Source: Candidatus Tayloriibacteriota bacterium
GTDB lineage: Bacteria > Patescibacteriota > Minisyncoccia > Phycocordibacterales > PALSA-1337
Direction of reading: 5' to 3'
DNA: 64,000 bases
Assembly (NCBI GenBank): GCA_903857825.1
Contig: CAIOGI010000001.1
Coordinates: 127,410-191,409 of the forward strand
The translations under genes were made by a program, and so were the position numbers. This document shows positions 1-64,000 of this stretch, piece by piece (within the stretch, counting starts at the first letter, position 1; each line of letters starts with the position of its first letter). The notes under the pieces were generated by a model that was not told the origin of the DNA, searched no databases, and was given only the letters and a program-made list of their open reading frames with translations.

Positions 1-230
1 TAACATCAGTATCCTTTTTTATGGCTTCTTTTAGGATTTTCCACTCTTCAGTATTGCTCCACGAAGCATCCATTTTGATTTGATTCTTAAAATAATCATG
101 TTGCGTATCTACAATACCTTTTGTATTTGTTAGGCCAAGCTGTACCGCTAAATAGCCAATAATCATAAGCAAACCAAAGCCAGCAAGTATATAGATCACA
201 ATATTAAATATTTTGTGCATGATACGTATA
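1..230 (-). CDS. hypothetical small membrane-anchored protein (3' partial, runs off window edge)
   Basis: Manual minus-strand translation from ATG at 228-230: MHKIFNIVIYILAGFGLLMIIGYLAVQLGLTNTKGIVDTQHDYFKNQIKMDASWSNTEEWKILKEAIKK..., with a hydrophobic N-terminus. It is absent from the ORF track because it is truncated at the edge. Confidence 0.3.
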
Positions 231-297
231 TTAAATATATCACATGTTGATAATATTAAAGTTTAATTCTAAATATTATGATATTATAATCACAACT

Positions 298-3200
298 ATG
301 AAAACAAAATCAAATACTCCTAAACTAATTGCGGTTGGGGTTTTATTATTATTGGCTTTTGGATATTTTGGAAAGAATTTTTCTTCACTAAGTTTTGTAG
401 ATAATGTGTCGAACACTGCAGCGGTGGTTCAATCAATAGATACCAACGTAAAATCTAACGGTAATACAGAGACACAATATTTTTTTAGTAAAATTAAGTT
501 CTTAGATTCGGAGATTAAAAAGAATCTTGATTTATATAAGGTTGCTACATCATCAATAAATAAAGCTGGGATTGACATGACCTTAGTTCAGAAAATAAAA
601 GAAAGAAAGGCCGTTGCAAAAGACCTCATGAAAGCTAATCCTTTGTTATTTCTTGCAAATGCTATGTCTTCAAAAACTAGAACTTCTATGTCAAAATTAG
701 TTCAAAATGATATTGAAGTAGAAAGAGATATATCTGGTATAGTAGACGTCCTTTATATTGATGATTTTAAAAATCCAAAAAATTCTCATGCTGAGTATTT
801 CTTAACTGAAAATGGTAAACGCTATAATCTGTATATTGTTGGTGAATTAGGTGTTAAGTCTAATACACCTATTGAAGCAAAAGGTTATGTTCTGGATGAC
901 GCTATGGTTATAAGTACAAATAATAAGAATGTAAAAGTAATTAATTCTCTAAGTAGAGGACCAAAAGATGGTGATGTTCCTGATTCTGTGGGTAATCAAA
1001 GAACGCTGGTCTTACTAATAAAGTCTTTTCCGGAAGATCCAGAACCGTTTACTTCAGCACAAGGGCATGATCTAGTTTTCAATGGTCAGTTTCAAAATTT
1101 TATGCAAGAGCAGTCGTACAATAAAGTTTCTTTTAGTGGGGATGTTTTTGGGTGGATAGCGTTAGGAAGAGCGGTAAACAACAGCTGTACATTTCTACAG
1201 GATGGTGAGTTGCTCGAAACGATCAATAGATATAATATAAATTTAAATAATTATGATCGTATTGTTTATGCGCACAAAGATGCAGGTGGAGGCTGCTCAT
1301 ACGTGGGTAAGTCAAATTTTATATTAAATCATGTCAGTTACTCTGTGTCTCAGACGTCTATTGGTCTCATGGAATATGATAGACCATCATGGTGGGGAGT
1401 ACAGCCTTTCATGTGGACCAATATAGATTACTTATTAGCCCATGAGTTAGGACATGCTCTGGGGGTAGTACACGCGAATAGTTGGACATGCTCAGATAAT
1501 GAAATACTGTATGGAAATTGTTGGCATAATGAATATGGAAATTATTTTGATACAATGGGAAATATTTCTCATTCGCTGAATTTCAATGCATATTTTAAAG
1601 AGCAATTGGGGTGGATTCCATATGAACAGATATTGAATATAAATCAATCAGGTTCGTATTCTATTACACCATTAGAAATAAATAGTGGAAATAAATTTGC
1701 AAAGATTCAAATTCCAGGTAGTACATCTACACCATACTTTGTAGAATTTAGAAGAGCGATAGGATTTGACATGAATTTAAATAAAACTAGATTAATTGAA
1801 AATCAAAATGGAATTTTTATCAATCGTATTCAAAAATCGCAGCTACCAGAAACTGAATTACTAGATATGAGCCCAGAAAGTTCTAATGGAAATAATACAG
1901 AAAATGTAACTTTGAATCTACCATCTTCAAACACATCGGTACATTCATTTAGCGATCATGGTACAGGCATAACTATTGGTCCAGTATTAGACGTGTCTTC
2001 TTCAAGCCTTTTATTTGATGTAAATCTACAATCACCTATTTGTCGTAGATTTGCTCCGATTGTAAATTATCATCGCTCTGAAGGTATTGTATCCGCCGGT
2101 ACTTTTGGTAATATCAATTTAAGGATTTATAATCAAGATTATTATGGTTGTGGTAACTCATCGAGTTTTAATGTTTATGTATCTTCATCTTCACCAAGCC
2201 AATGGTCATATGAAGTATCACCAAGCGAAGGTGTTACTGTTGCTCAAAATGAAACAGGTTATGTTAATTTGCAATTTAATGTTCCACTAAATACTCCTGT
2301 CGGGGACTATTTATTGGGAATAGATGTAATAAATACAATAAGTAATCAAATAAGACATATTTATTTATTTGTTGCCGTTGTTCCAGCGCTCACGATTACT
2401 AGTGTTGAGCCAGCTTTTGGATTACCTGGAAATATTGTCACCCTGACTGGAGCGGGGTTTAGCACTGATTATGGAAACATGGTAAATATGGTTACATCAA
2501 ATGGTTGGTCAGATTATAAGTATTTAAATTCTTCAAATGGAAATATTCTATTTACAATACCAAGTACAATAAATCGACACAATAGTGATGGAAGTTTTTC
2601 GGCAATACCGACACCAGAAGGAGATTATACGATTAGTCTATTTGCTCATGGTTCCTTTGCAAATATTAACTTTCATGTCGGGTCAAATCCGATAGTTTCT
2701 CCCTCCGCCACAATCATCGGTACTTCAACATTAAAGATGAAATACGCCACAGGTCCTAGTGGACAGTATGAAAATGTAATGGAGGCTGAATATAAGATTG
2801 TTATAAATGCAGGAAGTAGAAATCAAAGATTGATTAATAAAGGTTCAATGAAGTCTTATATAACAGATAGCACAAACACGAACACTTCACTTGGTTATGA
2901 GACAAAATATTCACGAGTAGCATACCCACATTTTGTAAATGAATATTTTGAAATTCCTGCAAATTCCTCATCGACATTTAATGTTAAAACCTACTTCGAT
3001 CCAAAGAAAATGTTTGCAGGGGATTATCATGGCGTGCTCGAAATGATATTTCTAGGAGATATTGGGACTCGTACAACTATAGACGTTCCATCTCCGAATA
3101 TCACGAATTCGCTAACTATTATTGGGGAAAGGTCACCGTATATCATTTCTATTTCTGCCACAACAACACCATCGAATCAGGAGGTCATAATAAGTGGAGT

Positions 3201-4731
3201 AAGATTTGAAGGTTCAGGGGATGAATTAAAAATATCTAGTAGAGATGGAGTAGTGTATTCTAGAAAAGTACAGATAACAAATAATGGACAAACAATTAAG
3301 TTAATACCAAACGTACCAGATGGTGATTACTTATTAACCATTAGACATCCAGAGACTGGTGAAAGTAATGGTGTAGGTCTATCTGTCACAGATCCTGTCT
3401 CTATAGTACCAATGATAAATCTCTGGTCTGGTGAGAATCTTGTTATTTCAAGTTCAACATTAAATTACTCATTAAATTGGACAGGCGGTCCAACAGATGT
3501 TGATCAAAGAATCTTCGTCCACTTTGTAGATTCAAATGGAAATACAAGATTCCTAAATTCAGTTGTTCCAAGTCCAAGGACAACACAGTGGTCAGGTCCG
3601 ATATCTACACCGATTAGTGTATTTGTACCCTCAAATACAGCTGTGGGTAGTTATAAGGTAATGGCTGGGCTGTATAATCCAATCACGAATGCACGTATGA
3701 GATTGGTATCAGGACCAGGAGTATCTGAGGATAGTCAGCTAAGATATCAAATAGGTACTATCGATGTAAAAAATGGAACTTCAAGCATTGCTATCTATCC
3801 TTGGACAGGCCCATTAACAATAGATGCAAGCTCAACACTTTCATATTCGTTAAATTGGACTGGGGGACCGACAGATGTCGATCAAAGAATATTTGTTCAT
3901 TTCGTTGATTCAAATGGAAATACAAGATTTCTAAATTCAATTGTTCCTACTCCAAGGACAACACAATGGTCGGGTTCCATATCTACACCGATTAGTGTAA
4001 ATGTTCCAGCAACAACTACTCCTAGTTTATATAGAGTAATGGCTGGGTTATATAATCCAATTACGAATGTACGCATGCGGCTCATACCAGGTCCAGGAAT
4101 GTCAGGGGACTATCAAGGAAGATACGAAGTAGGGCAGATAAATGTAGTGCGCGTGTCCAACCTTAATCGACCTACTGGTTATTTGGATGGTATGGTAAGT
4201 ACCTCGACATTGTCTGGTTGGGCTGTAGACAGGGATGATGAGAATCGTCCGATAGATGTTCATGTTTATGTCGATGGCCCTGCAGGTTCTGGAGGAATTT
4301 ACATCGGTTCAGTTAATGCAAATATGTCAAGACCGGATCTAATAAATGCAGGTCTTACAAATACAAATCACGGATATTATTTTCAGATACCTTTAGCATA
4401 TCAAGATGGAAAATCACACGGTTATTATGCTTACGGTATTGATATAACTAGAAATTCAGAAAATCCTCTATTGAATGGTGCGCCCAAAACATTCTCAGTT
4501 GCATCGACAAGCCTTAATGTTAGAAATTCTAATACTGGAGGGGGTGGCGGAGCCATTCAAAGATTTATAGTAATACCAATGTCAGAAGAAGAGACTGGTA
4601 CAAAAAATGAGGTACCTGCTAAAGCAATTCCAGCGCCAGCTCCTACGCCTGAGGAAGTATCAAAAATAATGAACCCATTTTCTATGAGTGCTAATATCAT
4701 AAATTCCATAAGAGCATTCTTCGGATTATAA
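298..4731 (+). CDS. giant secreted metzincin-like zinc metalloprotease with C-terminal tandem beta-rich repeats
   Basis: ORF 244..4731; the likely start is MKTKSNTPKLIAVGVLLLLAFGYF (signal/TM) at 298. It has an exact metzincin motif HELGHALGVVH (HExxHxxGxxH) near nt 1441-1476. The C-terminal half has two near-identical ~126-aa repeats (SLNWTGGPTDVDQRIFVHFVDSNGNTRFLNS..PRTTQWSG.ISTPISV). Confidence 0.65.
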   Translation: MKTKSNTPKLIAVGVLLLLAFGYFGKNFSSLSFVDNVSNTAAVVQSIDTNVKSNGNTETQYFFSKIKFLDSEIKKNLDLYKVATSSINKAGIDMTLVQKIKERKAVAKDLMKANPLLFLANAMSSKTRTSMSKLVQNDIEVERDISGIVDVLYIDDFKNPKNSHAEYFLTENGKRYNLYIVGELGVKSNTPIEAKGYVLDDAMVISTNNKNVKVINSLSRGPKDGDVPDSVGNQRTLVLLIKSFPEDPEPFTSAQGHDLVFNGQFQNFMQEQSYNKVSFSGDVFGWIALGRAVNNSCTFLQDGELLETINRYNINLNNYDRIVYAHKDAGGGCSYVGKSNFILNHVSYSVSQTSIGLMEYDRPSWWGVQPFMWTNIDYLLAHELGHALGVVHANSWTCSDNEILYGNCWHNEYGNYFDTMGNISHSLNFNAYFKEQLGWIPYEQILNINQSGSYSITPLEINSGNKFAKIQIPGSTSTPYFVEFRRAIGFDMNLNKTRLIENQNGIFINRIQKSQLPETELLDMSPESSNGNNTENVTLNLPSSNTSVHSFSDHGTGITIGPVLDVSSSSLLFDVNLQSPICRRFAPIVNYHRSEGIVSAGTFGNINLRIYNQDYYGCGNSSSFNVYVSSSSPSQWSYEVSPSEGVTVAQNETGYVNLQFNVPLNTPVGDYLLGIDVINTISNQIRHIYLFVAVVPALTITSVEPAFGLPGNIVTLTGAGFSTDYGNMVNMVTSNGWSDYKYLNSSNGNILFTIPSTINRHNSDGSFSAIPTPEGDYTISLFAHGSFANINFHVGSNPIVSPSATIIGTSTLKMKYATGPSGQYENVMEAEYKIVINAGSRNQRLINKGSMKSYITDSTNTNTSLGYETKYSRVAYPHFVNEYFEIPANSSSTFNVKTYFDPKKMFAGDYHGVLEMIFLGDIGTRTTIDVPSPNITNSLTIIGERSPYIISISATTTPSNQEVIISGVRFEGSGDELKISSRDGVVYSRKVQITNNGQTIKLIPNVPDGDYLLTIRHPETGESNGVGLSVTDPVSIVPMINLWSGENLVISSSTLNYSLNWTGGPTDVDQRIFVHFVDSNGNTRFLNSVVPSPRTTQWSGPISTPISVFVPSNTAVGSYKVMAGLYNPITNARMRLVSGPGVSEDSQLRYQIGTIDVKNGTSSIAIYPWTGPLTIDASSTLSYSLNWTGGPTDVDQRIFVHFVDSNGNTRFLNSIVPTPRTTQWSGSISTPISVNVPATTTPSLYRVMAGLYNPITNVRMRLIPGPGMSGDYQGRYEVGQINVVRVSNLNRPTGYLDGMVSTSTLSGWAVDRDDENRPIDVHVYVDGPAGSGGIYIGSVNANMSRPDLINAGLTNTNHGYYFQIPLAYQDGKSHGYYAYGIDITRNSENPLLNGAPKTFSVASTSLNVRNSNTGGGGGAIQRFIVIPMSEEETGTKNEVPAKAIPAPAPTPEEVSKIMNPFSMSANIINSIRAFFGL
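3448..4100 (+). repeat. intragenic tandem duplication, two ~380-nt units (about 85-90% nt identity) inside the metzincin gene
   Basis: Unit 1 starts near 3448 (ttcaacattaaattactcattaaattggacaggcggtccaacagatgttgatcaaagaat...). Unit 2 starts near 3826 (tcaacactttcatattcgttaaattggactgggggaccgacagatgtcgatcaaagaat...). Confidence 0.8.
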
Positions 4732-4733
4732 AT

Positions 4734-5390
4734 ATGGAAATTAAAGTCCTATACGAAGATAATCATCTCATTGCCGTCTATAAACCAGCAGGTATTCTCG
4801 TGCAAGGTGATAAAAGTGGTGACGTATCAATGATAGAAGAGGTAAAGATGTATATAAAACAAAAGTACGAAAAGCCGGGAAATGTTTTTCTTGGACTTGT
4901 GCATCGTTTGGACAGAAATGTGGATGGTGTAGTTCTTTTTGCAAAAACTTCTAAAGGTGCATCGAGGATTTCTGAACAATTTCGAAACCATACAGTAAAG
5001 AAAGAATATCATGCATGGGTGCATGGAATAGTAAAAGAGAAAAGTGCTACGCTGGTGAGTTTTCTTAAACATGATGAAAATCAGAATTTCGCAGAAGTAT
5101 TTGATAAAGAAACAGGTGGAGCAGATAGGGCAGAGCTTTCCTATGAAGTCATAAAGATCGAGGGAGACTTTTCTCTATTAAAGATAACTTTGAAAACTGG
5201 AAGACATCATCAGATACGCGCACAGCTTTCTCATATAGGACATTCAATAGTGGGGGACAATAAATATGGTTCAGTAGTAAGATTGCCCGATCAGAGAATT
5301 GCACTCACAGCTACATCACTGTCATTTGAGACAGCAACTACTAAAGAACAAAAGGTTGTTGCCCTAGAAATTCCTTTGAAAACGTGGTAA
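4734..5390 (+). CDS. RluA-family pseudouridine synthase
   Basis: It has the HRLDRNVDGVVLFAKT catalytic motif (HRLD..TSG-like), and a KPAGILVQG N-terminal motif. It starts 3 nt after the upstream stop, so the two are probably co-transcribed. Confidence 0.8.
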   Translation: MEIKVLYEDNHLIAVYKPAGILVQGDKSGDVSMIEEVKMYIKQKYEKPGNVFLGLVHRLDRNVDGVVLFAKTSKGASRISEQFRNHTVKKEYHAWVHGIVKEKSATLVSFLKHDENQNFAEVFDKETGGADRAELSYEVIKIEGDFSLLKITLKTGRHHQIRAQLSHIGHSIVGDNKYGSVVRLPDQRIALTATSLSFETATTKEQKVVALEIPLKTW

Positions 5391-5398
5391 TTAGGCGA

Positions 5399-5427
5399 TT
5401 GACAAGATATTCTATCTACTATAGTAT
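5399..5427 (+). promoter_or_regulatory. sigma70-like promoter (TTGACA-17-TAGTAT) overlapping palindromic TATAGTATA / TAGTACTA repeats; likely toxin-antitoxin operator
   Basis: ttgaca at 5399-5404, a 17-nt spacer, then tagtat at 5422-5427. It is followed by ctactatagtatagtactataatatagtataatat immediately upstream of the antitoxin ATG at 5457. Confidence 0.35.
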
Positions 5428-5456
5428 AGTACTATAATATAGTATAATATAAAAAT

Positions 5457-5678
5457 ATGACCACAATATCAATTCCGTTAACTAGGGAATTAAACAATTT
5501 TATTGATGAACAGGTTCGTCTAGGTAATGCATCTAGTAAGGCAGAACTTATTCGACGTGCAATAATAAAGTTCAAGGAGGATGAATTTATTAGTTCTATT
5601 TTGAAAGCAAAAAAGGAAATAAAAGACGGGAAAGCCTTGAAAGGTGATCTCGATGAGCTCGCCAAAGGTTTTGAATAA
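5457..5678 (+). CDS. type II antitoxin, ribbon-helix-helix (CopG/ParD-like)
   Basis: The 73-aa product MTTISIPLTRELNNFIDEQVRLGNASSKAELIRRAIIKFKE has a beta-strand + helix RHH pattern. It lies directly upstream of a RelE/ParE-like toxin. Confidence 0.6.
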   Translation: MTTISIPLTRELNNFIDEQVRLGNASSKAELIRRAIIKFKEDEFISSILKAKKEIKDGKALKGDLDELAKGFE

Positions 5679-5701
5679 TATTACAAATATAATACACGGC
5701 T

Positions 5702-5965
5702 ATGTTAGAAATTCTATATGCGCCAAATTTTGTAAGAATGTATAAAGGTCTTCACGTTGGACTAAAGACAGAAGTGAGAGAAAAAATTGATTTATTTAGA
5801 TACAAGAAGAATCATATACTTTTAAAAGTTCACAAACTTAAAGGAAGTCTAAAAAATACATATTCGTTTTCTGTTAACTATCAGATCAGAGTGGTCTTTG
5901 AATATGAAGATAAAAATACAGTTAACTTGCTATATATCGGTGATCATGACGATTTGTATAGATAG
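5702..5965 (+). CDS. type II toxin, RelE/ParE superfamily
   Basis: The 87-aa product has the C-terminal ...SVNYQIRVVFEYEDKNTVNLLYIGDHDDLYR pattern typical of RelE/ParE/YoeB-fold toxins (YRIIY...IGHR-like). It is paired with the upstream RHH gene. Confidence 0.6.
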   Translation: MLEILYAPNFVRMYKGLHVGLKTEVREKIDLFRYKKNHILLKVHKLKGSLKNTYSFSVNYQIRVVFEYEDKNTVNLLYIGDHDDLYR

Positions 5966-5989
5966 TATATTGGTGATAGTCTAGTATCC

Positions 5990-6835
5990 ATGAAGATTCT
6001 AGATGGAAAACTTGTTAGAGAGCAAAGTCTGCCTATTCTGATAGAAAGAATAAAAAATCTATCTTTTGTTCCTTGTCTTGCGATTATTCAAGTGGGTAAT
6101 CGTCCTGATTCCGATGCCTTTATTCGCGCAAAGAAAAGTTTTGCCACAAAACTTGGTATAAAAAACATACACATACAATTAGATGAAAAGATTGAGCAAG
6201 ATAAAGTATTAGAAGTAATCAATAAATATAATGGAGATAGTGAGGTAATTGGCATAATTGTCCAGCTTCCTTTACCTATTCATTTAAATTCAGAAATTAT
6301 AATTGATGCTATTAGCCCAAGTAAAGATGTTGATGGTCTAACCCCTTTAAATATTAAAAGACTTGTTGATGGACATGATGAAGCTATAATACCAGCAACA
6401 GCTAGAGGGATAAGGCAATTATTGAAATTTTATAATATCGATCTCTTTGGCAAAAAAGTCACCGTTGTCGGACGCTCAACCTTGGTGGGCAAACCTATAG
6501 CCCTTATGTGTTTGAATGAAAATGCTACTGTCACCGTTTGCCACAGTAAAACACAGAACTTAGAGGAAGAGACGAAAAAGGCTGATGTTCTAATCGTTGC
6601 GATTGGTAAGCCAAATTTTATAGACAGAAATCATATTAGAAAAGGACAAATAGTAATAGATGTTGGTATATCAAGACAATTAGACAATTCTCTAACTGGA
6701 GATGTTAACTATGAAGAGATAAAGGATATGGTGGATATGATAACCCCGGTACCTGGAGGGGTAGGACAAATGACCGTATTGGCAGTTTTCGAAAATCTCG
6801 TTGATTTGTGCTATTATAGGAATAATAGTAATTAG
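5990..6835 (+). CDS. folD: bifunctional methylenetetrahydrofolate dehydrogenase / methenyl-THF cyclohydrolase
   Basis: Full-length similarity pattern: MKILDGK...VVGRSTLVGKPIALMCLNENATVTVCHSKT...PVPGGVGQMTVLAVFENL. Confidence 0.9.
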   Translation: MKILDGKLVREQSLPILIERIKNLSFVPCLAIIQVGNRPDSDAFIRAKKSFATKLGIKNIHIQLDEKIEQDKVLEVINKYNGDSEVIGIIVQLPLPIHLNSEIIIDAISPSKDVDGLTPLNIKRLVDGHDEAIIPATARGIRQLLKFYNIDLFGKKVTVVGRSTLVGKPIALMCLNENATVTVCHSKTQNLEEETKKADVLIVAIGKPNFIDRNHIRKGQIVIDVGISRQLDNSLTGDVNYEEIKDMVDMITPVPGGVGQMTVLAVFENLVDLCYYRNNSN

Positions 6836-6855
6836 CATTTAATTCGAAAATATAT

Positions 6856-7647
6856 ATGAATAATCAAGAAAAACTTTACAAGGTTGGAGCATGGGTGGGT
6901 ATAACTCTAGCGGTATTTTTAGCCTTACTTTCAATTAAAGAGATTGTCTCATTACAATACGTGGGAAAGAGTGCACCTGTCTCTACGAGTATATCAGTAT
7001 CTGGAAAGGGTGAAGTTCTGTCTATTCCTGATATTGCAACATTTTCATTTAGCGTTACAGAAACAGCAAAGACAGTAAAAGAGGCACAAACAAAAGCTAC
7101 AGAAAAAACTGCTGTAGCACTACAAGCCGTAAGAAATGGAGGTGTTATTGAAAAGGATATAAAGACAACTTCATATTCAATAAATCCACATTATGAATAC
7201 TCACAGGGTATCTGTACCACTTATGGTTGTCCTTCAGGTAAATCAGTCTTGACTGGTTATGATGTTGCCCAGACGATTGAGATTAAGGTGAGAGATCTTG
7301 CGAAAGCAGGAGATTTGTTTGATTCTATTGGAAAAGCTGGAGTACAAAATGTGAATGGACTATCTTTCTCTATAGATGATATTGATTCAATAAGAGCTAA
7401 GGCAAGAGTAGAAGCAATAGCTAATGCAAAGTCAAAGGCTGAAAAAATCGCTAAAGACCTTGGAGTAAAAATTGTTAAAATTACAGGATATTATGATTCT
7501 AGTGATGAACAGTCATATCTATATGGAAGAGGTGGTGGAAATGCAGATGTCGCTGTTATGTCAGCAAAAGTTGCAGCAGCTCCAGAAATACCAAAGGGAG
7601 AGCAGAAGGTTATAGCTACAGTTTCTATTACTTACGAAATTAGATAA
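6856..7647 (+). CDS. SIMPL/DUF541 (BP26/YggE-like) periplasmic protein
   Basis: It has an N-terminal TM/signal sequence. A GKGEV..P..A.FSFSVTETAKTVKEAQ segment and a C-terminal Gly-rich tail fit the SIMPL domain. Confidence 0.55.
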   Translation: MNNQEKLYKVGAWVGITLAVFLALLSIKEIVSLQYVGKSAPVSTSISVSGKGEVLSIPDIATFSFSVTETAKTVKEAQTKATEKTAVALQAVRNGGVIEKDIKTTSYSINPHYEYSQGICTTYGCPSGKSVLTGYDVAQTIEIKVRDLAKAGDLFDSIGKAGVQNVNGLSFSIDDIDSIRAKARVEAIANAKSKAEKIAKDLGVKIVKITGYYDSSDEQSYLYGRGGGNADVAVMSAKVAAAPEIPKGEQKVIATVSITYEIR

Positions 7648-7675
7648 AATTCACGCTATTGACTATAAGTCCATG

Positions 7676-7714
7676 AAGGGGTACTATACAAGTATTACCC
7701 CTCGGGGGTTTTTT
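7676..7714 (+). terminator. intrinsic terminator
   Basis: The sequence aggggtactatacaagtattacccctcgggggtttttt forms a stem (AGGGGUA/UACCCCU) followed by U6. Confidence 0.5.
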
Positions 7715-7760
7715 AATAGAGGGAAATACGATCATTTAGTAGAAATATAATAAAAAGACT

Positions 7761-7937
7761 ATGAAAATAACAGAATATATAAAGGATACTCGTGCAGAAA
7801 TGGCTCATGTTACATGGCCTACCAGAAAACAAGCAATCTCTTATTCAATAGTAGTTGTTCTTGTTTCTGTAGCTACTGCTGTATTATTAGGTTTTTTTGA
7901 TTATATTTTTGCACAACTTCTAACATTATTTGTTTAA
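7761..7937 (+). CDS. secE: preprotein translocase subunit SecE
   Basis: This 58-aa ORF is not in the supplied track because it is under 60 aa. Manual translation gives MKITEYIKDTRAEMAHVTWPTRKQAISYSIVVVLVSVATAVLLGFFDYIFAQLLTLFV. It has the canonical SecE C-terminal TM helix and the canonical position immediately upstream of nusG. Confidence 0.75.
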   Translation: MKITEYIKDTRAEMAHVTWPTRKQAISYSIVVVLVSVATAVLLGFFDYIFAQLLTLFV

Positions 7938-7955
7938 TAAAATTTAATAAAAACT

Positions 7956-8501
7956 ATGTCAAAACAGCAAATTGGTGGTGAAAGAAGTTGGTATGCAATT
8001 CACACATACGCAGGGTATGAGAATGCAGTTGCCAGAAACCTAAAACAGCGTATCGAATCTCTAGGAATGGAAGATAGAATTTTTAATGTTATTGTCCCTA
8101 CTGAAAAGAAAATAAAGATCAAAGGAGGGAAGAGAATTGAGGAAGAGGAGAAGATTTATCCAGGTTACGTACTCGTAGACATGATCGTTACTGATGACTC
8201 TTGGTACGTTGTTAGAAACACGCCTAGAGTTACAGGTTTTGTCGGTTCTGGTGTCTTCCCAGTTCCATTGGAGAAGAAAGAAGTTGACACACTATTTGCT
8301 CGAATGAACAAAGATGAGGTAAAGCACACCATCGACCTAGCTATTGATGAAATGGTAAAGATCACAGACGGACCATTTAAGGATCTTGAAGGTCGTGTGA
8401 ACGAAGTGGATGATAATAGAGGTAAGGTTAAGGTGCTTGTTTCAATGTTCGGTCGAGAAACCCCAGTCGAGCTAGACTTCTTGCAAGTTAAGAAACTTTA
8501 A
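7956..8501 (+). CDS. nusG: transcription termination/antitermination factor NusG
   Basis: An NGN domain (WYAIHTYAGYENAV...) is followed by a KOW domain (KITDGPFKDLEGRVNEVD...KVKVLVSMFGRETPVELDF). Confidence 0.9.
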   Translation: MSKQQIGGERSWYAIHTYAGYENAVARNLKQRIESLGMEDRIFNVIVPTEKKIKIKGGKRIEEEEKIYPGYVLVDMIVTDDSWYVVRNTPRVTGFVGSGVFPVPLEKKEVDTLFARMNKDEVKHTIDLAIDEMVKITDGPFKDLEGRVNEVDDNRGKVKVLVSMFGRETPVELDFLQVKKL

Positions 8502-8549
8502 AGTAATATCTGTATACCTCGTGCTTCTAGAGGGAATTGGATTAATCAT

Positions 8550-8646
8550 GTGAAATTGAGGTTTGACGCGGTGAGGAGGTCCTACTTTTTTGAGTTTACG
8601 AGAAAAAGAGGAGCCTCCGAGCGCAAGCAAGCAAACCCAATTTCAC
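8550..8646 (+). promoter_or_regulatory. structured intercistronic/leader RNA motif, copy A (nusG->rplK)
   Basis: Outer stem gtgaaattg/caatttcac. Conserved core gac-gcggtgaggagg ... ggagcctccgagcgcaag. The second stem gaggtttg/caaaccc. An internal U-run pairs an A-run. Same architecture as copies at 54330, 36355 and 37340-37487 on the minus strand. Confidence 0.5.
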
Positions 8647-8662
8647 CAAATAATATAACAAA

Positions 8663-9085
8663 ATGGCTAAAAAAATAATTAAAAAAGTAAAGGTTATCGC
8701 TCCCGCAGGGAAGGCGACTCCAGCTCCACCACTTGGACCTACTCTAGGACAGGCCGGTGTAAATATTGGTGATTTCACAAAGAAATTCAACGATGCTACA
8801 AAGACAATGATCGGCGACATGATCCCAGTAGTTATTACTGTATATGACGATCGTTCTTATGACTTTGTATTGAAGACCCCTCCAGCAAGCTCACTTATTC
8901 TAAAGGCAGTTGGTATAGAAAAGGGCTCAGGAAAACATGCTGTAAAGCGTGCAGGTACTATCACAAAGGCACAAGTTCGTGCTATTGCTGAAAGAAAAAT
9001 GCCAGACCTAAACGCTAGTGATATTGATGCTGCCATGAAGATTATCGAAGGTTCATGCAGATCAATGGGTGTGGATGTGAAATAA
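8663..9085 (+). CDS. rplK: 50S ribosomal protein L11
   Basis: [47 protein letters not shown]... matches the L11 N-terminal signature. Confidence 0.9.
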
Positions 9086-9146
9086 ATTAACAGAAAAAGA
9101 TTGTATTGTATCGCAGTGTCTGCTCTACAAAACAATCTTTTTCTTT

Positions 9147-9192
9147 TATCTCATCACCCTATACTCCAAAAACAGCACATCATCTGATAGTT
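9147..9192 (+). repeat. 46-nt direct repeat, left copy (duplicated 3' end of the DHFR-like gene)
   Basis: tatctcatcaccctatactccaaaaacagcacatcatctgatagtt is identical to 13366-13411 except for 1 nt. Confidence 0.7.
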
Positions 9193-9204
9193 TTTCTACA
9201 TTTG

Positions 9205-9239
9205 TATAATTTGTTGGGGGGGGGGTTCTGGTGTATAAT
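9205..9239 (+). promoter_or_regulatory. promoter-like region with a G10 homopolymer tract in the spacer (candidate phase-variation switch)
   Basis: tataat at 9205-9210; ttgttg at 9211-9216; G10 at 9216-9225; tataat at 9234-9239. TTGTTG-17-TATAAT has the G-run inside the spacer. The ATG of the downstream surface protein is at 9259. Confidence 0.35.
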
Positions 9240-9258
9240 GTTACTAATTCATATTTTT

Positions 9259-12200
9259 ATGATGAAACAATCCTTTATTAGCATTTACGAGAGAGTAAAA
9301 GCTTCCTCTAAGCTTATAAAAATATTTCTTTTTCTAACAATTTTTGTTGGGGGATTTTTGATGGTGGGGAGAGTGGAAGCAGCGACGTATTATGTAGATT
9401 CATCAATAACTGATTCAAATATTGGAAGTTCAACTCCAGATTGTACTAACTACGATCCAGTAGCTTTTGCTTGCAGCGGAGGAACAGCTTCTGCTTACAA
9501 AACTATCGCAGATATTAATCTAAAATCTTTCTCTCCTGATGATCAAATTTTGTTTCGTAAAGGACAAAGTTGGGCAGAAACACTAACCCCCGCTTCATCT
9601 GGTACTATTGGGCATCCTATTACTTTCGGAGCATATGGAACTGGTGCAAACCCATTGTTTAACAGAACTAACTCCAGAGGTATTGATATGCCGGCAAGGA
9701 ATGATATAACAATTCAAGATATAGACTTAACTAATACAGGTGCAGGGAGTGGGGGTGCAAATATATTTGGGTCTGGAGCCTGGTCACGAATTATCTTTCA
9801 GCGAATGACATTAAGTTCGGTTGGAGATTATAATATAATAAATTTTACTTACAATGTTGCCACGACCACGATTGATTCAGTTACTGCGATATCTACGGGA
9901 TCTAGATTTATTCGTTTAACTGGACCTGTAAATAATAACATAACTATTAGTAATAGTAGTGGATCAGGAGGAGATTCTAATGGAATAGAAATAAAAAATA
10001 CTTCAAATCTTATAATAAATCAAGTAACATATAGTAATTCTTCTAACATCGCTATTTATTTAAAAGACATTACTGGCACATTGTTTCTTTCCAATATATC
10101 TATATCTTCCCCGGCACTTCAATGTATTACGCTAGAAAATGTATCTGCCACACTAACTGCGGCTGGGCTAACTTGTACATCAGCGGGGAATGTGGGACTT
10201 TATATTTTAAACAGTGCCCTTGGTTTAGGTTCTACTATTTCAAATTCTACTATTTCAAATTCTGGTTCTGATGGAGTAAGAATTAATAGTTCATCAAATT
10301 TAACATTTATTTCAGTTACCTCTCAAACAACCAGAGGTCTTTCTGGTTTTTCAGCAACAGGTTCTTGGTCAAATATTAATTATACAAATTGTAGTGCAAT
10401 AGGTAATTCTTTTGATGGTTATATTTGGGCTGGAAGCGGTTCAAACTCAACTGTAACTAACTCTTTAGCTCAATCAAACTTGGTTGATGGATTTAGTATG
10501 ATAGAAGGTTCAACGGCACATGATGTTACTTGTAATTATTGTCTAGCAATTAGTAATGGGATTAAAACAGACACATCTAGTGGTGACGGTTTTACCTCTC
10601 ATGACGGAGTATATAATTTTAATATAAATAATTCAATTGCGATTAATAATACACAATCTGGTGTTGCATTTATAGCATCGTCATCAGGTACAGTTTATAA
10701 TTCTACATTTTATAATAATGGAGGAGCTTGGAGTTCTGAAGGAGGTGGTAAGGTGGATAGTGTTCGTGGAAATATATATCTTGGTACAAGCGCTATTAAT
10801 TCAGTTACAAACACTAACTGGATATTAAAAAATAATATTTCACAAGGGGGATATCCATTTGAGATCAGAACCAATACTCTAACAGATTATAATAGGCAGA
10901 TTTTTGACTATAATAGTTATTATCACCCAGCGAATAATAACTTCTTTACTTATGGAGCCTCACCAATATCATGGCTGACATACCATAATACCAATGAAGC
11001 TAACTCATCCTATGGAAATCCTTTATTTAGTAATGATGCGGGATCATATTCCACCTCAACAGACTTTCAACTTTTACCTTTATCCCCCGCCATCGACTCC
11101 GGCACCACCACTCCCAACATGACTTCTACCACTACCGACTTTGCCGGCAACCCCATCTACGGCACCCCAGACATAGGAGCATACGAATACCAACCACCAT
11201 ATACCATAACGACAGATAATCCAGAATACACAGGAAATGTAAGAATATATGGAGACGGTAAATACAGATACACAACATCAACAACTACATCAACCACAGC
11301 AAGTCTAAAAGTAACTCCGGCAGAAGGAATATACCCAACATACCAAGCATCTACCACAAGACCAGAATATTTAAATATAAGTAACATAACATGGGGAACT
11401 AGCAAACAATGGACAGCTTCATCTACGATAGCCACCACAACCGTATACACAATAGGAGATCTGACACCAAACACATATTACACAATATCAGTAGACGGTC
11501 TAGCATCTACAACATATCAATCTAACGGAAGTGGAGTAATCACATACACATACAGTGGAGGATATTCAACTCATACATTTACAGTAACTCCAGACACTAC
11601 CTCACCATCATCATTTGCTCTATCTACACCAGTAAATAATGCAAATGTTAGTAATCCACTAACTCTAGTGTGGAATGCAAGTACAGATACAGAATCAGGA
11701 ATATCAAAGTATCAGTTATATATTGATAACACTTTGAATACAGATAGCATATCATCTACCACAAATTCCATAACATTATCAAACCACCTATCATGTGGCA
11801 CTCATACATGGTATGTAATAGCTACAGATAATAATAGCAATACTACAAATTCAGATACATTAACATTTAGAATTCCTTGTCCTTCATCTAGTGGTGGCAC
11901 CGCCCAAAGTCGAGTAAACAATCTCCTAGCTATGGGTAACACAACATTAGCTAATCAAGTTGCTCAACAATACAATATAGTAATACCAAATCAAGTAGTT
12001 ACCCCGATGACGAATATAATTCCAACCTTCTCTAGATACCTACAACTTGGTCAAATAGGTAATGATGTTAAACAATTACAGATATTCTTAAACTCCAAAG
12101 GCTATATCATATCTTCTACAGGACCAGGATCAAAAGGAAATGAAACCACTATGTTCGGCTCTCTTACAAAGAAAGCCCTTATGAAATTCCAGAAGGATAA

Positions 12201-12264
12201 CAAGATACCGTCTACTGGATACTTTGGACCGATGACAAGAAAATTTGTTAATGAGGGGAGGTAA
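9259..12264 (+). CDS. secreted cell-surface protein: right-handed beta-helix repeats, Thr/Ser-rich Ig/FN3-like region, C-terminal peptidoglycan-binding domain
   Basis: ORF 9106..12264; the probable start is MMKQSFISIY... at 9259 (N-region + hydrophobic signal, AATYYVD after cleavage). It has NxS/T-rich beta-helix coils (NSSGSGGDSNGIEIKNTSNLIINQVTYSNSS...). The C-terminus QLGQIGNDVKQLQIFLNSKGY...FGSLTKKALMKFQKDNKIPSTGYFGPMTRKFV matches the PG_binding_1 fold. Confidence 0.6.
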   Translation: MMKQSFISIYERVKASSKLIKIFLFLTIFVGGFLMVGRVEAATYYVDSSITDSNIGSSTPDCTNYDPVAFACSGGTASAYKTIADINLKSFSPDDQILFRKGQSWAETLTPASSGTIGHPITFGAYGTGANPLFNRTNSRGIDMPARNDITIQDIDLTNTGAGSGGANIFGSGAWSRIIFQRMTLSSVGDYNIINFTYNVATTTIDSVTAISTGSRFIRLTGPVNNNITISNSSGSGGDSNGIEIKNTSNLIINQVTYSNSSNIAIYLKDITGTLFLSNISISSPALQCITLENVSATLTAAGLTCTSAGNVGLYILNSALGLGSTISNSTISNSGSDGVRINSSSNLTFISVTSQTTRGLSGFSATGSWSNINYTNCSAIGNSFDGYIWAGSGSNSTVTNSLAQSNLVDGFSMIEGSTAHDVTCNYCLAISNGIKTDTSSGDGFTSHDGVYNFNINNSIAINNTQSGVAFIASSSGTVYNSTFYNNGGAWSSEGGGKVDSVRGNIYLGTSAINSVTNTNWILKNNISQGGYPFEIRTNTLTDYNRQIFDYNSYYHPANNNFFTYGASPISWLTYHNTNEANSSYGNPLFSNDAGSYSTSTDFQLLPLSPAIDSGTTTPNMTSTTTDFAGNPIYGTPDIGAYEYQPPYTITTDNPEYTGNVRIYGDGKYRYTTSTTTSTTASLKVTPAEGIYPTYQASTTRPEYLNISNITWGTSKQWTASSTIATTTVYTIGDLTPNTYYTISVDGLASTTYQSNGSGVITYTYSGGYSTHTFTVTPDTTSPSSFALSTPVNNANVSNPLTLVWNASTDTESGISKYQLYIDNTLNTDSISSTTNSITLSNHLSCGTHTWYVIATDNNSNTTNSDTLTFRIPCPSSSGGTAQSRVNNLLAMGNTTLANQVAQQYNIVIPNQVVTPMTNIIPTFSRYLQLGQIGNDVKQLQIFLNSKGYIISSTGPGSKGNETTMFGSLTKKALMKFQKDNKIPSTGYFGPMTRKFVNEGR

Positions 12265-12292
12265 AAGTAAATATCACACAAATAATTAATCA

Positions 12293-13348
12293 ATGGAACT
12301 TCACATGGAAATTGGGAGGGGTATAATTGTTTTAATGGATAATCATCAAAAATCACAAATAGTCATATATAAAGCTGAAAATGGCGATACAAAAATCGAT
12401 GTGAGATTCGATGGTGATACCGTGTGGCTTACACAGAATAACCTTGCGGAGTTATTCCAGACTACAAAGCAAAATATAAATCTTCATGCGCAGAATATCT
12501 TTGAGGAAGGAGAATTAATTAAAAATCGAACTGTCAAGGATTTCTTGACAGTTCAAAAAGAGGGAACTAGAGCCATTTCAAGAGATGTTGAATACTATAA
12601 TCTAGATTTGATCATTTCTATAGGATATCGTGTAAAAAGCTCTATAGCCACAGCCTTTCGCCAATGGGCAACAGCTAGACTTAGTGAGTATATAGTAAAA
12701 GGTTTTGTGCTTGATGATGAAAGATTAAAAAATCCAGATTTACCTTTTGATTATTTTGAAGAACTGGAAAGGCGTATTTCTGATATTCGTACTTCCGAAA
12801 AGAGGTTTTATAGAAAAATAACTGACATTTACGCGACAAGTGTTGATTATGATCCCTCAGACGAAAGAAGCATTCTCTTTTTTAAGACAGTTCAAAATAA
12901 AGTTCATTATGCTATCACAGGACAAACAGCTGCAGAAATAGTAGCAAGTAGGGTAGATAGTAAGAAAAGAAATATGGGTCTAACAAATTTTAGAGGATCT
13001 AAACCAACAAAAGAAGAGACATTAATTGCAAAGAATTATTTGAGTGAACAGGAACTGCTGGTATTGAACAATCTTGTAGAGCAGTATTTAGTATTTGCCC
13101 AAGGTCAGGCAATGCAGAGAATTCCAATGTACATGGATGACTGGATAGACAGACTGCATGGTTTCTTGAAGATAAATAGAAAGAAGATCTTGGAAGATGC
13201 TGGTAAAATATCGCATGAATTGGCAGAAGAGATTGCTCTAAAAAATTATGATGAATATAAGAAAATTGAGGCAAGAAAGGGGTCAGACGATGACTTTGAT
13301 AGGGAAGTAAATAAAGTATTGGAAACAAAAAAGAAGGGTAAAAAATAG
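12293..13348 (+). CDS. RhuM-family protein (Fic/Doc-related, mobile-element associated)
   Basis: N-terminus ...QIVIYKAENGDTKIDVRFDGDTVWLTQNNLAELFQTTKQNINLHAQNIFEEGEL is the characteristic RhuM N-terminal block. Confidence 0.55.
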   Translation: MELHMEIGRGIIVLMDNHQKSQIVIYKAENGDTKIDVRFDGDTVWLTQNNLAELFQTTKQNINLHAQNIFEEGELIKNRTVKDFLTVQKEGTRAISRDVEYYNLDLIISIGYRVKSSIATAFRQWATARLSEYIVKGFVLDDERLKNPDLPFDYFEELERRISDIRTSEKRFYRKITDIYATSVDYDPSDERSILFFKTVQNKVHYAITGQTAAEIVASRVDSKKRNMGLTNFRGSKPTKEETLIAKNYLSEQELLVLNNLVEQYLVFAQGQAMQRIPMYMDDWIDRLHGFLKINRKKILEDAGKISHELAEEIALKNYDEYKKIEARKGSDDDFDREVNKVLETKKKGKK

Positions 13349-13364
13349 TCCAATTAAGATCCTA

Positions 13365-13880
13365 TTATCTCACCACCCTATACTCCAAAAACAGCACATC
13401 ATCTGATAGTTCCTCTACTGAAATTAGATTTAATTTTACATCTAGTGGTTTATTAAAAACAGTCATACCTGTTCCAAATAGGCGAGGCTCTACGGTCATA
13501 TAGATAGTATCTACTAAGCCCGCTTCCATGAACATTGTATAGATAGTTGAACCACCGCATATGGCAACCTCTTTGAAACCACGTCCATCAAGCTCGGCTA
13601 TAAGGTCTTTTGGTGCCTTATCAGTCATTTCCACACCTTCAATAGTTGGAGTATCCTTTGGGGCATAAACTATGTTCACACGACCTGGTAGAGCTTTACC
13701 GATGGTTTTATAAGTAGTTAGACCCATTATCATAACCCCGGCATTCTTCGTTAACTGTACGAACTTCTTTTTGTCGGCACCAGAGGTCCAGACAGTAGAT
13801 GGAACAGCCTGACCACCAGCACTGGCTGGGGCAATAAATCCGTCTGCGGTATGAGCGACTATGATAAAAGGTTTGATCAT
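13365..13880 (-). CDS. dihydrofolate reductase-family protein (RibD C-terminal-domain type)
   Basis: MIKPFIIVAHTADGFIAPASAGGQ...VYAPKDTPTIEG...AICGGSTIYTMFMEAGLVDTIYMTVEPRLFG fits the RibD_C/DHFR-like fold. It sits in the thymidylate cluster. Confidence 0.6.
   Translation of the reverse strand: MIKPFIIVAHTADGFIAPASAGGQAVPSTVWTSGADKKKFVQLTKNAGVMIMGLTTYKTIGKALPGRVNIVYAPKDTPTIEGVEMTDKAPKDLIAELDGRGFKEVAICGGSTIYTMFMEAGLVDTIYMTVEPRLFGTGMTVFNKPLDVKLNLISVEELSDDVLFLEYRVVR
13366..13411 (+). repeat. 46-nt direct repeat, right copy (overlaps the true 3' end of the DHFR-like gene)
   Basis: tatctcaccaccctatactccaaaaacagcacatcatctgatagtt. The minus strand here encodes ...LFLEYRVVR* of ORF 13365..13880. 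Confidence 0.7.
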
Positions 13881-13881
13881 T

Positions 13882-14424
13882 TTATTTTAATAACTCATCT
13901 ATTTGACTGTAAAGGTTTTGTAAATCGCCATTGTTGTCTAGTGCCTTGCTTGCATGTGACATGACAATAGGGACCTCATAATCAGAATCAGCCTCATGAT
14001 CTTTCAGAAATTGTTCATAAGTTTTCTTGTCATCTCCCTTGTTTTCATTTCTTTTGATCATGCGGTCGTATCTTGTCTTAGGATCAGCATCTATTTTGAC
14101 AAGAACAAAGCCTTGTAAATCCTTCAGGTATTCAATGTCTGTTAGTCTTCTCACCCCATCAACTACAATAAGGTCGCTGTCCAATCTTTCAATATCTTTT
14201 GCGATAACTTTTGCAAGTATATTTTGGCCAAAATTTTGTCTAAGTATTGTTGACATCTGTTGCACGCTTTCTCTTGTTTTTTCTATTCCCAATCTATCAA
14301 GAATATCACGCATTACAGTAGAAAACCTACAGTCCTTCCCACCGTACTTCTCCTCAATATATTTCTTTACCGTTCCTTTTCCACTAGCTATTGGGCCGGT
14401 TAGGCCGATAATTTTTTTTTGCAT
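13882..14424 (-). CDS. P-loop nucleoside/nucleotide kinase-like protein
   Basis: Walker A motif IGLTGPIASGKGTV at the N-terminus. The size and layout resemble dNMP/dephospho-CoA kinase-like kinases. Substrate is unknown. An A9 run sits at codons 2-5. Confidence 0.4.
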   Translation of the reverse strand: MQKKIIGLTGPIASGKGTVKKYIEEKYGGKDCRFSTVMRDILDRLGIEKTRESVQQMSTILRQNFGQNILAKVIAKDIERLDSDLIVVDGVRRLTDIEYLKDLQGFVLVKIDADPKTRYDRMIKRNENKGDDKKTYEQFLKDHEADSDYEVPIVMSHASKALDNNGDLQNLYSQIDELLK

Positions 14425-14428
14425 AAAT

Positions 14429-14926
14429 TTACATGTTGGAATACGTTTCCATTTCTGAATTTAGTAATATAAAGTCGACCCCAGCCTCCTTAAATATTTC
14501 TTTAGCTCTTTTCCCCCCATGATAGTCTTTTAAGCAGACAACTCTTTTAATTCCGGCGTTAATTATTATTTTTGCACAAACATAGCACGGTACCATTTTT
14601 GTGTATATTGTAGAACCTTCTGTGCTAGAACCAAATCTTGCTGCTTGGGCTATGGCATTTTGTTCTGCATGAGTAGTCCTTATACAGTGCTTTGATTCTG
14701 TTCCATCTTCTTGAATTACTTTATGTATTTCATGTCCCGCTTCATCACAGTGTACGCATCCTGCTGGTGCACCAACATATCCAGTTGATATTATCTTTTT
14801 ATCTTTAACAATAACAGAACCACACATGCCTCTGTCACATGTTGCTCTGGTTGATACTGTTTCAGCAATTTTAATAAAATATTCATCCCACGAAGGTCTT
14901 TTGTTTTCAGTAACTTTTTTCTTCAT
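14429..14926 (-). CDS. dCMP deaminase (cytidine/deoxycytidylate deaminase family)
   Basis: HAEQNAI zinc-ligand motif and PCYVCAKIIINAGIKRV motif (H..E / PC..C). Confidence 0.8.
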   Translation of the reverse strand: MKKKVTENKRPSWDEYFIKIAETVSTRATCDRGMCGSVIVKDKKIISTGYVGAPAGCVHCDEAGHEIHKVIQEDGTESKHCIRTTHAEQNAIAQAARFGSSTEGSTIYTKMVPCYVCAKIIINAGIKRVVCLKDYHGGKRAKEIFKEAGVDFILLNSEMETYSNM

Positions 14927-14998
14927 TTAAATATTATACACTGTTATTTCTAAATAAAAAAACTAGCCCGAAGGCTAGAGTTTGATTGATCTTGAGAG

Positions 14999-15847
14999 TT
15001 ACACCGACATCTTTGCCTTGATCGGTGGATGGTGTTGATAGTTTTCAAGTTTGACGAATTTGTATATGTCGTCAGGTACTGACATTCCAGAGACGTCTAT
15101 GTCAGCAAGTGACTTTATCTCTGGATTGATCCACAACTTTGGCAGAGGAAATGGCTCTCGGGCGAGCTGTTCATTTACCGCATCAAAGTGGTCATGATAA
15201 ATGTGCGCATCACCAAGCGTTAAGATTAGTTCGTCTGGTTCAAGATTAGCCATCTGGGCTACCAAATGAAGCATCAATGCGTATGAGGCAATGTTGAATG
15301 GTACACCAAGAAACATGTCGCAGCTTCTTTGGAACATGTGAAGAGACAGCTTTCCATCGGTCACAAAAAACTGAAACATCATGTGGCATGGTGGAAGTGC
15401 CATTTCATCAAGTTCACCTGGATTCCAAGCCGTAACTATTAGTCGGCGATCATTTGGATCCTTTTTGATCCGATCAATAACCGATGCCAACTGATCTATA
15501 GTTGTGAAATCAGGTTTTCTCCAGAATCTCCATTGTACACCATATACTCGTCCAAGATCTCCTTCAAATTGGGCCTTTGGTTTCCAGTAATCAGCATTTG
15601 CATTTGGCGTCCAGATTTCACAGCCAAGTCTCTGTAGTACCCGATTGTCGCTGCATCCAGACATGAACCAAAAAAGCTCCGCCGCAGTGCTACGAAAGGC
15701 GAGCTTCTTGGTGGTGACGGCTGGAAAACCATCAGCCATGTTGAATCTGAGCTGTCTTGTGAAGACACCGCGAGTCATGCCATTGCGACCATTGCGGTCT
15801 GAACCAGTGTCCATAATTTCTTTTAACAAATTGTTGTAGTTTCTCAT
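14999..15847 (-). CDS. thyA: thymidylate synthase
   Basis: RLIVTAWNPGELDEMALPPCHMMFQFFV active-site region; the length is 282 aa. Confidence 0.9.
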   Translation of the reverse strand: MRNYNNLLKEIMDTGSDRNGRNGMTRGVFTRQLRFNMADGFPAVTTKKLAFRSTAAELFWFMSGCSDNRVLQRLGCEIWTPNANADYWKPKAQFEGDLGRVYGVQWRFWRKPDFTTIDQLASVIDRIKKDPNDRRLIVTAWNPGELDEMALPPCHMMFQFFVTDGKLSLHMFQRSCDMFLGVPFNIASYALMLHLVAQMANLEPDELILTLGDAHIYHDHFDAVNEQLAREPFPLPKLWINPEIKSLADIDVSGMSVPDDIYKFVKLENYQHHPPIKAKMSV

Positions 15848-15919
15848 GAGAATATTGTACTTTATATCTATCAGTAGTGTCTAGTATAAATTACTAATAA
15901 TAAGTGTTAAAATTGTTAA

Positions 15920-16342
15920 ATGAAAATCAAAGTCAAAAAACTCTATCCTGATACGAAAATGCCAACCTACGCTCATCCAGGTGATGTGGGTATGGATCTT
16001 TATTCTAGAGAAGATTATGAGCTTAAGCCTGGAGAGAGAAAAATATTTCCTGTTGGATTTGCTTTAGAATTTGAACATGGTTATGCCGCAATCGTAAAAG
16101 ACAAAAGTAGTTTGCCAAAGAATGCTGGCATTCATACTATGGGAGGAGTCTTCGATCCTGGGTATCGTGGAGAATACAATGTTCAGCTTATAAATCTTGG
16201 TAATGAAATATATAAAATAAGTAAAGGTGATAAAATAGCACAAATAATTGTCTATCCTATAGTAATAGCCGAACTCGAGGAGGCGAAGGAGCTCGGGGAG
16301 TCGAGCAGAGGAGAGGGGAGATTTGGAAGTACGGGGAAATAA
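15920..16342 (+). CDS. dut: dUTP diphosphatase
   Basis: GDVGMDLYS, GGVFDPGYRGE, and the C-terminal RGEGRFGSTG motif V. Confidence 0.85.
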   Translation: MKIKVKKLYPDTKMPTYAHPGDVGMDLYSREDYELKPGERKIFPVGFALEFEHGYAAIVKDKSSLPKNAGIHTMGGVFDPGYRGEYNVQLINLGNEIYKISKGDKIAQIIVYPIVIAELEEAKELGESSRGEGRFGSTGK

Positions 16343-16351
16343 AATAAATTT

Positions 16352-16987
16352 ATGCCACAAAACAAACCAAAATTTATTGTAATAGAGGGAGGCGAAGGAT
16401 CCGGTAAAAGCAGTATGTTGATAAAGCTGAAAGAAAAGCTTGGTGATAAGATCGTGACCACTAGAGAGCCGGGAGGTTCGCCGTATGCTGAAGCAATAAG
16501 AGAGGTTGCAAAAAATAATCCTCTAGCAAAGACTGCACCAACAGAGACCACTTTATGTCTAATGTTTGCAGCTAGATATGACAATCTCGCAAATATGATA
16601 ATACCAACCATAGAAAAGGGTGTGTCAATTATCGCAGATAGATTTGATGCTTCGTCGTATGCATATCAAGTTCACTCTCAGTCCGGCGGAGGCCTCGAGG
16701 GTTTATTTTGGAAACTGCGCCAGAGAATGGTTTTGAAACCAGATCTATACATATTCTTTGATGTAAAGCCTGAGGTGGGCATGAAGCGAGCCAACTCAAG
16801 AAATCAATCCCTATTAAAAGATAAAAAATACGATCATTTTGATGATAGAGAAATGGAATTTCACAAAAAGGTGCGCGCTGGATATTTGAAATTTTTCAAA
16901 AATGTTCCTCACGTCGTGATCGATGCAAATAAAAGTATCGAAGAAGTAGAGAGGGATTTTGCAAATATGATAAATAAACTAATATGA
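16352..16987 (+). CDS. tmk: thymidylate (dTMP) kinase
   Basis: FIVIEGGEGSGKSS P-loop, DRF..SSYAYQ, and an overall Tmk layout. Confidence 0.85.
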   Translation: MPQNKPKFIVIEGGEGSGKSSMLIKLKEKLGDKIVTTREPGGSPYAEAIREVAKNNPLAKTAPTETTLCLMFAARYDNLANMIIPTIEKGVSIIADRFDASSYAYQVHSQSGGGLEGLFWKLRQRMVLKPDLYIFFDVKPEVGMKRANSRNQSLLKDKKYDHFDDREMEFHKKVRAGYLKFFKNVPHVVIDANKSIEEVERDFANMINKLI

Positions 16988-17454
16988 AACTAACAACTCT
17001 TTGCTATTTACACACAGCGTCAGATATCTTACTCGCCATGAAGAAGAAAGGGCTTGGTGTCGGAAAGCTAAATGGTGTAGGTGGAAAAGTCGAGGATGGG
17101 GAGACCGTGGAACAGGCCATAGTCAGAGAAACTTTGGAAGAAATTGGAGTAAGTATAAATGAAGAAAATTTGGAGAAAGTTGCAATCATTACCTTCACTC
17201 ATGAGGTTAAAACAGAATGGAATCAGGAATGTCATATATTTATGGTTTCAGAGTGGGAGGGAGACCCTGTCGAATCTGAGGAAATGAATCCAGAATGGTA
17301 CTTAAAAGATAATTTACCTTTAGAAAGAATGTGGGAGTCAGATGCTTATTGGCTGAGCGATGTCTTGGGTGGAGATAGGATTAGGGCAAGCTTCAATTTT
17401 GATAAAAATATGAAGATGAAAAATGACTTTGCAATCGAGCCTCTAATAGAATAA
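16984..17454 (+). CDS. NUDIX hydrolase
   Basis: Nudix box GVGGKVEDGETVEQAIVRETLEEIGV (GX5EX7REUXEEXGU). It overlaps the tmk stop by 4 nt. Confidence 0.7.
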   Translation: MKLTTLCYLHTASDILLAMKKKGLGVGKLNGVGGKVEDGETVEQAIVRETLEEIGVSINEENLEKVAIITFTHEVKTEWNQECHIFMVSEWEGDPVESEEMNPEWYLKDNLPLERMWESDAYWLSDVLGGDRIRASFNFDKNMKMKNDFAIEPLIE

Positions 17455-17485
17455 GATTGTAGAATAATAATAACGATATACGACC

Positions 17486-18694
17486 ATGAAAGATCCACAA
17501 ATAAAAAAACTAATAGAGGCTGAAAAGAAGAGGCAAAAGAAGGTTGTAAACCTTATCGCATCAGAGAATTATGTATCAAATGATGTGTTGGAAGCCCTTG
17601 GATCTATTTTTGATAATAAATACGCTGAAGGGTACCCACACGCTAGATATTACGGTGGACAGCCAAATACGGATAAGCTTGAAATTTTGTGCCAAGAGAG
17701 AGCTCTTAAGCTTTTTAAATTAAATAATGATAAATGGCGCGTGAACGTTCAGCCACTTTCTGGAGGTCCAGCAAACTTGGCGGTTTATCTCGCACTTGTA
17801 GAACAAGGTCAAAAAATAATGGGGTTGCCTCTTACTTCTGGCGGACACCTCTCCCATGGACAGAAAGTATCTATAACAGGAAAGGTTTGGCAACAATTAC
17901 CAATAGCTATAAATCCGACAACTGAACTTATTGACTATGAAAAGATGAAAGAAGATGCAATAAAGGAAAAGCCAATACTCGTGGTTGTAGGATTTACAGC
18001 ATATCCGCGAATTGTTGATTTCAAAAAGTGTAGAGAAATAGCAGATTCTTGTGGAGCATATCTCATGGTTGATATGTCGCATTTTGCGGGGTTGGTTGCT
18101 GGTGAAGCATATCCATCACCTTTTGGTTACGCTGATGTTGTAACTACTACTACACACAAGACATTACGAGGTCCTCGCAGCGCAATTATTTTTTCAAGAC
18201 TTGATAAAATGAAAACAGGATATAAAAACAAAGAGGGCAAGGAAGTAAGTATTTCTACTTTTATCGATAAAGCTATTTTCCCCGGAATACAAGGAGGTCC
18301 TCATATGGGTCAAGTGGCTGGTGTCGCTGTGGCATTGAAAGAGGCAGATTCTCCAGCTTTCAAAAAATACGCAAAACAAGTTGTGAAGAATGCGCAAACT
18401 TTAGCAAATACTTTAAAGTCTCTCGGATGGAAAGTGATATCTGGCGGAACCGACTCTCATCTTGTGCTCGTAGATACATGGATGGATGGAAAGGGTATAA
18501 GCGGTTCTGAGGCAGAGAAGCGTCTAGAAATGCACAATATTATTGTTAATAAGAACACAGTTCCTGGTGAGAAGCGGTCCTCCTTTGATCCATCAGGTAT
18601 TCGTATGGGAAGCCCAGCGGAGACAACTAGAGGTAAGAAAGAAAAGGATTTTAAAAAGATTGCAGAGGAGATTGACAAAGTTTTGAGAAAATAA
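17486..18694 (+). CDS. glyA: serine hydroxymethyltransferase
   Basis: PLP-lysine region VVTTTTHKTLRGPRS; full-length SHMT pattern. Confidence 0.9.
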   Translation: MKDPQIKKLIEAEKKRQKKVVNLIASENYVSNDVLEALGSIFDNKYAEGYPHARYYGGQPNTDKLEILCQERALKLFKLNNDKWRVNVQPLSGGPANLAVYLALVEQGQKIMGLPLTSGGHLSHGQKVSITGKVWQQLPIAINPTTELIDYEKMKEDAIKEKPILVVVGFTAYPRIVDFKKCREIADSCGAYLMVDMSHFAGLVAGEAYPSPFGYADVVTTTTHKTLRGPRSAIIFSRLDKMKTGYKNKEGKEVSISTFIDKAIFPGIQGGPHMGQVAGVAVALKEADSPAFKKYAKQVVKNAQTLANTLKSLGWKVISGGTDSHLVLVDTWMDGKGISGSEAEKRLEMHNIIVNKNTVPGEKRSSFDPSGIRMGSPAETTRGKKEKDFKKIAEEIDKVLRK

Positions 18695-18708
18695 AAATGC
18701 AATAAATT

Positions 18709-20445
18709 ATGACAGACAAATTAAAAAAGGCTATAGCAATAGCCACAGAAAAACAGGGAATTACTAATTCGATCATAAATCTCGAACATCCAGAGGACAA
18801 TGCTTTCGGTGATTTTTCTAGTAATGTTGCCTTGGTATATTCAAAACAGCTGAAGGTTGCTCCGAAAGTTCTAGCTGAGAAGATAATAGAGGAATTAAAA
18901 AAGGAAAATATTGAAGAAGTGTCGTCTGTCGAGCTTGCCGGTCCAGGATTTATAAATATAAAAATTAAGGATGCGTATTTTGTAAAAGGCATCGCTGACT
19001 TGGCAAAACAAGGCGAGACCGTCGGGAAAATTACAAAGGATGCTGGTAGGAAAGTGATGGTAGAGTATACTGACCCAAATCCCTTCAAGATTTTTCACAT
19101 TGGACACTTGATGGCAAATACTGTTGGTGAATCACTAGCTAGAATAACGGAATTTTCTGGCGCAGAAGTGATACGCGCTTGTTATCAAGGTGATGTTGGC
19201 CTTCATGTGGCAAAGACTATGTGGGGGATCATTAATTTTGTTAAAGAACATAATCCTATACCAAGAGATGAATCAACTCTTGTCGAAAAGGTTTCATACA
19301 TGGGAAAGGCGTACGTCTACGGTAATCAATTCTATGAAACAGACGCAGAATGTAAGAGAGAAATCACAGAGATTAATGGATTAATATATAGTAAAATATT
19401 TCAGTCAGAAACATTTCCGATATTTAAGAAAGAATACGATTGGGGTCTTAAGATAAGTCTTGAATACTTTGATACTGTTTATAAAAAGCTTGGAACAAAG
19501 TTCGACAAATTCTATTTTGAAAGCGAGGTTGCTCTCGATGGAGTAAAAATCGTAAAAGAATTTCTTGCAAAAGGAGTTTTTGAAAATAGTGAAGGGGCTA
19601 TTGTTTTCCCTGGCGAAAAGCACGGTGAACACACACGCGTATTTATTAACTCTCAAGGATTGCCTACTTATGAGGCGAAGGAGCTTGGTTTGACTATGAA
19701 AAAGTTCGGGGATTTTCCAGGACTCTCAGAATCCATTGCTGTTACCGCCAATGAACAGAATGCATATTTTAAAGTTATTATCGCTGCATTTGGAGTTATG
19801 TATCCAGAAATTGCATCAAAGATGAAACATCTCAGTCACGGAATACTTCGTCCTTCTTCTGGCAAGATGTCTTCTCGAAAGGGCAATGTGGTTTCTGCTG
19901 AAGTTTTGCTCGAGGAATTCGAATCTTTAGTTGAAGAAAAGTTAAAGGATAGAAAGTTCACCACAGAGGAACATGATGAAGTACGACGCGTCGTAGCTGT
20001 GGCCGCTTTGAAATTTACTATTCTTCGTCAGGCTATCGGTGGGGATATTATCTATGATCCAACAAAGGCAGTCTCTTTCGAAGGGGATAGTGGTCCGTAT
20101 TTACAGTATGCGACCGTCCGTGCGAATGCAGTTATAGCGAAAGCAAAGGAGGCTGGTGTATCAGAGGCTGTTGTGAAAACTCCAGAAAAAGTTGAATTGT
20201 TAGAAAAGTTACTTATTCGTTTCCCAGAAATAATAGAAAGAGCGCGTCTAGAATACGCCCCGCATCACATAGTTACTTATCTAGTAAATCTCGCTTCGGA
20301 GTTCAATTCCTATTATGCAAATAATCAAATAGTAAGTACGACTGACGAGCTCTCGCCATATAGAGTTTCGCTTGCAAAAGTTTTTGCGCAAGTAATGAAA
20401 AATGGTTTATGGGTATTAGGAATCAAGGTGCCGGAGAGGATGTAG
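18709..20445 (+). CDS. argS: arginyl-tRNA synthetase
   Basis: HIGH-type motif (PFKIFHIGHLMAN) and KMSSRKG (KMSKS); class I ArgS length and C-terminal DALR-like domain. Confidence 0.9.
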   Translation: MTDKLKKAIAIATEKQGITNSIINLEHPEDNAFGDFSSNVALVYSKQLKVAPKVLAEKIIEELKKENIEEVSSVELAGPGFINIKIKDAYFVKGIADLAKQGETVGKITKDAGRKVMVEYTDPNPFKIFHIGHLMANTVGESLARITEFSGAEVIRACYQGDVGLHVAKTMWGIINFVKEHNPIPRDESTLVEKVSYMGKAYVYGNQFYETDAECKREITEINGLIYSKIFQSETFPIFKKEYDWGLKISLEYFDTVYKKLGTKFDKFYFESEVALDGVKIVKEFLAKGVFENSEGAIVFPGEKHGEHTRVFINSQGLPTYEAKELGLTMKKFGDFPGLSESIAVTANEQNAYFKVIIAAFGVMYPEIASKMKHLSHGILRPSSGKMSSRKGNVVSAEVLLEEFESLVEEKLKDRKFTTEEHDEVRRVVAVAALKFTILRQAIGGDIIYDPTKAVSFEGDSGPYLQYATVRANAVIAKAKEAGVSEAVVKTPEKVELLEKLLIRFPEIIERARLEYAPHHIVTYLVNLASEFNSYYANNQIVSTTDELSPYRVSLAKVFAQVMKNGLWVLGIKVPERM

Positions 20446-20448
20446 ATT

Positions 20449-20970
20449 TTACTCATTAAATCCAATTCTTACAGCTGATGGAAGCATTTCCTTTTTTGGC
20501 TCACTAAGCAGTTTCTTTATCGCCTTGAATATAATTTGAAAGTTTTCACCGTATTCCTTTTCCATTTTTTCAATTTTATTACGTATCTCGGAATTAGAGG
20601 ACATAATCTCTCTTAATTTTACAAATGTTCTCATGATTTGAATGTTAACATGTATTGCTCTGGTACTATTCAATATACCAGAAAGCATAGCAATTCCTTG
20701 TTCAGTAAAGACATAAGGGGTATGACCACCTAAATATTTTCTAGATGGTATCACATTTTGTGATACCATGGTGTCAATTTCGTCTTCATTTAGTTTGAAC
20801 ATAAAGTCATCTGGTAGACGCTCAATATTCCTTTTAATCTGTTGTCGTAGAACAATAGGCTTAACCTCGTAAAGCATTGCTATGTCTTTATCGAGTATAA
20901 CTTTTTTACCTCTTACAAACATGATTTTGCTTTGAATAATTTCCTCCGGAATAATTTCTTTATTTATCAT
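20449..20970 (-). CDS. ORF6N-domain protein (phage/mobile-element associated DNA-binding domain)
   Basis: ...IMFVRGKKVILDKDIAMLYEVKPIVLRQQIKRNIERLPDDFMFKLNEDEIDTM...YVFTEQGIAMLSGILNSTRAIHVNIQIMRTF is the ORF6N signature. Confidence 0.6.
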   Translation of the reverse strand: MINKEIIPEEIIQSKIMFVRGKKVILDKDIAMLYEVKPIVLRQQIKRNIERLPDDFMFKLNEDEIDTMVSQNVIPSRKYLGGHTPYVFTEQGIAMLSGILNSTRAIHVNIQIMRTFVKLREIMSSNSEIRNKIEKMEKEYGENFQIIFKAIKKLLSEPKKEMLPSAVRIGFNE

Positions 20971-21012
20971 ATTTTATAATTAAATTAATAATTTAAATAC
21001 TCTAGCAAAAAG

Positions 21013-21058
21013 TCATTAAGAAATTATAAAGAAGTTTTTAAGATTCGATAAAGATTTG
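21013..21058. repeat. diverged third copy of the ~45-nt repeat that flanks tatD
   Basis: cattaagaaattataaagaagtttttaagattcgataaagatttgga versus 34142-34183 aagaaattataaatttattcttaagatttgataaagatttta. Confidence 0.4.
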
Positions 21059-21117
21059 GATTGGACAATACGAAGTCTGTAGGTGGCAATGGCAGAGGAG
21101 AGGATGTAGCCTTGTGT

Positions 21118-21720
21118 CTATCGTCTTTTTCTCACAATTTTATTTAATGCAATTCTGAAATCTAAATCTAGTAGTTCAATAATGTCGCTGATTTTTCTTT
21201 TTCCTATTTCTCTTTCGAGGACTTTTGGTAAAGAGGCAAAAAAGCGAAATACATCAAGAAATTTTACTAATTTAGGTAGGGAACCATCGCCCACACTCCA
21301 TCCTAATTCATTGGCCTTACTTCCAAGTTCATCGATCGTCTTATCTCTAATTTCCGAGTAACGTTTAACAAGTTCAACTAAATTGTCAGCTGTATTCGCC
21401 GCAGATTTTTCCCAATCTTTTAGATATGCTTTTAGAATACCTTTTTCATATTTATCACGGTCTTCGTATTTTATTCTTCTAGTTTCCTCTTCGACAGTTT
21501 TTATCACCTCATACATTTCTTTGTATGTAACACTTAACTTCTTCATTTTTTTGTCTACCGTATCCTTTTCGGAATTGTCAGTTGCTACATCAACCCCAAT
21601 GATAGCACGAGCACAAACACCACTTAGACTCCTACCTCTAATACTGTTGTGGTCTATTATTTCTCCACGTATCCCCCAGAATTCTCTCATTCCAGTAACT
21701 CGATTTGTCCTTTCTGTCAT
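21118..21720 (-). CDS. hypothetical protein
   Basis: 200-aa ORF, charged/helical, with no motif I can assign. Confidence 0.35.
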   Translation of the reverse strand: MTERTNRVTGMREFWGIRGEIIDHNSIRGRSLSGVCARAIIGVDVATDNSEKDTVDKKMKKLSVTYKEMYEVIKTVEEETRRIKYEDRDKYEKGILKAYLKDWEKSAANTADNLVELVKRYSEIRDKTIDELGSKANELGWSVGDGSLPKLVKFLDVFRFFASLPKVLEREIGKRKISDIIELLDLDFRIALNKIVRKRR

Positions 21721-21770
21721 TTGGGCAAAATAATGCCAATCAACTATTTCATTCGATAGTTCGTTATCAA

Positions 21771-22022
21771 CTAGTGTTTTTGTTCATCATCTTTTCTGCC
21801 AAAGTTGGGACTGGTTATTGACGATAGAGCAAGCTCGGTCAAGTCAGACAATTGTTGAACTGTTAGATGTTCTTCCATAAGCTCCCTATGTAGGTTTGTT
21901 AGAAACTGTTGTCTCAAAACCTCTTGACCTTCTATTTTCTCCACAACATCTGGTGTTTCCGGTGCTTCTTCCGCCTGATGATCAAATCTTCTCTCAAAAC
22001 CTGGTGGTAGTAACTTGTGCAT
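21771..22022 (-). CDS. hypothetical small acidic protein
   Basis: 83-aa ORF; coding status uncertain. Confidence 0.25.
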   Translation of the reverse strand: MHKLLPPGFERRFDHQAEEAPETPDVVEKIEGQEVLRQQFLTNLHRELMEEHLTVQQLSDLTELALSSITSPNFGRKDDEQKH

Positions 22023-22121
22023 ATAAATTATTTAGATTATTGAATAATATAATAGCATAGATTATGACGGTTTGTCTTACATGTTTTCTAAAATTCATCA
22101 AAAATGCTAGAATAAAAACCT

Positions 22122-25100
22122 ATGAACGAAGAACAAAAACCACAAGCCTCAGAGCAGGCGAAACAAACAAATCAGCCAACACAATCATCAAATCCACCCA
22201 TTCAAAAGTCCAAGATTTCTGAAACTGAGGAAAAGATTCTTGCATTCTGGGAAAAGAATGAGATTTTCAAAAAATCACTAGAAAAGCCATCACCAAAAGG
22301 GGAGTTCGTCTTTTATGATGGACCACCTTTCGCTACTGGAGAGCCACATTATGGTCACGTAGTTCCAGGTACCGTAAAGGACGTCATACCACGCTTCAAG
22401 ACCATGCAGGGATATCATGTGCCTCGTCGTTGGGGTTGGGATTGTCATGGCTTGCCAGTAGAAAATATTGTTGAGAAGGAACTCAAGCTCGCTTCAAAGA
22501 AAGACATCGTTGACTACGGTATTGGAAATTTCAATGCAAAGGCACAGGGCAGTGTGATGCGATATGCAGATGATTGGAGAAGAATAATTCCTCGTCTAGG
22601 AAGATGGGCGGATATGGATGATGATTATAGAACAATGGATGCTACTTACACTGAGTCAGTATGGTGGGCTTTTTCTGAACTCCACAAGAAGGGTTTGATA
22701 TACGAGGGATTCAAGTCAATGAATCTGTGTCCTCGTTGTGAGACCACACTTTCAAATTTCGAAGTGAGTCAGGGTTATAAAGACATAACAGATATTTCAG
22801 TTACTGTTGAATTTAAATTAAAAGGAGAGCAAAATATTTCTTTCCTTGCTTGGACAACTACACCTTGGACTTTGCCTGGGAATGTTGCTCTAGCTGTTAA
22901 TCCTAAGTTTGACTATGTAGAGATCGAGAAGAAAGATGAAGGCAAGGGAGAACTGGTCAGGTTTATTCTCGGAAAAGATAGATTGAAAAGCGTATTCAAA
23001 GATGATCAATATACTGTTGTCCGAGAAATGAAGGGCTCAGAACTCGTGGGCAAGTCATACGAGCCGGTTTTTGATTATTATTCAAATGACAAGAAACTCA
23101 AGAATATAGAAAATGGCTGGAAGGTCTATGAAGCTGATTTCGTAACCACGGAAGATGGTACTGGCATTGTTCATATTGCTCCTGCTTTTGGTGGAGATGA
23201 TTACGAACTTTCCTTAAAGCACAACTTACCTTTCATACAACATGTTGGCACAAACGGTAAATTCAAAAGTGAGGTTAAGGATTTTGCAGGACAAGATGTA
23301 AAGCCAATAGATACAAAGGAAGAGAAAGACGCACATCAAAAGGCTGATATTGAAATCATTAAGCACCTTGCTCATAATGGAAGTCTTTTTGCGAAAGAGA
23401 AACTTATACACTCATATCCACATTGTTGGAGATGCAATACTCCGCTGTTAAATTATGCTGCATCGTCTTGGTTTGTGAAGGTAACTGCTTTACGCGACAA
23501 GCTTGTGAAGGAAAACAAGAAAGTAAAATGGATTCCAGAGGAAATCGGAGAGGGAAGATTTGGTAATTGGCTTCTCGGAGCTCGAGATTGGGCTATTTCA
23601 CGTTCAAGATTCTGGGGTGCACCACTACCAGTATGGAGAGATGAAAAGACAGAGGAAATAAAGGTCCTTTCATCGGTTGAAGATTTAAAGAAATATAGTA
23701 GACCAAAAAACACATACTTTGTATGTCGTCATGGAGAAGCGGACAATAACACAAAGTCCATCATAAGTTCTCTTGCTACAAACCCACATCATCTTTCTGA
23801 AAAGGGTAAGGTTCAAGCGGCCGAAGCTGGAAAGTGGCTTCACGACAAGAAAATTGACCTTATTATCTCTTCACCTTTCTTGCGAACCAGAGAAACTGCA
23901 GAAATAATTGCTAATAAAATAGGTTACGATGTAAAGAAAATAATTTTCGAAAATAAAATTGGTGAAATAAATGCGGGGGTTTGGAATAATAAATCACTCG
24001 ACGACTTTATTGTTTTTTTCAAGGGTCAGGATAGATTCGTGGCGACTCCAGAAGGGGGAGAGAATTATGTGGACATAAAGAAAAGAGTTGGTGACTTTAT
24101 CTATGCTCTTGAAAACAAGTATAAGGACAAGAAAATTTTGATTGTCACTCACGATACTCCAATGCTCCTGCTAAAGACAGTTGCGCTAGGACTAAACAGG
24201 GAAGAGTCAAATAAATTACACAAAATGCATCAGGATGAAAAGCATTATAATAGCAATGCAAAGCCTTTTAGTCTTGATTTTCATCCATTACCTCACAATG
24301 CTGAATACGAATTAGACTTACACCGACCTTTCATTGATGATATAGAACTAACTTCTGAAAAGGGGAATAGATTAAAAAGAATTCCAGAGGTGTTTGATTG
24401 TTGGTTCGAGTCCGGAGCTATGCCTTTTGGATCAAATCATTATCCATTTGATAAATGCAATTTCAATCCTAAGCCAGGTCCATTCAGCAAAATTCTTGGT
24501 AAGACAAAGGGATATCCCGCAGACTTTATCGCAGAAGGTCTGGATCAAACCCGTGGCTGGTTCTATTCTATGCTTGTCTTAGGCGTGGCATTGTTCGATA
24601 AGTCTCCATTCAAGAAAGTTGTTGTAAATGGCCTAGTCCTCGCAGAAGATGGTCAGAAAATGTCCAAGTCAAAGAAAAACTATCCTGATTTAATGTTAAT
24701 TGTTAATAAGTATGGCGCAGATGCTTTGAGATATTATCTCATGTCTTCACCAGTCGTACATGCGCAGGATTCCTGCTTTATAGAAAAAGGAGTTGATGAA
24801 GTTGTGAAGAAGCATATTGGTCGCCTAAACAATGTCGTCACATTCTACGAAATGTATGCTACTGCCCCTGTAAAAGACGTGGCAAGTACAAATGTATTAG
24901 ATATTTGGATAATGACTAGACTTGCAGAACTTACGAAAGAAGTTACAGAAAATCTCGAGAAATATGAAATCGATAGAGCAGTCAGACCTTTTGCTGATTT
25001 TATCGACGATCTTTCTACTTGGTATTTGCGACGATCTCGAGATCGTTTCAAGGGTGATAATGAAAAGGACAAAGAGATGGCCTTGGCTACGACTCGTAAT

Positions 25101-25721
25101 GTTATTCTTGGCTTGGTGAAACTTCTCGCACCATTTATGCCTTTTGTTGCAGACGATATTTATCTAAGGGTGAAGGATAAAGAAAATCTACTGAAGGAGA
25201 GTGTTCACTTAGAGTCATGGCCTGAGGTAAAGAAATTTGATTCAAAGATAATTGAGTCAATGTCTGAAGTTAGAAAGGTTGCGTCTCTTGGTCTAGAAGC
25301 TAGAATGAAAGCGAAGATAAATGTGCGCCAACCTTTAGCTAGAATAAGTGTCGAGTCTATTTTGCCTGCAGAATTTTTTGATCTTATAAAAGATGAAGTG
25401 AATGTAAAAGAAATAGTTTCTGATCATACCCTTGCGGGGCAGGTGGCTCTCGATCTCGTTATTACTCCAGAGTTAAAAGAGGAAGGAACTATTCGTGAGC
25501 TGATACGAGCTGTTCAGGATTTGAGAAAGGAAAGAGGTTTGACTATACAAGATCGTGTCGTCTTAACTGTTGATACCGAAAAGACATTTGCTGATTTAAT
25601 TGAAAAAAATAAAAACACTATTTCTAGTGCTACGCTTTTGAAAGATATTGTTTTTGGAAAGTTGGGAGGTGAAGCTGTAAATATCGGGGATATGATGGTG
25701 AAGATAGAGGTGGGGAGGTAG
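22122..25721 (+). CDS. ileS: isoleucyl-tRNA synthetase carrying an inserted histidine phosphatase (PGM-family) domain
   Basis: HIGH motif PHYGHV; the HCWRC region; ISRSRFWGAPLPVW; DCWFESG; KMSKSKKN; C-terminal anticodon-binding region. Between ISRSRFWG and DCWFESG there is a ~180-aa block with RHGE (CRHGEADNN), SSPFLRTRETAEII, and IVTHDTPM. Confidence 0.9.
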   Translation: MNEEQKPQASEQAKQTNQPTQSSNPPIQKSKISETEEKILAFWEKNEIFKKSLEKPSPKGEFVFYDGPPFATGEPHYGHVVPGTVKDVIPRFKTMQGYHVPRRWGWDCHGLPVENIVEKELKLASKKDIVDYGIGNFNAKAQGSVMRYADDWRRIIPRLGRWADMDDDYRTMDATYTESVWWAFSELHKKGLIYEGFKSMNLCPRCETTLSNFEVSQGYKDITDISVTVEFKLKGEQNISFLAWTTTPWTLPGNVALAVNPKFDYVEIEKKDEGKGELVRFILGKDRLKSVFKDDQYTVVREMKGSELVGKSYEPVFDYYSNDKKLKNIENGWKVYEADFVTTEDGTGIVHIAPAFGGDDYELSLKHNLPFIQHVGTNGKFKSEVKDFAGQDVKPIDTKEEKDAHQKADIEIIKHLAHNGSLFAKEKLIHSYPHCWRCNTPLLNYAASSWFVKVTALRDKLVKENKKVKWIPEEIGEGRFGNWLLGARDWAISRSRFWGAPLPVWRDEKTEEIKVLSSVEDLKKYSRPKNTYFVCRHGEADNNTKSIISSLATNPHHLSEKGKVQAAEAGKWLHDKKIDLIISSPFLRTRETAEIIANKIGYDVKKIIFENKIGEINAGVWNNKSLDDFIVFFKGQDRFVATPEGGENYVDIKKRVGDFIYALENKYKDKKILIVTHDTPMLLLKTVALGLNREESNKLHKMHQDEKHYNSNAKPFSLDFHPLPHNAEYELDLHRPFIDDIELTSEKGNRLKRIPEVFDCWFESGAMPFGSNHYPFDKCNFNPKPGPFSKILGKTKGYPADFIAEGLDQTRGWFYSMLVLGVALFDKSPFKKVVVNGLVLAEDGQKMSKSKKNYPDLMLIVNKYGADALRYYLMSSPVVHAQDSCFIEKGVDEVVKKHIGRLNNVVTFYEMYATAPVKDVASTNVLDIWIMTRLAELTKEVTENLEKYEIDRAVRPFADFIDDLSTWYLRRSRDRFKGDNEKDKEMALATTRNVILGLVKLLAPFMPFVADDIYLRVKDKENLLKESVHLESWPEVKKFDSKIIESMSEVRKVASLGLEARMKAKINVRQPLARISVESILPAEFFDLIKDEVNVKEIVSDHTLAGQVALDLVITPELKEEGTIRELIRAVQDLRKERGLTIQDRVVLTVDTEKTFADLIEKNKNTISSATLLKDIVFGKLGGEAVNIGDMMVKIEVGR
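23700..24300 (+). other. embedded histidine phosphatase (phosphoglycerate-mutase family) domain within ileS
   Basis: NTYFVCRHGEADNN...LSEKGKVQAAEAGKWLHDKKIDLIISSPFLRTRETAEIIANKIGYDV...ATPEGGENYVDIKKRVGDFIYAL...ILIVTHDTPMLLL aligns block-for-block with the RHG / second-His signatures of GpmB/CobC-type phosphatases. Confidence 0.7.
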
Positions 25722-25739
25722 GGGGGTGGCAGACTAAAA

Positions 25740-26110
25740 ATAAGATAAATATAAAAGGTACCAACACTCGCTGGTACCTTGTCGGTTCTTGGTATCAGCA
25801 CTTTTTTACGCTGTACCTCGAACCCAGCCCCGATAGACATTGCTGGACTGTCCGCATCCAACTGAACTTGCAATCTCGTCTCAGTCGGCATCGATTTTTA
25901 CCTATCCTTCCGCCCCCGATTAATAATGAGGGAAGTCGTCGGAGAATCGATGGGCCAGTCTGGGCCTGTCTTCTTGTGTGGTGACCATGGCGCGCGCGGT
26001 GCGCGAGCGGCGGCGGATGGGCCCGGAAGCTCTCGGATTACCCCGGATGGTACCCGAGACCGTGCCCCGCGTGTAGTTTGGTACACCGAAGGAGACTTAC
26101 ATACCATATC
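25740..26110. other. GC-rich (~60%) structured element, candidate ncRNA of unresolved identity
   Basis: Sharp compositional island in a ~33% GC genome. It contains the hairpin ggtaccaacactcgctggtacc and stretches gagggaagtcgtcggag, ggtgcgcgagcgg and ggattaccccggatgg. The only ORFs are two overlapping Arg/Ala/Pro-rich ~70-aa frames on opposite strands. A terminator hairpin follows at 26166-26190. Confidence 0.35.
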
Positions 26111-26165
26111 ACAGCCAGTATATTTGTCAAGTGTTTTTTAATTATCCCAAATAGCTTACAATTAA

Positions 26166-26190
26166 ATGGCTAAATATAGCCATCTTTTTA
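26166..26190 (+). terminator. intrinsic terminator
   Basis: atggctaaatatagccatcttttta forms a stem atggcta/tagccat followed by a U-run. Confidence 0.45.
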
Positions 26191-26219
26191 ATTAGCTAAA
26201 TAATTGTTTTGGTATTACT

Positions 26220-26735
26220 ATGCATCACATCTACACAACTCCAGCTTTCATTGTCCACAGTGCTCCGCATGGTGAAGCGGGGAAATTTCTACTGCTTTTC
26301 ACAAAGGACTTTGGCATGATAGGTGCCGTGGCGCAGGGCATAAGACTTTCTCAGTCCAAGCTTCGCTATCATGTACAGGATTTTTCTTTTTGTATGGTTT
26401 CGATAGTGAGAGGTAAGGAGGTGTGGAGGCTTACGGGTGCGCATGAAATTGAGAAAGAAAAAAAGGTAGGTATTTTGCATATAAAAATATTAAAACTTCT
26501 CAAACGACTTCTTCAAGGGGAAGAGAAAAATGAAAATCTTTTCGGGATAGTGAAGAAATTGTATGAAAGTGAAATAATTGATGAAGAGATGATGGAATGT
26601 GTTTACATTTTAAAAATACTAAACTCCCTCGGATATGTTCCAGATGGAGATTTACAATTAATTGATAGTGCTAAAGAGAATAAGTCAAAAATTATTAAGG
26701 TGATTAACTCTGCTCTCAAAGAGAGTCAATTGTGA
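26220..26735 (+). CDS. recO: short DNA repair protein RecO (N-terminal OB-fold only)
   Basis: PAFIVHSAPHGEAGKFLLLFTKDFGMIGAVAQGIRLSQSKLRYHVQDFSFCMVSIVRGKEVWRL matches the RecO N-terminal OB-fold pattern. It is only 171 aa. Confidence 0.5.
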   Translation: MHHIYTTPAFIVHSAPHGEAGKFLLLFTKDFGMIGAVAQGIRLSQSKLRYHVQDFSFCMVSIVRGKEVWRLTGAHEIEKEKKVGILHIKILKLLKRLLQGEEKNENLFGIVKKLYESEIIDEEMMECVYILKILNSLGYVPDGDLQLIDSAKENKSKIIKVINSALKESQL

Positions 26736-26750
26736 TATAATAAAATAAAT

Positions 26751-28685
26751 ATGAATCAAGAAGATAAAAGTCAAATTGATGAATTAAACAGCTCGCTATA
26801 TTCGAGAAATGCTCCAGATATACGCAGTAAGAGACGATTTCGAAATGATGAAGAAACATCACAAGTTAAGACTGATTGGGAACATCCTAGAGAGATAGAT
26901 GAGGAGATTGAGTTTAATAAAAAAAATAAAAATAATTCAATGTCTATTTTTACAAAGTTTTTAATTTTTTCATCAATTATATTTATATTAGCACTAGGCG
27001 CTGGCATGTATATTTTGTTTAATGGTTCAAATATAATTTCTGCAGATAATATAGATATAAATATAAATGCACCGTTAACAGTTGCGGGTGGCGAGCCGGT
27101 ATCTTTTGATGTAGAGGTAGCGAATAGAAATAATATAAAATTAGAAAGCATTGACGTATCTGCGGACTTTCCGTCTGGGACAGTCGATGTTGTAGACACA
27201 ACAAAAGAGTTAAAGAATACTAAAGAATCAATTCCAGATATAGAACCAGGTAGTGTGGGAGATAAAACTTTCCAAGCTGTTTTCTATGGTGAAGAAAATA
27301 CCAAAAAACAGGTCGTTGTAACTGTTGAATACAGAGTTAGTGGTTCAAGCTCAACTTTCAAAAAGGAAAAGACATTTGAAGTGCTTATTAGCTCATCACC
27401 TTTAAATTTAACAGTATCAGCATTTAAAGAAGTTAATTCTGGACAGGAATTTGAGTTTTCTGTGCAGATGAATTCAAATTCAAAAGAAGTCATAAAGAAT
27501 GTTTTATTAAAAGCGGTTTATCCTTTTGGCTTTACTTTCATTTCATCAGACACTAAGTTATTTGCAGATACGACAGTATGGAAAATTGGTGATATACCAC
27601 CAAATGGTAAAAAGACAATAAAAATAAGAGGAAAAATAGATGGTCAAGATGAAGAAACAAGAGTATTCAAATTCATCACAGGGGCTCCAAGCTTAAAAAA
27701 TGATAAAATTATTGGCACAGAATATGTATCCACTTCAAAAGATATAAGTATAAAGAAGCCATTTATGACTATTGGAGTTACTTTGGACGGGGACTCTGAA
27801 TCAATAGAATACGTCGGAAGGTTCAATAATTCTATAAGAGTAGATGTTGATTATCATAACAATTTACCAACATCAATTATTGATGGAGAAGTACACGTGA
27901 AGCTTTCAGGAACTGCTTATGACAAGACAGCCATATCGTCTCAGGATGGTCTATATAGATCAGAGAACAATGAAATAATCTGGAATACAAATACTACAAG
28001 AAATCTAAAAAATATTCCTGCTGGTAGTGGTGGTAGGGTAAGTTTCAATATAATTCCAAAGGATGCGTCAAACTCATATAAAACAGTAGTGAATCCAGAC
28101 GTCTCAATAAATGTTAGCGTTAATGGTAAAAGAAATTCAGAAACAAGTGTTCCAGAATCTTTTGTGTCAAGTGCAAAGCGTCATATAAAAGTAGCTTCAA
28201 AAGTATCACTTTCTAGTCAGGTTGTACGTTCAACTGGTCCATTTACGAATACCGGGCCCGTTCCTCCGAAGGCAGAAAATGAGACAACTTATACAGTGAT
28301 TTGGACTGTCGATAACACATCGAGTTCATTATCAAATACAGAAGTGAAGTCTAGTCTGCCACCTTATGTTAAGTGGTTAGGCAAGGTCAGTCCTTCATCA
28401 GAAGATATAACCTATAATAGCGTTGATGGAAATATAGTATGGAATGTCGGTAATGTAGGTACATATACTTTAAATAGTACCCGTCGCCGCCAAGTAGCTT
28501 TCCAGGTATCTATGACTCCAAGTATCACACAGGTAAATCAAACTCCGATATTAGTTAATCAAGCTTCATTAACAGCATTAGATGATTTTACAAATCTAGA
28601 ACTTAGTAGTAATCTAAATTCACAAGGTATAAGGTTTGGTAATGATCCGACATTCAAGGATGGTGATGATAGGGTGGTAAGATAA
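26751..28685 (+). CDS. hypothetical single-pass membrane protein with large extracytoplasmic beta-rich region
   Basis: Charged N-terminus, a TM helix (IFTKFLIFSSIIFILALGAGMYILF), then ~550 aa of Ser/Thr/Asn-rich beta-strand-like sequence. Confidence 0.4.
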   Translation: MNQEDKSQIDELNSSLYSRNAPDIRSKRRFRNDEETSQVKTDWEHPREIDEEIEFNKKNKNNSMSIFTKFLIFSSIIFILALGAGMYILFNGSNIISADNIDININAPLTVAGGEPVSFDVEVANRNNIKLESIDVSADFPSGTVDVVDTTKELKNTKESIPDIEPGSVGDKTFQAVFYGEENTKKQVVVTVEYRVSGSSSTFKKEKTFEVLISSSPLNLTVSAFKEVNSGQEFEFSVQMNSNSKEVIKNVLLKAVYPFGFTFISSDTKLFADTTVWKIGDIPPNGKKTIKIRGKIDGQDEETRVFKFITGAPSLKNDKIIGTEYVSTSKDISIKKPFMTIGVTLDGDSESIEYVGRFNNSIRVDVDYHNNLPTSIIDGEVHVKLSGTAYDKTAISSQDGLYRSENNEIIWNTNTTRNLKNIPAGSGGRVSFNIIPKDASNSYKTVVNPDVSINVSVNGKRNSETSVPESFVSSAKRHIKVASKVSLSSQVVRSTGPFTNTGPVPPKAENETTYTVIWTVDNTSSSLSNTEVKSSLPPYVKWLGKVSPSSEDITYNSVDGNIVWNVGNVGTYTLNSTRRRQVAFQVSMTPSITQVNQTPILVNQASLTALDDFTNLELSSNLNSQGIRFGNDPTFKDGDDRVVR

Positions 28686-28710
28686 TTTATTTTGTTAAAT
28701 AATATTAAAC

Positions 28711-30063
28711 ATGGCAATAAAAGAAGAGACAAAGATGGAAAAGATAATCTCGCTTGCGAAGAGAAGGGGATTTGTATATCAAGGTTCTGAGATCTATGGA
28801 GGCCTTGCTGGTACATGGGATTATGGTCCTTATGGTGTTGAACTACGAAAGAATATAAAGGGAATGTGGTGGAAGAAATTCGTGGATGATAGAGATGATA
28901 TGTACGGTGTTGATGCTGCCATTCTTATGAATCAAAATGTTTGGAAGGCCAGTGGCCATGTCGGTGGCTTCTCTGATCCTCTGGTTGAATGCAAGAAGTG
29001 CAAACACCGTTTCCGCGAAGATCAACTTGAAGAGGAAAATCGAAAGTCAAATAAATGTCCTGACTGTGATGGAGCTCTCGGTGAGTCACGTCAATTTAAT
29101 ATGATGTTCAAGACTCACATTGGTGCAATAGAAGATGAAGAATCTATATCATATCTTCGACCGGAAACAGCACAGGGTATGTTCGTGAATTTCAAGAATA
29201 TTATGGATAGTTTTCATCCGAAGCTTCCTTTTGGCCTAGCTCAAATTGGTAAGGCCTTTAGAAATGAAATAGCCCCTCGTGATTTCATATTCCGCTCTCG
29301 AGAATTTGAACAGATGGAAATAGAGTATTTCGTAGACCCTCGGGATCAAAAGAAAGTTACTGAGACTTTTGATACTTTATTTGGAGAGCAAATTTCTTTC
29401 CTAAAAGATCTTGGTCTTTCAGATTCTAAAATTCACAAAATAGAAGTTCCAGATGCTGACCGTGCATTCTATTCAAAGAGAAGTGTAGATACTGAGTTTG
29501 ATTTTCCTTTTGGCCAAAAAGAGCTTCTCGGTATCGCTTACAGAACAGATCATGATTTGAAATCACATTTTAATTTGAGTAAGGTTGATTTGTCGTACTA
29601 TGATGAAGATACAAAGGAGAGAATAATTCCTCATTGTATAGAACCTACGTTTGGTCTTGATAGACTTATGCTAGCCGTGCTTTCCGATGCATATACTGAG
29701 GATGAGATAGATGGAGAAAAAAGAGTTTACTTAAAGTTTGCTCCAAAAGTGGCCCCAGTAAAAGTTGCTGTATTTCCTTTGCTGAAGAACAAGCCTCATC
29801 TAGTAGAAAAAGCAAAAGAAGTATTCCAAATGTTAAAGAAAGAATTCTCAGCACGAGGTATAAATGGAGTAATGTTTGATGATAATGGAAATATTGGAAA
29901 GAGATATCGTCGACAAGATGAAATAGGTACACCTTTCTGTGTAACTATAGACTTTGATACAGTAGAAAAAGACGCTGGAGTTACAGTGCGTGGCAGAGAC
30001 GGTGGAAAGCAGGAGAGGGTGGAGATGGGGAAGTTGGTGGAGTATTTGACGAAGGGGATTTAG
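28711..30063 (+). CDS. glyQS: glycyl-tRNA synthetase (alpha2 dimeric type)
   Basis: MEKIISLAKRRGFVYQGSEIYGGLAGTWDYGPYGVELRKNIK... through the class II motifs and a C-terminal anticodon-binding domain. The start may be the internal Met at 28735. Confidence 0.85.
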   Translation: MAIKEETKMEKIISLAKRRGFVYQGSEIYGGLAGTWDYGPYGVELRKNIKGMWWKKFVDDRDDMYGVDAAILMNQNVWKASGHVGGFSDPLVECKKCKHRFREDQLEEENRKSNKCPDCDGALGESRQFNMMFKTHIGAIEDEESISYLRPETAQGMFVNFKNIMDSFHPKLPFGLAQIGKAFRNEIAPRDFIFRSREFEQMEIEYFVDPRDQKKVTETFDTLFGEQISFLKDLGLSDSKIHKIEVPDADRAFYSKRSVDTEFDFPFGQKELLGIAYRTDHDLKSHFNLSKVDLSYYDEDTKERIIPHCIEPTFGLDRLMLAVLSDAYTEDEIDGEKRVYLKFAPKVAPVKVAVFPLLKNKPHLVEKAKEVFQMLKKEFSARGINGVMFDDNGNIGKRYRRQDEIGTPFCVTIDFDTVEKDAGVTVRGRDGGKQERVEMGKLVEYLTKGI

Positions 30064-30324
30064 TTATTTGTAGATATCGTGATCGCCGACATCCATTAAA
30101 GCAATTTCTTTATTTGGTAAATATTTAAAAATAATTCTATATTTATAGTTAACATACAGACTATGTTTATCTTTAATTTTTCCATGCAATTTATGTACCT
30201 TGATTGATTTATGTTTGTCTCTATCTTTGAGCATCTCAATCTTTTCTAATACTTCAGACTTGAGACTCTTATCAAGCTTATCATAAGCTTTCATGAAGCT
30301 TGGAGTATAATTTATCTCAATCAT
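30064..30324 (-). CDS. type II toxin, RelE/ParE superfamily (paralog of 5702..5965)
   Basis: The 86-aa product MIEINYTPSFMKAYDKLDKSLKSEVLEKIEML...HSLYVNYKYRIIFKYLPNKEIALMDVGDHDIYK is clearly homologous to the 5702 toxin. It overlaps the antitoxin gene by 4 nt. Confidence 0.6.
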   Translation of the reverse strand: MIEINYTPSFMKAYDKLDKSLKSEVLEKIEMLKDRDKHKSIKVHKLHGKIKDKHSLYVNYKYRIIFKYLPNKEIALMDVGDHDIYK

Positions 30325-30545
30325 TTCCTTAACTTTTTTACTAACTCGTCTAAGTCTCCCTTAAACAGTTTACCCTCCGTAATTTCTTTTTCAGCTTGGA
30401 GTAATGTCTCAATAGCCTCATTTTCACGAAACTTTTCTAATGCTTTTCTAACAAGCTGTGCTTTATTTTCGAAGTTACCGACTCGCACCTCATTTTCTAT
30501 GTATTCCACCATATTTGGTGGTAGGGGAACAGATATTGTAGTCAT
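30321..30545 (-). CDS. type II antitoxin, RHH (paralog of 5457..5678)
   Basis: ORF 30321..30617; the likely start is MTTISVPLPPNMVEYIENEVRVGNFENKAQLVRKALEKF (Met25). It shares the MTTIS(I/V)PL N-terminus with the other antitoxin. An ATGATATCAT palindrome lies upstream. Confidence 0.55.
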   Translation of the reverse strand: MTTISVPLPPNMVEYIENEVRVGNFENKAQLVRKALEKFRENEAIETLLQAEKEITEGKLFKGDLDELVKKLRK

Positions 30546-30696
30546 GTTTTTGTTTATTAAATGTATGATAATGTAATATGATGATATCATATATGTGGTT
30601 TGAGTCGATATTGACATACTTAACCTGGTATGTTTATCTTAAGTCTGGAACCAGACCTAGGTCTGACAACTGTTCCTTAACTCAAACGAAAGTATT

Positions 30697-30984
30697 ATGA
30701 TGAATTCGCCATTTCCCACTTATGTTCCCAGGATTGGGGACCTTGTCCGAGTAACTCCTGAAAAAGTGGACTACGTTACCTATCACTACAGATATTTTTG
30801 TGAGGAGGCGTATGTTACGAGTCGATTCCTCGGAGTCGACTATGAAGGCAAGACGGTCATCCTCTGCTCACTTGGTGGGCGAATGCTGATCGAACCACTG
30901 CGGTTTAACCTTGAAAACCAAATGTGCTTAACAGTGTTTGATAAGTACGACAGAATTGTGAACATCGAAGTCGTCTTGGAGTGA
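30697..30984 (+). CDS. hypothetical protein in a locally GC-elevated (~48%) segment
   Basis: 95-aa ORF whose composition differs from its neighbours; no recognisable motif. Confidence 0.3.
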   Translation: MMNSPFPTYVPRIGDLVRVTPEKVDYVTYHYRYFCEEAYVTSRFLGVDYEGKTVILCSLGGRMLIEPLRFNLENQMCLTVFDKYDRIVNIEVVLE

Positions 30985-31109
30985 TGATGGATACGCGAAA
31001 AAATCGTTCTAAGTTACTACACCGGTGGGCGCCTAATAAGCGTCCGCCTTTTCTTTTATATATAAAACATAATTAAGCAAAAAAACTTCAAATATGCTAC
31101 ATTTATTTA

Positions 31110-32390
31110 ATGAAATTCAACGAAACTATACTTCCTAATGGCCTAAAAGTCATAACTGTACCCATGACTGACAATCCCGCTGTGACTGTTTTGGTTATGG
31201 TTTCTACGGGCTCGAAATATGAGAAGAAGGAGACGAACGGCCTCTCACATTTTCTTGAGCATATGGTTTTCAAGGGCACACCAAAGCGACCAAGGTCTAT
31301 AGATATTTCTAGAGAATTAGAGTCACTGGGAGCTCAATACAATGCATTCACAGCTCAAGAATATACAGGCTACTATGCGAAAGTTAATCCAGATCATATT
31401 GACACTGCACTTGATGTGGTTTCCGATATTTATTTGAATCCATTACTGGATCAGGTGGAAATTGAAAAAGAGAAGGGGGTAATCGTGGAGGAAATAAAAA
31501 TGTATCAGGATTTACCACATAGATATGTTCAAAATCTATTTATGAGTTTAGTATACGGAGATCAACCTGCGGGATGGAATATTGCAGGCACAGAAGAAAA
31601 TGTAAAAAGTTTTTCTCAAAAGGATTTTATAAAATACAGAAAGGAACATTATGTTGCTGAAGCTACAACCGTTATTATTTCTGGTTCATTCAATGAGAAG
31701 AATATTATAGAAAAAGTCGGTAAAGCATTTTCTGGAATTTCTTTAGACAAAAAGGATAATAAGGTTCCCGTCGTTCAGGTCCAAACTAAGCCAGAAATAA
31801 TGGTGAAGTTCAAAGAGACGGACCAGGCACATCTGGTTGTTGGGGTGAGGTCATTTGATGCAAAAAGTGAAAACGACGTTGTTCTTGCTGTGCTATCTAC
31901 AATGCTTGGCCGAGGAATGAGCTCTCGACTATTCCAAAAGCTTCGCGAAGAAATGGGTGTAGGCTATTATGTAAATGCTAGTCAGGATTCATATACAGAT
32001 CATGGACTATTTTCTATCTCTACAGGTGTAGATACTAAGAGGGTTGAAGAAGTGATAAAGGTATTGCTCGCAGAGTGTAAGAAAATTATAAGCGAGCAGA
32101 TTAGCGAAGATGAAATGAAGAAAGTAAAAGATTATATTTGCGGATCGTTTATGCTCGGACTAGAAACTTCCGACGCACGAGCCGAGTATGTGGCGATAGA
32201 TACAATTTTGAAAGGCAAAATCACCCCACCAAAAGAAGAGATAGAGAAGATTCAAAAAGTCACAGTAGAACAGGTCAAAGAGATTGCGAAGAAAATCTTT
32301 GTGGACGAAGGGCTAAATTTAGCTATAATTGGTCCATATAAGGATAAAGCTATATTCGAGAAAATCCTTACTTTTAATGATCGGGACTGA
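31110..32390 (+). CDS. M16-family (pitrilysin/insulinase-like) zinc peptidase
   Basis: Inverted zinc motif HFLEHMVFKGT (HxxEH) plus a downstream Glu-containing region; two-domain length. Confidence 0.8.
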   Translation: MKFNETILPNGLKVITVPMTDNPAVTVLVMVSTGSKYEKKETNGLSHFLEHMVFKGTPKRPRSIDISRELESLGAQYNAFTAQEYTGYYAKVNPDHIDTALDVVSDIYLNPLLDQVEIEKEKGVIVEEIKMYQDLPHRYVQNLFMSLVYGDQPAGWNIAGTEENVKSFSQKDFIKYRKEHYVAEATTVIISGSFNEKNIIEKVGKAFSGISLDKKDNKVPVVQVQTKPEIMVKFKETDQAHLVVGVRSFDAKSENDVVLAVLSTMLGRGMSSRLFQKLREEMGVGYYVNASQDSYTDHGLFSISTGVDTKRVEEVIKVLLAECKKIISEQISEDEMKKVKDYICGSFMLGLETSDARAEYVAIDTILKGKITPPKEEIEKIQKVTVEQVKEIAKKIFVDEGLNLAIIGPYKDKAIFEKILTFNDRD

Positions 32391-32421
32391 TAAAAATAGT
32401 TACTTATCAAATATCATAATT

Positions 32422-33858
32422 ATGAAGAATTTTTATATCACGACAACACTTCCTTATGTAAATGGTGAACCACATATTGGCTTCGCTGTGGAGCTTATCC
32501 GTGCTGATGTTATCGCAAGAGTGAAAAAGCTTGAGGGATATGAAGTGTTTTTTAATACTGGTACAGATGAACATGGATCAAAAATTCACAAGAAGGCTGA
32601 AGAGGCTGGTGTAGATACCCAAACATATGTGAATGGCTTTGCAGAGAAATTTAAAGAACTCATACCGTTGCTCGGTATTTCAAAAGATATTAACTTCATA
32701 AGGACAACAGATGAGCATCATGTGAAGGCGGCTCAAGCTTTTTGGAAACTGTGTAAGGAAAGAGGTTTTATTTATAAAAAGAATTATACAGTTAAATACT
32801 GCGTCGGTTGTGAACTTGAAAAAACAGATTCCGAACTTGCAGATGGTAAATGTGCTTTACATCCAGCGATGAATATTGAAGAAATAAACGAAGAGAACTA
32901 CTTCTTTAAATTTTCTGAATTTCAGAAGCCGCTATTAGAATACTATGCGAAGAATCCTGATTTTGTTGTACCATCTTTTAGATTTAATGAAATAAGAAAA
33001 TTCGTTGAGGCTGGTTTGCAGGATTTTAGTATATCTCGTTTAAAGACAAAAATGCCTTGGGGTATAGAAGTGCCAGATGATGCCGACCACGTTATGTATG
33101 TCTGGTTTGACGCTTTGGTGAACTACGTTTCATGTATTGGCTGGCCAGATGATATGAATAAGTTCAGCAGATGGTGGGTAAATGCAGAAAATGTTGTTCA
33201 ATATTGTGGAAAGGATAATCTCCGTCAGCAAAGTGCAATGTGGCAGGCGATGCTTATGTCTATCGGCCTTCCAAATTCAAAACAAATAGTTATAGATGGT
33301 TTCGTCACAGGTGAGGGTGGTGTAAAAATGAGTAAATCACTTGGAAATACTGTGAACCCGGTGGAGATTGTGAATCAATACGGAACCGAGGCCCTACGCC
33401 TGTATGTATTAAAAGAAGTACATCCTTTTGAAGATAGTCCTTTCACTATGAATATGTTCAAGGAGGCATACAACGCTCACTTGGCAAATGGTCTGGGCAA
33501 TCTTGTAAGTAGAGTGATGAAAATGGCTGAGACTAATGGTGTAACTCTTAATGAAGGCAAGGCTCCTACTCTGGACTTGGCAAAACATGCAGAATTTTAT
33601 AAAAAGTTTGAGATAAATAAAGTATGTGAAGATGTTTGGCTAAGAATTCAAGAGACTGACAAATACATACAGGATAATGCTCCATTCAAAACAGTGAAGG
33701 TTGATCTAGAGAAGGGTAAGGAGCAAATAAGTTTTTTACTAGCGTCTGTATATCATATTGCTAAAGCTTTAGAGGCGATATTGCCGGAGACATCAGTGAA
33801 GATATTGGCTGCAGTAAAGGCAGGAAAGCTTGAGGCACCGTTGTTTATGAGGAAATAG
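32422..33858 (+). CDS. metG: methionyl-tRNA synthetase
   Basis: The start is MKNFYITTTLPYVNGEPHIGFAVE (HIGH-like). KMSKSLGN motif; CxxC...CxxC zinc knuckle (CVGCELEK...CALHPA). Confidence 0.9.
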   Translation: MKNFYITTTLPYVNGEPHIGFAVELIRADVIARVKKLEGYEVFFNTGTDEHGSKIHKKAEEAGVDTQTYVNGFAEKFKELIPLLGISKDINFIRTTDEHHVKAAQAFWKLCKERGFIYKKNYTVKYCVGCELEKTDSELADGKCALHPAMNIEEINEENYFFKFSEFQKPLLEYYAKNPDFVVPSFRFNEIRKFVEAGLQDFSISRLKTKMPWGIEVPDDADHVMYVWFDALVNYVSCIGWPDDMNKFSRWWVNAENVVQYCGKDNLRQQSAMWQAMLMSIGLPNSKQIVIDGFVTGEGGVKMSKSLGNTVNPVEIVNQYGTEALRLYVLKEVHPFEDSPFTMNMFKEAYNAHLANGLGNLVSRVMKMAETNGVTLNEGKAPTLDLAKHAEFYKKFEINKVCEDVWLRIQETDKYIQDNAPFKTVKVDLEKGKEQISFLLASVYHIAKALEAILPETSVKILAAVKAGKLEAPLFMRK

Positions 33859-34024
33859 TGCGGTGATGGATATATACTATAAAAACAAAAAACCGCAATA
33901 ATGCGGAATTTTGCTGGATTAATCAATGGTTTGATTAATTGAATCCTCTCTTACCAGTAAATATAGTTTAGCAAACTAATATTTTAAGTCAAGGATTTTT
34001 TTACTGAATAATTACTTTTTCCTG

Positions 34025-34093
34025 TGGACCCTACGGGAGTTGAACCCGCTAATCCTAGCTGGTAAGAAAGAATCCCAAACCGTTGGAGGGCCC
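34025..34093 (-). tRNA. tRNA-like element (7-bp acceptor stem + T-arm; D/anticodon arms not canonical); possible tRNA pseudogene or tRNA-like structure
   Basis: Minus strand: GGGCCCUCCAACGGUUUGGGAUUCUUUCUUACCAGCUAGGAUUAGCGGGUUCAACUCCCGUAGGGUCCA. The acceptor GGGCCCU/AGGGUCC and the T-arm GCGGG-UUCAACU-CCCGU pair well. No standard anticodon stem-loop can be drawn. CCA is not encoded. Confidence 0.3.
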
Positions 34094-34141
34094 ATAGGAA
34101 GAAATAATCATTCTCTGAATAGATATTAACAAAAAGTTATT

Positions 34142-34183
34142 AAGAAATTATAAATTTATTCTTAAGATTTGATAAAGATTTTA
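34142..34183. repeat. 42-bp perfect inverted repeat, left arm (flanks tatD)
   Basis: aagaaattataaatttattcttaagatttgataaagatttta is the exact reverse complement of 35012-35053. Confidence 0.75.
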
Positions 34184-34240
34184 GTTAAAACACAAGAAAT
34201 ATAACTAGCACAAGAGATATTTTGTGCTACTATTTAGTTT

Positions 34241-35014
34241 ATGAAATACATCGATATTCACTGCCACCTAAACCTTGAGCAATTTGACCTTGATTATAAA
34301 GAGGCGATTTCTCGTGCAAAGGAAAAGGAAGTTGGAATGATAATAGTGGGTACGAATTTGAAAACATCTGAAAAGGCTATAAAGATAGCTGAAGAAAATG
34401 AAAATATTTGGGCAATTGTTGGTTTACATCCAACAGAAATTCCTTGTGAGGCTTTTGATTATGATGCATATAAAAAACTGGCGCAGCATAATAAGGTTGT
34501 TGGAATAGGGGAATGTGGATTTGATTATTTTCGACAAGGATTCGAGAATAAAGCTGCACAACAAGAGGTTTTTGAAAAACAAATCGCTATTGCAAATGAA
34601 GTAAAAAAGCCACTCATGCTTCATCTTAGAAGTGGTTTGAAACCTGGAGAAAATGCATATAAGGATGCGCTCGAAGTAATTAAGAATCACGCCAAAGTCC
34701 ATGGTGATGCACATTTTTTTACTGGCAGTTGGGAAGAGGGAAAGCAATTTCTTGATCTCGGTTTTAGGCTTTCATTTACAGGAGTGATTACCTTTGCAAG
34801 GAATTATGATGAGATAATTAAAAATACTCCATTGAATATGATTATGTCAGAAACGGACGCACCTTTTGTTGCACCTGAGCCACATAGAGGAGAAAGGAAT
34901 GAACCTGCCTATGTTATAGAAGTTGCACATAAGATAGCTGAGATAAAGGGGGAGACATTAGAAAAAACACTTCCGCACCTCATTGACAATGCTAAAAAAC
35001 TGTTTTCGATTTAA
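34241..35014 (+). CDS. tatD: TatD-family metal-dependent hydrolase/DNase
   Basis: IDIHCHLN, GLHPTE, GECGFDYF, and a SETDAPF-like C-terminal motif. Confidence 0.85.
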   Translation: MKYIDIHCHLNLEQFDLDYKEAISRAKEKEVGMIIVGTNLKTSEKAIKIAEENENIWAIVGLHPTEIPCEAFDYDAYKKLAQHNKVVGIGECGFDYFRQGFENKAAQQEVFEKQIAIANEVKKPLMLHLRSGLKPGENAYKDALEVIKNHAKVHGDAHFFTGSWEEGKQFLDLGFRLSFTGVITFARNYDEIIKNTPLNMIMSETDAPFVAPEPHRGERNEPAYVIEVAHKIAEIKGETLEKTLPHLIDNAKKLFSI

Positions 35015-35053
35015 AATCTTTATCAAATCTTAAGAATAAATTTATAATTTCTT
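35012..35053. repeat. 42-bp perfect inverted repeat, right arm (includes the tatD stop codon)
   Basis: taaaatctttatcaaatcttaagaataaatttataatttctt. Confidence 0.75.
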
Positions 35054-35287
35054 TAGAACTATATATTACTATAAATCGGCCAAGCACCATTTGGCATCAA
35101 AAGGTCGATTTTATTATAAATTTCTATTAAGCCAGCCTTTAGCTTGAACTTTGTCTCTTGGTGTGATAATCTGCAATTACGTGCATTTTATCAACTAAAT
35201 ATGTGAACAGTCTTGGCTCGCACGGGCCACGCTTCGCCTTTAGGGCGGATTGCTGATCACTATTATCCTTTTAAAGGATATAAAGAA

Positions 35288-35809
35288 ATGACAAATAAAG
35301 TTTTAAAAGAGGATAAAGTACAGATATATGAAATAGGATATCTACTCATTCCTTCGATCCCAGAAGAAAAAGTGACTTCTGAAGTCGCTGTACTAAAGGG
35401 AATCCTTTCAAAGAAAGGAGCTGAGTTTATAGCAGATGAAGCACCAGAATTAAGAACTTTGGCGTATTCAATGACAAAGAAAATTGGTGCTTCAAATAAC
35501 AAATTTGAGCAAGCATATTTTGGTTGGTTCAAGTTTGAGTTATCAACGAAAGAGACTGAGAGTGTTAAGAAAGCATTTGACGAAAATCCTCATATGCTTA
35601 GAATGCTCTTTATTACTACAGTAAAGGAGGGTACTTATTTGGGTAAGAAATCTCTTAGTGCTTCACTTTCAAAAGTTGAAGAAACAATAACTGAGCCAGT
35701 ATCAAGTAAAACTGAAGAAGTTGCTGATACTGTATCTGATATTCCTGCTGCTCCAATTTCTGTAGAAGAAATTGATAAGAGTATTGATGAAATGGTGAAA
35801 GAGGCCTAG
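35288..35809 (+). CDS. rpsF: 30S ribosomal protein S6 with acidic C-terminal extension
   Basis: ORF 35213..35809; the likely start is Met26 (MTNKVLKEDKVQIYEIGYLLIPSIPEE...LAYSM), matching the S6 pattern. It has the canonical rpsF-ssb-rpsR context. Confidence 0.75.
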   Translation: MTNKVLKEDKVQIYEIGYLLIPSIPEEKVTSEVAVLKGILSKKGAEFIADEAPELRTLAYSMTKKIGASNNKFEQAYFGWFKFELSTKETESVKKAFDENPHMLRMLFITTVKEGTYLGKKSLSASLSKVEETITEPVSSKTEEVADTVSDIPAAPISVEEIDKSIDEMVKEA

Positions 35810-35850
35810 GTTAGGTTTAGTATTATTAGCTTAGTAAAAAGCAAAAAAAT

Positions 35851-36324
35851 ATGTATCTAAATAAGGCGATGGTAATAGGAAATCTCACCAGAGATCCAGA
35901 AGTAAAGGCACTTCCTGCTGGAATTAAGGTAACCAGTTTTAGTGTCGCAACAAATCGATATTGGAAGGATAAGAGTGGTGCAAAGCAAGAGGCTGTAGAC
36001 TTTCATAATGTTGTAGTATTTGGTAGAACAGCAGAAATCGCAGGACAATACTTGAAAAAGGGCTCAAATGTTCTTGTGGAAGGCAGAATGCAAACTCGTT
36101 CTTGGGATGATAAGAATGGAGGAGGGAAGAAATACCGTACTGAGATAGTGGCAGACAATGTTCAGTTTGGTACTCGTGCAGGTGGAAGTGCTGGTGCTCC
36201 AGCATCGGGCGGAAATGATAAGTTCCAGTCTCCAACGGGAGATGTGGCACAGAAGGATGCTCCTCCACTAGACACCATTGATTATCCAGAAGAAGAAATA
36301 AATCCAGACGATATTCCATTTTAG
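35851..36324 (+). CDS. ssb: single-stranded DNA-binding protein
   Basis: The OB-fold N-terminus MYLNKAMVIGNLTRDPE..., a Gly-rich linker, and the acidic tail ...DDIPF. Confidence 0.9.
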   Translation: MYLNKAMVIGNLTRDPEVKALPAGIKVTSFSVATNRYWKDKSGAKQEAVDFHNVVVFGRTAEIAGQYLKKGSNVLVEGRMQTRSWDDKNGGGKKYRTEIVADNVQFGTRAGGSAGAPASGGNDKFQSPTGDVAQKDAPPLDTIDYPEEEINPDDIPF

Positions 36325-36354
36325 TTACAAAATTTAGATTCGACATGGTGATTC

Positions 36355-36455
36355 GTAAAATCGTGAGAGCCAACGGGGAGGAAGCCTTATTCTTTTCCTA
36401 GCTTGCGTAGAAAAGAAAAGGCCTTCCGACCGCAAGATTGGCGAACCGATTTTAC
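36355..36455 (+). promoter_or_regulatory. structured intercistronic/leader RNA motif, copy C (ssb->rpsR)
   Basis: Outer stem gtaaaatcg/cgattttac. Core gagagccaacggggaggaagcc ... ggccttccgaccgcaagattggcgaacc. An internal U-run pairs an A-run (ttcttttcc/gaaaagaaaa). Confidence 0.5.
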
Positions 36456-36486
36456 CAAGTATGATTATAAAAATTAATAAAATAAT

Positions 36487-36690
36487 ATGAATAAACAGTG
36501 CTATTTTTCACAAAATAATATAAGAAACATAGACTATAAGGACACAGAAATCCTAAAGAAATTTCTTAATCCTCACGGTCGTATGATAAGCCGAAAGAAG
36601 ACAGGTGTATGTGCTAGAAGCCAGCGTCAGCTAGCTACAGCAGTCAAATATGCACGTTTTATGGGGCTTCTACCTTATATAGCGAGATAA
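36487..36690 (+). CDS. rpsR: 30S ribosomal protein S18
   Basis: ...RKKTGVCARSQRQLATAVKYARFMGLLPY. Confidence 0.85.
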   Translation: MNKQCYFSQNNIRNIDYKDTEILKKFLNPHGRMISRKKTGVCARSQRQLATAVKYARFMGLLPYIAR

Positions 36691-36747
36691 TTTATAGAAA
36701 AGAAAAAAAGCATGTTGTTGATCAGCATGCTTTTTTCTTTTGCTCAT

Positions 36748-37320
36748 TTATTTCCCAACCCTCTCTCTGTACTCACCAGTATCAACATTGATTTTTATAA
36801 TATCTCCTTCATTTACGAATAGGGGAGCGCCAAGTGTTGCTCCTGTTTCGACTGTAATGACTTTGTTTCCTCCAGTAGCACTGTCACCTTTAATGTTTGG
36901 TGGAGATTCAGTAACTTTTAGCTCGACCATGGCAGGGAATTTGAAACCAGTGGTTTTGTCTCCGAACATAAGTTGAGTGATTATTGTGTTCGGCTTCATG
37001 AATCTGATTTGTTGACCTATCTGATCATCTGTAAAACTAAAACGATTACTAGGTTCAGTGGGAAGACAAAACCAATGTTCAGCTTTGTTTTTATATAGAT
37101 ATTTTATTTCTCTATTATCTATTTCGGCCTCTTCTACTTTTTCTGATACATGGAAAGAGTATTCAGTGACTTTCCCTGAGATAAGGTTCTTAAGCTTTGT
37201 GGCGTTTACAGGTTTTCTTTGTTGTTTTCTAAATACATGAGAAGTGATGACTTCATAAGGTTGTCCATCTAAAACAATGTATTTTCTTTCAACTATTTCA
37301 TTATATTCGAGCATTGACAT
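36748..37320 (-). CDS. efp: elongation factor P
   Basis: ORF 36748..37416; the likely start is MSMLEYNEIVERKYIVLDGQPYEV at 37320. It has the KOW-like N-terminus and OB domains (GDSATGGNKVITVETGATLGAPLFVNEGDIIKINVDTGEY). Confidence 0.85.
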   Translation of the reverse strand: MSMLEYNEIVERKYIVLDGQPYEVITSHVFRKQQRKPVNATKLKNLISGKVTEYSFHVSEKVEEAEIDNREIKYLYKNKAEHWFCLPTEPSNRFSFTDDQIGQQIRFMKPNTIITQLMFGDKTTGFKFPAMVELKVTESPPNIKGDSATGGNKVITVETGATLGAPLFVNEGDIIKINVDTGEYRERVGK

Positions 37321-37339
37321 GGGTATTTTTGTATTATTA

Positions 37340-37487
37340 AGAAAATAGGCTCGCCAATCTTGCGGTCGGAAGCACTTTATTTTTTTAGCCAAGGCACTTG
37401 TTGTTTGATAAATCAAACAATGTCGCGCAAGCTAGAAAAAATAAAGTCTTCCTCCCCGTTGGCTCACACTATTTTCTACTCATACTA
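37340..37487 (-). promoter_or_regulatory. structured intercistronic/leader RNA motif, copy E (recA->efp), with enlarged apical insertion
   Basis: Minus strand: outer stem agaaaatag/ctattttct; core gtgagccaacggggaggaagac ... gcttccgaccgcaagattggcgagcc. A U-run/A-run is present. The apical region is extended by gcgcgacattgtttgatttatcaaacaacaagtgccttgg. Confidence 0.45.
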
Positions 37488-37492
37488 CACGA

Positions 37493-38596
37493 TTATTTTT
37501 CTTCTGCAAGTTTTGCGCGTATTTTGGCTAATATCTCATTTTTAAGTGGGGGATTTTCTTTGAGGAATTGGCGTGTTGCATCATAACCTCTTCCAAGCTT
37601 CATTTCTCCATATGAGTAAGAAGTTCCTGATTTGCTTATGATTTCCATCTTTTCACCAAGTGCCATTATTTCTCCTTCTTGAGAAATGCCCTCATTGTAC
37701 ATTAGATCGAATTCTGTTTGACGGAATGGGGCAGCGACTTTATTTTTTACTACTTTTACACGTACACGACCTCCCATGATTTCTTCACCTTTCTTTATCT
37801 GAGCGATTCTTCTTATGTCCAGACGAACCGATGTATAGAACTTCAATGCTTTTCCTCCTGGTGTGGTTTCTGGATTACCAAACATTACACCTATTTGCAT
37901 TCGAATTTGGTTTATAAATATAACGACAGTCTTTGACTTGGCGACTATACTCGTAAGCTTTCTAAGGGCCTGTGACATGAGGCGTGCTTGTTTCCCAACA
38001 TGATATGCTCCCATGTCTCCCTCGATCTCATCCTTTGGAGTTAGTGCAGCTACAGAGTCAATAACTATGACGTCCATTTTTCCAGAGTGGATAAGACTTT
38101 CTACAATGCCTAAAGCTTGTTCACCTGTATCTGGCTGTGAAATAAGTAATTCGTCTGTCTTTACTCCCAATCTTTTTGAATATTCTGGATCCATTGCATG
38201 TTCTGCATCGATGAAAGCACAAATACCACCGAGTTTTTGTGCTTCGGCGATAACGTGTAGGGAAAGGGTCGTTTTTCCTGATGATTCTGGACCAAATATT
38301 TCTATTATTCTGCCTCTTGGTAGGCCTCCTATGCCAAGTGCTGAATCTAATCCAATTGAACCAGTAGATATAGCATTTACATTGACCTTAGGTTTCTCTC
38401 CTAATTTCATTATGCTTTCATCTCCAAACTTTGACCTTATGGCATCAAGTGTAGATGAAATACTATCTGTTGGATCAATTTTCTTTACTTCTTTTTTATT
38501 TTTTTCTATTTTTACCTCGCCTTCGTTATCTAATGCTTCTATTTTTTCTTCTACCTCACTCTCTTCTTTTTTTACCTCTTTTTGTTTTTTTACCAT
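37493..38596 (-). CDS. recA: recombinase RecA
   Basis: [33 protein letters not shown] (Walker A); L1/L2 loops; full-length RecA. Confidence 0.95.
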
Positions 38597-38666
38597 ACGG
38601 TTAATTTTATTAAAAATAATGTTGGGTACATTTATTTTGGTATAGTAATTCTATCACCTTTATAGA

Positions 38667-39023
38667 TTATTTTTCATAGACAAGTTCGAATTTGTATTCG
38701 ATAGTTCTGTTGAACTTATCCTTTGCTCGGAATAGGGATACATTGTATCCTGGAGCCAATAACAAGGTTTCCTCAAAATTCCCACTCTGGTCTATCAAAA
38801 TTGGTCTACCATTCAGGGTTATATCTTGTATTCTTAGTGCCATACCTTTTACATTTACCGATGAGGTTGAGAAAACATCACCCGAATGTGGGCTCGTTAG
38901 TATGATTTCTGGTCCTTTTATTAGGCTATTTGACTCAAAAAGGGCATATGCAATTATAAATAATAGAACAACTATTAAACCTGCTATCTTTATTATTTTT
39001 TTTGTATCATCTCGGTTGATCAT
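38667..39023 (-). CDS. hypothetical membrane-anchored protein
   Basis: ORF 38667..39059; the probable start is MINRDDTKK at 39023. It has a TM helix IIKIAGLIVVLLFIIAYALF followed by a beta-rich ~90 aa. Confidence 0.4.
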   Translation of the reverse strand: MINRDDTKKIIKIAGLIVVLLFIIAYALFESNSLIKGPEIILTSPHSGDVFSTSSVNVKGMALRIQDITLNGRPILIDQSGNFEETLLLAPGYNVSLFRAKDKFNRTIEYKFELVYEK

Positions 39024-41250
39024 TGTTTGTCTCTGCTGCAAGAGCGGGATCTGCCTCATTATTGTCCGTATCGATTACATCCGATTGGGTCGATCCGTAG
39101 ACATCTCGAGCTCTAGAACCATTTGCTGGACCTATGACACCTTTTTCTTCCAGAAGGTCTATAAGTTTCGCTGCACGAGAATATCCTATACTAAGTCTTC
39201 TTTGTAGATATGATGTAGAAGCCTTTCCACTGGACACTATTATTTCACGAGCCTGGTTTAGTAACTCATCCTCATCTCCTAGATCTGCTTTTTCTGTGTC
39301 AAAGTCTGCTGAAAAGATAGCATCACTTCCAGCTTCTGTTGTGGTCAAGTTGATTTCACCCATCACTTCCTCAGCATATTGATCCGATAGGTATTTTACG
39401 ACTTTCTTGACCTCGGTTTCTGTAATATATGCAGATTGCAAACGTTGAGGTTTGGACATCTCACCGCCTAGATATAGCATATCTCCTGCTCCTAGGAGTT
39501 TTTCTGCACCACCTGTGTCCAATATGGTTCTGGAATCGATTTGGGATGACACTTGAAGAGCAATACGAGTGGGTATATTTGCCTTTATAAGTCCAGTAAT
39601 GACGTTCACACTGGGTCTTTGTGTGGATATTATCAAATGTATACCGATAGCACGACTCATCTGTGCTAGGCGAACTATTGCCGACTCTAATTCTCTAGGA
39701 TAGGTTTGCATAATATCGGCTAGTTCGTCCAAAACTATTACGATATATGGCATTTGTTCAAGTTCTTCCTTTTTACTATCTTTGTCCTTTTTATTTGCTC
39801 TACTTGCTGAAAGGATTTTGTGATAAGAATCAATATCTCTAGCGCTATGATTTTGCAATATATCATATCGACGATTCATTTCTTTTGCTGCCCATTTTAA
39901 GGCTAGTATTGCTTTCTTTGCATCTGTAATAACAGGAGTAAGAAGGTGAGGGATTTTATTATAAAGTGTTAATTCCACTCTCTTTGGATCTATCATTATA
40001 AATTTCAATGCTTGTGGTGAATTTCGGAAGAGCAGGGAATTAATGATGGCATGTATGGTAACTGATTTTCCTGATCCAGTAGCTCCAGCTATGAGCATGT
40101 GAGGAGCCTTTGCGAGATTTGAAAAATGTGATTTTCCAGAAATGCCTTTTCCAAGTGATACAAGTAATGGTTTTTCTGATTCTCTATATTCATCAGATCC
40201 TAGTAGGGTAGCAAGGCCAACTGTTGTTTTTATTGTATTTGGTATTTCTATTCCCACGAGTGATTTTCCTGGTATTGGCGCCTCTATACGTATAGGGTGT
40301 GCAGCGAGTGCCAAGGCTAGGTCATTATTTAGTCCTATTATTTTAGAAAGCTTTACTCCTTCGGCTGGCTTCAATGAGTATCTGGTAACTGAAGGTCCGA
40401 TAGATATTTCATCCATTTCTACGTCTATGCCAAACGTTTGAAGTGTTCGCTTTATAATATTTGCATTTGCTTTTATGTCTCCGGTTTCTGGTTTGCCTTT
40501 ATCCTTTTCAAGTAAGGTCAATGGAGGTGCGATAAAGGGAACAGAGCTATATGAAGAATTCATCTTTATATCACTCTCTTCTTCCTTCCTTATTTTCTCT
40601 GGCTTTTTCTTGTCCTCATTTTCCTTGGCTATCTTTGCCTCAACATCAGTAACGGCTTTACTTATCTTTGCCTGAGATTCTTCTTCTTTATCTTCTATTT
40701 TTTCTAAATCCTCTTCGTCTTCTACCTTTATCTTTTTAAAGTATTTCCAAAACTTGAGGTTCTCAATGGTGAAGTGAACTTCAAATATTATCATTATTGA
40801 TATAGCAATGAATGCTAGCAGTAGTATCACGGTTGGAACTGAGTCTATCGTCGATACTAAGGGTGTTGCGACCCATCTTCCAAATTTGCCACCCTCATTT
40901 GCTGACAAAAGATGAATCAATCCAAGTCCAGAGAAAAAGAAAAGAAAAATAGATACTATTTTTGATGTATTAAACTTTGTTTCTATACCCTTTAAAAAGG
41001 ATATGGCAGTCATGATAAAAGTTACCGGTAACAAATAATATCCAAAACCAAACCATATTGTTAGGAAATTATAAATGATTTTACCAATGGGATCTGCCAT
41101 ATGCATAGGTGCCAATATGGATAATAATGCAAGTACAAAAAATAATATTGAAAAAATAGCTTGTAATGTTTCTCTCTTGATCTCACCCCTTATCTTTCCA
41201 GTGATATCATTGTTTCTTTTTTTAGTGGCCATAATAAATAATAATACCAC
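39007..41250 (-). CDS. ftsK: DNA translocase FtsK/SpoIIIE
   Basis: Multi-TM N-terminus; Walker A LIAGATGSGKSVTIHAIINSLL; a C-terminal gamma/winged-helix domain (ASTSYLQRRLSIGYSRAAKLIDLLEEKGVIGP). Confidence 0.85.
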   Translation of the reverse strand: MVLLFIMATKKRNNDITGKIRGEIKRETLQAIFSILFFVLALLSILAPMHMADPIGKIIYNFLTIWFGFGYYLLPVTFIMTAISFLKGIETKFNTSKIVSIFLFFFSGLGLIHLLSANEGGKFGRWVATPLVSTIDSVPTVILLLAFIAISIMIIFEVHFTIENLKFWKYFKKIKVEDEEDLEKIEDKEEESQAKISKAVTDVEAKIAKENEDKKKPEKIRKEEESDIKMNSSYSSVPFIAPPLTLLEKDKGKPETGDIKANANIIKRTLQTFGIDVEMDEISIGPSVTRYSLKPAEGVKLSKIIGLNNDLALALAAHPIRIEAPIPGKSLVGIEIPNTIKTTVGLATLLGSDEYRESEKPLLVSLGKGISGKSHFSNLAKAPHMLIAGATGSGKSVTIHAIINSLLFRNSPQALKFIMIDPKRVELTLYNKIPHLLTPVITDAKKAILALKWAAKEMNRRYDILQNHSARDIDSYHKILSASRANKKDKDSKKEELEQMPYIVIVLDELADIMQTYPRELESAIVRLAQMSRAIGIHLIISTQRPSVNVITGLIKANIPTRIALQVSSQIDSRTILDTGGAEKLLGAGDMLYLGGEMSKPQRLQSAYITETEVKKVVKYLSDQYAEEVMGEINLTTTEAGSDAIFSADFDTEKADLGDEDELLNQAREIIVSSGKASTSYLQRRLSIGYSRAAKLIDLLEEKGVIGPANGSRARDVYGSTQSDVIDTDNNEADPALAAETNNDQPR

Positions 41251-41401
41251 AATAATGTACTATTGCTATTATGCCTGCAAGCGTGTCATGGCGAGAAAAT
41301 GCCCTTTACAAAAGGACGTTGTCGTTTATATAATAAGACATAAGAGGGTTGAGATTTCTATGGGACAATAAGAGTAAAGGACGATAGTAACGTAAAAGAC
41401 A

Positions 41402-42115
41402 ATGAATAACATATTTAATAATCATAAGGACATAGGACTATTTAATAATGGTGATTATCTTGTGTTTTCTTTTAAAAAGACAGAAAAGATTGTAACAGCC
41501 ATTTATCTTGTTACAGGTTTAATAAAAGACAATGAACCTATGAAGTGGGAATTGAGAGAGGGAAGTATGTCTATGCATTCTGTGATCATGTCTCTAAATG
41601 GTGCAGAAGTTGTTGATAAAAATAGATTGTTACAATCCTTCTATACACTGTCTATTCAGATGACTTCATTTTTGAATATCGCCATGATTTCAGGGCTTGT
41701 ATCAAATATGAATTCTTCGATTATTATTTCGGAAATTACTGCATTGATTGAATATTTAAAGAAGCATGCATCTTCAGCGACGAGCTCGGCTGGGTATATT
41801 TTGTCTGATACTTTCTTTTCTACTGACACTACGTCTGATACAGGTACTAAAGGACATGGTATTTTGTCTAAATTACCTGATTCTGCTGGAGAGCCTAAAA
41901 GTAAGGTTATGATTGTTAAGGACAAAAAGGACAGTAGAAAAAATAGTATAATAAGTATATTAAAAAAGGACTCACAACTTACGATTAAAGACTTTGTAAA
42001 AGTCATTAATGATTGTAGTGAAAAGACCATACAAAGAGAGTTAATAGACCTTGTGGAAAAGGGTATAGTAAAGAGGAGTGGAGAACGTCGTTGGAGCACA
42101 TATTCCCTAGCATAA
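41402..42115 (+). CDS. hypothetical protein with C-terminal winged-helix DNA-binding domain
   Basis: The C-terminus IISILKKDSQLTIKDFVKVINDCSEKTIQRELIDLVEKGIVKRSGERRWSTYSL is wHTH-like. Confidence 0.4.
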   Translation: MNNIFNNHKDIGLFNNGDYLVFSFKKTEKIVTAIYLVTGLIKDNEPMKWELREGSMSMHSVIMSLNGAEVVDKNRLLQSFYTLSIQMTSFLNIAMISGLVSNMNSSIIISEITALIEYLKKHASSATSSAGYILSDTFFSTDTTSDTGTKGHGILSKLPDSAGEPKSKVMIVKDKKDSRKNSIISILKKDSQLTIKDFVKVINDCSEKTIQRELIDLVEKGIVKRSGERRWSTYSLA

Positions 42116-42482
42116 ATTTTTGACTTTTCTATGCATATCGTGTAGTATTCAATTGTGTATTCTAGTTTGATTATAACTAGTTATCCACAAGTTATTTTGC
42201 AGTATTTGCCTATCAGGGTATATAATGTTTGATAACGTACTTTGACAATTTAATTTCGTGTTTATTTTACCGAATTACTTATGCCTTTATTGTTAGTTAA
42301 TTCTAGATATTCAGACTCATTCCCTTATAGCTTCTTTCTTCGCTTGTGTCGATAATATGAGCAAAGAAATTAGTGAAAGTTTTAGTTAGCTTTTATTAAT
42401 AGTTAGTTAAGTTTTAACAATGGGTAATGGTATTTCAAATTATTATTATTAATCGAAATATTATTGCTTTAAAATTATAAAA

Positions 42483-44381
42483 ATGAAAAAAATATTAATC
42501 GCAGGTGTTATCGCGTTGGCTGCAGTAGTTACTGTTTCAACAGTAAACGCCGCATTCGACAATAATCTAAGTGTTGGTAGTACAGGTGCAGACGTATCTG
42601 CTCTACAGACAGTATTGATGGGAAAGGGATTTGATATTCCTTCTATCAAGTCAGGTGCAGCAATGCCAGGTTACTTTGGACAGCAAACAAAGACAGCAGT
42701 TATGGCTTACCAAGCAAGTGTAAACGTTCCTACAACAGGTTTCGTAGGACCACTTACAAGAGCTGCTCTTAATAGTGCAGGTGGAACAACAGGAACAGTA
42801 GGTGGTACAACAGGTACAATCACAGTTCCATTCCCATGTCCAGCAGGATATAATCCTCCAGCTCCTTGGGTTTGCCCAACAACAGGGGGAACAACAGGAA
42901 CAGGAGTTACAGCAGATGGAACTGATGGATCACTTTCAGTTACTACATCAAGTTTTGTTTCAACAGGTGCTTCTGTAAAAAAGGGTGAGACAAAGAATGT
43001 TGTTGCAGTAAAACTACAAGCAACAGCAGGACCAGTTAAGGTCACTCGTGTCGATGCTCACTTCTCTGTACGACCATGGTTGTTCTTCAGTACAGTTACA
43101 TTAAAGGATTCAGCAGGAAATGTTCTGGCTACAAAGCCTTTGAGTAGTATCGCTGATGTAACAGAAATTTCAATTGGGTCTGACTACCTAGTAAGATTCG
43201 AAGGTCTAAACTTTGTTGTTACTCCAGGAACAAATCCTGACCTAGTGGTGGGCGTTTCTGTACTTTCATCTACAGATAAAATTGCTACAGGTGGAACAAG
43301 CGTTACTGCCAACATTACTTCAAATTCGATCAGAACCATCAATGGTCTAGGGTTCACTGATTCAGTTGGTGGTGTTGCTTTAGCAAGTCCACTTACAACA
43401 AGTGGAGCAGGTGCTTCAACATTCACACTAACCTCAACAGGTTCAGTTGCAGATATCTCAACAAGAATTAGTCCAAATGCTCCTGCTACACAAGCTACAG
43501 AGCCTATTTCAGCTACAGTAGCTACAAATGGTGTAGAGTTAGGAGTGTTCAGCCTAAAGTCTGCAAATTCTGCTTCAATAGTTAACAATCTGAAGTTCCA
43601 AGTTAACATAAATAGTGCAGCTTCAAAGACGGCTTACTTCAGCAATGTAAGACTGATGGTTGGTTCACAGAGCTATGGCGCGCTTACATTTGATACAGCT
43701 GGTCTAGCAACATTTACAAATCTAAATTTTGCTCTTCCTCTTGATCAGTGGACAGATGTAAAGTTGGTTGCTGACATGATAGCTACAACTACAGATGTTA
43801 TAGCTTCATCAACTCTATTAGGCGCTTGGGTAGATGCTACTGATAGCACATACACAGCGGCTACTGTCGGAGGTCTAGCTATGTCAGGTGCTGCAGCAAG
43901 TAATCAGGTAAGTGTTAATACACTTTTGACAGTAAGTAGTGTATCACTAGGCTTGTCAGCTACTCCAGCTATAGTTGTTCAAGAAATCAAAGGATTATTG
44001 AATAGTAGTCAAACTACTGCAGCAAATGTTGCATATACATTCACTTTGACAAATAATAGTTCAAATAGTTTGTATGTTTCTTCAAATGTCGCAACATTGA
44101 TTAATGCTACAACAACTTCTCCAGCAGCTAATGCGTCTTCTACAATCTCAACTATTGAGCCTGTAGCAGCAGTTGCAGGAGATGCTTCAGGATATTACAT
44201 CCTTCCATCTTCAGGTGGCTCAAGAACATTCACAGTTTCTGGCATAATCCAGAAGTCTTCAGGAGGCCTACGATCTGAAAGATTAAGTATTACAAGTATC
44301 CAGTATGGAAATACAACAGCTGGTACAGGAAGTAATATTACTTCAGGTCTAGAGAAGTTAACTGTAGCAATTACTATTTAA
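42483..44381 (+). CDS. secreted surface protein with N-terminal peptidoglycan-binding domain and Thr/Ser/Gly/Ala-rich beta region
   Basis: Signal peptide MKKILIAGVIALAAVVTVSTVNA. The block LSVGSTGADVSALQTVLMGKGFDIPS...GYFGQQTKTAVMAYQASVNVPTTGFVGPLTRAAL matches the PG_binding_1 pattern. It is followed by ~500 aa of low-complexity T/S/G/A/V. Confidence 0.55.
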   Translation: MKKILIAGVIALAAVVTVSTVNAAFDNNLSVGSTGADVSALQTVLMGKGFDIPSIKSGAAMPGYFGQQTKTAVMAYQASVNVPTTGFVGPLTRAALNSAGGTTGTVGGTTGTITVPFPCPAGYNPPAPWVCPTTGGTTGTGVTADGTDGSLSVTTSSFVSTGASVKKGETKNVVAVKLQATAGPVKVTRVDAHFSVRPWLFFSTVTLKDSAGNVLATKPLSSIADVTEISIGSDYLVRFEGLNFVVTPGTNPDLVVGVSVLSSTDKIATGGTSVTANITSNSIRTINGLGFTDSVGGVALASPLTTSGAGASTFTLTSTGSVADISTRISPNAPATQATEPISATVATNGVELGVFSLKSANSASIVNNLKFQVNINSAASKTAYFSNVRLMVGSQSYGALTFDTAGLATFTNLNFALPLDQWTDVKLVADMIATTTDVIASSTLLGAWVDATDSTYTAATVGGLAMSGAAASNQVSVNTLLTVSSVSLGLSATPAIVVQEIKGLLNSSQTTAANVAYTFTLTNNSSNSLYVSSNVATLINATTTSPAANASSTISTIEPVAAVAGDASGYYILPSSGGSRTFTVSGIIQKSSGGLRSERLSITSIQYGNTTAGTGSNITSGLEKLTVAITI

Positions 44382-44414
44382 TAGTAGGTATTGTATAGTT
44401 GTTTCTCGTTCACT

Positions 44415-44473
44415 CCCCTCAACAGGTTAAAACGTTGAACAAAATACCACTCGGAAACGGGTGGTTTTTTGTT
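44415..44473 (+). repeat. array repeat unit R1 (conserved block + intrinsic terminator CCACUCGGAAACGGGUGG-U6)
   Basis: cccctcaacaggttaaaacgttgaacaaaataccactcggaaacgggtggttttttgtt. Confidence 0.75.
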
Positions 44474-44630
44474 TATATAATTTTGTTTACTTTTTAACTT
44501 TTATATATTTGAATATTGTTTTCTGCGAAAATCCATATAATCATGCAATATTTATCCACAGATTCTTAAGAAGTAATAAATTTTTTGTGATTTTTACTAT
44601 TTACACAAAAATATCAATTGATAATATGGG
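44474..44630 (+). promoter_or_regulatory. array upstream leader type 1 (copy 1)
   Basis: tatataattttgtttactttttaacttttatatatttgaatattgttttctgcgaaaatccatataatcatgcaatatttatccacagattcttaagaagtaataaattttttgtgatttttactatttacacaaaaatatcaattgataatat. It is near-identical to 48634-48792 and diverged at 46040-46197. It contains TTATCCACA and TTTACA-16-TAATAT. Confidence 0.5.
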
Positions 44631-44633
44631 TTG

Positions 44634-45245
44634 ATGGATAAAAAAGAGATAAACATTTTTCTAAAAAGTTTTGAATTACAATATTCTAGAACACTAGTCA
44701 TTATTGATTTTGCAAATGTAGAAAAATGGAAAGATAATTTGGGTTGGAAAATTGGTATACAAGAACTTGCTAGACTTGTAAAAAACTTTACAAAAGGGGA
44801 TAAGAAATTACGAAGATTTTACTATGGTTCTGATTATGGACCCAATGATAAGTCAGATTATATGAATGACTGGTCATATAATATCCTTGAAAGGGCAAAA
44901 TCAAATGGATTTGAAGTAATAACCAAAAGGGTAAAATACATACACTCAACGCTGTCATTAAATGGGTTTATAAAAAAATGTGATCTCGATGTAGAAATGA
45001 CGGTTGATATACTGAGTATGAAAGATGCTTTTGATCAGATCTTAATATTTTCTGGAGATGGGGATATAACATATGCACTACAATATCTAAAAAATAGTTT
45101 CAATAAAAAGATCTATGTATTTGGAGCCAGGAATAGTATAGGAAGAGAAATAATTGATGCCCTTAACCAGGGGATAATTTGTAAGGTTATATACATTGAA
45201 GATTTCCAATACCGATTAAATATGGACAGATTCAGATATAAGTAA
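44634..45245 (+). CDS. NYN/LabA-like (PIN-fold) nuclease-domain protein, array paralog 1
   Basis: ORF 44631..45245 (TTG start in the track; ATG at 44634). Motifs IIDFANV..., CDLDVEMTVD, ILIFSGDGDITYALQYL and IYVFGARNS are the NYN signature blocks. Confidence 0.6.
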   Translation: MDKKEINIFLKSFELQYSRTLVIIDFANVEKWKDNLGWKIGIQELARLVKNFTKGDKKLRRFYYGSDYGPNDKSDYMNDWSYNILERAKSNGFEVITKRVKYIHSTLSLNGFIKKCDLDVEMTVDILSMKDAFDQILIFSGDGDITYALQYLKNSFNKKIYVFGARNSIGREIIDALNQGIICKVIYIEDFQYRLNMDRFRYK

Positions 45246-45360
45246 ATCAAAAATCTCCCCAAACGGGGAGATTTCGAATAAAATCCGGTGTAAGTTATTG
45301 CTTACTTTTACATAATATCATACGTCAAAATTTCATGCAAACAAAAAATTTAATATCTAT

Positions 45361-45420
45361 CCCTCTAACCAGGTTAAAACGTTGAACAAAATACCACTCG
45401 GAAACGGGTGGTTTTTTGTT
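45361..45420 (+). repeat. array repeat unit R2 (terminator-containing)
   Basis: ccctctaaccaggttaaaacgttgaacaaaataccactcggaaacgggtggttttttgtt. Preceded by aatttaatatctat, which is shared with copy R6. Confidence 0.75.
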
Positions 45421-45546
45421 TATATAATTTTATTTACTTTTCCCCAATCTTGTTTCGCAACTATGTTAAAAGACCATTTTCTTTAGAATATCTTAATAAC
45501 TGTTTGCTAGAGTGTTTGGATTATTGGAATAATTATTAAAGAGAAT
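45421..45546 (+). promoter_or_regulatory. array upstream leader type 2 (copy 1)
   Basis: tatataattttatttacttttccccaatcttgtttcgcaactatgttaaaagaccattttctttagaatatcttaataactgtttgctagagtg... It is shared with 47797-47920 and 49571-49691. Confidence 0.5.
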
Positions 45547-45957
45547 ATGATTATAAAAAGTTTTATCAAGGATTTTATTAAATGGTTATCAATCAAAAGA
45601 AAAATAGATGATTTTAAACATACCCCACCTTTATTTAATGAAGGTGAAATTTGGTGGTGTAGTATTGGTGAGAATGTGGGAGTAGAAATCAGTGGGAAAG
45701 GTGATCACTTTAGAAGACCTGTTCTTGTTGTAAGAAAACTTGATCAGTATTCATTTATAGGGGTACCCATCACTAGTCAAAATAAAGTAGGAACATGGTA
45801 TGCACATATAAAAGTTAAAAATAATGATAATTATGTTATATTATCCCAGATTAGACATATAGATTATAGGAGAATCGATAAAATCCTTTTTACTCTGGAT
45901 ATTTTGACATTTAATTATATTAGGACTGAAGTAGTAAATTTGATTAAGGGAGTATAA
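45547..45957 (+). CDS. MazF/PemK-like endoribonuclease toxin (no adjacent antitoxin ORF)
   Basis: GEIWWCSIGENVGVEISGKGDHFRRPVLVVRKLDQYSFIGVPITSQ matches the PemK/MazF pattern (G.I..........G.E..K.RP.LV......V..VP.TS). Confidence 0.55.
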   Translation: MIIKSFIKDFIKWLSIKRKIDDFKHTPPLFNEGEIWWCSIGENVGVEISGKGDHFRRPVLVVRKLDQYSFIGVPITSQNKVGTWYAHIKVKNNDNYVILSQIRHIDYRRIDKILFTLDILTFNYIRTEVVNLIKGV

Positions 45958-46039
45958 TAAATCACCCGTCTCCAAAGACGGGTGGACGTGGCTCATGCCA
46001 AATATGTATATATACTATCAGACACCAAAACTCTGTCAA

Positions 46040-46197
46040 GCAAAAATATATAATTTTGTTTACTTTTAACTTTTATATATAAATTCTATTTTTGAAGATA
46101 ATTCACATAATCGTGCCACTGTTATCCACAGATTCTTAAGAAGTAATAAATTTTTTGTAGTTCTAGCTCTTTACTTGAAATTCATAGTTGATAAAAT
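46040..46197 (+). promoter_or_regulatory. array upstream leader type 1 (diverged copy 2)
   Basis: ttttgtttacttttaacttttatatataaattctatttttgaagataattcacataatcgtgccactgttatccacagattcttaagaagtaataaattttttgtag... It contains TTTACT-16-TAAAAT. Confidence 0.45.
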
Positions 46198-46743
46198 ATG
46201 CGAATGAAGATGATTAAAACAGAAAACAATTTTGCATTTATAGATAGTCAGAATTTAAATCTTGGCATACAGAAGCTTGGTTGGAAATTGGACTATAAAA
46301 GATTTAGGATATACCTCAAAGAAAAATATCATGTAGAAAGAGCTTATATGTTTCTTGGTTTTGTATTGTTGAATCAAGATCTCTACGATAGATTACAAAA
46401 ATCTGGTTTTATACTTAAGTTTAAACCTACAATTCCAGATGCAAACGGTGAAATTAAAGGTAACGTTGATGCTGATATAGTTTTAAATACTTTGATTGAA
46501 TTAAGTGATTATGATAAGGCAGTTATAGTATCTAGCGATGGGGATTTTTATTCTCTAATATCGTATTTGTATGGTAAAGATAAATTAGAAATAGTACTGA
46601 GTCCAAATATAGATGAATGCTCAAGTCTTTTAAAACAGACAGCGAAAGAGAAAATCAATTTTATGAATGATTTGAAAGATAAACTTGAGTATAAAAGAAA
46701 AACACCGCTTAAGGACGAAACCTTAAGAAGTGCTTTTCTCTAA
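46198..46743 (+). CDS. NYN/LabA-like nuclease-domain protein, array paralog 2
   Basis: AFIDSQNLNLG, GNVDADIVLNTL, AVIVSSDGDFYSLISYL, and the C-terminal LEIVLSPNIDECSSLLKQ. Confidence 0.6.
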   Translation: MRMKMIKTENNFAFIDSQNLNLGIQKLGWKLDYKRFRIYLKEKYHVERAYMFLGFVLLNQDLYDRLQKSGFILKFKPTIPDANGEIKGNVDADIVLNTLIELSDYDKAVIVSSDGDFYSLISYLYGKDKLEIVLSPNIDECSSLLKQTAKEKINFMNDLKDKLEYKRKTPLKDETLRSAFL

Positions 46744-46785
46744 CGATACACCAATAGTGTAGCAGGTTATATATTCAGAAGTCAA

Positions 46786-46832
46786 GGTTAACGTTGAACA
46801 AAATACCACTCGGAAACGGGTGGTTTTTTGTT
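46786..46832 (+). repeat. array repeat unit R3 (5'-shortened, terminator intact)
   Basis: ggttaacgttgaacaaaataccactcggaaacgggtggttttttgtt. Confidence 0.7.
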
Positions 46833-46877
46833 GCTTGTACATCTTTTTGTTAAAATGATACAATATAATTATTAATT

Positions 46878-47432
46878 ATGAACACAAAAATAAATCAAAA
46901 ATTTACTACTGAGGAATTGATTCTATATATACTAAATAAATTAGAACCAGAGAAAAGTGATAAAATCCGCTTGAATAAACTAGCTTTTTTTGTTGAATTT
47001 GCTTTTTTTCATAGATTTAATCAATTACTTAGTAATGCAGAATATGCTGGTATTGATCTTGGTCCTGTAATTAATAATTATGATGATATTCTTAAAAATA
47101 TGCAGAAAATGGATCTTATTAGAATAGATGGTTATAAAATAAGGCCTTTAGTATCTCCATCCGTTACTCTCTCTTCAGAACAAAAGGTTTTTATTGATAA
47201 TATAATTGAACGATATTCAACATTATCAAAAGAAGTCCTGATAGGTATTTCTCATTTGACAGATGCTTATAAAATTACCACTAAAGATGAAAAGGTAATG
47301 GGTAATAAAATAGACAAAAGACTAGCCTTGCTTGAAACATTTCTATTGGATGATGAGACTGAAAACTTGGTTAATGAAGATGAATTACCAATTATAGATC
47401 GTTCAAAACTTGTTCCTTATGCCATTAGATAA
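46878..47432 (+). CDS. DUF4065 / Panacea-domain protein (SocA/PanA-like antitoxin candidate)
   Basis: TTEELILYILNKLEPEKSDKIRLNKLAFFVEFAFFHRFNQLL matches the Panacea/DUF4065 N-terminal helix pattern (..KLQKLLYFA..). It overlaps the downstream RelE-like ORF. Confidence 0.45.
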   Translation: MNTKINQKFTTEELILYILNKLEPEKSDKIRLNKLAFFVEFAFFHRFNQLLSNAEYAGIDLGPVINNYDDILKNMQKMDLIRIDGYKIRPLVSPSVTLSSEQKVFIDNIIERYSTLSKEVLIGISHLTDAYKITTKDEKVMGNKIDKRLALLETFLLDDETENLVNEDELPIIDRSKLVPYAIR

Positions 47433-47733
47433 TTCTTACAAAATCTTTTTTGAAAGAAGATTTCAAAAAATTCTAGATGGCTTGCCAGAAGATATTAGAG
47501 GTGCTTTTCAGGCAAAAATGAGTTATTTTCAAGGCAATCCAAATCATCCAAGTTTAAATACTAAAACATTAACAGTTAGTTCAAAAAGATTAAAAGAATT
47601 AGGCGTTGATCAAATATATGAATTTTATATAAATCGAAAAGATTACAGATGTATTTTTTACGTGATTCATGATACAAAAGAAATTATTATTGCATATATT
47701 GGTAATCACACACAAGTAAAAAATAAGTTTTAA
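47419..47733 (+). CDS. RelE/ParE-superfamily toxin-like protein
   Basis: ORF 47410..47733 (start at 47410 or 47419). The C-terminus QIYEFYINRKDYRCIFYVIHDTKEIIIAYIGNHTQ fits the RelE/YafQ-type beta-sheet pattern. Confidence 0.5.
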   Translation: MPLDNSYKIFFERRFQKILDGLPEDIRGAFQAKMSYFQGNPNHPSLNTKTLTVSSKRLKELGVDQIYEFYINRKDYRCIFYVIHDTKEIIIAYIGNHTQVKNKF

Positions 47734-47736
47734 TTC

Positions 47737-47796
47737 CCCCCCTCAACAGGTTAAAACGTTGAACAAAACACCACTCGGAAACGGGTGGTTTTTTGT
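47737..47796 (+). repeat. array repeat unit R4
   Basis: cccctcaacaggttaaaacgttgaacaaaacaccactcggaaacgggtggttttttgtt. Confidence 0.75.
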
Positions 47797-47920
47797 TTAT
47801 ATAATTTTATTTACTTTTCCCCAATCTTGTTTCGCAAATATGTAAAAAGACCATTTTCTTTATATTTTCTTAATAACTGTTTGCTAGAGTGTCAAAATTA
47901 TTAAGATAATAAGAAAAAAT
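47797..47920 (+). promoter_or_regulatory. array upstream leader type 2 (copy 2)
   Basis: tatataattttatttacttttccccaatcttgtttcgcaaatatgtaaaaagaccattttctttatattttcttaataactgtttgctagagtgtcaaaattattaagataataagaaaaaat. Confidence 0.5.
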
Positions 47921-48499
47921 ATGTTAGAGAAAATACAAACAGAAGTAAATTATGCATTTATTGATAGCCAAAATCTAAATCTAGGCGTTAGAGATCAGGG
48001 CTGGACTTTAGATTTTAAGAGATTTCACTTGTATCTCAAGGATAAATTTCATGTAGAAAAAGCCTTTCTATTTATTGGTTACTTTCCTGGAAATGAAAAA
48101 CTGTATACATCTTTGCAGAGTCATGGATATATATGTGTATTTAAACCGTCAATGTTATTACCAGATAAAAAAGTAAAAGGTAATGTTGACGCAGAATTGG
48201 TTTTGCATACAATGATTCAATTTAATGCATTTAGTAAAGCAATTATTGTGACAGGCGATGGTGATTTTTACTGTTTGATCGAATATTTACTTAGCTAACA
48301 AAAGTTTAAAAAAGTGCTTATACCTAATAAGAATAGGTATTCCGGATTATTGAAAAAATTAAGTACCCAAGATAACAATATTCTTGATTTCATCACAGAT
48401 AAAAAAGCAAAATTACAATATGTTTCGGTCTCGATTGAGGCGGATAATGAAAAAGGCTCTCAGTGGGACGTAACCCAAAAAGAACCTCTTTCATCGTGA
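47921..48499 (+). pseudogene. NYN/LabA-like paralog 3 interrupted by a single in-frame TAA (48296-48298)
   Basis: ORFs 47921..48298 and 48314..48499 are in the same frame. The upstream part (AFIDSQNLNLG...GNVDAELVL...IIVTGDGDFYCLIEYLLS*) and the downstream part (QKFKKVLIPNKNRYSGLLKKLSTQ...) align colinearly with paralog 2 (ISYLYGKDKLEIVLSPNIDECSSLLKQ). Confidence 0.5.
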
Positions 48500-48585
48500 T
48501 GTATAAATCGTATCATAAGGCGATATTTGATGCAATAGATGCGGTTACTTTAGCGGACTTTTTAGTGTTCCTCCATACCTATTAG

Positions 48586-48633
48586 CCTAAAACGTTGAAC
48601 AAAACACCACTCGGAAACGGGTAGTTTTTTGTT
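48586..48633 (+). repeat. array repeat unit R5 (terminator stem weakened: gggtag instead of gggtgg)
   Basis: cctaaaacgttgaacaaaacaccactcggaaacgggtagttttttgtt. Confidence 0.7.
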
Positions 48634-48792
48634 TATATAATTTATTTACTTTTTAACTTATATATATTTGAATATTGTTTTCTGCAAAAATCCATATAAT
48701 CATGCAATATTTATCCACAGATTCTTAAGAAGTAATAAATTTTTTGTGATTTTTACTATTTACACAAAAATATCAATTGATAATATAGATGT
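48634..48792 (+). promoter_or_regulatory. array upstream leader type 1 (copy 3)
   Basis: Near-identical to 44474-44630 (...gaatattgttttctgcaaaaatccatataatcatgcaatatttatccacagattcttaagaagtaataaattttttgtgatttttactatttacacaaaaatatcaattgataatat). Confidence 0.5.
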
Positions 48793-49410
48793 ATGGAAGA
48801 AATCACGAAAAAGCGATATGCATTTATTGATGTTCAGAATACTGAAGGTACTGTAAATCAGTTACTAGATTTTTCTATTGATTGGAGTAAAACATATCAA
48901 TATTTAAAAGAACATTGGAAGTGTAATGAGATCTTTTTCTATTCAGGAATTCAAAAGAGTAATGTCAATAAGATTAAAGAATATGAAAGTCTTTTGATGT
49001 TAGGTTATAAAATGAGAGTGAAAACATATTCAATATATAAGAATCAAGATACTATTGTTAAAATTAACTGTAATAAATGTAATAATGAGATAAGCCATAA
49101 AATCGATAATGGGACAAGATGGAAATCAAACTGTGACGTAGAGTTTTCTGTGGACGTAGAAAATAATATAAGAAATGGATCAGAATTCCTATTTTTTACT
49201 GGTGATGGTGATTTTGAATATCTAATTAGAGATGTGGTCAATAAAGGAATCAAGGTTTACATAATTTCAAGTGCAAAAAAGACATACATAAGCAATAGAT
49301 ATTATATTTCTCGTTTTTCAACAAAATTGAGGGATCTAATCGCTGAAAAAAGAGGAATGGTTGATTTCCTAGATATTAATGATTGGAAGAATAGAATTTA
49401 TCGAAGTTAA
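48793..49410 (+). CDS. NYN/LabA-like nuclease-domain protein, array paralog 4 (with Cys-rich insert)
   Basis: YAFIDVQNTEG, NCDVEFSVDVEN, FLFFTGDGDFEYLIRDV, and an inserted INCNKCNNEISHKIDNGTRWKSNCD (CxxC...C) segment. Confidence 0.55.
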   Translation: MEEITKKRYAFIDVQNTEGTVNQLLDFSIDWSKTYQYLKEHWKCNEIFFYSGIQKSNVNKIKEYESLLMLGYKMRVKTYSIYKNQDTIVKINCNKCNNEISHKIDNGTRWKSNCDVEFSVDVENNIRNGSEFLFFTGDGDFEYLIRDVVNKGIKVYIISSAKKTYISNRYYISRFSTKLRDLIAEKRGMVDFLDINDWKNRIYRS

Positions 49411-49423
49411 TAAATAGATAAAG

Positions 49424-49448
49424 GAAAACGCCATACAGGCTGGCGTTT
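49424..49448 (+). terminator. intrinsic terminator
   Basis: aacgccatacaggctggcgttttc forms a stem aacgcca/tggcgtt followed by a U-run. Confidence 0.5.
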
Positions 49449-49510
49449 TCTAATGATTCTATTAGTTTATCAGATATATCCATGCTGTCAAGACAAATTT
49501 AATATCTATC

Positions 49511-49570
49511 CCTCTAACCAGGTTAAAAAGTTGAACAAAACACCACTCGGAAACGGGTGGTTTTTTGTTT
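49511..49570 (+). repeat. array repeat unit R6
   Basis: ccctctaaccaggttaaaaagttgaacaaaacaccactcggaaacgggtggttttttgtt. Confidence 0.75.
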
Positions 49571-49691
49571 ATATAATTTTGTTTACTTTTCCCCAATCTT
49601 GTTTCGCAACTATGTAAAAAGACCATTTTCTTTATATTTTCTTAATAACTGTTTGTTAGAGTGTCAAAATTATTAAGATAATAAGAAAAAT
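49571..49691 (+). promoter_or_regulatory. array upstream leader type 2 (copy 3)
   Basis: tatataattttgtttacttttccccaatcttgtttcgcaactatgtaaaaagaccattttctttatattttcttaataactgtttgttagagtgtcaaaattattaagataataagaaaaat. Confidence 0.5.
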
Positions 49692-50306
49692 ATGGAAGAA
49701 GAAATATTAAAAGTAGAAAAAGACACTATGCAGATAGAAGAAAAGACCCGAATAAATATAGCCTATATTGACGCGACAAATTTAGATAAAGCATTAAGAA
49801 ATCAGCTGGGATGGAAAATTGATTATAAAAGATTTAGAGTGTGGCTTAAGGAAAAATATGATGTAAGGCGGGCATATATTTTTATCGGGCTTATCCCTAA
49901 GTACAAAGATCTTTATACTTTTCTTCAGTCGTGCGGCTTTGAATTAGAGTTTAAGGACGTAATATATGCAGGTGGAATAGCAAAGGGTAATTGTGATTCT
50001 GACTTGTTGATGAAAGCTAGTAGCGATTATTATATTGGAGGTTTAAACAAAGCAGTAATAGTTGCAAGTGATGGCGACTATGCTCCATTAGTTAAAGTCC
50101 TGCTTGGTGGTAATAGACTTGAGGTTATACTTTCTCCAAGCACTGTTGATAAATGTTCAATCCTTCTTAAAAGAACCAACGCACCGATTACATATATAAA
50201 TGATCAACGTTCAATACTCGAATTAAAGGATAATAGCGAGATATTGACCTCCTTAAATGAAAAAGCCCCCGATGTGGACAAAACCACATTAGGGTCTTCT
50301 TCGTAG
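49692..50306 (+). CDS. NYN/LabA-like nuclease-domain protein, array paralog 5
   Basis: IAYIDATNLDKAL, GNCDSDLLMKAS, AVIVASDGDYAPLVKVLL, and the C-terminal LEVILSPSTVDKCSILLKR. Confidence 0.55.
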   Translation: MEEEILKVEKDTMQIEEKTRINIAYIDATNLDKALRNQLGWKIDYKRFRVWLKEKYDVRRAYIFIGLIPKYKDLYTFLQSCGFELEFKDVIYAGGIAKGNCDSDLLMKASSDYYIGGLNKAVIVASDGDYAPLVKVLLGGNRLEVILSPSTVDKCSILLKRTNAPITYINDQRSILELKDNSEILTSLNEKAPDVDKTTLGSSS

Positions 50307-50423
50307 TGATATTTATATACTAACAAAACCATTTTTTCTTGTCAAATTTTTATGGATTCTATGAAGTTTCGTGTGGTGGATAACTAATGAAAATGTCATC
50401 CCCTACCAAAGTAGAAATGTAAT

Positions 50424-50454
50424 CCCTCTAACCTGTTTAAAAAGTTTTTGTTTT
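50424..50454 (+). repeat. degenerate partial copy of the array repeat unit (array boundary)
   Basis: ccctctaacctgtttaaaaagtttttgtttt. It retains the 5' block but loses the hairpin. Confidence 0.5.
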
Positions 50455-50486
50455 ATTTATTATTATCTATATGATATTATATAATC

Positions 50487-50645
50487 ATGGTAAATCCTTT
50501 TGATAAAACATTTTTTAAATTTGTAATTGGTTTCTCAATCATTTTAAGTATGAGCTTCACTATCTTATTTTTTGTTAATAAATATGAGGCATCTATTGGA
50601 GAGGGCATGACAGCATCAAAAAGCTTCACTCCAATAAAAAAATAA
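50487..50645 (+). CDS. putative 52-aa small membrane protein
   Basis: MVNPFDKTFFKFVIGFSIILSMSFTILFFVNKYEASIGEGMTASKSFTPIKK has one TM helix. A clean terminator lies downstream at 50672-50700. It is not in the ORF track because it is under 60 aa. Confidence 0.3.
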   Translation: MVNPFDKTFFKFVIGFSIILSMSFTILFFVNKYEASIGEGMTASKSFTPIKK

Positions 50646-50671
50646 TTTTTTCCTTGTTAAAGATAAAGAAT

Positions 50672-50700
50672 AAGCCGTAAAATATAATACGGTTTTTCTT
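50672..50700 (+). terminator. intrinsic terminator
   Basis: agccgtaaaatataatacggtttttctttt forms a stem ccgta/tacgg followed by a U-run. Confidence 0.5.
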
Positions 50701-50803
50701 TTTAATTTGTTTATGTTCTAATGCTGTTTTTTGCGATTTTCTTTATAATTTCTTAATAACTTTTTTGTACTATCTTCATATTATTATTTAATCAAAACTA
50801 ATT

Positions 50804-53599
50804 ATGAAGAAAAAATATATTTTTAGTGTTTATTTGGCAATTATAATGGCTCTAGGGGTTATGAGTCCGCAGTATTTGTATGCAGAGACTTATGTTAGAG
50901 CTGGGGATCTTGATAATGGTGGAGTGTGGAATAAGGCTGGCAGTCCTTATATAATAGAGGATGATATTAGGGTCACAAATGGTAATGTTCTAACTATTGA
51001 GTCAGGAGTTAGTGTAATCTCAGTATCATCTAGTGATTATAATTCAGCACCGTATGCGATTACATTTGATGGTGGTGATCTGAATATCAGTGGTACGGCA
51101 GACGAGCCAGTCAATATTCAAGGTCTATATGGTATTTACTTTGTACATTCAAATTCGACTATTGAAAATGCGATATTTGATAATTCTTTTTTGAATTTTA
51201 ATCAAAGCACCAGCACAATATTAAATTCAATTATAAAAAATGCAATGTGGGGCATATTTGCTAAGGGAAGTCGTATTGCCATAGAAAATAGTAAAATATT
51301 AAATAATACATACGGTATAAGCTCAAACAAATATGTTGTAGGTCCAGTATTGATGTATCAGCAGGACAAGGGTTTACCAGATTCCTCTAATGGTATTGGT
51401 GGCATCGGAAATGCATTGAGTGATATGAATGAAATCCTCATCGATACAACTCAAAATGGAATTTCAATAAGGAATTCCGAAATAGTTGGAAATACAAAAT
51501 ACGGAATATACAATAAAACGTTAAATCCGGTGTCTGCGGAGAATAATTGGTGGGGCGCAGAAACAGGTCCGAAAACAAGCACATCGAGTAATGGAGATAT
51601 GGTATATGGTCTCGTAAATTATTCTCCTTGGAAAGAAAAACTTGTTGAAGAAGTGCCGTGTTGTTCTAATGTTCTATTTATCCCCGGCATAGAAGCAAGT
51701 AGACTTTACAGAGATGTCAAACAGTACTTAGGCACAACAACTGAACAAATGTGGGAGCCTTATGGAAACTCTCACGTAAAAGATCTTTCTTTAAGTGAGA
51801 CTGGGTATAGTATTGATAAAACAGTATACACAAAAGATATTCTGGATTCTGCATATGACTTAAAAGATATATATATGAGCTTTGTCACCATGATGAATGG
51901 TGTGGTTGCGGACAAAACAATAAATCAATGGCTAGCCTACCCTTATGATTGGCGTATGAGTACTGAAGATATTGCTCTTGGTTTGACCAAACTTTCTACA
52001 ACAACGGTATCTTTAATAGAATCTGTAGAGAGTCTCGCAAAGAGTTCTAAAACTGGAAAAATAATAATTATTGCTCATAGTAATGGAGGCCTGGTTGCGA
52101 AATCTTTAATCAAGGCACTTGAAGATAAGGGTGAATCAGGATTAGTAGAAAAAATAATAAATATAGCTGTTCCAGAACTCGGTACACCGAAGGCGATTCT
52201 CAGTATGCTTCATGGTTATGACCAGTCCATAGCGGGAGGAATTATCGCTTCAGAAAAGACTGCTAGAAACTTATCACAAAATATGCTCGGTGCTTATGGG
52301 CTATTGCCATCAAGAAAATTCTTTGAAATAAATCCAATAAAAGTAATTTCAGATAATTATAGTGGTTCTAAGTTATTGGCATCAACCTATGATGCAATGA
52401 AAAGCTTTTTACTCAACGGTCCATTTTCAATGAAAAAGTCTAAGGATACTAATATTCCATTATCTCTAAATGAATTTATGCTTAGTAAAGCAGACTCACT
52501 TCATTCTTCAATAGACTATTGGAAACCTGCTAGTACCACCAGAACTTTGTCATTATTTGGATGGGGGCTTCCGACTTCTGATGGAGTGTTGTATGAAAAA
52601 GATGACCATTGTAAGTATGATACAGATTGTGCTGTGTCATATATTCCAACAGTTACAAAGAGGGGAGATGGAACGGTGCTTGTTGATAGTAATTCAAATA
52701 TATCAGATAGATCATTGTTTATAAATCTAAAATTATTTAATGATGATACAAAAAATGAAGTAAATCACGCAGATGTATTGGAGGCTCCTCCTGCACTTGA
52801 TTTTGTAAAGAAAGAAATATCAAATACTCAAAAAAATAATGATTATGGTAAATACATAACTGATACAGAGCCGATCGATACAGAACGATGGCTAACGCTG
52901 AAGATATTTTCACCTGTAGATATTGATGTTTATGATAAAGAGGGGAATCATACGGGTAGAATAGAAAACAATAATATTAACTTAAAGCCTTATGAAAGTA
53001 AGATACCAAACAGTTATTATAATGAATTTAGTGGTAAAAAAATTGTAATATTACCTTATGACAATGATTATCAAATGGTTTTAAAAGGAAATGATGCTGG
53101 GGCTGTAATAATAAAAGCTGAAGTAGAACAGTATGAAACAGTGATCGCATCCACTACATTTTCGGAAATGCCTGTTACTCCATTAACAAATATTGAACTA
53201 ATAATTTCAACATCTACAGATTCATTTTCTACATCATCTGTAATGAATATGGATATTGATGGCGATGGGATAACCGACTTTGTGAATCATTCAAATGAAT
53301 ATTTTGGCTCGACTACTCTGGGTGCAATCGCTGATTATGTTACTTATATAGAGTCTATTAGAAAAGCAATTCTTTCGCTTGGATTAAATCCAAAAGAAGA
53401 AAAAAGATGGTTAGATAAAATCGATAAGATCAATAAAGACTTTGAAAAGAAAAATTATAAAAAAGCACATAAATTAATTAAAAAGTTATCAAAAGAAAAG
53501 TTCAATAAAAGGAATCTTACTGAAGCACAAAGACAGGCTATTCTTGACTTTTTTGATAAAACACTAGATGAATTCGAAATGGTGGTTAGGAATAAATAG
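50804..53599 (+). CDS. secreted beta-helix protein fused to an alpha/beta-hydrolase (lipase/PGAP1-like) domain
   Basis: Signal peptide MKKKYIFSVYLAIIMALGVMSPQYLYA. The N-terminal ~280 aa have parallel beta-helix repeat character (NSKILNNTYGISSN, GISIRNSEIVGNTKYGIYN). The middle has a nucleophile elbow IIIAHSNGGLVAKSLI ((G/A)HSxG). The C-terminus is a Lys-rich coiled-coil. Confidence 0.55.
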   Translation: MKKKYIFSVYLAIIMALGVMSPQYLYAETYVRAGDLDNGGVWNKAGSPYIIEDDIRVTNGNVLTIESGVSVISVSSSDYNSAPYAITFDGGDLNISGTADEPVNIQGLYGIYFVHSNSTIENAIFDNSFLNFNQSTSTILNSIIKNAMWGIFAKGSRIAIENSKILNNTYGISSNKYVVGPVLMYQQDKGLPDSSNGIGGIGNALSDMNEILIDTTQNGISIRNSEIVGNTKYGIYNKTLNPVSAENNWWGAETGPKTSTSSNGDMVYGLVNYSPWKEKLVEEVPCCSNVLFIPGIEASRLYRDVKQYLGTTTEQMWEPYGNSHVKDLSLSETGYSIDKTVYTKDILDSAYDLKDIYMSFVTMMNGVVADKTINQWLAYPYDWRMSTEDIALGLTKLSTTTVSLIESVESLAKSSKTGKIIIIAHSNGGLVAKSLIKALEDKGESGLVEKIINIAVPELGTPKAILSMLHGYDQSIAGGIIASEKTARNLSQNMLGAYGLLPSRKFFEINPIKVISDNYSGSKLLASTYDAMKSFLLNGPFSMKKSKDTNIPLSLNEFMLSKADSLHSSIDYWKPASTTRTLSLFGWGLPTSDGVLYEKDDHCKYDTDCAVSYIPTVTKRGDGTVLVDSNSNISDRSLFINLKLFNDDTKNEVNHADVLEAPPALDFVKKEISNTQKNNDYGKYITDTEPIDTERWLTLKIFSPVDIDVYDKEGNHTGRIENNNINLKPYESKIPNSYYNEFSGKKIVILPYDNDYQMVLKGNDAGAVIIKAEVEQYETVIASTTFSEMPVTPLTNIELIISTSTDSFSTSSVMNMDIDGDGITDFVNHSNEYFGSTTLGAIADYVTYIESIRKAILSLGLNPKEEKRWLDKIDKINKDFEKKNYKKAHKLIKKLSKEKFNKRNLTEAQRQAILDFFDKTLDEFEMVVRNK

Positions 53600-53837
53600 T
53601 GATATAGACAATATACATGATTATATAGATAACATATATAATCACATACGATATCACGTACGATATTGACCTATGTGTAATTATTATGCTAATGTTGTAT
53701 TTATAAGGCCAGAGACAGAAGGTATGGGTAAAACCCAATAATATCCTTCCGAGGTTTTCAACTCTCTTAGTTGGATAAAACCCTCTATATCCTTATGGTA
53801 AAGGTCGTAGATTATTAATATTTTTAGCTGAAAATAA

Positions 53838-54326
53838 ATGGCTCGAACAAAAGTAGAAAAGAAGGAGATACTTGAAAAATTAGAAAAGATTGTTAAGGAT
53901 GCGAAATCCATGGTCTTTGTAAATTTTCATGGCATGAATGTGGGGGATACTACTCAGGTGCGCCGAAAATTGAAAAGTGAAAAAGTAGGTTTCTTTGTGT
54001 CAAAGAAGTCTCTAACAAAGATGGCTCTGGATTCTAAAAAGATTGAGGGTATTCTACCAGAACTTGAAGGAGAAGTTGGTCTAGCTTATGGTGAAGACCT
54101 AATAGCTCCGGCTCGTGAGATATACGAGTTCCAAAAGAAACACAAGGGAAGTATTTCCATTCTAGGAGGTGTCTTTGAGGGAAAGTATATGTCGAAAGAA
54201 GAGATGATGGGTATCGCTTTGATCCCTTCACAGAAAACTCTTTATGGAATGTTTGTCAATGTCATAAATTCTCCAATTCAAGGATTTGTTGTGGCACTTG
54301 ATCAAATAGCGAAGAAGAAAGTTTAG
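53838..54326 (+). CDS. rplJ: 50S ribosomal protein L10
   Basis: MARTKVEKKEILEKLEKIVKDAKSMVFVNFHGMNVGDTTQVRRKL... is the L10 pattern. It lies upstream of rplL. Confidence 0.9.
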   Translation: MARTKVEKKEILEKLEKIVKDAKSMVFVNFHGMNVGDTTQVRRKLKSEKVGFFVSKKSLTKMALDSKKIEGILPELEGEVGLAYGEDLIAPAREIYEFQKKHKGSISILGGVFEGKYMSKEEMMGIALIPSQKTLYGMFVNVINSPIQGFVVALDQIAKKKV

Positions 54327-54329
54327 TAA

Positions 54330-54436
54330 CTTGAAAAATGAGGCTCGACACGGTGAGGGAGACTTTATTTTTTCTAGCGAAAGCGTAAAAAAATAAAGTG
54401 CTCCCGAGCGCAAGTCGGCGAGCCCATTTTTCCAAG
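54330..54436 (+). promoter_or_regulatory. structured intercistronic/leader RNA motif, copy B (rplJ->rplL)
   Basis: Outer stem cttgaaaaatg/catttttccaag. Core gaggctcgacacggtgagggagac ... gtgctcccgagcgcaagtcggcgagccc. U-run/A-run pairing (ctttatttttt/aaaaaaataaag). Apical agcGAAAgcg hairpin. Confidence 0.5.
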
Positions 54437-54492
54437 AGTCCAATTTTTCTAAACATTATTATAAAAATTATTAAATTAAATAAATTATTAAA

Positions 54493-54879
54493 ATGGAACC
54501 AACACCAGTAGAGATTCCAGCAAAGTTTAAAACTCTTGTTGAATCAATTGAAAAGTTATCAGTATTAGAATTAAATGAGCTTGTAAAACTTCTTGAAAAG
54601 AAGTTTGGAGTATCAGCAGCTGCGACAGTATCAGCTGCTCCAGTAGCTACCGCAGCAGCAGAGGAGAAGAGTACAGTAGCAGTACACCTTGCTTCAGCAG
54701 GTGAGCAAAAAATAGCAGTTATTAAGGTTATAAAGGAGGCATTAGCTCTTGGACTAAAGGAAGCTAAAGACCTAGTAGACGGAGCTCCAATATTGGTCAA
54801 AGATGCAATGAAGAAAGAAGACGCAGACGCACTAAAGAAAAAGATTGAGGAAGCTGGAGGAAAGGTTGAATATAAATAA
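54493..54879 (+). CDS. rplL: 50S ribosomal protein L7/L12
   Basis: The N-terminal dimerisation helix, an Ala-rich hinge ([18 protein letters not shown]), and the C-terminal domain [22 protein letters not shown]...[10 protein letters not shown]. Confidence 0.9.
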
Positions 54880-54897
54880 ATTCAACACAATCACAGA

Positions 54898-54922
54898 GAA
54901 CTGCCGCAAGGCAGTTTTTTGT
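54898..54922 (+). terminator. intrinsic terminator after rplL
   Basis: gaactgccgcaaggcagtttttt forms a stem ctgcc-GCAA-ggcag followed by U6. Confidence 0.6.
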
Positions 54923-54935
54923 TGGTTGTGCATAT

Positions 54936-55655
54936 ATGGCGTCTATTCTTACAAGATATAAACCTATAAGATTTCCATTGGAATATTGGCTGAAAACTGA
55001 TATAATTCCAAAACATAATAAAAAATATATGGAAATTCTAGCAAAACTTTTTGGAAGTTCGACCAAGGTTAAGTTGATGAGATTTTTTCTTTTTAATCAA
55101 GAATCTGTGTATTCAATGTCGGACATTGTGATAAGAATGAGATCTCCACAAAAGGATGTAAGAAAAGAGATTGATACATTGATCAATGTTGGTTTGATAA
55201 AAAAGAAGGTAGTTTCTAAAGATATTACGATTAAAAAAAATAAAAAGTCTATTGTAAAAAAGACTCAAGAAGATGGTTATACACTTGATTCTAAATTTCC
55301 TTATTTACAAGCTTTAAAAACCTTACTTATTACTGTAAGTCTAAATGCTGATGATAGTCTGGTCAAAAAGTTTGCTGGTACTGGCAGATTGAAGTTGTTC
55401 ATAGTATCTGGAGTTTTTATACAGGAATGGGATACAAGAGTTGACATGCTTATTGTTGGAGATGATCTAAATTTTAATAAAATAGATTCTGTAATAAAGG
55501 TTATCGAATCAGAAATAGGTAAGGAGATTACATATTCAGCATTTGAGACTACTGACTTTGAATATAGATATGGTATGCACGATAGATTGATACGCGATAT
55601 TATGGATTTTACTCATGTTACCTTGGTAAATAAGTTAGAAAATATAGAAAAATAA
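54936..55655 (+). CDS. hypothetical protein (possible wHTH N-terminus + nucleotidyltransferase-like C-terminus)
   Basis: 239-aa ORF. The middle region MSDIVIRMRSPQKDVRKEIDTLINVGLIKKK is wHTH-like. Assignment is weak. Confidence 0.3.
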   Translation: MASILTRYKPIRFPLEYWLKTDIIPKHNKKYMEILAKLFGSSTKVKLMRFFLFNQESVYSMSDIVIRMRSPQKDVRKEIDTLINVGLIKKKVVSKDITIKKNKKSIVKKTQEDGYTLDSKFPYLQALKTLLITVSLNADDSLVKKFAGTGRLKLFIVSGVFIQEWDTRVDMLIVGDDLNFNKIDSVIKVIESEIGKEITYSAFETTDFEYRYGMHDRLIRDIMDFTHVTLVNKLENIEK

Positions 55656-55752
55656 GCAAATCAGTATCCACAGAACTTGTAATATTTTAAAATATTTGTG
55701 TTATAATTATGACTATTAACCGTTATTAATTATTAATTAGTAAATAAAAAAT

Positions 55753-56445
55753 ATGAATTTTGTAGAAAATTGGGGTGGAGTATTTACTCAGTCATTACAA
55801 AGTATTTGGTATGGCGTGTCAGACTTCGTGCCTGTACTTGTGATTGCAATAATAATATTTGCAATCGGTTGGGTTCTAGCTTCTCTTATTGAAAAGCTTG
55901 TAGAAGGCGTTTTCAAAACTCTTAAGGTAGATGCCGCTCTAAAGAGTGCGGGATTGGAGGATGTAGTAAAGCGTTCAGGATACAATTTGAATTCTGGTCG
56001 TTTTGTGGGATCACTAGTGAAGTGGTTTGTTATAGTGGTCTTCTTGATAGCGTCTTTTGATATACTTGGTTTGAAACAAGTAAATGTATTTCTAAGTGAT
56101 GTAGTTTTGTCATATCTACCTCAGGTTATAATTGCAGTTCTTGTCCTTATGGTTTCTGTGGTTATTGCTGAGGCTGTACAAAAATTAGTCATTGCATCTG
56201 CAAGAGCTGCTCATGTTAAGTCGGCAGTTCTACTAGGTACCATTTCAAAATGGGCTATTTGGATTTTCGCAGTCTTAACAGCATTGTTCCACCTAGGAAT
56301 AGCACCTGCACTAATTCAGACATTGTTCATGGGTATTGTAGTCGCAGCAGCTCTTGCCGCAGGACTAGCATTTGGTCTTGGAGGAAAGGAGGTTGCCGGT
56401 AGAATGTTGGAGAAGACGATTCATACAGTTTCTGATAAGGAGTAA
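55753..56445 (+). CDS. membrane protein with repeated conserved TM-helix modules (MscS-N-terminal-like TM_helix repeats)
   Basis: Two similar hydrophobic modules (VGSLVKWFVIVVFLIASFDILGLKQV... and LGTISKWAIWIFAVLTALFHLGIAPALIQ...). There are 4-5 predicted TM segments. Confidence 0.45.
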   Translation: MNFVENWGGVFTQSLQSIWYGVSDFVPVLVIAIIIFAIGWVLASLIEKLVEGVFKTLKVDAALKSAGLEDVVKRSGYNLNSGRFVGSLVKWFVIVVFLIASFDILGLKQVNVFLSDVVLSYLPQVIIAVLVLMVSVVIAEAVQKLVIASARAAHVKSAVLLGTISKWAIWIFAVLTALFHLGIAPALIQTLFMGIVVAAALAAGLAFGLGGKEVAGRMLEKTIHTVSDKE

Positions 56446-56470
56446 TATTTTATAGATTTTGAAAGAACAA

Positions 56471-56491
56471 GCACTCGAAAGAGTGTTTTTT
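56471..56491 (+). terminator. intrinsic terminator
   Basis: gcactcgaaagagtgttttttc forms a stem gcactc-GAAA-gagtg followed by a U-run. Confidence 0.55.
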
Positions 56492-56502
56492 CTATTAGAC
56501 TA

Positions 56503-56531
56503 TTGACTTTATTTTGCCCTTCATATAAGAT
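56503..56531 (+). promoter_or_regulatory. candidate rRNA promoter (TTGACT-17-TAAGAT)
   Basis: ttgact at 56503-56508 and tataagat at 56524-56531, about 300 nt upstream of the 23S 5' end. Confidence 0.3.
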
Positions 56532-57373
56532 ACTCACTACACAGAAATATGTTAAAAAACTTCAATTTTAAACGGCAATAATTACGCTTTAATAGAGTGT
56601 AGAGATTGTCCGTCAAAAAGACGGTTTTTTTGTAAAAAATCTGGGGTAAAACCTAGATAACTGAACGACTGACACATTGACAATTTAATACCTCAACAAT
56701 TTCAACAATCAGGAGGTTGTTGGGGAAAAAAGGTAATACTAGGATGTGTATATATTATGAGGGTTTTTTCGAATATATGCATTGAATAGTAAGTTGTAAG
56801 TTGTAGACAAATAATTGTGGTTTTTAGATTTCCTAATGGGAAATTTAAGAGTATATGGTGGATGCCTTGGCTTCTAAGAAGCGATGAAGGACGTGGCGTG
56901 GCGACGATATGTTTCGGGGAGGTGCCTAGCAACCTTTGATCCGAAAATTTCCGAATGAGGAAACTCTCTGACTTCGAGTCAGAATTAACACGCTTGACGT
57001 GTTAATGCACACCCAGGGAAGTAAAACATTTCAGTACCTGGAGGAATAGAGACAAATATGTATTTCGTGAGTAGCGGCGAGCGAAAGCGAAAGAGCCCAA
57101 ACTCAACCTTAATCGTATTATGGGACGCAGTTTATTCTGTTGTCTTGTAATGCGATTAAGGTTGGGGGTTATAAGGTGAGAACGTACCATTTATGGTAGG
57201 AAAGTTACAAAATTTTTTGATAGAAGAATCTGCTGGAAAGCAGAGCCCCAGAAGGTGATAGCCCTGTAGTCGAAATCAAAAAATCTTTCTTGTTCTTATT
57301 CTTGAGTACCTCGAGACACGAATGGCTCGGGGGAATTTGCCGGAACTAACCGGTAAGGCTAAATATTCTAGAA

Positions 57374-57413
<40 letters not shown>

Positions 57414-57986
57414 CAGCCCGGTAAGGGCGATGAAATAGACCTGAAACCATATATTTACAAGGAGTAGAAGAGGTAGCAATACCTCGACTGCGTGCCTATT
57501 GAAGAATGAGCCAACGAGTTGATGCATGTTGCAGGCTAAGCGCGAGAGCGTGGAGCCATAGGGAAACCGAGTGTGAATAGCGCGTTAGTAGTATGCATCA
57601 GACCCGAAGCCAGATGAGCTTGCCTTGAGCAGGTTGAAGTTTGTCGAAAGACAGATGGAGGACCGAACGCTAAAGTTGTGCAATTCTTTGCGATGACTTG
57701 AGGTAAGGAGTGATAAGCTAATCGAATCTGGTAATAGCTGGTTCTCTCCGAAATAGCTTTTGGGCTAGCGTTGAACGTACCCCTCTGGGGTAGAGCACTG
57801 GAAGGTCTCGACAGGTCGAAAGATCACGAGACCTATCAAACTCCGAATACAGAGGATTAACTATTCAGCAGTTAGACGGTGGGGGCTAAGCTCCATACGT
57901 CAAAAAGGAAACAGCCTAGATCTCCATTTAAGGTCCCTAAATTCATGTTAAGTACGCTTAAGGTGGTTGAATTTCTCAAACAATGA

Positions 57987-58018
<32 letters not shown>

Positions 58019-58828
58019 GAAAGCGTAACAGCTCACTCATCGAGAGATTCTGCGCCGCAGATAATCGGGGTTAAACATGATACCGAAACTGAGGATGTGC
58101 TTTTGCTTCGGCAAGAGTACGTGGTAGGAGAGTATTCTAATCTGCGTTGAAGGCAAAGGCGTGAGCCATGCTGGAGCGTTTAGAAGTAAGAATGTTGGCA
58201 CAAGTAACCACAATGCGGGTGAGAATCCCGCACGCCGAAAGAACAAGGTTTCCTTGGCTATGAAAATCAGCCAAGGGTTAGTCGGGCCTAAGGGGATGGT
58301 GAAAACCGCACCCGATGGACACATGGTTAATATTCCATGACTTTTATGTAGAGTGACGGAGTGACGAAGTGCAGTATATGACGCTCATTATTGGATTTGA
58401 GTGCATGCTATAGGGGATTGACACAGGAAAATCCGTGTCGTGTCTTTAATGACAATTCCGAGTAGAGTGTAAAGGTAGGGGTTCGCCCTTATTTATGTCG
58501 TAAAGCGCGCTTCCGAGAAAAACTTCTAAACTTATCTATATAGAAACCGTACCGCAAACCGACACAGGTGTTCAGGTCGAGTAGACCAAGGCGAACGAGT
58601 GAGAGGTCTCCAAGGAACTCGGCAAAAAATCAGCCGTAACTTCGGAATAAGGCTTGCCCTTCGCAAGAAGGGCCGCAGCTAAAGTATCTCTGGCAACTGT
58701 TTATCAAAAACACAGCTCCCTGCGAACTCGTAAGAGGATGTATAGGGGGTGACACTTGACCAATGCCCGAAGGTCAAATATCGACGTTGTATTGTCGCAA
58801 GATGATATGGTGATTGATATAAGCCCGG

Positions 58829-58863
<35 letters not shown>

Positions 58864-59086
58864 TCTGAGTTTGTCTTCGGATGAACTCAGACGGACTAGG
58901 ACTGTTATATAGCAAAAGTGATTCGTTTTTAGATAAATTAGATTAAAATATTACATAAACAAGCTACCTGCATATGAGTAATCATATGCTGAGTCCATTG
59001 CAGTTAAATAGAGACCAACACTGCACATCCGATCTCCGTAAGGAAAGGATGAAGATAGAGTCCATCTGTGCTTAAAGGAATAGATG
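58864..59086 (+). mobile_element. ORF-less ~223-nt insertion in 23S at the conserved AAGGU|AGCGAAAUU junction (E. coli ~1917 region); candidate small intron/IVS
   Basis: The exon sequence ...ggtcctaaggt resumes as agcgaaattccttgtcaggtaagttctgac after 223 nt. The insert contains no ORF. Confidence 0.5.
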
Positions 59087-59655
59087 AGCGAAATTCCTTG
59101 TCAGGTAAGTTCTGACGCGCACGAATAGTGTAATGTCTGGAGAACTGTCTCGGAGACTTGCTCGGTGAAAATACAATATCGGTGAAGATGCCGATTACCT
59201 ACAGTTAGACGAAAAGACCCTAGAAGCTTTACTGCAACTTGATTTTGACTATATGTTTTTTATGCGTAGCGTAGATGGGAGGATTTGAAGTTTTCTTTTC
59301 GGAGAAGATGGATCCGCAAGTGAAATACCATTCTTAACAAATATATATTCTAACCTCGACGGCAAAAACGACGAGAGACAGAATCTGGCGGGCAGTTTTA
59401 GTGGGGCGCTATCCTCCTAAAAAGTAACGGAGGAGTTTATTAAGGTCAGCTAGGCGCGAATGGAAACCGTGCCGATAGTGTATAGGCATAAGCTGGCTTG
59501 ACTGTGAGACGTACTTGTCAAACAGATGCGAAAGCAGAACTAAGTGAACCGACCTTACGCATTAGACGCGGGGGAAGATTATCGGATAAAAGCTACTCTA
59601 GGGATAACAGGCTGGTTGTGCCTAAGAGTTCATATCGACGGCACAGTTCGGCACC

Positions 59656-60534
59656 TTAACTCTTGACTTAAACATCAGGAAACATCGGGGTGCCTAGAAC
59701 AGTAATGTTCTAAGTTCTTTGCACTATTAAATTTAAGTGGCAAAGTTCAAATATTTGGCTTATAACGGTGGACTCCATAAACAAGCTATTGTGTCATTAT
59801 AAAAATGATATAATAAAATTTATATGGACAATACCGCGGGAAGTCTATCTCAAATACAAAAATCAGTAATTATTGGATCACTATTAGGTGATGGGTATTT
59901 AAGAATCGTTCCAGGTAGAAAGAATGCCTTTTTGGAAGTGAATCATTCATTTTCACAAAAGGATTATGTAGACTGGAAATATTCAATACTAAAAGATATT
60001 ACTGTAAGTGCTCCAAAGAAGCGTGTCATAGATAAAGTAAGAGTTGCTTATCGTTTTTATACGAGACAGCATCCTGAAATTACTGAGTTATATAAAATGT
60101 TTTATAAGAATGGTGTAAAAATCATTCCAGATAATCTTAATATAACTCCGCTTTCATTGGCAGTGTGGTTCATGGATGATGGTAGTAAATGTAGAAAAAC
60201 TGATGTTTATTTAAACACTCAGCAATTCAATCATTGTGATCAATTAAAATTAATTGATTTGCTTAAGAAATTTAATCTTGAAGCTCGACTAAATAAGGAT
60301 AAAATATATACCAGAATACGGTTTATAAAATCTAGTTTACTAGAGTTTAAAAGATTGATTAACGAATACATTATTCCATCTATGAAATATAAAATTGAGA
60401 TATGACCCTGTAGAGACTTGATCTTAACTGATCAGAGTGTGGATAATATCTATGCTAACACGCCGAACTCCATAAAATGATTTATGGATGAAGATATAGT
60501 CCGATCCTTCTGGTAACAGAAGAAAATACGACAG
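59656..60534 (+). mobile_element. ~880-nt insertion (candidate group I intron) in 23S between GGCACC and UCGAUGUCGG (E. coli ~2500 region), encoding a LAGLIDADG endonuclease
   Basis: Exon ...catatcgacggcacagttcggcacc | ... | (g)cgatgtcggctcaacttatcctgggg. Confidence 0.6.
59824..60405 (+). CDS. LAGLIDADG homing endonuclease (double-motif)
   Basis: IIGSLLGDGYL (motif 1) and LAVWFMDDGSK (motif 2); 193 aa; located inside the 23S insertion. Confidence 0.8.
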   Translation: MDNTAGSLSQIQKSVIIGSLLGDGYLRIVPGRKNAFLEVNHSFSQKDYVDWKYSILKDITVSAPKKRVIDKVRVAYRFYTRQHPEITELYKMFYKNGVKIIPDNLNITPLSLAVWFMDDGSKCRKTDVYLNTQQFNHCDQLKLIDLLKKFNLEARLNKDKIYTRIRFIKSSLLEFKRLINEYIIPSMKYKIEI

Positions 60535-60627
60535 CGATGTCGGCTCAACTTATCCTGGGGCTGGAGAAGGTCCCAAGGGTTTGGCTGTTCGCCAATTAAA
60601 AAGTTACGCGAGCTGGGTTCAGACCGT

Positions 60628-61085
60628 TCAGAAGTGAATGGTCGAAAGACGCTAATATAGCCTATTAGCGCAAGGATTTATTGACTGTTGAACAGTCTGA
60701 ATCACTTCGAGTTTTTCGTTTGAAATAATTATGAGCGCAAGAGCTCATATAATAAAAGAATAGGAAGTAGAACAATCAAATCACGGCGGTCATGTGTAGT
60801 AATACATTTTGATCAAGTCGATTAGTATCGGTGGACCCCGTAAAAGGGTTATACCGAGGGAAGGTTGTAGGTTTTGTAGAGGAATATGATTGAAAACGTA
60901 GTAGCATATCGGCAATGCACCACCCCCTGAAGGTGGGGACGTACGCTCGACCCGTAACGCGTTTTCAATCGCCTCTTTTACAAAACTTATAACCACCCGT
61001 AGAGACTAAACATCGACATTCCAAGACGCGCAAGCGAAAAGGAATATGCTATAGTCCAATGCAATGAGTAATCATTGAAAACATG
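60628..61085 (+). mobile_element. ORF-less ~458-nt insertion in 23S (E. coli ~2585-2595 region); candidate group I intron
   Basis: The exon sequence ...gttacgcgagctgggttcagaccgt resumes as (c)gtgagacaggttggtctcctatc. The only ORF is a 68-aa minus-strand frame with no homing-endonuclease motif. Confidence 0.5.
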
Positions 61086-61149
61086 CGTGAGACAGGTTGG
61101 TCTCCTATCTACTGTAGGCGTTGATTCTTGAGGGGATTTGACTCTAGTA

Positions 61150-61963
61150 AAGTATTGCTACTTCACAAAGTAATTTGTGATGACAATGTGGCTAATAACG
61201 GTGGAATCTTAATTCGTCTGTTTCGTTGATAACTTTCATTGCTCTAGTCCAGCCATGAGAGTACAATAGTGTTATTATCAATAATACTTGAGGACCAGAA
61301 ATAATTAAGACAATACCGTGGGAAGTCGATCTAATATTCATTTAGCGTATATTGCAGGATTTCTTGATGGAGATGGAAGCTTAATGCTTCAGATCAAGAA
61401 ACGAAAAGATGGAAATAAATCTAAATTCAGATTTATGCCAACAATTTGTTTTTATCAAGATACTCGGCATGAAAAGAATCTCTATTGGATTAGAGATGTC
61501 TTGAAAATTGGTTATTTATCAAAAAGAAATGATGGAATGACTGAACTTCGAATAAATGGTTATAAACAAGTAAGAGATATTCTACAAAGTTTATCACCAC
61601 ATATTAAGTTTAAGAAAATTCAAGCAGATGCTTTGAAAAAAGCATGTGATATTCTATTAAAAACAGAACTTAAACTTCTAAATAAAATACAATTAACTAA
61701 AATTGTCGATCTAATCTTAGTAATTCAGAGTGAGAATTATGTTACTAAGAAAAAGAAAACAAAAAGTGAATTGTGTCAGATATTAAATTTGACCCCGTAA
61801 CGACTTGTTTCTCTGCTCTATGTAGAGAAACGGATGTGCACATATCTGGAAAGTTTTTTCAACTGAATGAAAAAACAGGATTGTGCGCATAATACGCCAA
61901 CACCCGAAGCGAAGGCAGGGTGAAGATATAGTCTGTGCTCCTAGTGATAGGGGAATAACGCGA
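61150..61963 (+). mobile_element. ~814-nt insertion (candidate group I intron) in 23S between CUAGUA and CGAGAGGACC, encoding a LAGLIDADG endonuclease
   Basis: Exon ...gaggggatttgactctagta | ... | cgagaggaccgagttgaactgacc. Confidence 0.6.
61318..61800 (+). CDS. LAGLIDADG homing endonuclease (single-motif, I-CreI-like size)
   Basis: AYIAGFLDGDGSLML; 160 aa; located inside the 23S insertion. Confidence 0.8.
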   Translation: MGSRSNIHLAYIAGFLDGDGSLMLQIKKRKDGNKSKFRFMPTICFYQDTRHEKNLYWIRDVLKIGYLSKRNDGMTELRINGYKQVRDILQSLSPHIKFKKIQADALKKACDILLKTELKLLNKIQLTKIVDLILVIQSENYVTKKKKTKSELCQILNLTP

Positions 61964-62302
61964 CGAGAGGACCGAGTTGAACTGACCTCTGGTCTGACTG
62001 CTGTTCTACCAAGAGCATCGCAGTGTAGCTATGTCGGGAATGGATAACTTCTGAAAGCATCTAAGAAGGAAGCCAGCCCCAAGATTAGGAATCGTTTGAG
62101 ACCCGTAAGAGATGATTACGTTGATAGGCTTTAGGTGTACGCATAGTAATATGTTGAGCCGAGAAGTACTAATCCGTCGATCCTATTAGGAAATTTAAGA
62201 ACCACAATTACTTGTCTATAACAACACAACAATATAAAAAGTTACCTTGATAAATATGTAAAAGCAGAAGTTTTTCTAGTAAAAGCTTTTAAAATAAATT
62301 GA

Positions 62303-62417
62303 ATTTTTTGTTCTGGTGGTTTGGCGCTGTGGAAACACCCGTTCTCATTCCGAACACGGAAGTGAAACGCAGTTGCGGCGATGATACTCGTATGAAGGGG
62401 AAAGTAGCTAGCCGCCG
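62303..62417 (+). rRNA. rrf: 5S rRNA
   Basis: tctggtggtttggcgctgtggaaacacccgttctcattccgaacacggaagtgaaacgcagttgcggcgatgatactcgtatgaaggggaaagtagctagccgccggtac. Helix I pairs with G-U wobbles. It has the CCGAACACGGAAGUGAAAC loop C motif. Confidence 0.8.
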
Positions 62418-62507
62418 GTACAAAGTATTTAATTTATAGAAAATTGAGACTTACTCATCGTGTCGAGTCTAATTTTGTTATTTTTCTTATTCTGCTATAC
62501 TTAACTT

Positions 62508-63287
62508 ATGTCATCATGGTCATCTAGAAGAAAATTAGCCTTTATTCTTTTCGGATTTATTGTTCTGATTATATTTGTCGCATCTATCTATTTTTTATTT
62601 ATCTATAAAGTACCAGCGTGTACAGATGGGATAATGAATGGAACAGAAACTGGGGTTGATTGTGGAGGATCATGTGTAAAACTTTGCCAAAATTCTTTCT
62701 TGCCTCCAAATATTGTTTGGGGTGGAGCAAAGTTTGAAAAGGTTACAGATGAGCTATATAATGTTGCCGCACTAATTTCCAATCAAAATATTAATGGTGC
62801 CGCTACTGATGTACCCTACAGGATATCATTGTATGATGATAGGGGAATTTTGATTAAGAATAGGGAAGGTAAGGTCACATTGTATCCACATAGGAATTCT
62901 CTTGCTTTTGATTCTGCTATAAACGTTGGTAAGAGAGTACCTGCGAAAGCAATTTTTGAATTTCTGCAGGCGCCAGTCTGGTTCAAGTCACACGATGCAC
63001 TTGATGGTATAGCAATAATAAATAAGAAATATACAGATGATAATAATTCTTCTTCACTAGAAGTGACACTAGAGAATAGAACATTATTTCCTTATGAAGA
63101 TATTTTAGTATCTGTTGTCCTATATGATAAGGATGGTAACGCTATAGGCTTTTCTAAGACAATAATTGATTCAATTGAAGCAAAGAACGGTAGAGTTACA
63201 GCACCCTTTACTTGGCCGATTGATAGAAAGGGAGCAGTCACTTCCATAGAAGTAATTCCAATAATTTCACCAACAGCTGATCGTTAG
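62508..63287 (+). CDS. hypothetical membrane-anchored protein with Cys-rich segment
   Basis: N-terminal TM helix (LAFILFGFIVLIIFVASIYFLFI), then CTDG..C..C..C and a beta-rich region. Confidence 0.4.
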   Translation: MSSWSSRRKLAFILFGFIVLIIFVASIYFLFIYKVPACTDGIMNGTETGVDCGGSCVKLCQNSFLPPNIVWGGAKFEKVTDELYNVAALISNQNINGAATDVPYRISLYDDRGILIKNREGKVTLYPHRNSLAFDSAINVGKRVPAKAIFEFLQAPVWFKSHDALDGIAIINKKYTDDNNSSSLEVTLENRTLFPYEDILVSVVLYDKDGNAIGFSKTIIDSIEAKNGRVTAPFTWPIDRKGAVTSIEVIPIISPTADR

Positions 63288-63288
63288 T

Positions 63289-64000
63289 ATGAAAAACACA
63301 ATATTTTCTTTTTTTAATAACTATAAACTCAAGGAAACAGAAGAGAAAAATGGTATAGATTGGATTTTATTCCTAGCCACACTTCCTCTATTGGGTGCTG
63401 GCCTTATGACCATGAATTCCTTTACTGGTGATGGTACTTTTTTTAATAAGCAACTCGTATGGATTATTATTTCTATAACACTTTTTTTTATTTTAAGTTT
63501 TATAGATTTTAGGTTCTTAAGAAAAACATGGATTTCGGTTACCTTATTTATATTTTCTTGTTCGGCTCTAGCGATTCTTTTTGCGGTTGGTAAGGTTACA
63601 AACGGCGCTATTTCATGGTTTAATTTTGGTATAATTTCTTTTCAACCATCTGATGCAATTAAATTGGTGGTAATAATTATACTTGCTAAATATTTTTCAC
63701 GGCGACATATAGAAATTGCAAATGTGAGGCATATTATTGTCTCTGGGTTTTATGCATTTGTAATATTCGCATTTGTATTGGTGCAGCCTGACTTTGGATC
63801 TGCAATCATTATATTTTTTATTTGGCTTGGTATGGTTCTTGTATCTGGTATATCAAAGAAACATTTATTTGGTATGGCATTCATCGGTGTGATACTTTTT
63901 AGTTTTGCATGGAATTTCGGTTTTCAAGATTATCAGAAAAACAGAATAATGAATTTTATCAATCCTCTCGCAGATATTCATGGCACTGGTTATAATGCGA
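63289..64000 (+). CDS. SEDS-family peptidoglycan glycosyltransferase FtsW/RodA (3' partial)
   Basis: Manual translation from ATG at 63289 gives MKNTIFSFFN...IDWILFLATLPLLGAGLMTMNSF...SFQPSDAIKLVVIIILAKYF..., a multi-TM sequence with the FQPSE-like motif. It runs off the window. Confidence 0.7.
   Translation, partial: MKNTIFSFFNNYKLKETEEKNGIDWILFLATLPLLGAGLMTMNSFTGDGTFFNKQLVWIIISITLFFILSFIDFRFLRKTWISVTLFIFSCSALAILFAVGKVTNGAISWFNFGIISFQPSDAIKLVVIIILAKYFSRRHIEIANVRHIIVSGFYAFVIFAFVLVQPDFGSAIIIFFIWLGMVLVSGISKKHLFGMAFIGVILFSFAWNFGFQDYQKNRIMNFINPLADIHGTGYNA

Follow-up and report, generated by a model that had tools for sequence, protein, structure and literature searches.

The locus at positions 44415-50454 of the window, a 64-kb stretch of a Patescibacteria (CPR) chromosome, raises two questions. 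How are toxin genes without a protein antitoxin kept in check, and how was such an array assembled? The segment carries a solitary PemK/MazF gene, a pair of Panacea and RelE-fold genes and five NYN/LabA-like genes, one of which is interrupted by a nonsense mutation (Table 1).

Gene content of the array

Seven cassettes with eight genes were counted, whereas the original prediction gave eight cassettes. Its domain calls (five NYN, PemK, Panacea and RelE fold) were correct; a Pfam profile check matched PF01936, PF02452 and PF13274. Each cassette is an autonomous expression unit with its own promoter region, and most are insulated by a copy of a native terminator unit of ~60 nt. At least four assemblies show the identical gene order, which rules out an assembly artefact. 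The cassettes have a GC content of 26-35%, versus 41% for the adjoining core gene.

All five NYN proteins retain the acidic residues D..N / D / DGD. NYN2 represents a family with at least 8000 matches in Patescibacteria; its AF2 model (pLDDT 88.6) had 2qip as top PDB match. NYN2, NYN3 and NYN5 are mutually related at 37-51% amino-acid identity. Pairwise identities of all NYN coding sequences are 53-62% for nucleotides and 23-51% for amino acids. The in-frame TAA of NYN3 is also present in independent assemblies, which annotate a 125-aa gene product. The CCHC pattern of the NYN4 insert is kept in a homolog with 73% identity at the same site in the relative L013. To our knowledge, no toxin role has been demonstrated for LabA-like NYN proteins. 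HEC-09, the sole NYN defence candidate tested, gave no phage protection (bioRxiv 10.1101/2024.01.29.577857).

No protein antitoxin gene lies beside the PemK/MazF gene of the array. Among three homologs examined, those in L033 and L038 are solitary and an antitoxin neighbour was not recognisable in L036. The Panacea and RelE-fold genes form a type II pair. A promoter scan located a promoter of the Panacea gene itself (TGTACA-17-TACAAT, 46836-46864). The RelE-fold protein had a weak Pfam match to ParE/HigB; its AF2 model (pLDDT 91.5) retrieved RelE (1wmi), YoeB and YafQ as top Foldseek matches. It has 92 homologs, and all those with a source name are from Patescibacteria.

Table 1. Features of the array and its flanks (window positions).
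Feature	Positions	Strand	Basis and details
Left anchor, conserved PG_binding_1 surface-protein gene	42483..44381	+	Pfam PF01471
Unit copy 1, native terminator region of the PG-binding gene	44415..44474	+	CAACAGGTTAAAACGTTGAACAAAA + hairpin CCACTCGGAAACGGGTGG + T-run
Type 1 promoter region of NYN1	44475..44633	+	TTATCCACA box at 44552; TTTACA-16-TAATAT ends 6 nt before ATG
NYN1, LabA-like NYN nuclease gene	44634..45245	+	PF01936 E 4e-17; acidic residues kept
Predicted antisense RNA unit of NYN1	45238..45341	-	TTTGCA-18-TATTAT (TGn) 45341..45312; hairpin terminator 45275..45250; z -5.0
Unit copy 2	45362..45421	+	Repeat comparison
Type 2 promoter region of MazF	45422..45546	+	TTTCTTTAT/TTTCTTAAT repeats
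Solitary PemK/MazF-like toxin gene	45547..45957	+	PF02452 E 1e-8
Predicted antisense RNA unit of MazF	45950..46039	-	TTGACA-16-TAGTAT (TGn) 46039..46012; GACGTGGCnnATGCC; hairpin 45984..45963
Type 1 promoter region of NYN2, diverged, no unit before	46045..46203	+	TTATCCACA at 46122; TTTACT-16-TAAAAT
NYN2, widespread 165-181-aa Patescibacteria NYN family	46204..46743	+	Pfam NYN match E 9e-13
Predicted antisense RNA unit of NYN2	46688..46785	-	TTGACT-18-TACACT 46785..46756; covarying hairpin; 84.6 bits; z -8.0
Unit copy 3, left part truncated	46774..46833	+	Repeat comparison
SocA/Panacea-domain antitoxin gene	46878..47432	+	PF13274 E 3e-11; NF047745 weak
RelE-fold toxin gene, 107 aa, overlaps Panacea gene	47410..47733	+	AF2 + Foldseek
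Unit copy 4	47739..47798	+	Repeat comparison
Type 2 promoter region of NYN3	47799..47920	+	Repeat comparison
NYN3 pseudogene	47921..48499	+	In-frame TAA 48296-48298; homology resumes in frame past stop
NYN3 3' hairpin element	48440..48545	-	CM 63.9 bits; fold z -5.8; degenerate promoter TTGCAT-17-TACGAT
Unit copy 5, stem G-to-A change	48575..48634	+	Repeat comparison
Type 1 promoter region of NYN4	48635..48792	+	95% identical to NYN1 copy; TTATCCACA at 48711
NYN4, with CCHC insert	48793..49410	+	Pfam profile match
Predicted antisense RNA unit of NYN4	49405..49491	-	TTGACA-16-TAAACT (TGn) 49491..49464; hairpin 49450..49424
Unit copy 6	49511..49570	+	Repeat comparison
Type 2 promoter region of NYN5	49571..49691	+	97% identical to NYN3 copy
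NYN5	49692..50306	+	Pfam profile match
Predicted antisense RNA unit of NYN5	50250..50345	-	TTGACA-17-TAGTAT (TGn) 50345..50317; 65.7 bits
Partial unit at the right array boundary; retains the left part, lacks the hairpin	50422..50446	+	Repeat comparison
Right anchor, conserved 50-60-aa membrane ORF (NPFDxTFFKF)	50487..50645	+	Comparison with relatives

Predicted antisense RNAs of the nuclease genes

In silico, the 3' flank of each nuclease gene without a protein antitoxin contains a hairpin terminator and a sigma-70-type promoter that is convergent to the gene. The predicted product is a cis-antisense RNA of ~45-65 nt, whose overlap with the mRNA takes in its stop codon and 3' end. Promoters and terminators are consensus predictions, backed by comparative conservation. 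The cassettes had already been described as self-contained; the antisense units, overlooked at that time, would make even the orphan toxins so.

The 64-kb window has seven strict promoter-then-hairpin-terminator units, of which four map to the minus strand within the 6.1-kb array. In a shuffle test, five bins were observed versus 0.055 expected, and none of 200 shuffles reached five. The predicted RNAs have fold z-scores of -4.4 to -8.0. The minus-strand promoter reads TTGAC(A/T/G), a 16-18-nt spacer and TAnnnT. In 10 of 11 genes, 15-19 nt separate the end of the -10 element from the helix; eight genes carry a TGn extension. The NYN3 antisense promoter, with hexamers read from the sequence, scores only 7/12.

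The NYN 3' hairpin is supported by covariation: 87.5% of cells are paired, double-sided changes occur in 11 of 16 pairs and none of 500 shuffles matched this. In 297 kb, the covariance model found only NYN 3' ends, including that of L027 (E 7e-11), which was absent from the training set. The extended covarying hairpin of NYN2 overlaps the coding-sequence end; in NYN5, a covarying hairpin lies within it. L013 and L014 carry a homologous NYN4 hairpin and TGTCAA. Nine lineages, with family members at unrelated places in the genome, share the antisense promoter position and the covarying hairpin of the NYN2-like family. Depending on the lineage, the stop codon falls within either arm of the hairpin (5' or 3') or 16 nt downstream of it. 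In silico, the NYN2-like antisense element thus appears conserved independently of reading frame and stop codon position.

The PemK family has, by the same kind of comparison, its own conserved and analogous 3' antisense element. The minus-strand promoter hexamers are common to six genes, and GACGTGGCnnATGCC follows the hairpin in four. The primary sequence of the predicted RNA is kept across lineages. This exceeds the needs of an antisense RNA and counts against pure antisense action. The Panacea-RelE pair is an internal control for the antisense reading: it has a protein antitoxin, and neither the promoter scan nor the sequence revealed an antisense unit there. The antisense promoter of the NYN4-like gene in L013 recurs in L014, where the gene that faces it encodes an AAA ATPase rather than a nuclease, so it may lack specificity for toxin genes.

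Promoter regions, terminator units and insertion site

The sequences upstream of the cassettes had been called leaders. They are promoter regions rather than transcribed leaders: the type 1 -10 element ends 6 nt before the ATG, as also seen for NYN2 (ATG at 46204), and mRNAs from type 1 promoters are therefore probably leaderless. Two near-identical types were confirmed, with identities of 75-95% among type 1 and 85-97% among type 2 regions. Their alternation was not: the order is 1, 2, 1, other, 2, 1, 2. The Panacea cassette has neither type, contrary to the view that one precedes every cassette. The NYN family is the native context of type 1, and the PemK family that of type 2; the type 2 region of MazF is homologous to PemK upstream regions in L033 and L036. 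In this array and in L018, one promoter type serves unrelated genes.

The terminator unit is present in six intact copies and a partial boundary copy, as the original prediction stated, with pairwise identities of 77-98% for the intact copies. Its 28-nt core had six matches versus 0.00 expected and none elsewhere in the 64 kb. The hairpin is followed by a T-run and has compensatory stem variants between species (CCACTCGGAAACGGGTGG, CCACTTAGAAAAGTGG, CCACCGAAAGGTGG), in agreement with an intrinsic terminator. A unit begins 2 nt past the stop codon of the RelE-fold gene. The expectation of a unit after every cassette held for most: the MazF cassette has none behind it, and copy 1 belongs to the upstream core gene. 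Nor is the unit a cassette-specific module. A search of relatives found it as a single copy at the equivalent site; judged from this comparison, it is the native terminator 3' of the conserved PG-binding surface-protein gene. Between lineages, it is ~85-95% conserved, with flanking proteins only 37-70% identical. This exceeds the needs of a terminator, and a function as recombination site or RNA is possible.

Comparison with relatives places the array in a conserved chromosomal hotspot between the terminator of the PG-binding gene and the membrane ORF. Flanking core genes encode RecA, FtsK, EF-P and SSB upstream and L10 and L7/L12 downstream. The left anchor is syntenic in L002, L003, L010, L015, L016, L020 and L021 and partial at a contig end in L014 and L018. 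The site is empty in L002, L010, L011, L015 and L016, and in empty-site relatives the membrane ORF lies directly 3' of the unit. Other cargo comprises the AAA ATPase in L014, the NYN4-like gene in L013 (the same species as L014) and one NYN gene in L020/L021. L018 has two PemK genes, ORF6N, AAA_14 and NYN, with five species-specific unit copies. Other lineages have single NYN copies as insertions, with unrelated core genes on either side.

The array could be an integron-like CALIN-type array in which the unit is an attC-like site, the recombinase is encoded elsewhere and toxin-antitoxin cassettes are stabilising, as in sedentary chromosomal integrons. One near-identical site type lies at cassette 3' ends right after stop codons and shows unusually high conservation between diverged lineages, toxin-antitoxin genes are interleaved, and the four cassette-borne units of L018 share a hairpin variant unlike the resident native copy. 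Short direct target repeats flank single insertions (17 nt in L020, 13 nt at the argS site). However, every cassette has its own promoter, and the unit is a canonical terminator hairpin that lacks the R''-L''/L'-R' imperfect palindrome and conserved RYYYAAC/GTTRRRY boxes. The junctions vary, being inside the terminator 3' arm and T-run in L020 and 45 nt downstream in L013/L014, and the MazF-NYN2 junction has no unit. An Rfam search of the region gave no match. A scan of 30 window ORFs outside the array revealed neither integrase nor transposase; as 64 kb of the genome were examined, a recombinase may act in trans. An integron-like origin is considered quite improbable.

Proposed recombination and a model for the modules

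The regulatory modules are 75-98% identical, versus 53-62% for the coding sequences. The two intergenic regions around NYN1 share more than 90% identity with their counterparts around NYN4; the genes that follow, MazF and NYN5, are unrelated. In L018, a remnant of an NYN C-terminal hairpin lies downstream of a PemK gene. The short direct target repeats around single insertions also speak for recombination. Coding sequences that are unrelated or only 23-51% identical, set among near-identical modules, bear out the earlier view that simple tandem duplication does not account for the array.

These patterns also bear on an ordinary expansion of a gene family, in which housekeeping or regulatory RNA-processing NYN paralogs arose by local duplication with intergenic gene conversion, and the convergent promoters serve plain antisense regulation or transcriptional insulation. 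Gene neighbourhoods link LabA-like NYN proteins to RNA processing (PMC5499597), and the family abundance in Patescibacteria and the relatedness of NYN2, NYN3 and NYN5 fit this reading. The patchy occupancy of the hotspot, the solitary copies at unrelated sites, the low GC content and the NYN3 pseudogene argue against it. So do the known toxin families beside the NYN genes and the presence of non-homologous MazF and NYN5 in an equivalent intergenic frame. This expansion is regarded as rather unlikely.

Polymorphic effector cassettes had also been suggested, that is, a store of standalone toxin cassettes that recombine into a gene for a secreted full-length toxin. Diverse nuclease cassettes are indeed linked by conserved sequences, and a neighbouring LCAT-like protein has a faint match to a CdiA C-terminal tRNase (E 0.009). 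The suggestion is barely credible, since the cassettes contain complete genes and bring their own promoters and start codons, and their 5' coding regions lack the shared homology needed for exchange into an upstream toxin gene. The window has no full-length toxin gene with a 3' end homologous to cassette 5' ends; immunity genes and secretion or trafficking domains are absent.

Most plausibly, and with moderate confidence, the array is an accreted island of RNase toxin modules guarded by RNA antitoxins and reshuffled by recombination through repeats. Each orphan nuclease and its antisense RNA would form a two-part toxin/RNA-antitoxin module. The labile antisense RNA would keep the RNase mRNA silent or degraded; once transcription is disturbed by locus loss, stress or phage takeover, the RNase would be made. 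The array may have the defence or abortive-infection role put forward in the original prediction. Growth and reshuffling may have proceeded by recombination at the common terminator and promoter repeats, presumably without a dedicated integrase. Possible routes include circle excision with re-integration, exchange with transformed DNA and gene conversion.

In layout, the modules resemble type I systems with a 3' overlap. The toxins of classical type I systems are small membrane peptides, whereas the proteins here are nucleases of 130-200 aa. Alternatively, by analogy with type III systems, the RNA may bind the toxin directly. The orphan toxin genes faced by predicted antisense RNAs point to an undescribed family of RNA-guarded toxins.

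Genes and regulatory modules of the array

The window belongs to the core chromosome of a low-GC member of the Patescibacteria (CPR), with genes for NusG, ThyA, SHMT, ArgRS, MetRS, RecO, RecA, FtsK, EF-P, SSB, S6, L10 and L7/L12 as well as 23S and 5S rRNA genes; tRNA and tmRNA genes were found nowhere in it. The ORF list and the sequence place eight plus-strand genes at 44.6-50.3 kb. Pfam confirmed the domains of the original prediction: PF01936 (NYN) in five genes, all over the gathering score (E 4e-17 to 8e-10), PF02452 (PemK) in the MazF gene (E 1e-8) and PF13274 (SocA_Panacea) in the Panacea gene (E 3e-11). The expected acidic catalytic residues are kept in all five NYN proteins, in which D25, N28, D119 and D142-G-D144 are invariant. 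A search of the NYN profile against PDB found the LabA-like structure 2qip (E 1.4e-16). The same structure was the top Foldseek PDB match of an AF2 model of NYN2 (pLDDT 88.6; TM 0.73/0.79), which supports a PIN-like NYN fold. The nuclease-domain proteins of the array are soluble and comprise 136-205 aa. NYN4 contains an insert with a C-x2-C...H...C pattern, CNKCNNEISHKIDNGTRWKSNC, that is kept in a 73%-identical homolog of the comparison locus L013 and points to a zinc knuckle within the NYN fold.

The Panacea gene is located directly upstream of the gene for a 107-aa partner and overlaps it, in the usual antitoxin-then-toxin order of Panacea type II pairs. Pfam matches of the partner to ParE and HigB were sub-threshold only. 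Its AlphaFold model (31 homologs, pLDDT 91.5) had RelE, YoeB and YafQ as best PDB matches, with TM scores of 0.6-0.7 normalised to the solved chains. For MazF, the ORF list and the sequence revealed no plausible adjoining protein antitoxin ORF. Its homologs in the comparison loci L033, L036 and L038 also have no antitoxin neighbour. A 24-codon ORF and antisense ORFs downstream of MazF were rejected as antitoxin candidates, being unconserved. NYN3 carries the in-frame TAA that had been noticed earlier, and homology resumes in frame beyond it. The stop is a real nonsense mutation, because independent assemblies were called with the same truncated product of 125 aa. An assembly artefact was ruled out by the identical gene order in independent assemblies.

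The genes form seven autonomous cassettes, not eight as first counted. Each has its own -35 and -10 elements and most also have a terminator. Identities are 77-98% between the units, i.e., the copies of the ~60-nt terminator repeat, 75-95% between type 1 and 85-97% between type 2 promoter regions. NYN coding sequences share 53-62% of nucleotides and 23-51% of amino acids. The proposed contrast of diverged paralogs and near-identical regulatory modules was thus observed, but with a wider range than the estimated 30-40%. The 28-nt core of the unit has six matches in 64 kb, all in the array, versus 0.00 expected; together with a partial seventh, this is the number of copies predicted. A unit follows five of the seven cassettes. 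NYN5 is followed by the partial copy and MazF by none, so the presence of a unit after every cassette holds for most of them only. At the MazF-NYN2 junction, approximately 75 nt have apparently been deleted cleanly between AAAT-rich microhomologies. Since the unit is missing there, MazF transcripts may read into the NYN2 promoter region.

The two types of conserved sequence in front of the cassettes, originally seen as leaders, are promoter regions. They precede most cassettes, but the Panacea cassette has its own, different promoter region. In type 1 regions (NYN1, NYN2 and NYN4), the promoter TTTACA/TTTACT-16-TAATAT/TAAAAT ends exactly 6 nt before the ATG. NYN2-like genes in L018 (GCA_031384385.1), L020, L030 and L031 have the same spacing, and type 1 genes probably give rise to leaderless mRNAs. 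In other lineages, type 1 natively precedes genes of the NYN2-like family. Type 2 regions contain TTTCTTTAT/TTTCTTAAT repeats and natively precede genes of the PemK family, at unrelated sites (L033, L036). They are also present upstream of a core LCAT-like gene and of an ORF6N gene, and are predicted to drive NYN3 and NYN5 as well. In L018, each promoter type serves two unrelated genes. One promoter type on unrelated genes, in the array and in L018, indicates that promoter modules and coding sequences have been recombined.

Two further motifs were enriched. A perfect TTATCCACA box lies about 40 nt upstream of the -35 element of type 1 regions. It equals the perfect DnaA-box consensus and occurs five times in the window (0.85 expected), including the three type 1 copies. 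Similar boxes adjoin NYN or PemK modules in L013, L014, L018, L027, L029 and L036. They may be a regulator site, possibly for DnaA. The TTTCTTTATnnnTTCTTAAT motif has nine matches at up to two mismatches (0.55 expected) and is a mark of type 2 regions as well as of the ORF6N gene and the core LCAT-like gene. A shared regulator probably has its operator in this motif, and a conserved DeoR-type HTH gene is a candidate for the regulator.

Coordinates of features in the window and in comparison loci
Feature	Sequence	Position	Strand
RhuM-family gene	window	12293-13348	
argS	window	18709-20445	
argS insertion site with ORF6N gene	window	20449-21110	minus
ORF6N gene preceded by a type 2 region	window	20970	minus
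DeoR-type HTH gene	window	41402-42115	
PG_binding_1 surface-protein gene (left flank)	window	42483-44381	
Array	window	44415-50454	plus
Unit copies (start)	window	44415, 45362, 46774, 47739, 48575, 49511	plus
Partial unit	window	50422-50446	plus
PemK/MazF gene	window	45547-45957	plus
MazF-NYN2 junction	window	45958-46060	
NYN2 ATG	window	46204	plus
SocA_Panacea gene	window	46878-47432	plus
Panacea/RelE-fold overlap	window	47410-47432	plus
NYN3 in-frame TAA	window	48296-48298	plus
NYN4 insert	window	49060-49140	plus
52-aa membrane ORF (right flank)	window	50487-50645	
LCAT-like gene	window	50736	
TTATCCACA boxes	window	42181, 44552, 46122, 48711	
TTATCCACA box	window	60438	minus
TTTCTTTATnnnTTCTTAAT matches	window	45478, 47855, 49627, 50738	
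TTTCTTTATnnnTTCTTAAT match	window	21015	minus
23S rRNA gene	window	56835-59717	
LAGLIDADG ORFs	window	59824-60405, 61318-61800	
5S rRNA gene	window	62312-62420	
Unit	L002	4022	
Unit	L003	82	
Unit	L010	5946	
Unit	L011	7751	
Unit	L016	4240	
Unit	L018	1491	
Unit	L020	7860	
54-aa ORF after PemK-a	L018	2046-2214	
argS insertion site	L033	4001-4500	
PemK mini-array	L036	2549-4453	

The terminator unit and its chromosomal site

The unit consists of a GC-rich hairpin and a U-run and fits a Rho-independent terminator. Stem variants between species retain the pairing (CCACTCGGAAACGGGTGG, CCACTTAGAAAAGTGG, CCACCGAAAGGTGG), and these compensatory changes support the terminator function. The unit was searched in one genome per GTDB species and in JGI metagenomes. 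The full element CTCC..CAACAGGTTAAAAAGTTGAAC-AAAA-hairpin-T-run is present as a single copy in several related Patescibacteria, always directly 3' of the PG-binding gene. Judged by this sequence context, the unit is the native terminator of that gene at a conserved hotspot. The search in relatives proposed earlier was thus successful, but it revealed a single-copy native terminator and no invention of the cassettes. A genome-wide terminator family, an alternative already considered in the original prediction, was rejected: the unit is located in the window only in the array and in the loci of relatives only at the syntenic site. Exact 24-mer matches in GTDB genomes were in 7 of 12 cases unrelated terminators without the left part of the unit.

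Across lineages, the unit is ~85-95% identical, whereas flanking proteins share only 37-70% and other nearby terminators are unconserved. This conservation covers the hairpin and a ~25-nt single-stranded part, CAACAGGTTAAAAAGTTGAACAAAA. The constraint exceeds the need of a terminator; the unit could also function as an RNA element, bind a protein or be a site of recombination. The Rfam scan of the window at gathering thresholds detected only the 23S and 5S rRNAs, and a scan of 44300-50900 at E<=1 detected nothing (Rfam 15), so the unit is not the end of a known RNA.

The hotspot lies between the conserved PG_binding_1 surface-protein gene and a conserved small membrane ORF, which is followed by the LCAT-like lipase gene. 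The GC content of the cassettes is 26-35% versus 41% in the flank. In L002, L010, L011, L015 and L016 the site is empty, with the small membrane ORF immediately 3' of the unit. Other relatives carry cargo: one AAA ATPase in L014, an NYN4-like gene in L013 (the same species as L014, judged by identical flanks) and one NYN2-like gene in L020/L021. L018 has two PemK, an ORF6N, an AAA_14/DUF4143 ATPase and an NYN gene, with five copies of its own unit variant between them. Because the same site is empty or holds other cargo in relatives, the array is the largest instance so far of a variable hotspot. The metagenome scan added four further syntenic loci and no second long array in the JGI metagenomes. 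A viral origin was rejected: NYN2 relatives, NYN 3' elements and true units were all absent from IMG/VR, and four pattern matches were located inside phage coding sequence.

Intergenic regions bracketing NYN1 are >90% identical to those bracketing NYN4. NYN1 and NYN4 themselves share 30% of amino acids, and the genes that follow, MazF and NYN5, are unrelated. Simple tandem duplication is insufficient to produce this pattern, as had been argued, and recombination through the repeats would fit. Cassette circles may have been excised and re-integrated, coding sequences may have been replaced while their conserved flanks were kept, and gene conversion may have taken place. In L018, four cassette-borne units share a hairpin variant unlike the resident native unit. 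In L020, a direct repeat of 17 nt, GGTGGTTTTTTGTTTTG, lies on both sides of the single NYN insertion. A site-specific recombination at the unit could explain why it is conserved beyond the need of a terminator. This is improbable in our judgement, as junction positions vary between lineages and as no integrase, transposase or recombinase was found among the 30 window ORFs scanned outside the array, which are housekeeping or accessory genes. For these two reasons, we prefer recombination driven by homology or microhomology to a site-specific system of the integron type.

Small insertions are also present elsewhere. A second cassette hotspot is located at the 3' end of argS, whose product is 64% identical to the ArgRS of L033. 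In the window, it holds the ORF6N gene under a type 2 promoter region, flanked by a 13-nt direct repeat, CTACATCCTCTCC, complementary to the terminal codons of argS. In L033, it holds a PemK gene with its antisense element. A mini-array in L036 comprises a PemK gene, an uncharacterised 284-aa gene and a second PemK gene; it adjoins a PG_binding/PKD surface-protein gene and EF-G, with an ORF6N gene near. In the window, a RhuM-family gene (PF13310, E 2e-104) among nucleotide-metabolism core genes may be another small accessory insertion. The spacer between the 23S and 5S rRNA genes is ~2.6 kb long and contains two LAGLIDADG homing-endonuclease ORFs.

Predicted convergent RNA genes

A consensus scan for promoters on the minus strand had its best results in the 3' flanks of nuclease genes, with TG-extended promoters at MazF (TTGACA-16-TAGTAT), NYN4 (TTGACA-16-TAAACT) and NYN5 (TTGACA-17-TAGTAT). 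The promoters at NYN1 and NYN2 score 9/12. A hairpin lies 10-40 nt beyond each promoter and is a terminator on the minus strand only. The predicted antisense RNAs, 54-71 nt in length, have terminal hairpins with z-scores of -4.4 to -8.0. The 64 kb contain seven strict units of promoter and following hairpin terminator, both strands counted, and the minus strand of the array (6.1 kb) accounts for four of these. Dinucleotide-preserving shuffles of the array gave an expectation of 0.055 bins versus five observed, and none of 200 reached five. An RNase-type gene is faced by a predicted small convergent RNA gene in six of the seven cassettes. The Panacea-RelE pair has a protein antitoxin and is without an antisense unit; only 2 nt separate its stop codon from the terminator unit.

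Comparison between lineages gave the stronger evidence. It included NYN2-like genes of eight other lineages, two at the same hotspot and six between unrelated core genes. An extended hairpin is common to the nucleotide sequences of all of them, GAAAAGCAC-CG-CTTAAGG-ACGAAA-CCTTAAG-AA-GTGCTTTTC. In the alignment of the NYN 3' hairpin, 87.5% of cells are paired and 11 of 16 pairs are changed on both sides, a covariation matched by none of 500 shuffles. L029-L032 have the stop codon within the 5' arm and L027 has it within the 3' arm; in NYN2, L018, L020 and L023 it is found 16 nt beyond the hairpin. This shift in position indicates a constraint on the nucleic acid and not on the protein. Sequences 3' of the hairpin are otherwise unalignable. 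A minus-strand promoter, TTGAC(A/T/G) with a 16-18-nt spacer and TAnnnT, was present in 10 of 11 genes, with a TGn extension in eight and the -10 element ending 15-19 nt from the helix. Only the pseudogene NYN3 deviates, having a degenerate promoter. The covariance model of the hairpin (R1) matched, in 297 kb of window and loci, only NYN 3' ends and one orphan copy. A match in L027, which was absent from the training set, scored 51.8 bits (E 7e-11). The orphan (64.9 bits) is located 3' of PemK-a in L018, at a 54-aa ORF that was rejected as an antitoxin, being a remnant of an NYN 3' tail. The orphan is therefore a relic, left when PemK replaced the larger part of an NYN gene in the same cassette frame.

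A different element follows the PemK genes (n=6: the window MazF, two genes of L018, L033, L036 and L038). It has a variable, pairing-preserving hairpin directly 3' of the stop codon, followed in four of the six genes by a conserved segment, GACGTGGCnnATGCCAAAT (UUUGGCAUnnGCCACGUCC). Minus-strand -10 and -35 elements are present in all six, with TGTCAA as the -35 in four, and no antitoxin gene adjoins any of them. NYN1 and NYN4 have a third hairpin type, and the NYN4 version is kept in L013; these types comprise two or three examples only, versus nine lineages for the NYN2-like set. In L014, an ATPase and not a nuclease precedes the same antisense promoter as in L013. We infer the antisense RNAs, the toxicity and the physiological role from these sequence features.

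Relation to known systems and proposed function

Type I toxin-antitoxin systems with 3'-overlapping antisense RNAs are known from Bacillus subtilis (txpA/RatA, bsrG/SR4). The predicted layout of the array is the same: toxin and RNA genes would be convergent, the RNA would be fully complementary to the 3' end of the mRNA, and the small, autonomous and patchy modules have no protein antitoxin. The usual type I toxin is a membrane or hydrophobic peptide of ~30-60 aa, whereas the putative toxins of the array have 130-205 aa and NYN or MazF nuclease folds. Nuclease toxins are known in type I systems, i.e., SymE/SymR and RalR/RalA. Also unlike type I, the predicted NYN-linked RNA consists of little more than a single conserved, extended hairpin, which is located within the coding-sequence end. 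The PF02452 domain is shared with the type II systems MazEF/PemIK, but the MazF of the array and its relatives have no MazE-like neighbour and instead a conserved 3' antisense element. ToxIN, a type III system, is an RNase toxin neutralised by a small RNA. In contrast to type III, the RNA gene of the array is convergent and downstream, with no tandem-repeat RNA upstream of the toxin gene; tandem repeats were absent from the upstream regions of the array, where repeats are dispersed cassette modules.

The array resembles sedentary chromosomal integrons and CALINs: it is unidirectional, cassettes of ~1 kb mostly end in the same repeat, some of the cassettes in between are toxin-antitoxin cassettes, and relatives differ in what they carry at this one fixed locus. 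Unlike in integrons, no IntI, attI or Pc was found near the array within the 64 kb. An attC-type structure was not seen on inspection, where the unit looked like a short, perfect terminator hairpin with unconserved R boxes, in contrast to the imperfect R''-L''...L'-R' palindrome of attC with its GTTRRRY core. The cassettes of the array each have a promoter, whereas integron cassettes are mostly promoterless and expressed from Pc. Their repeat is an intrinsic terminator native to the core gene upstream, and the junctions are variable.

The NYN proteins of the array share fold and acidic active-site residues with LabA-like NYN (NYN.COG1432, 2qip). Bacterial NYN.COG1432 proteins are listed with unknown function in a review of the PIN-like superfamily (PMC5499597). 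A candidate NYN defence system, HEC-09, gave no protection in tests (bioRxiv 10.1101/2024.01.29.577857). PADLOC gave no match to a validated defence system and only partial weak matches to a generic NYN model (E 1e-3 to 3e-7) and HEC-09, and NCBIfam had no named family beyond the domains. The literature searched attached no antisense RNA, toxin role or cassette behaviour to LabA-like NYN. It also contained no description of LabA-like NYN or solitary MazF with conserved convergent small RNAs, or of an integrase-less CPR cassette array built on a native terminator. The domains, chromosomal islets rich in toxin-antitoxin genes and integron arrays are already known.

We infer toxin/RNA-antitoxin modules in the layout of 3'-overlapping type I systems. 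The plus-strand mRNA would start at the ATG, cover the antisense region and end at the terminator unit. By pairing with the 3' end of this mRNA, the short RNA would promote its decay or block expression. If the locus is no longer transcribed, or if its transcription is taken over, the labile RNA would be lost first and the RNase made. Terminators between cassettes would block read-through, so that a leaderless gene is translated only from its own 5'-terminal AUG. An RNA antitoxin would account for MazF without MazE, for modules complete in only 0.7-1 kb and for insertions that behave selfishly and have a patchy distribution. Binding of the RNA to the protein, similar to type III, is possible; it is most plausible for the PemK-linked RNA, since the conserved primary sequence of this RNA would fit a protein-binding RNA.

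Our wider proposal is tentative, and we hold it with considerable doubt: LabA-like NYN RNases and solitary MazF of Patescibacteria may constitute a new class of toxin-antitoxin module with a convergent antisense or toxin-binding RNA of ~45-65 nt as antitoxin. They would be mobile mini-cassettes of ~0.7-1 kb that accrete at terminator "landing pads", integron-like without the integron integrase. LabA-like NYN is a very large family with no established bacterial function, and the proposal offers a concrete hypothesis for it, in which an RNA antitoxin keeps an RNase toxin in check. The definition of cassette boundaries, promoters and predicted RNAs is sufficient for synthesis and a direct test in E. 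coli. If true, nuclease toxins of two folds would join the RNA-antitoxin systems, and "orphan" MazF genes would be explained. CPR genomes are tiny and episymbiotic. The array shows such a tiny genome storing and shuffling accessory genes at a fixed hotspot via shared terminator and promoter modules.
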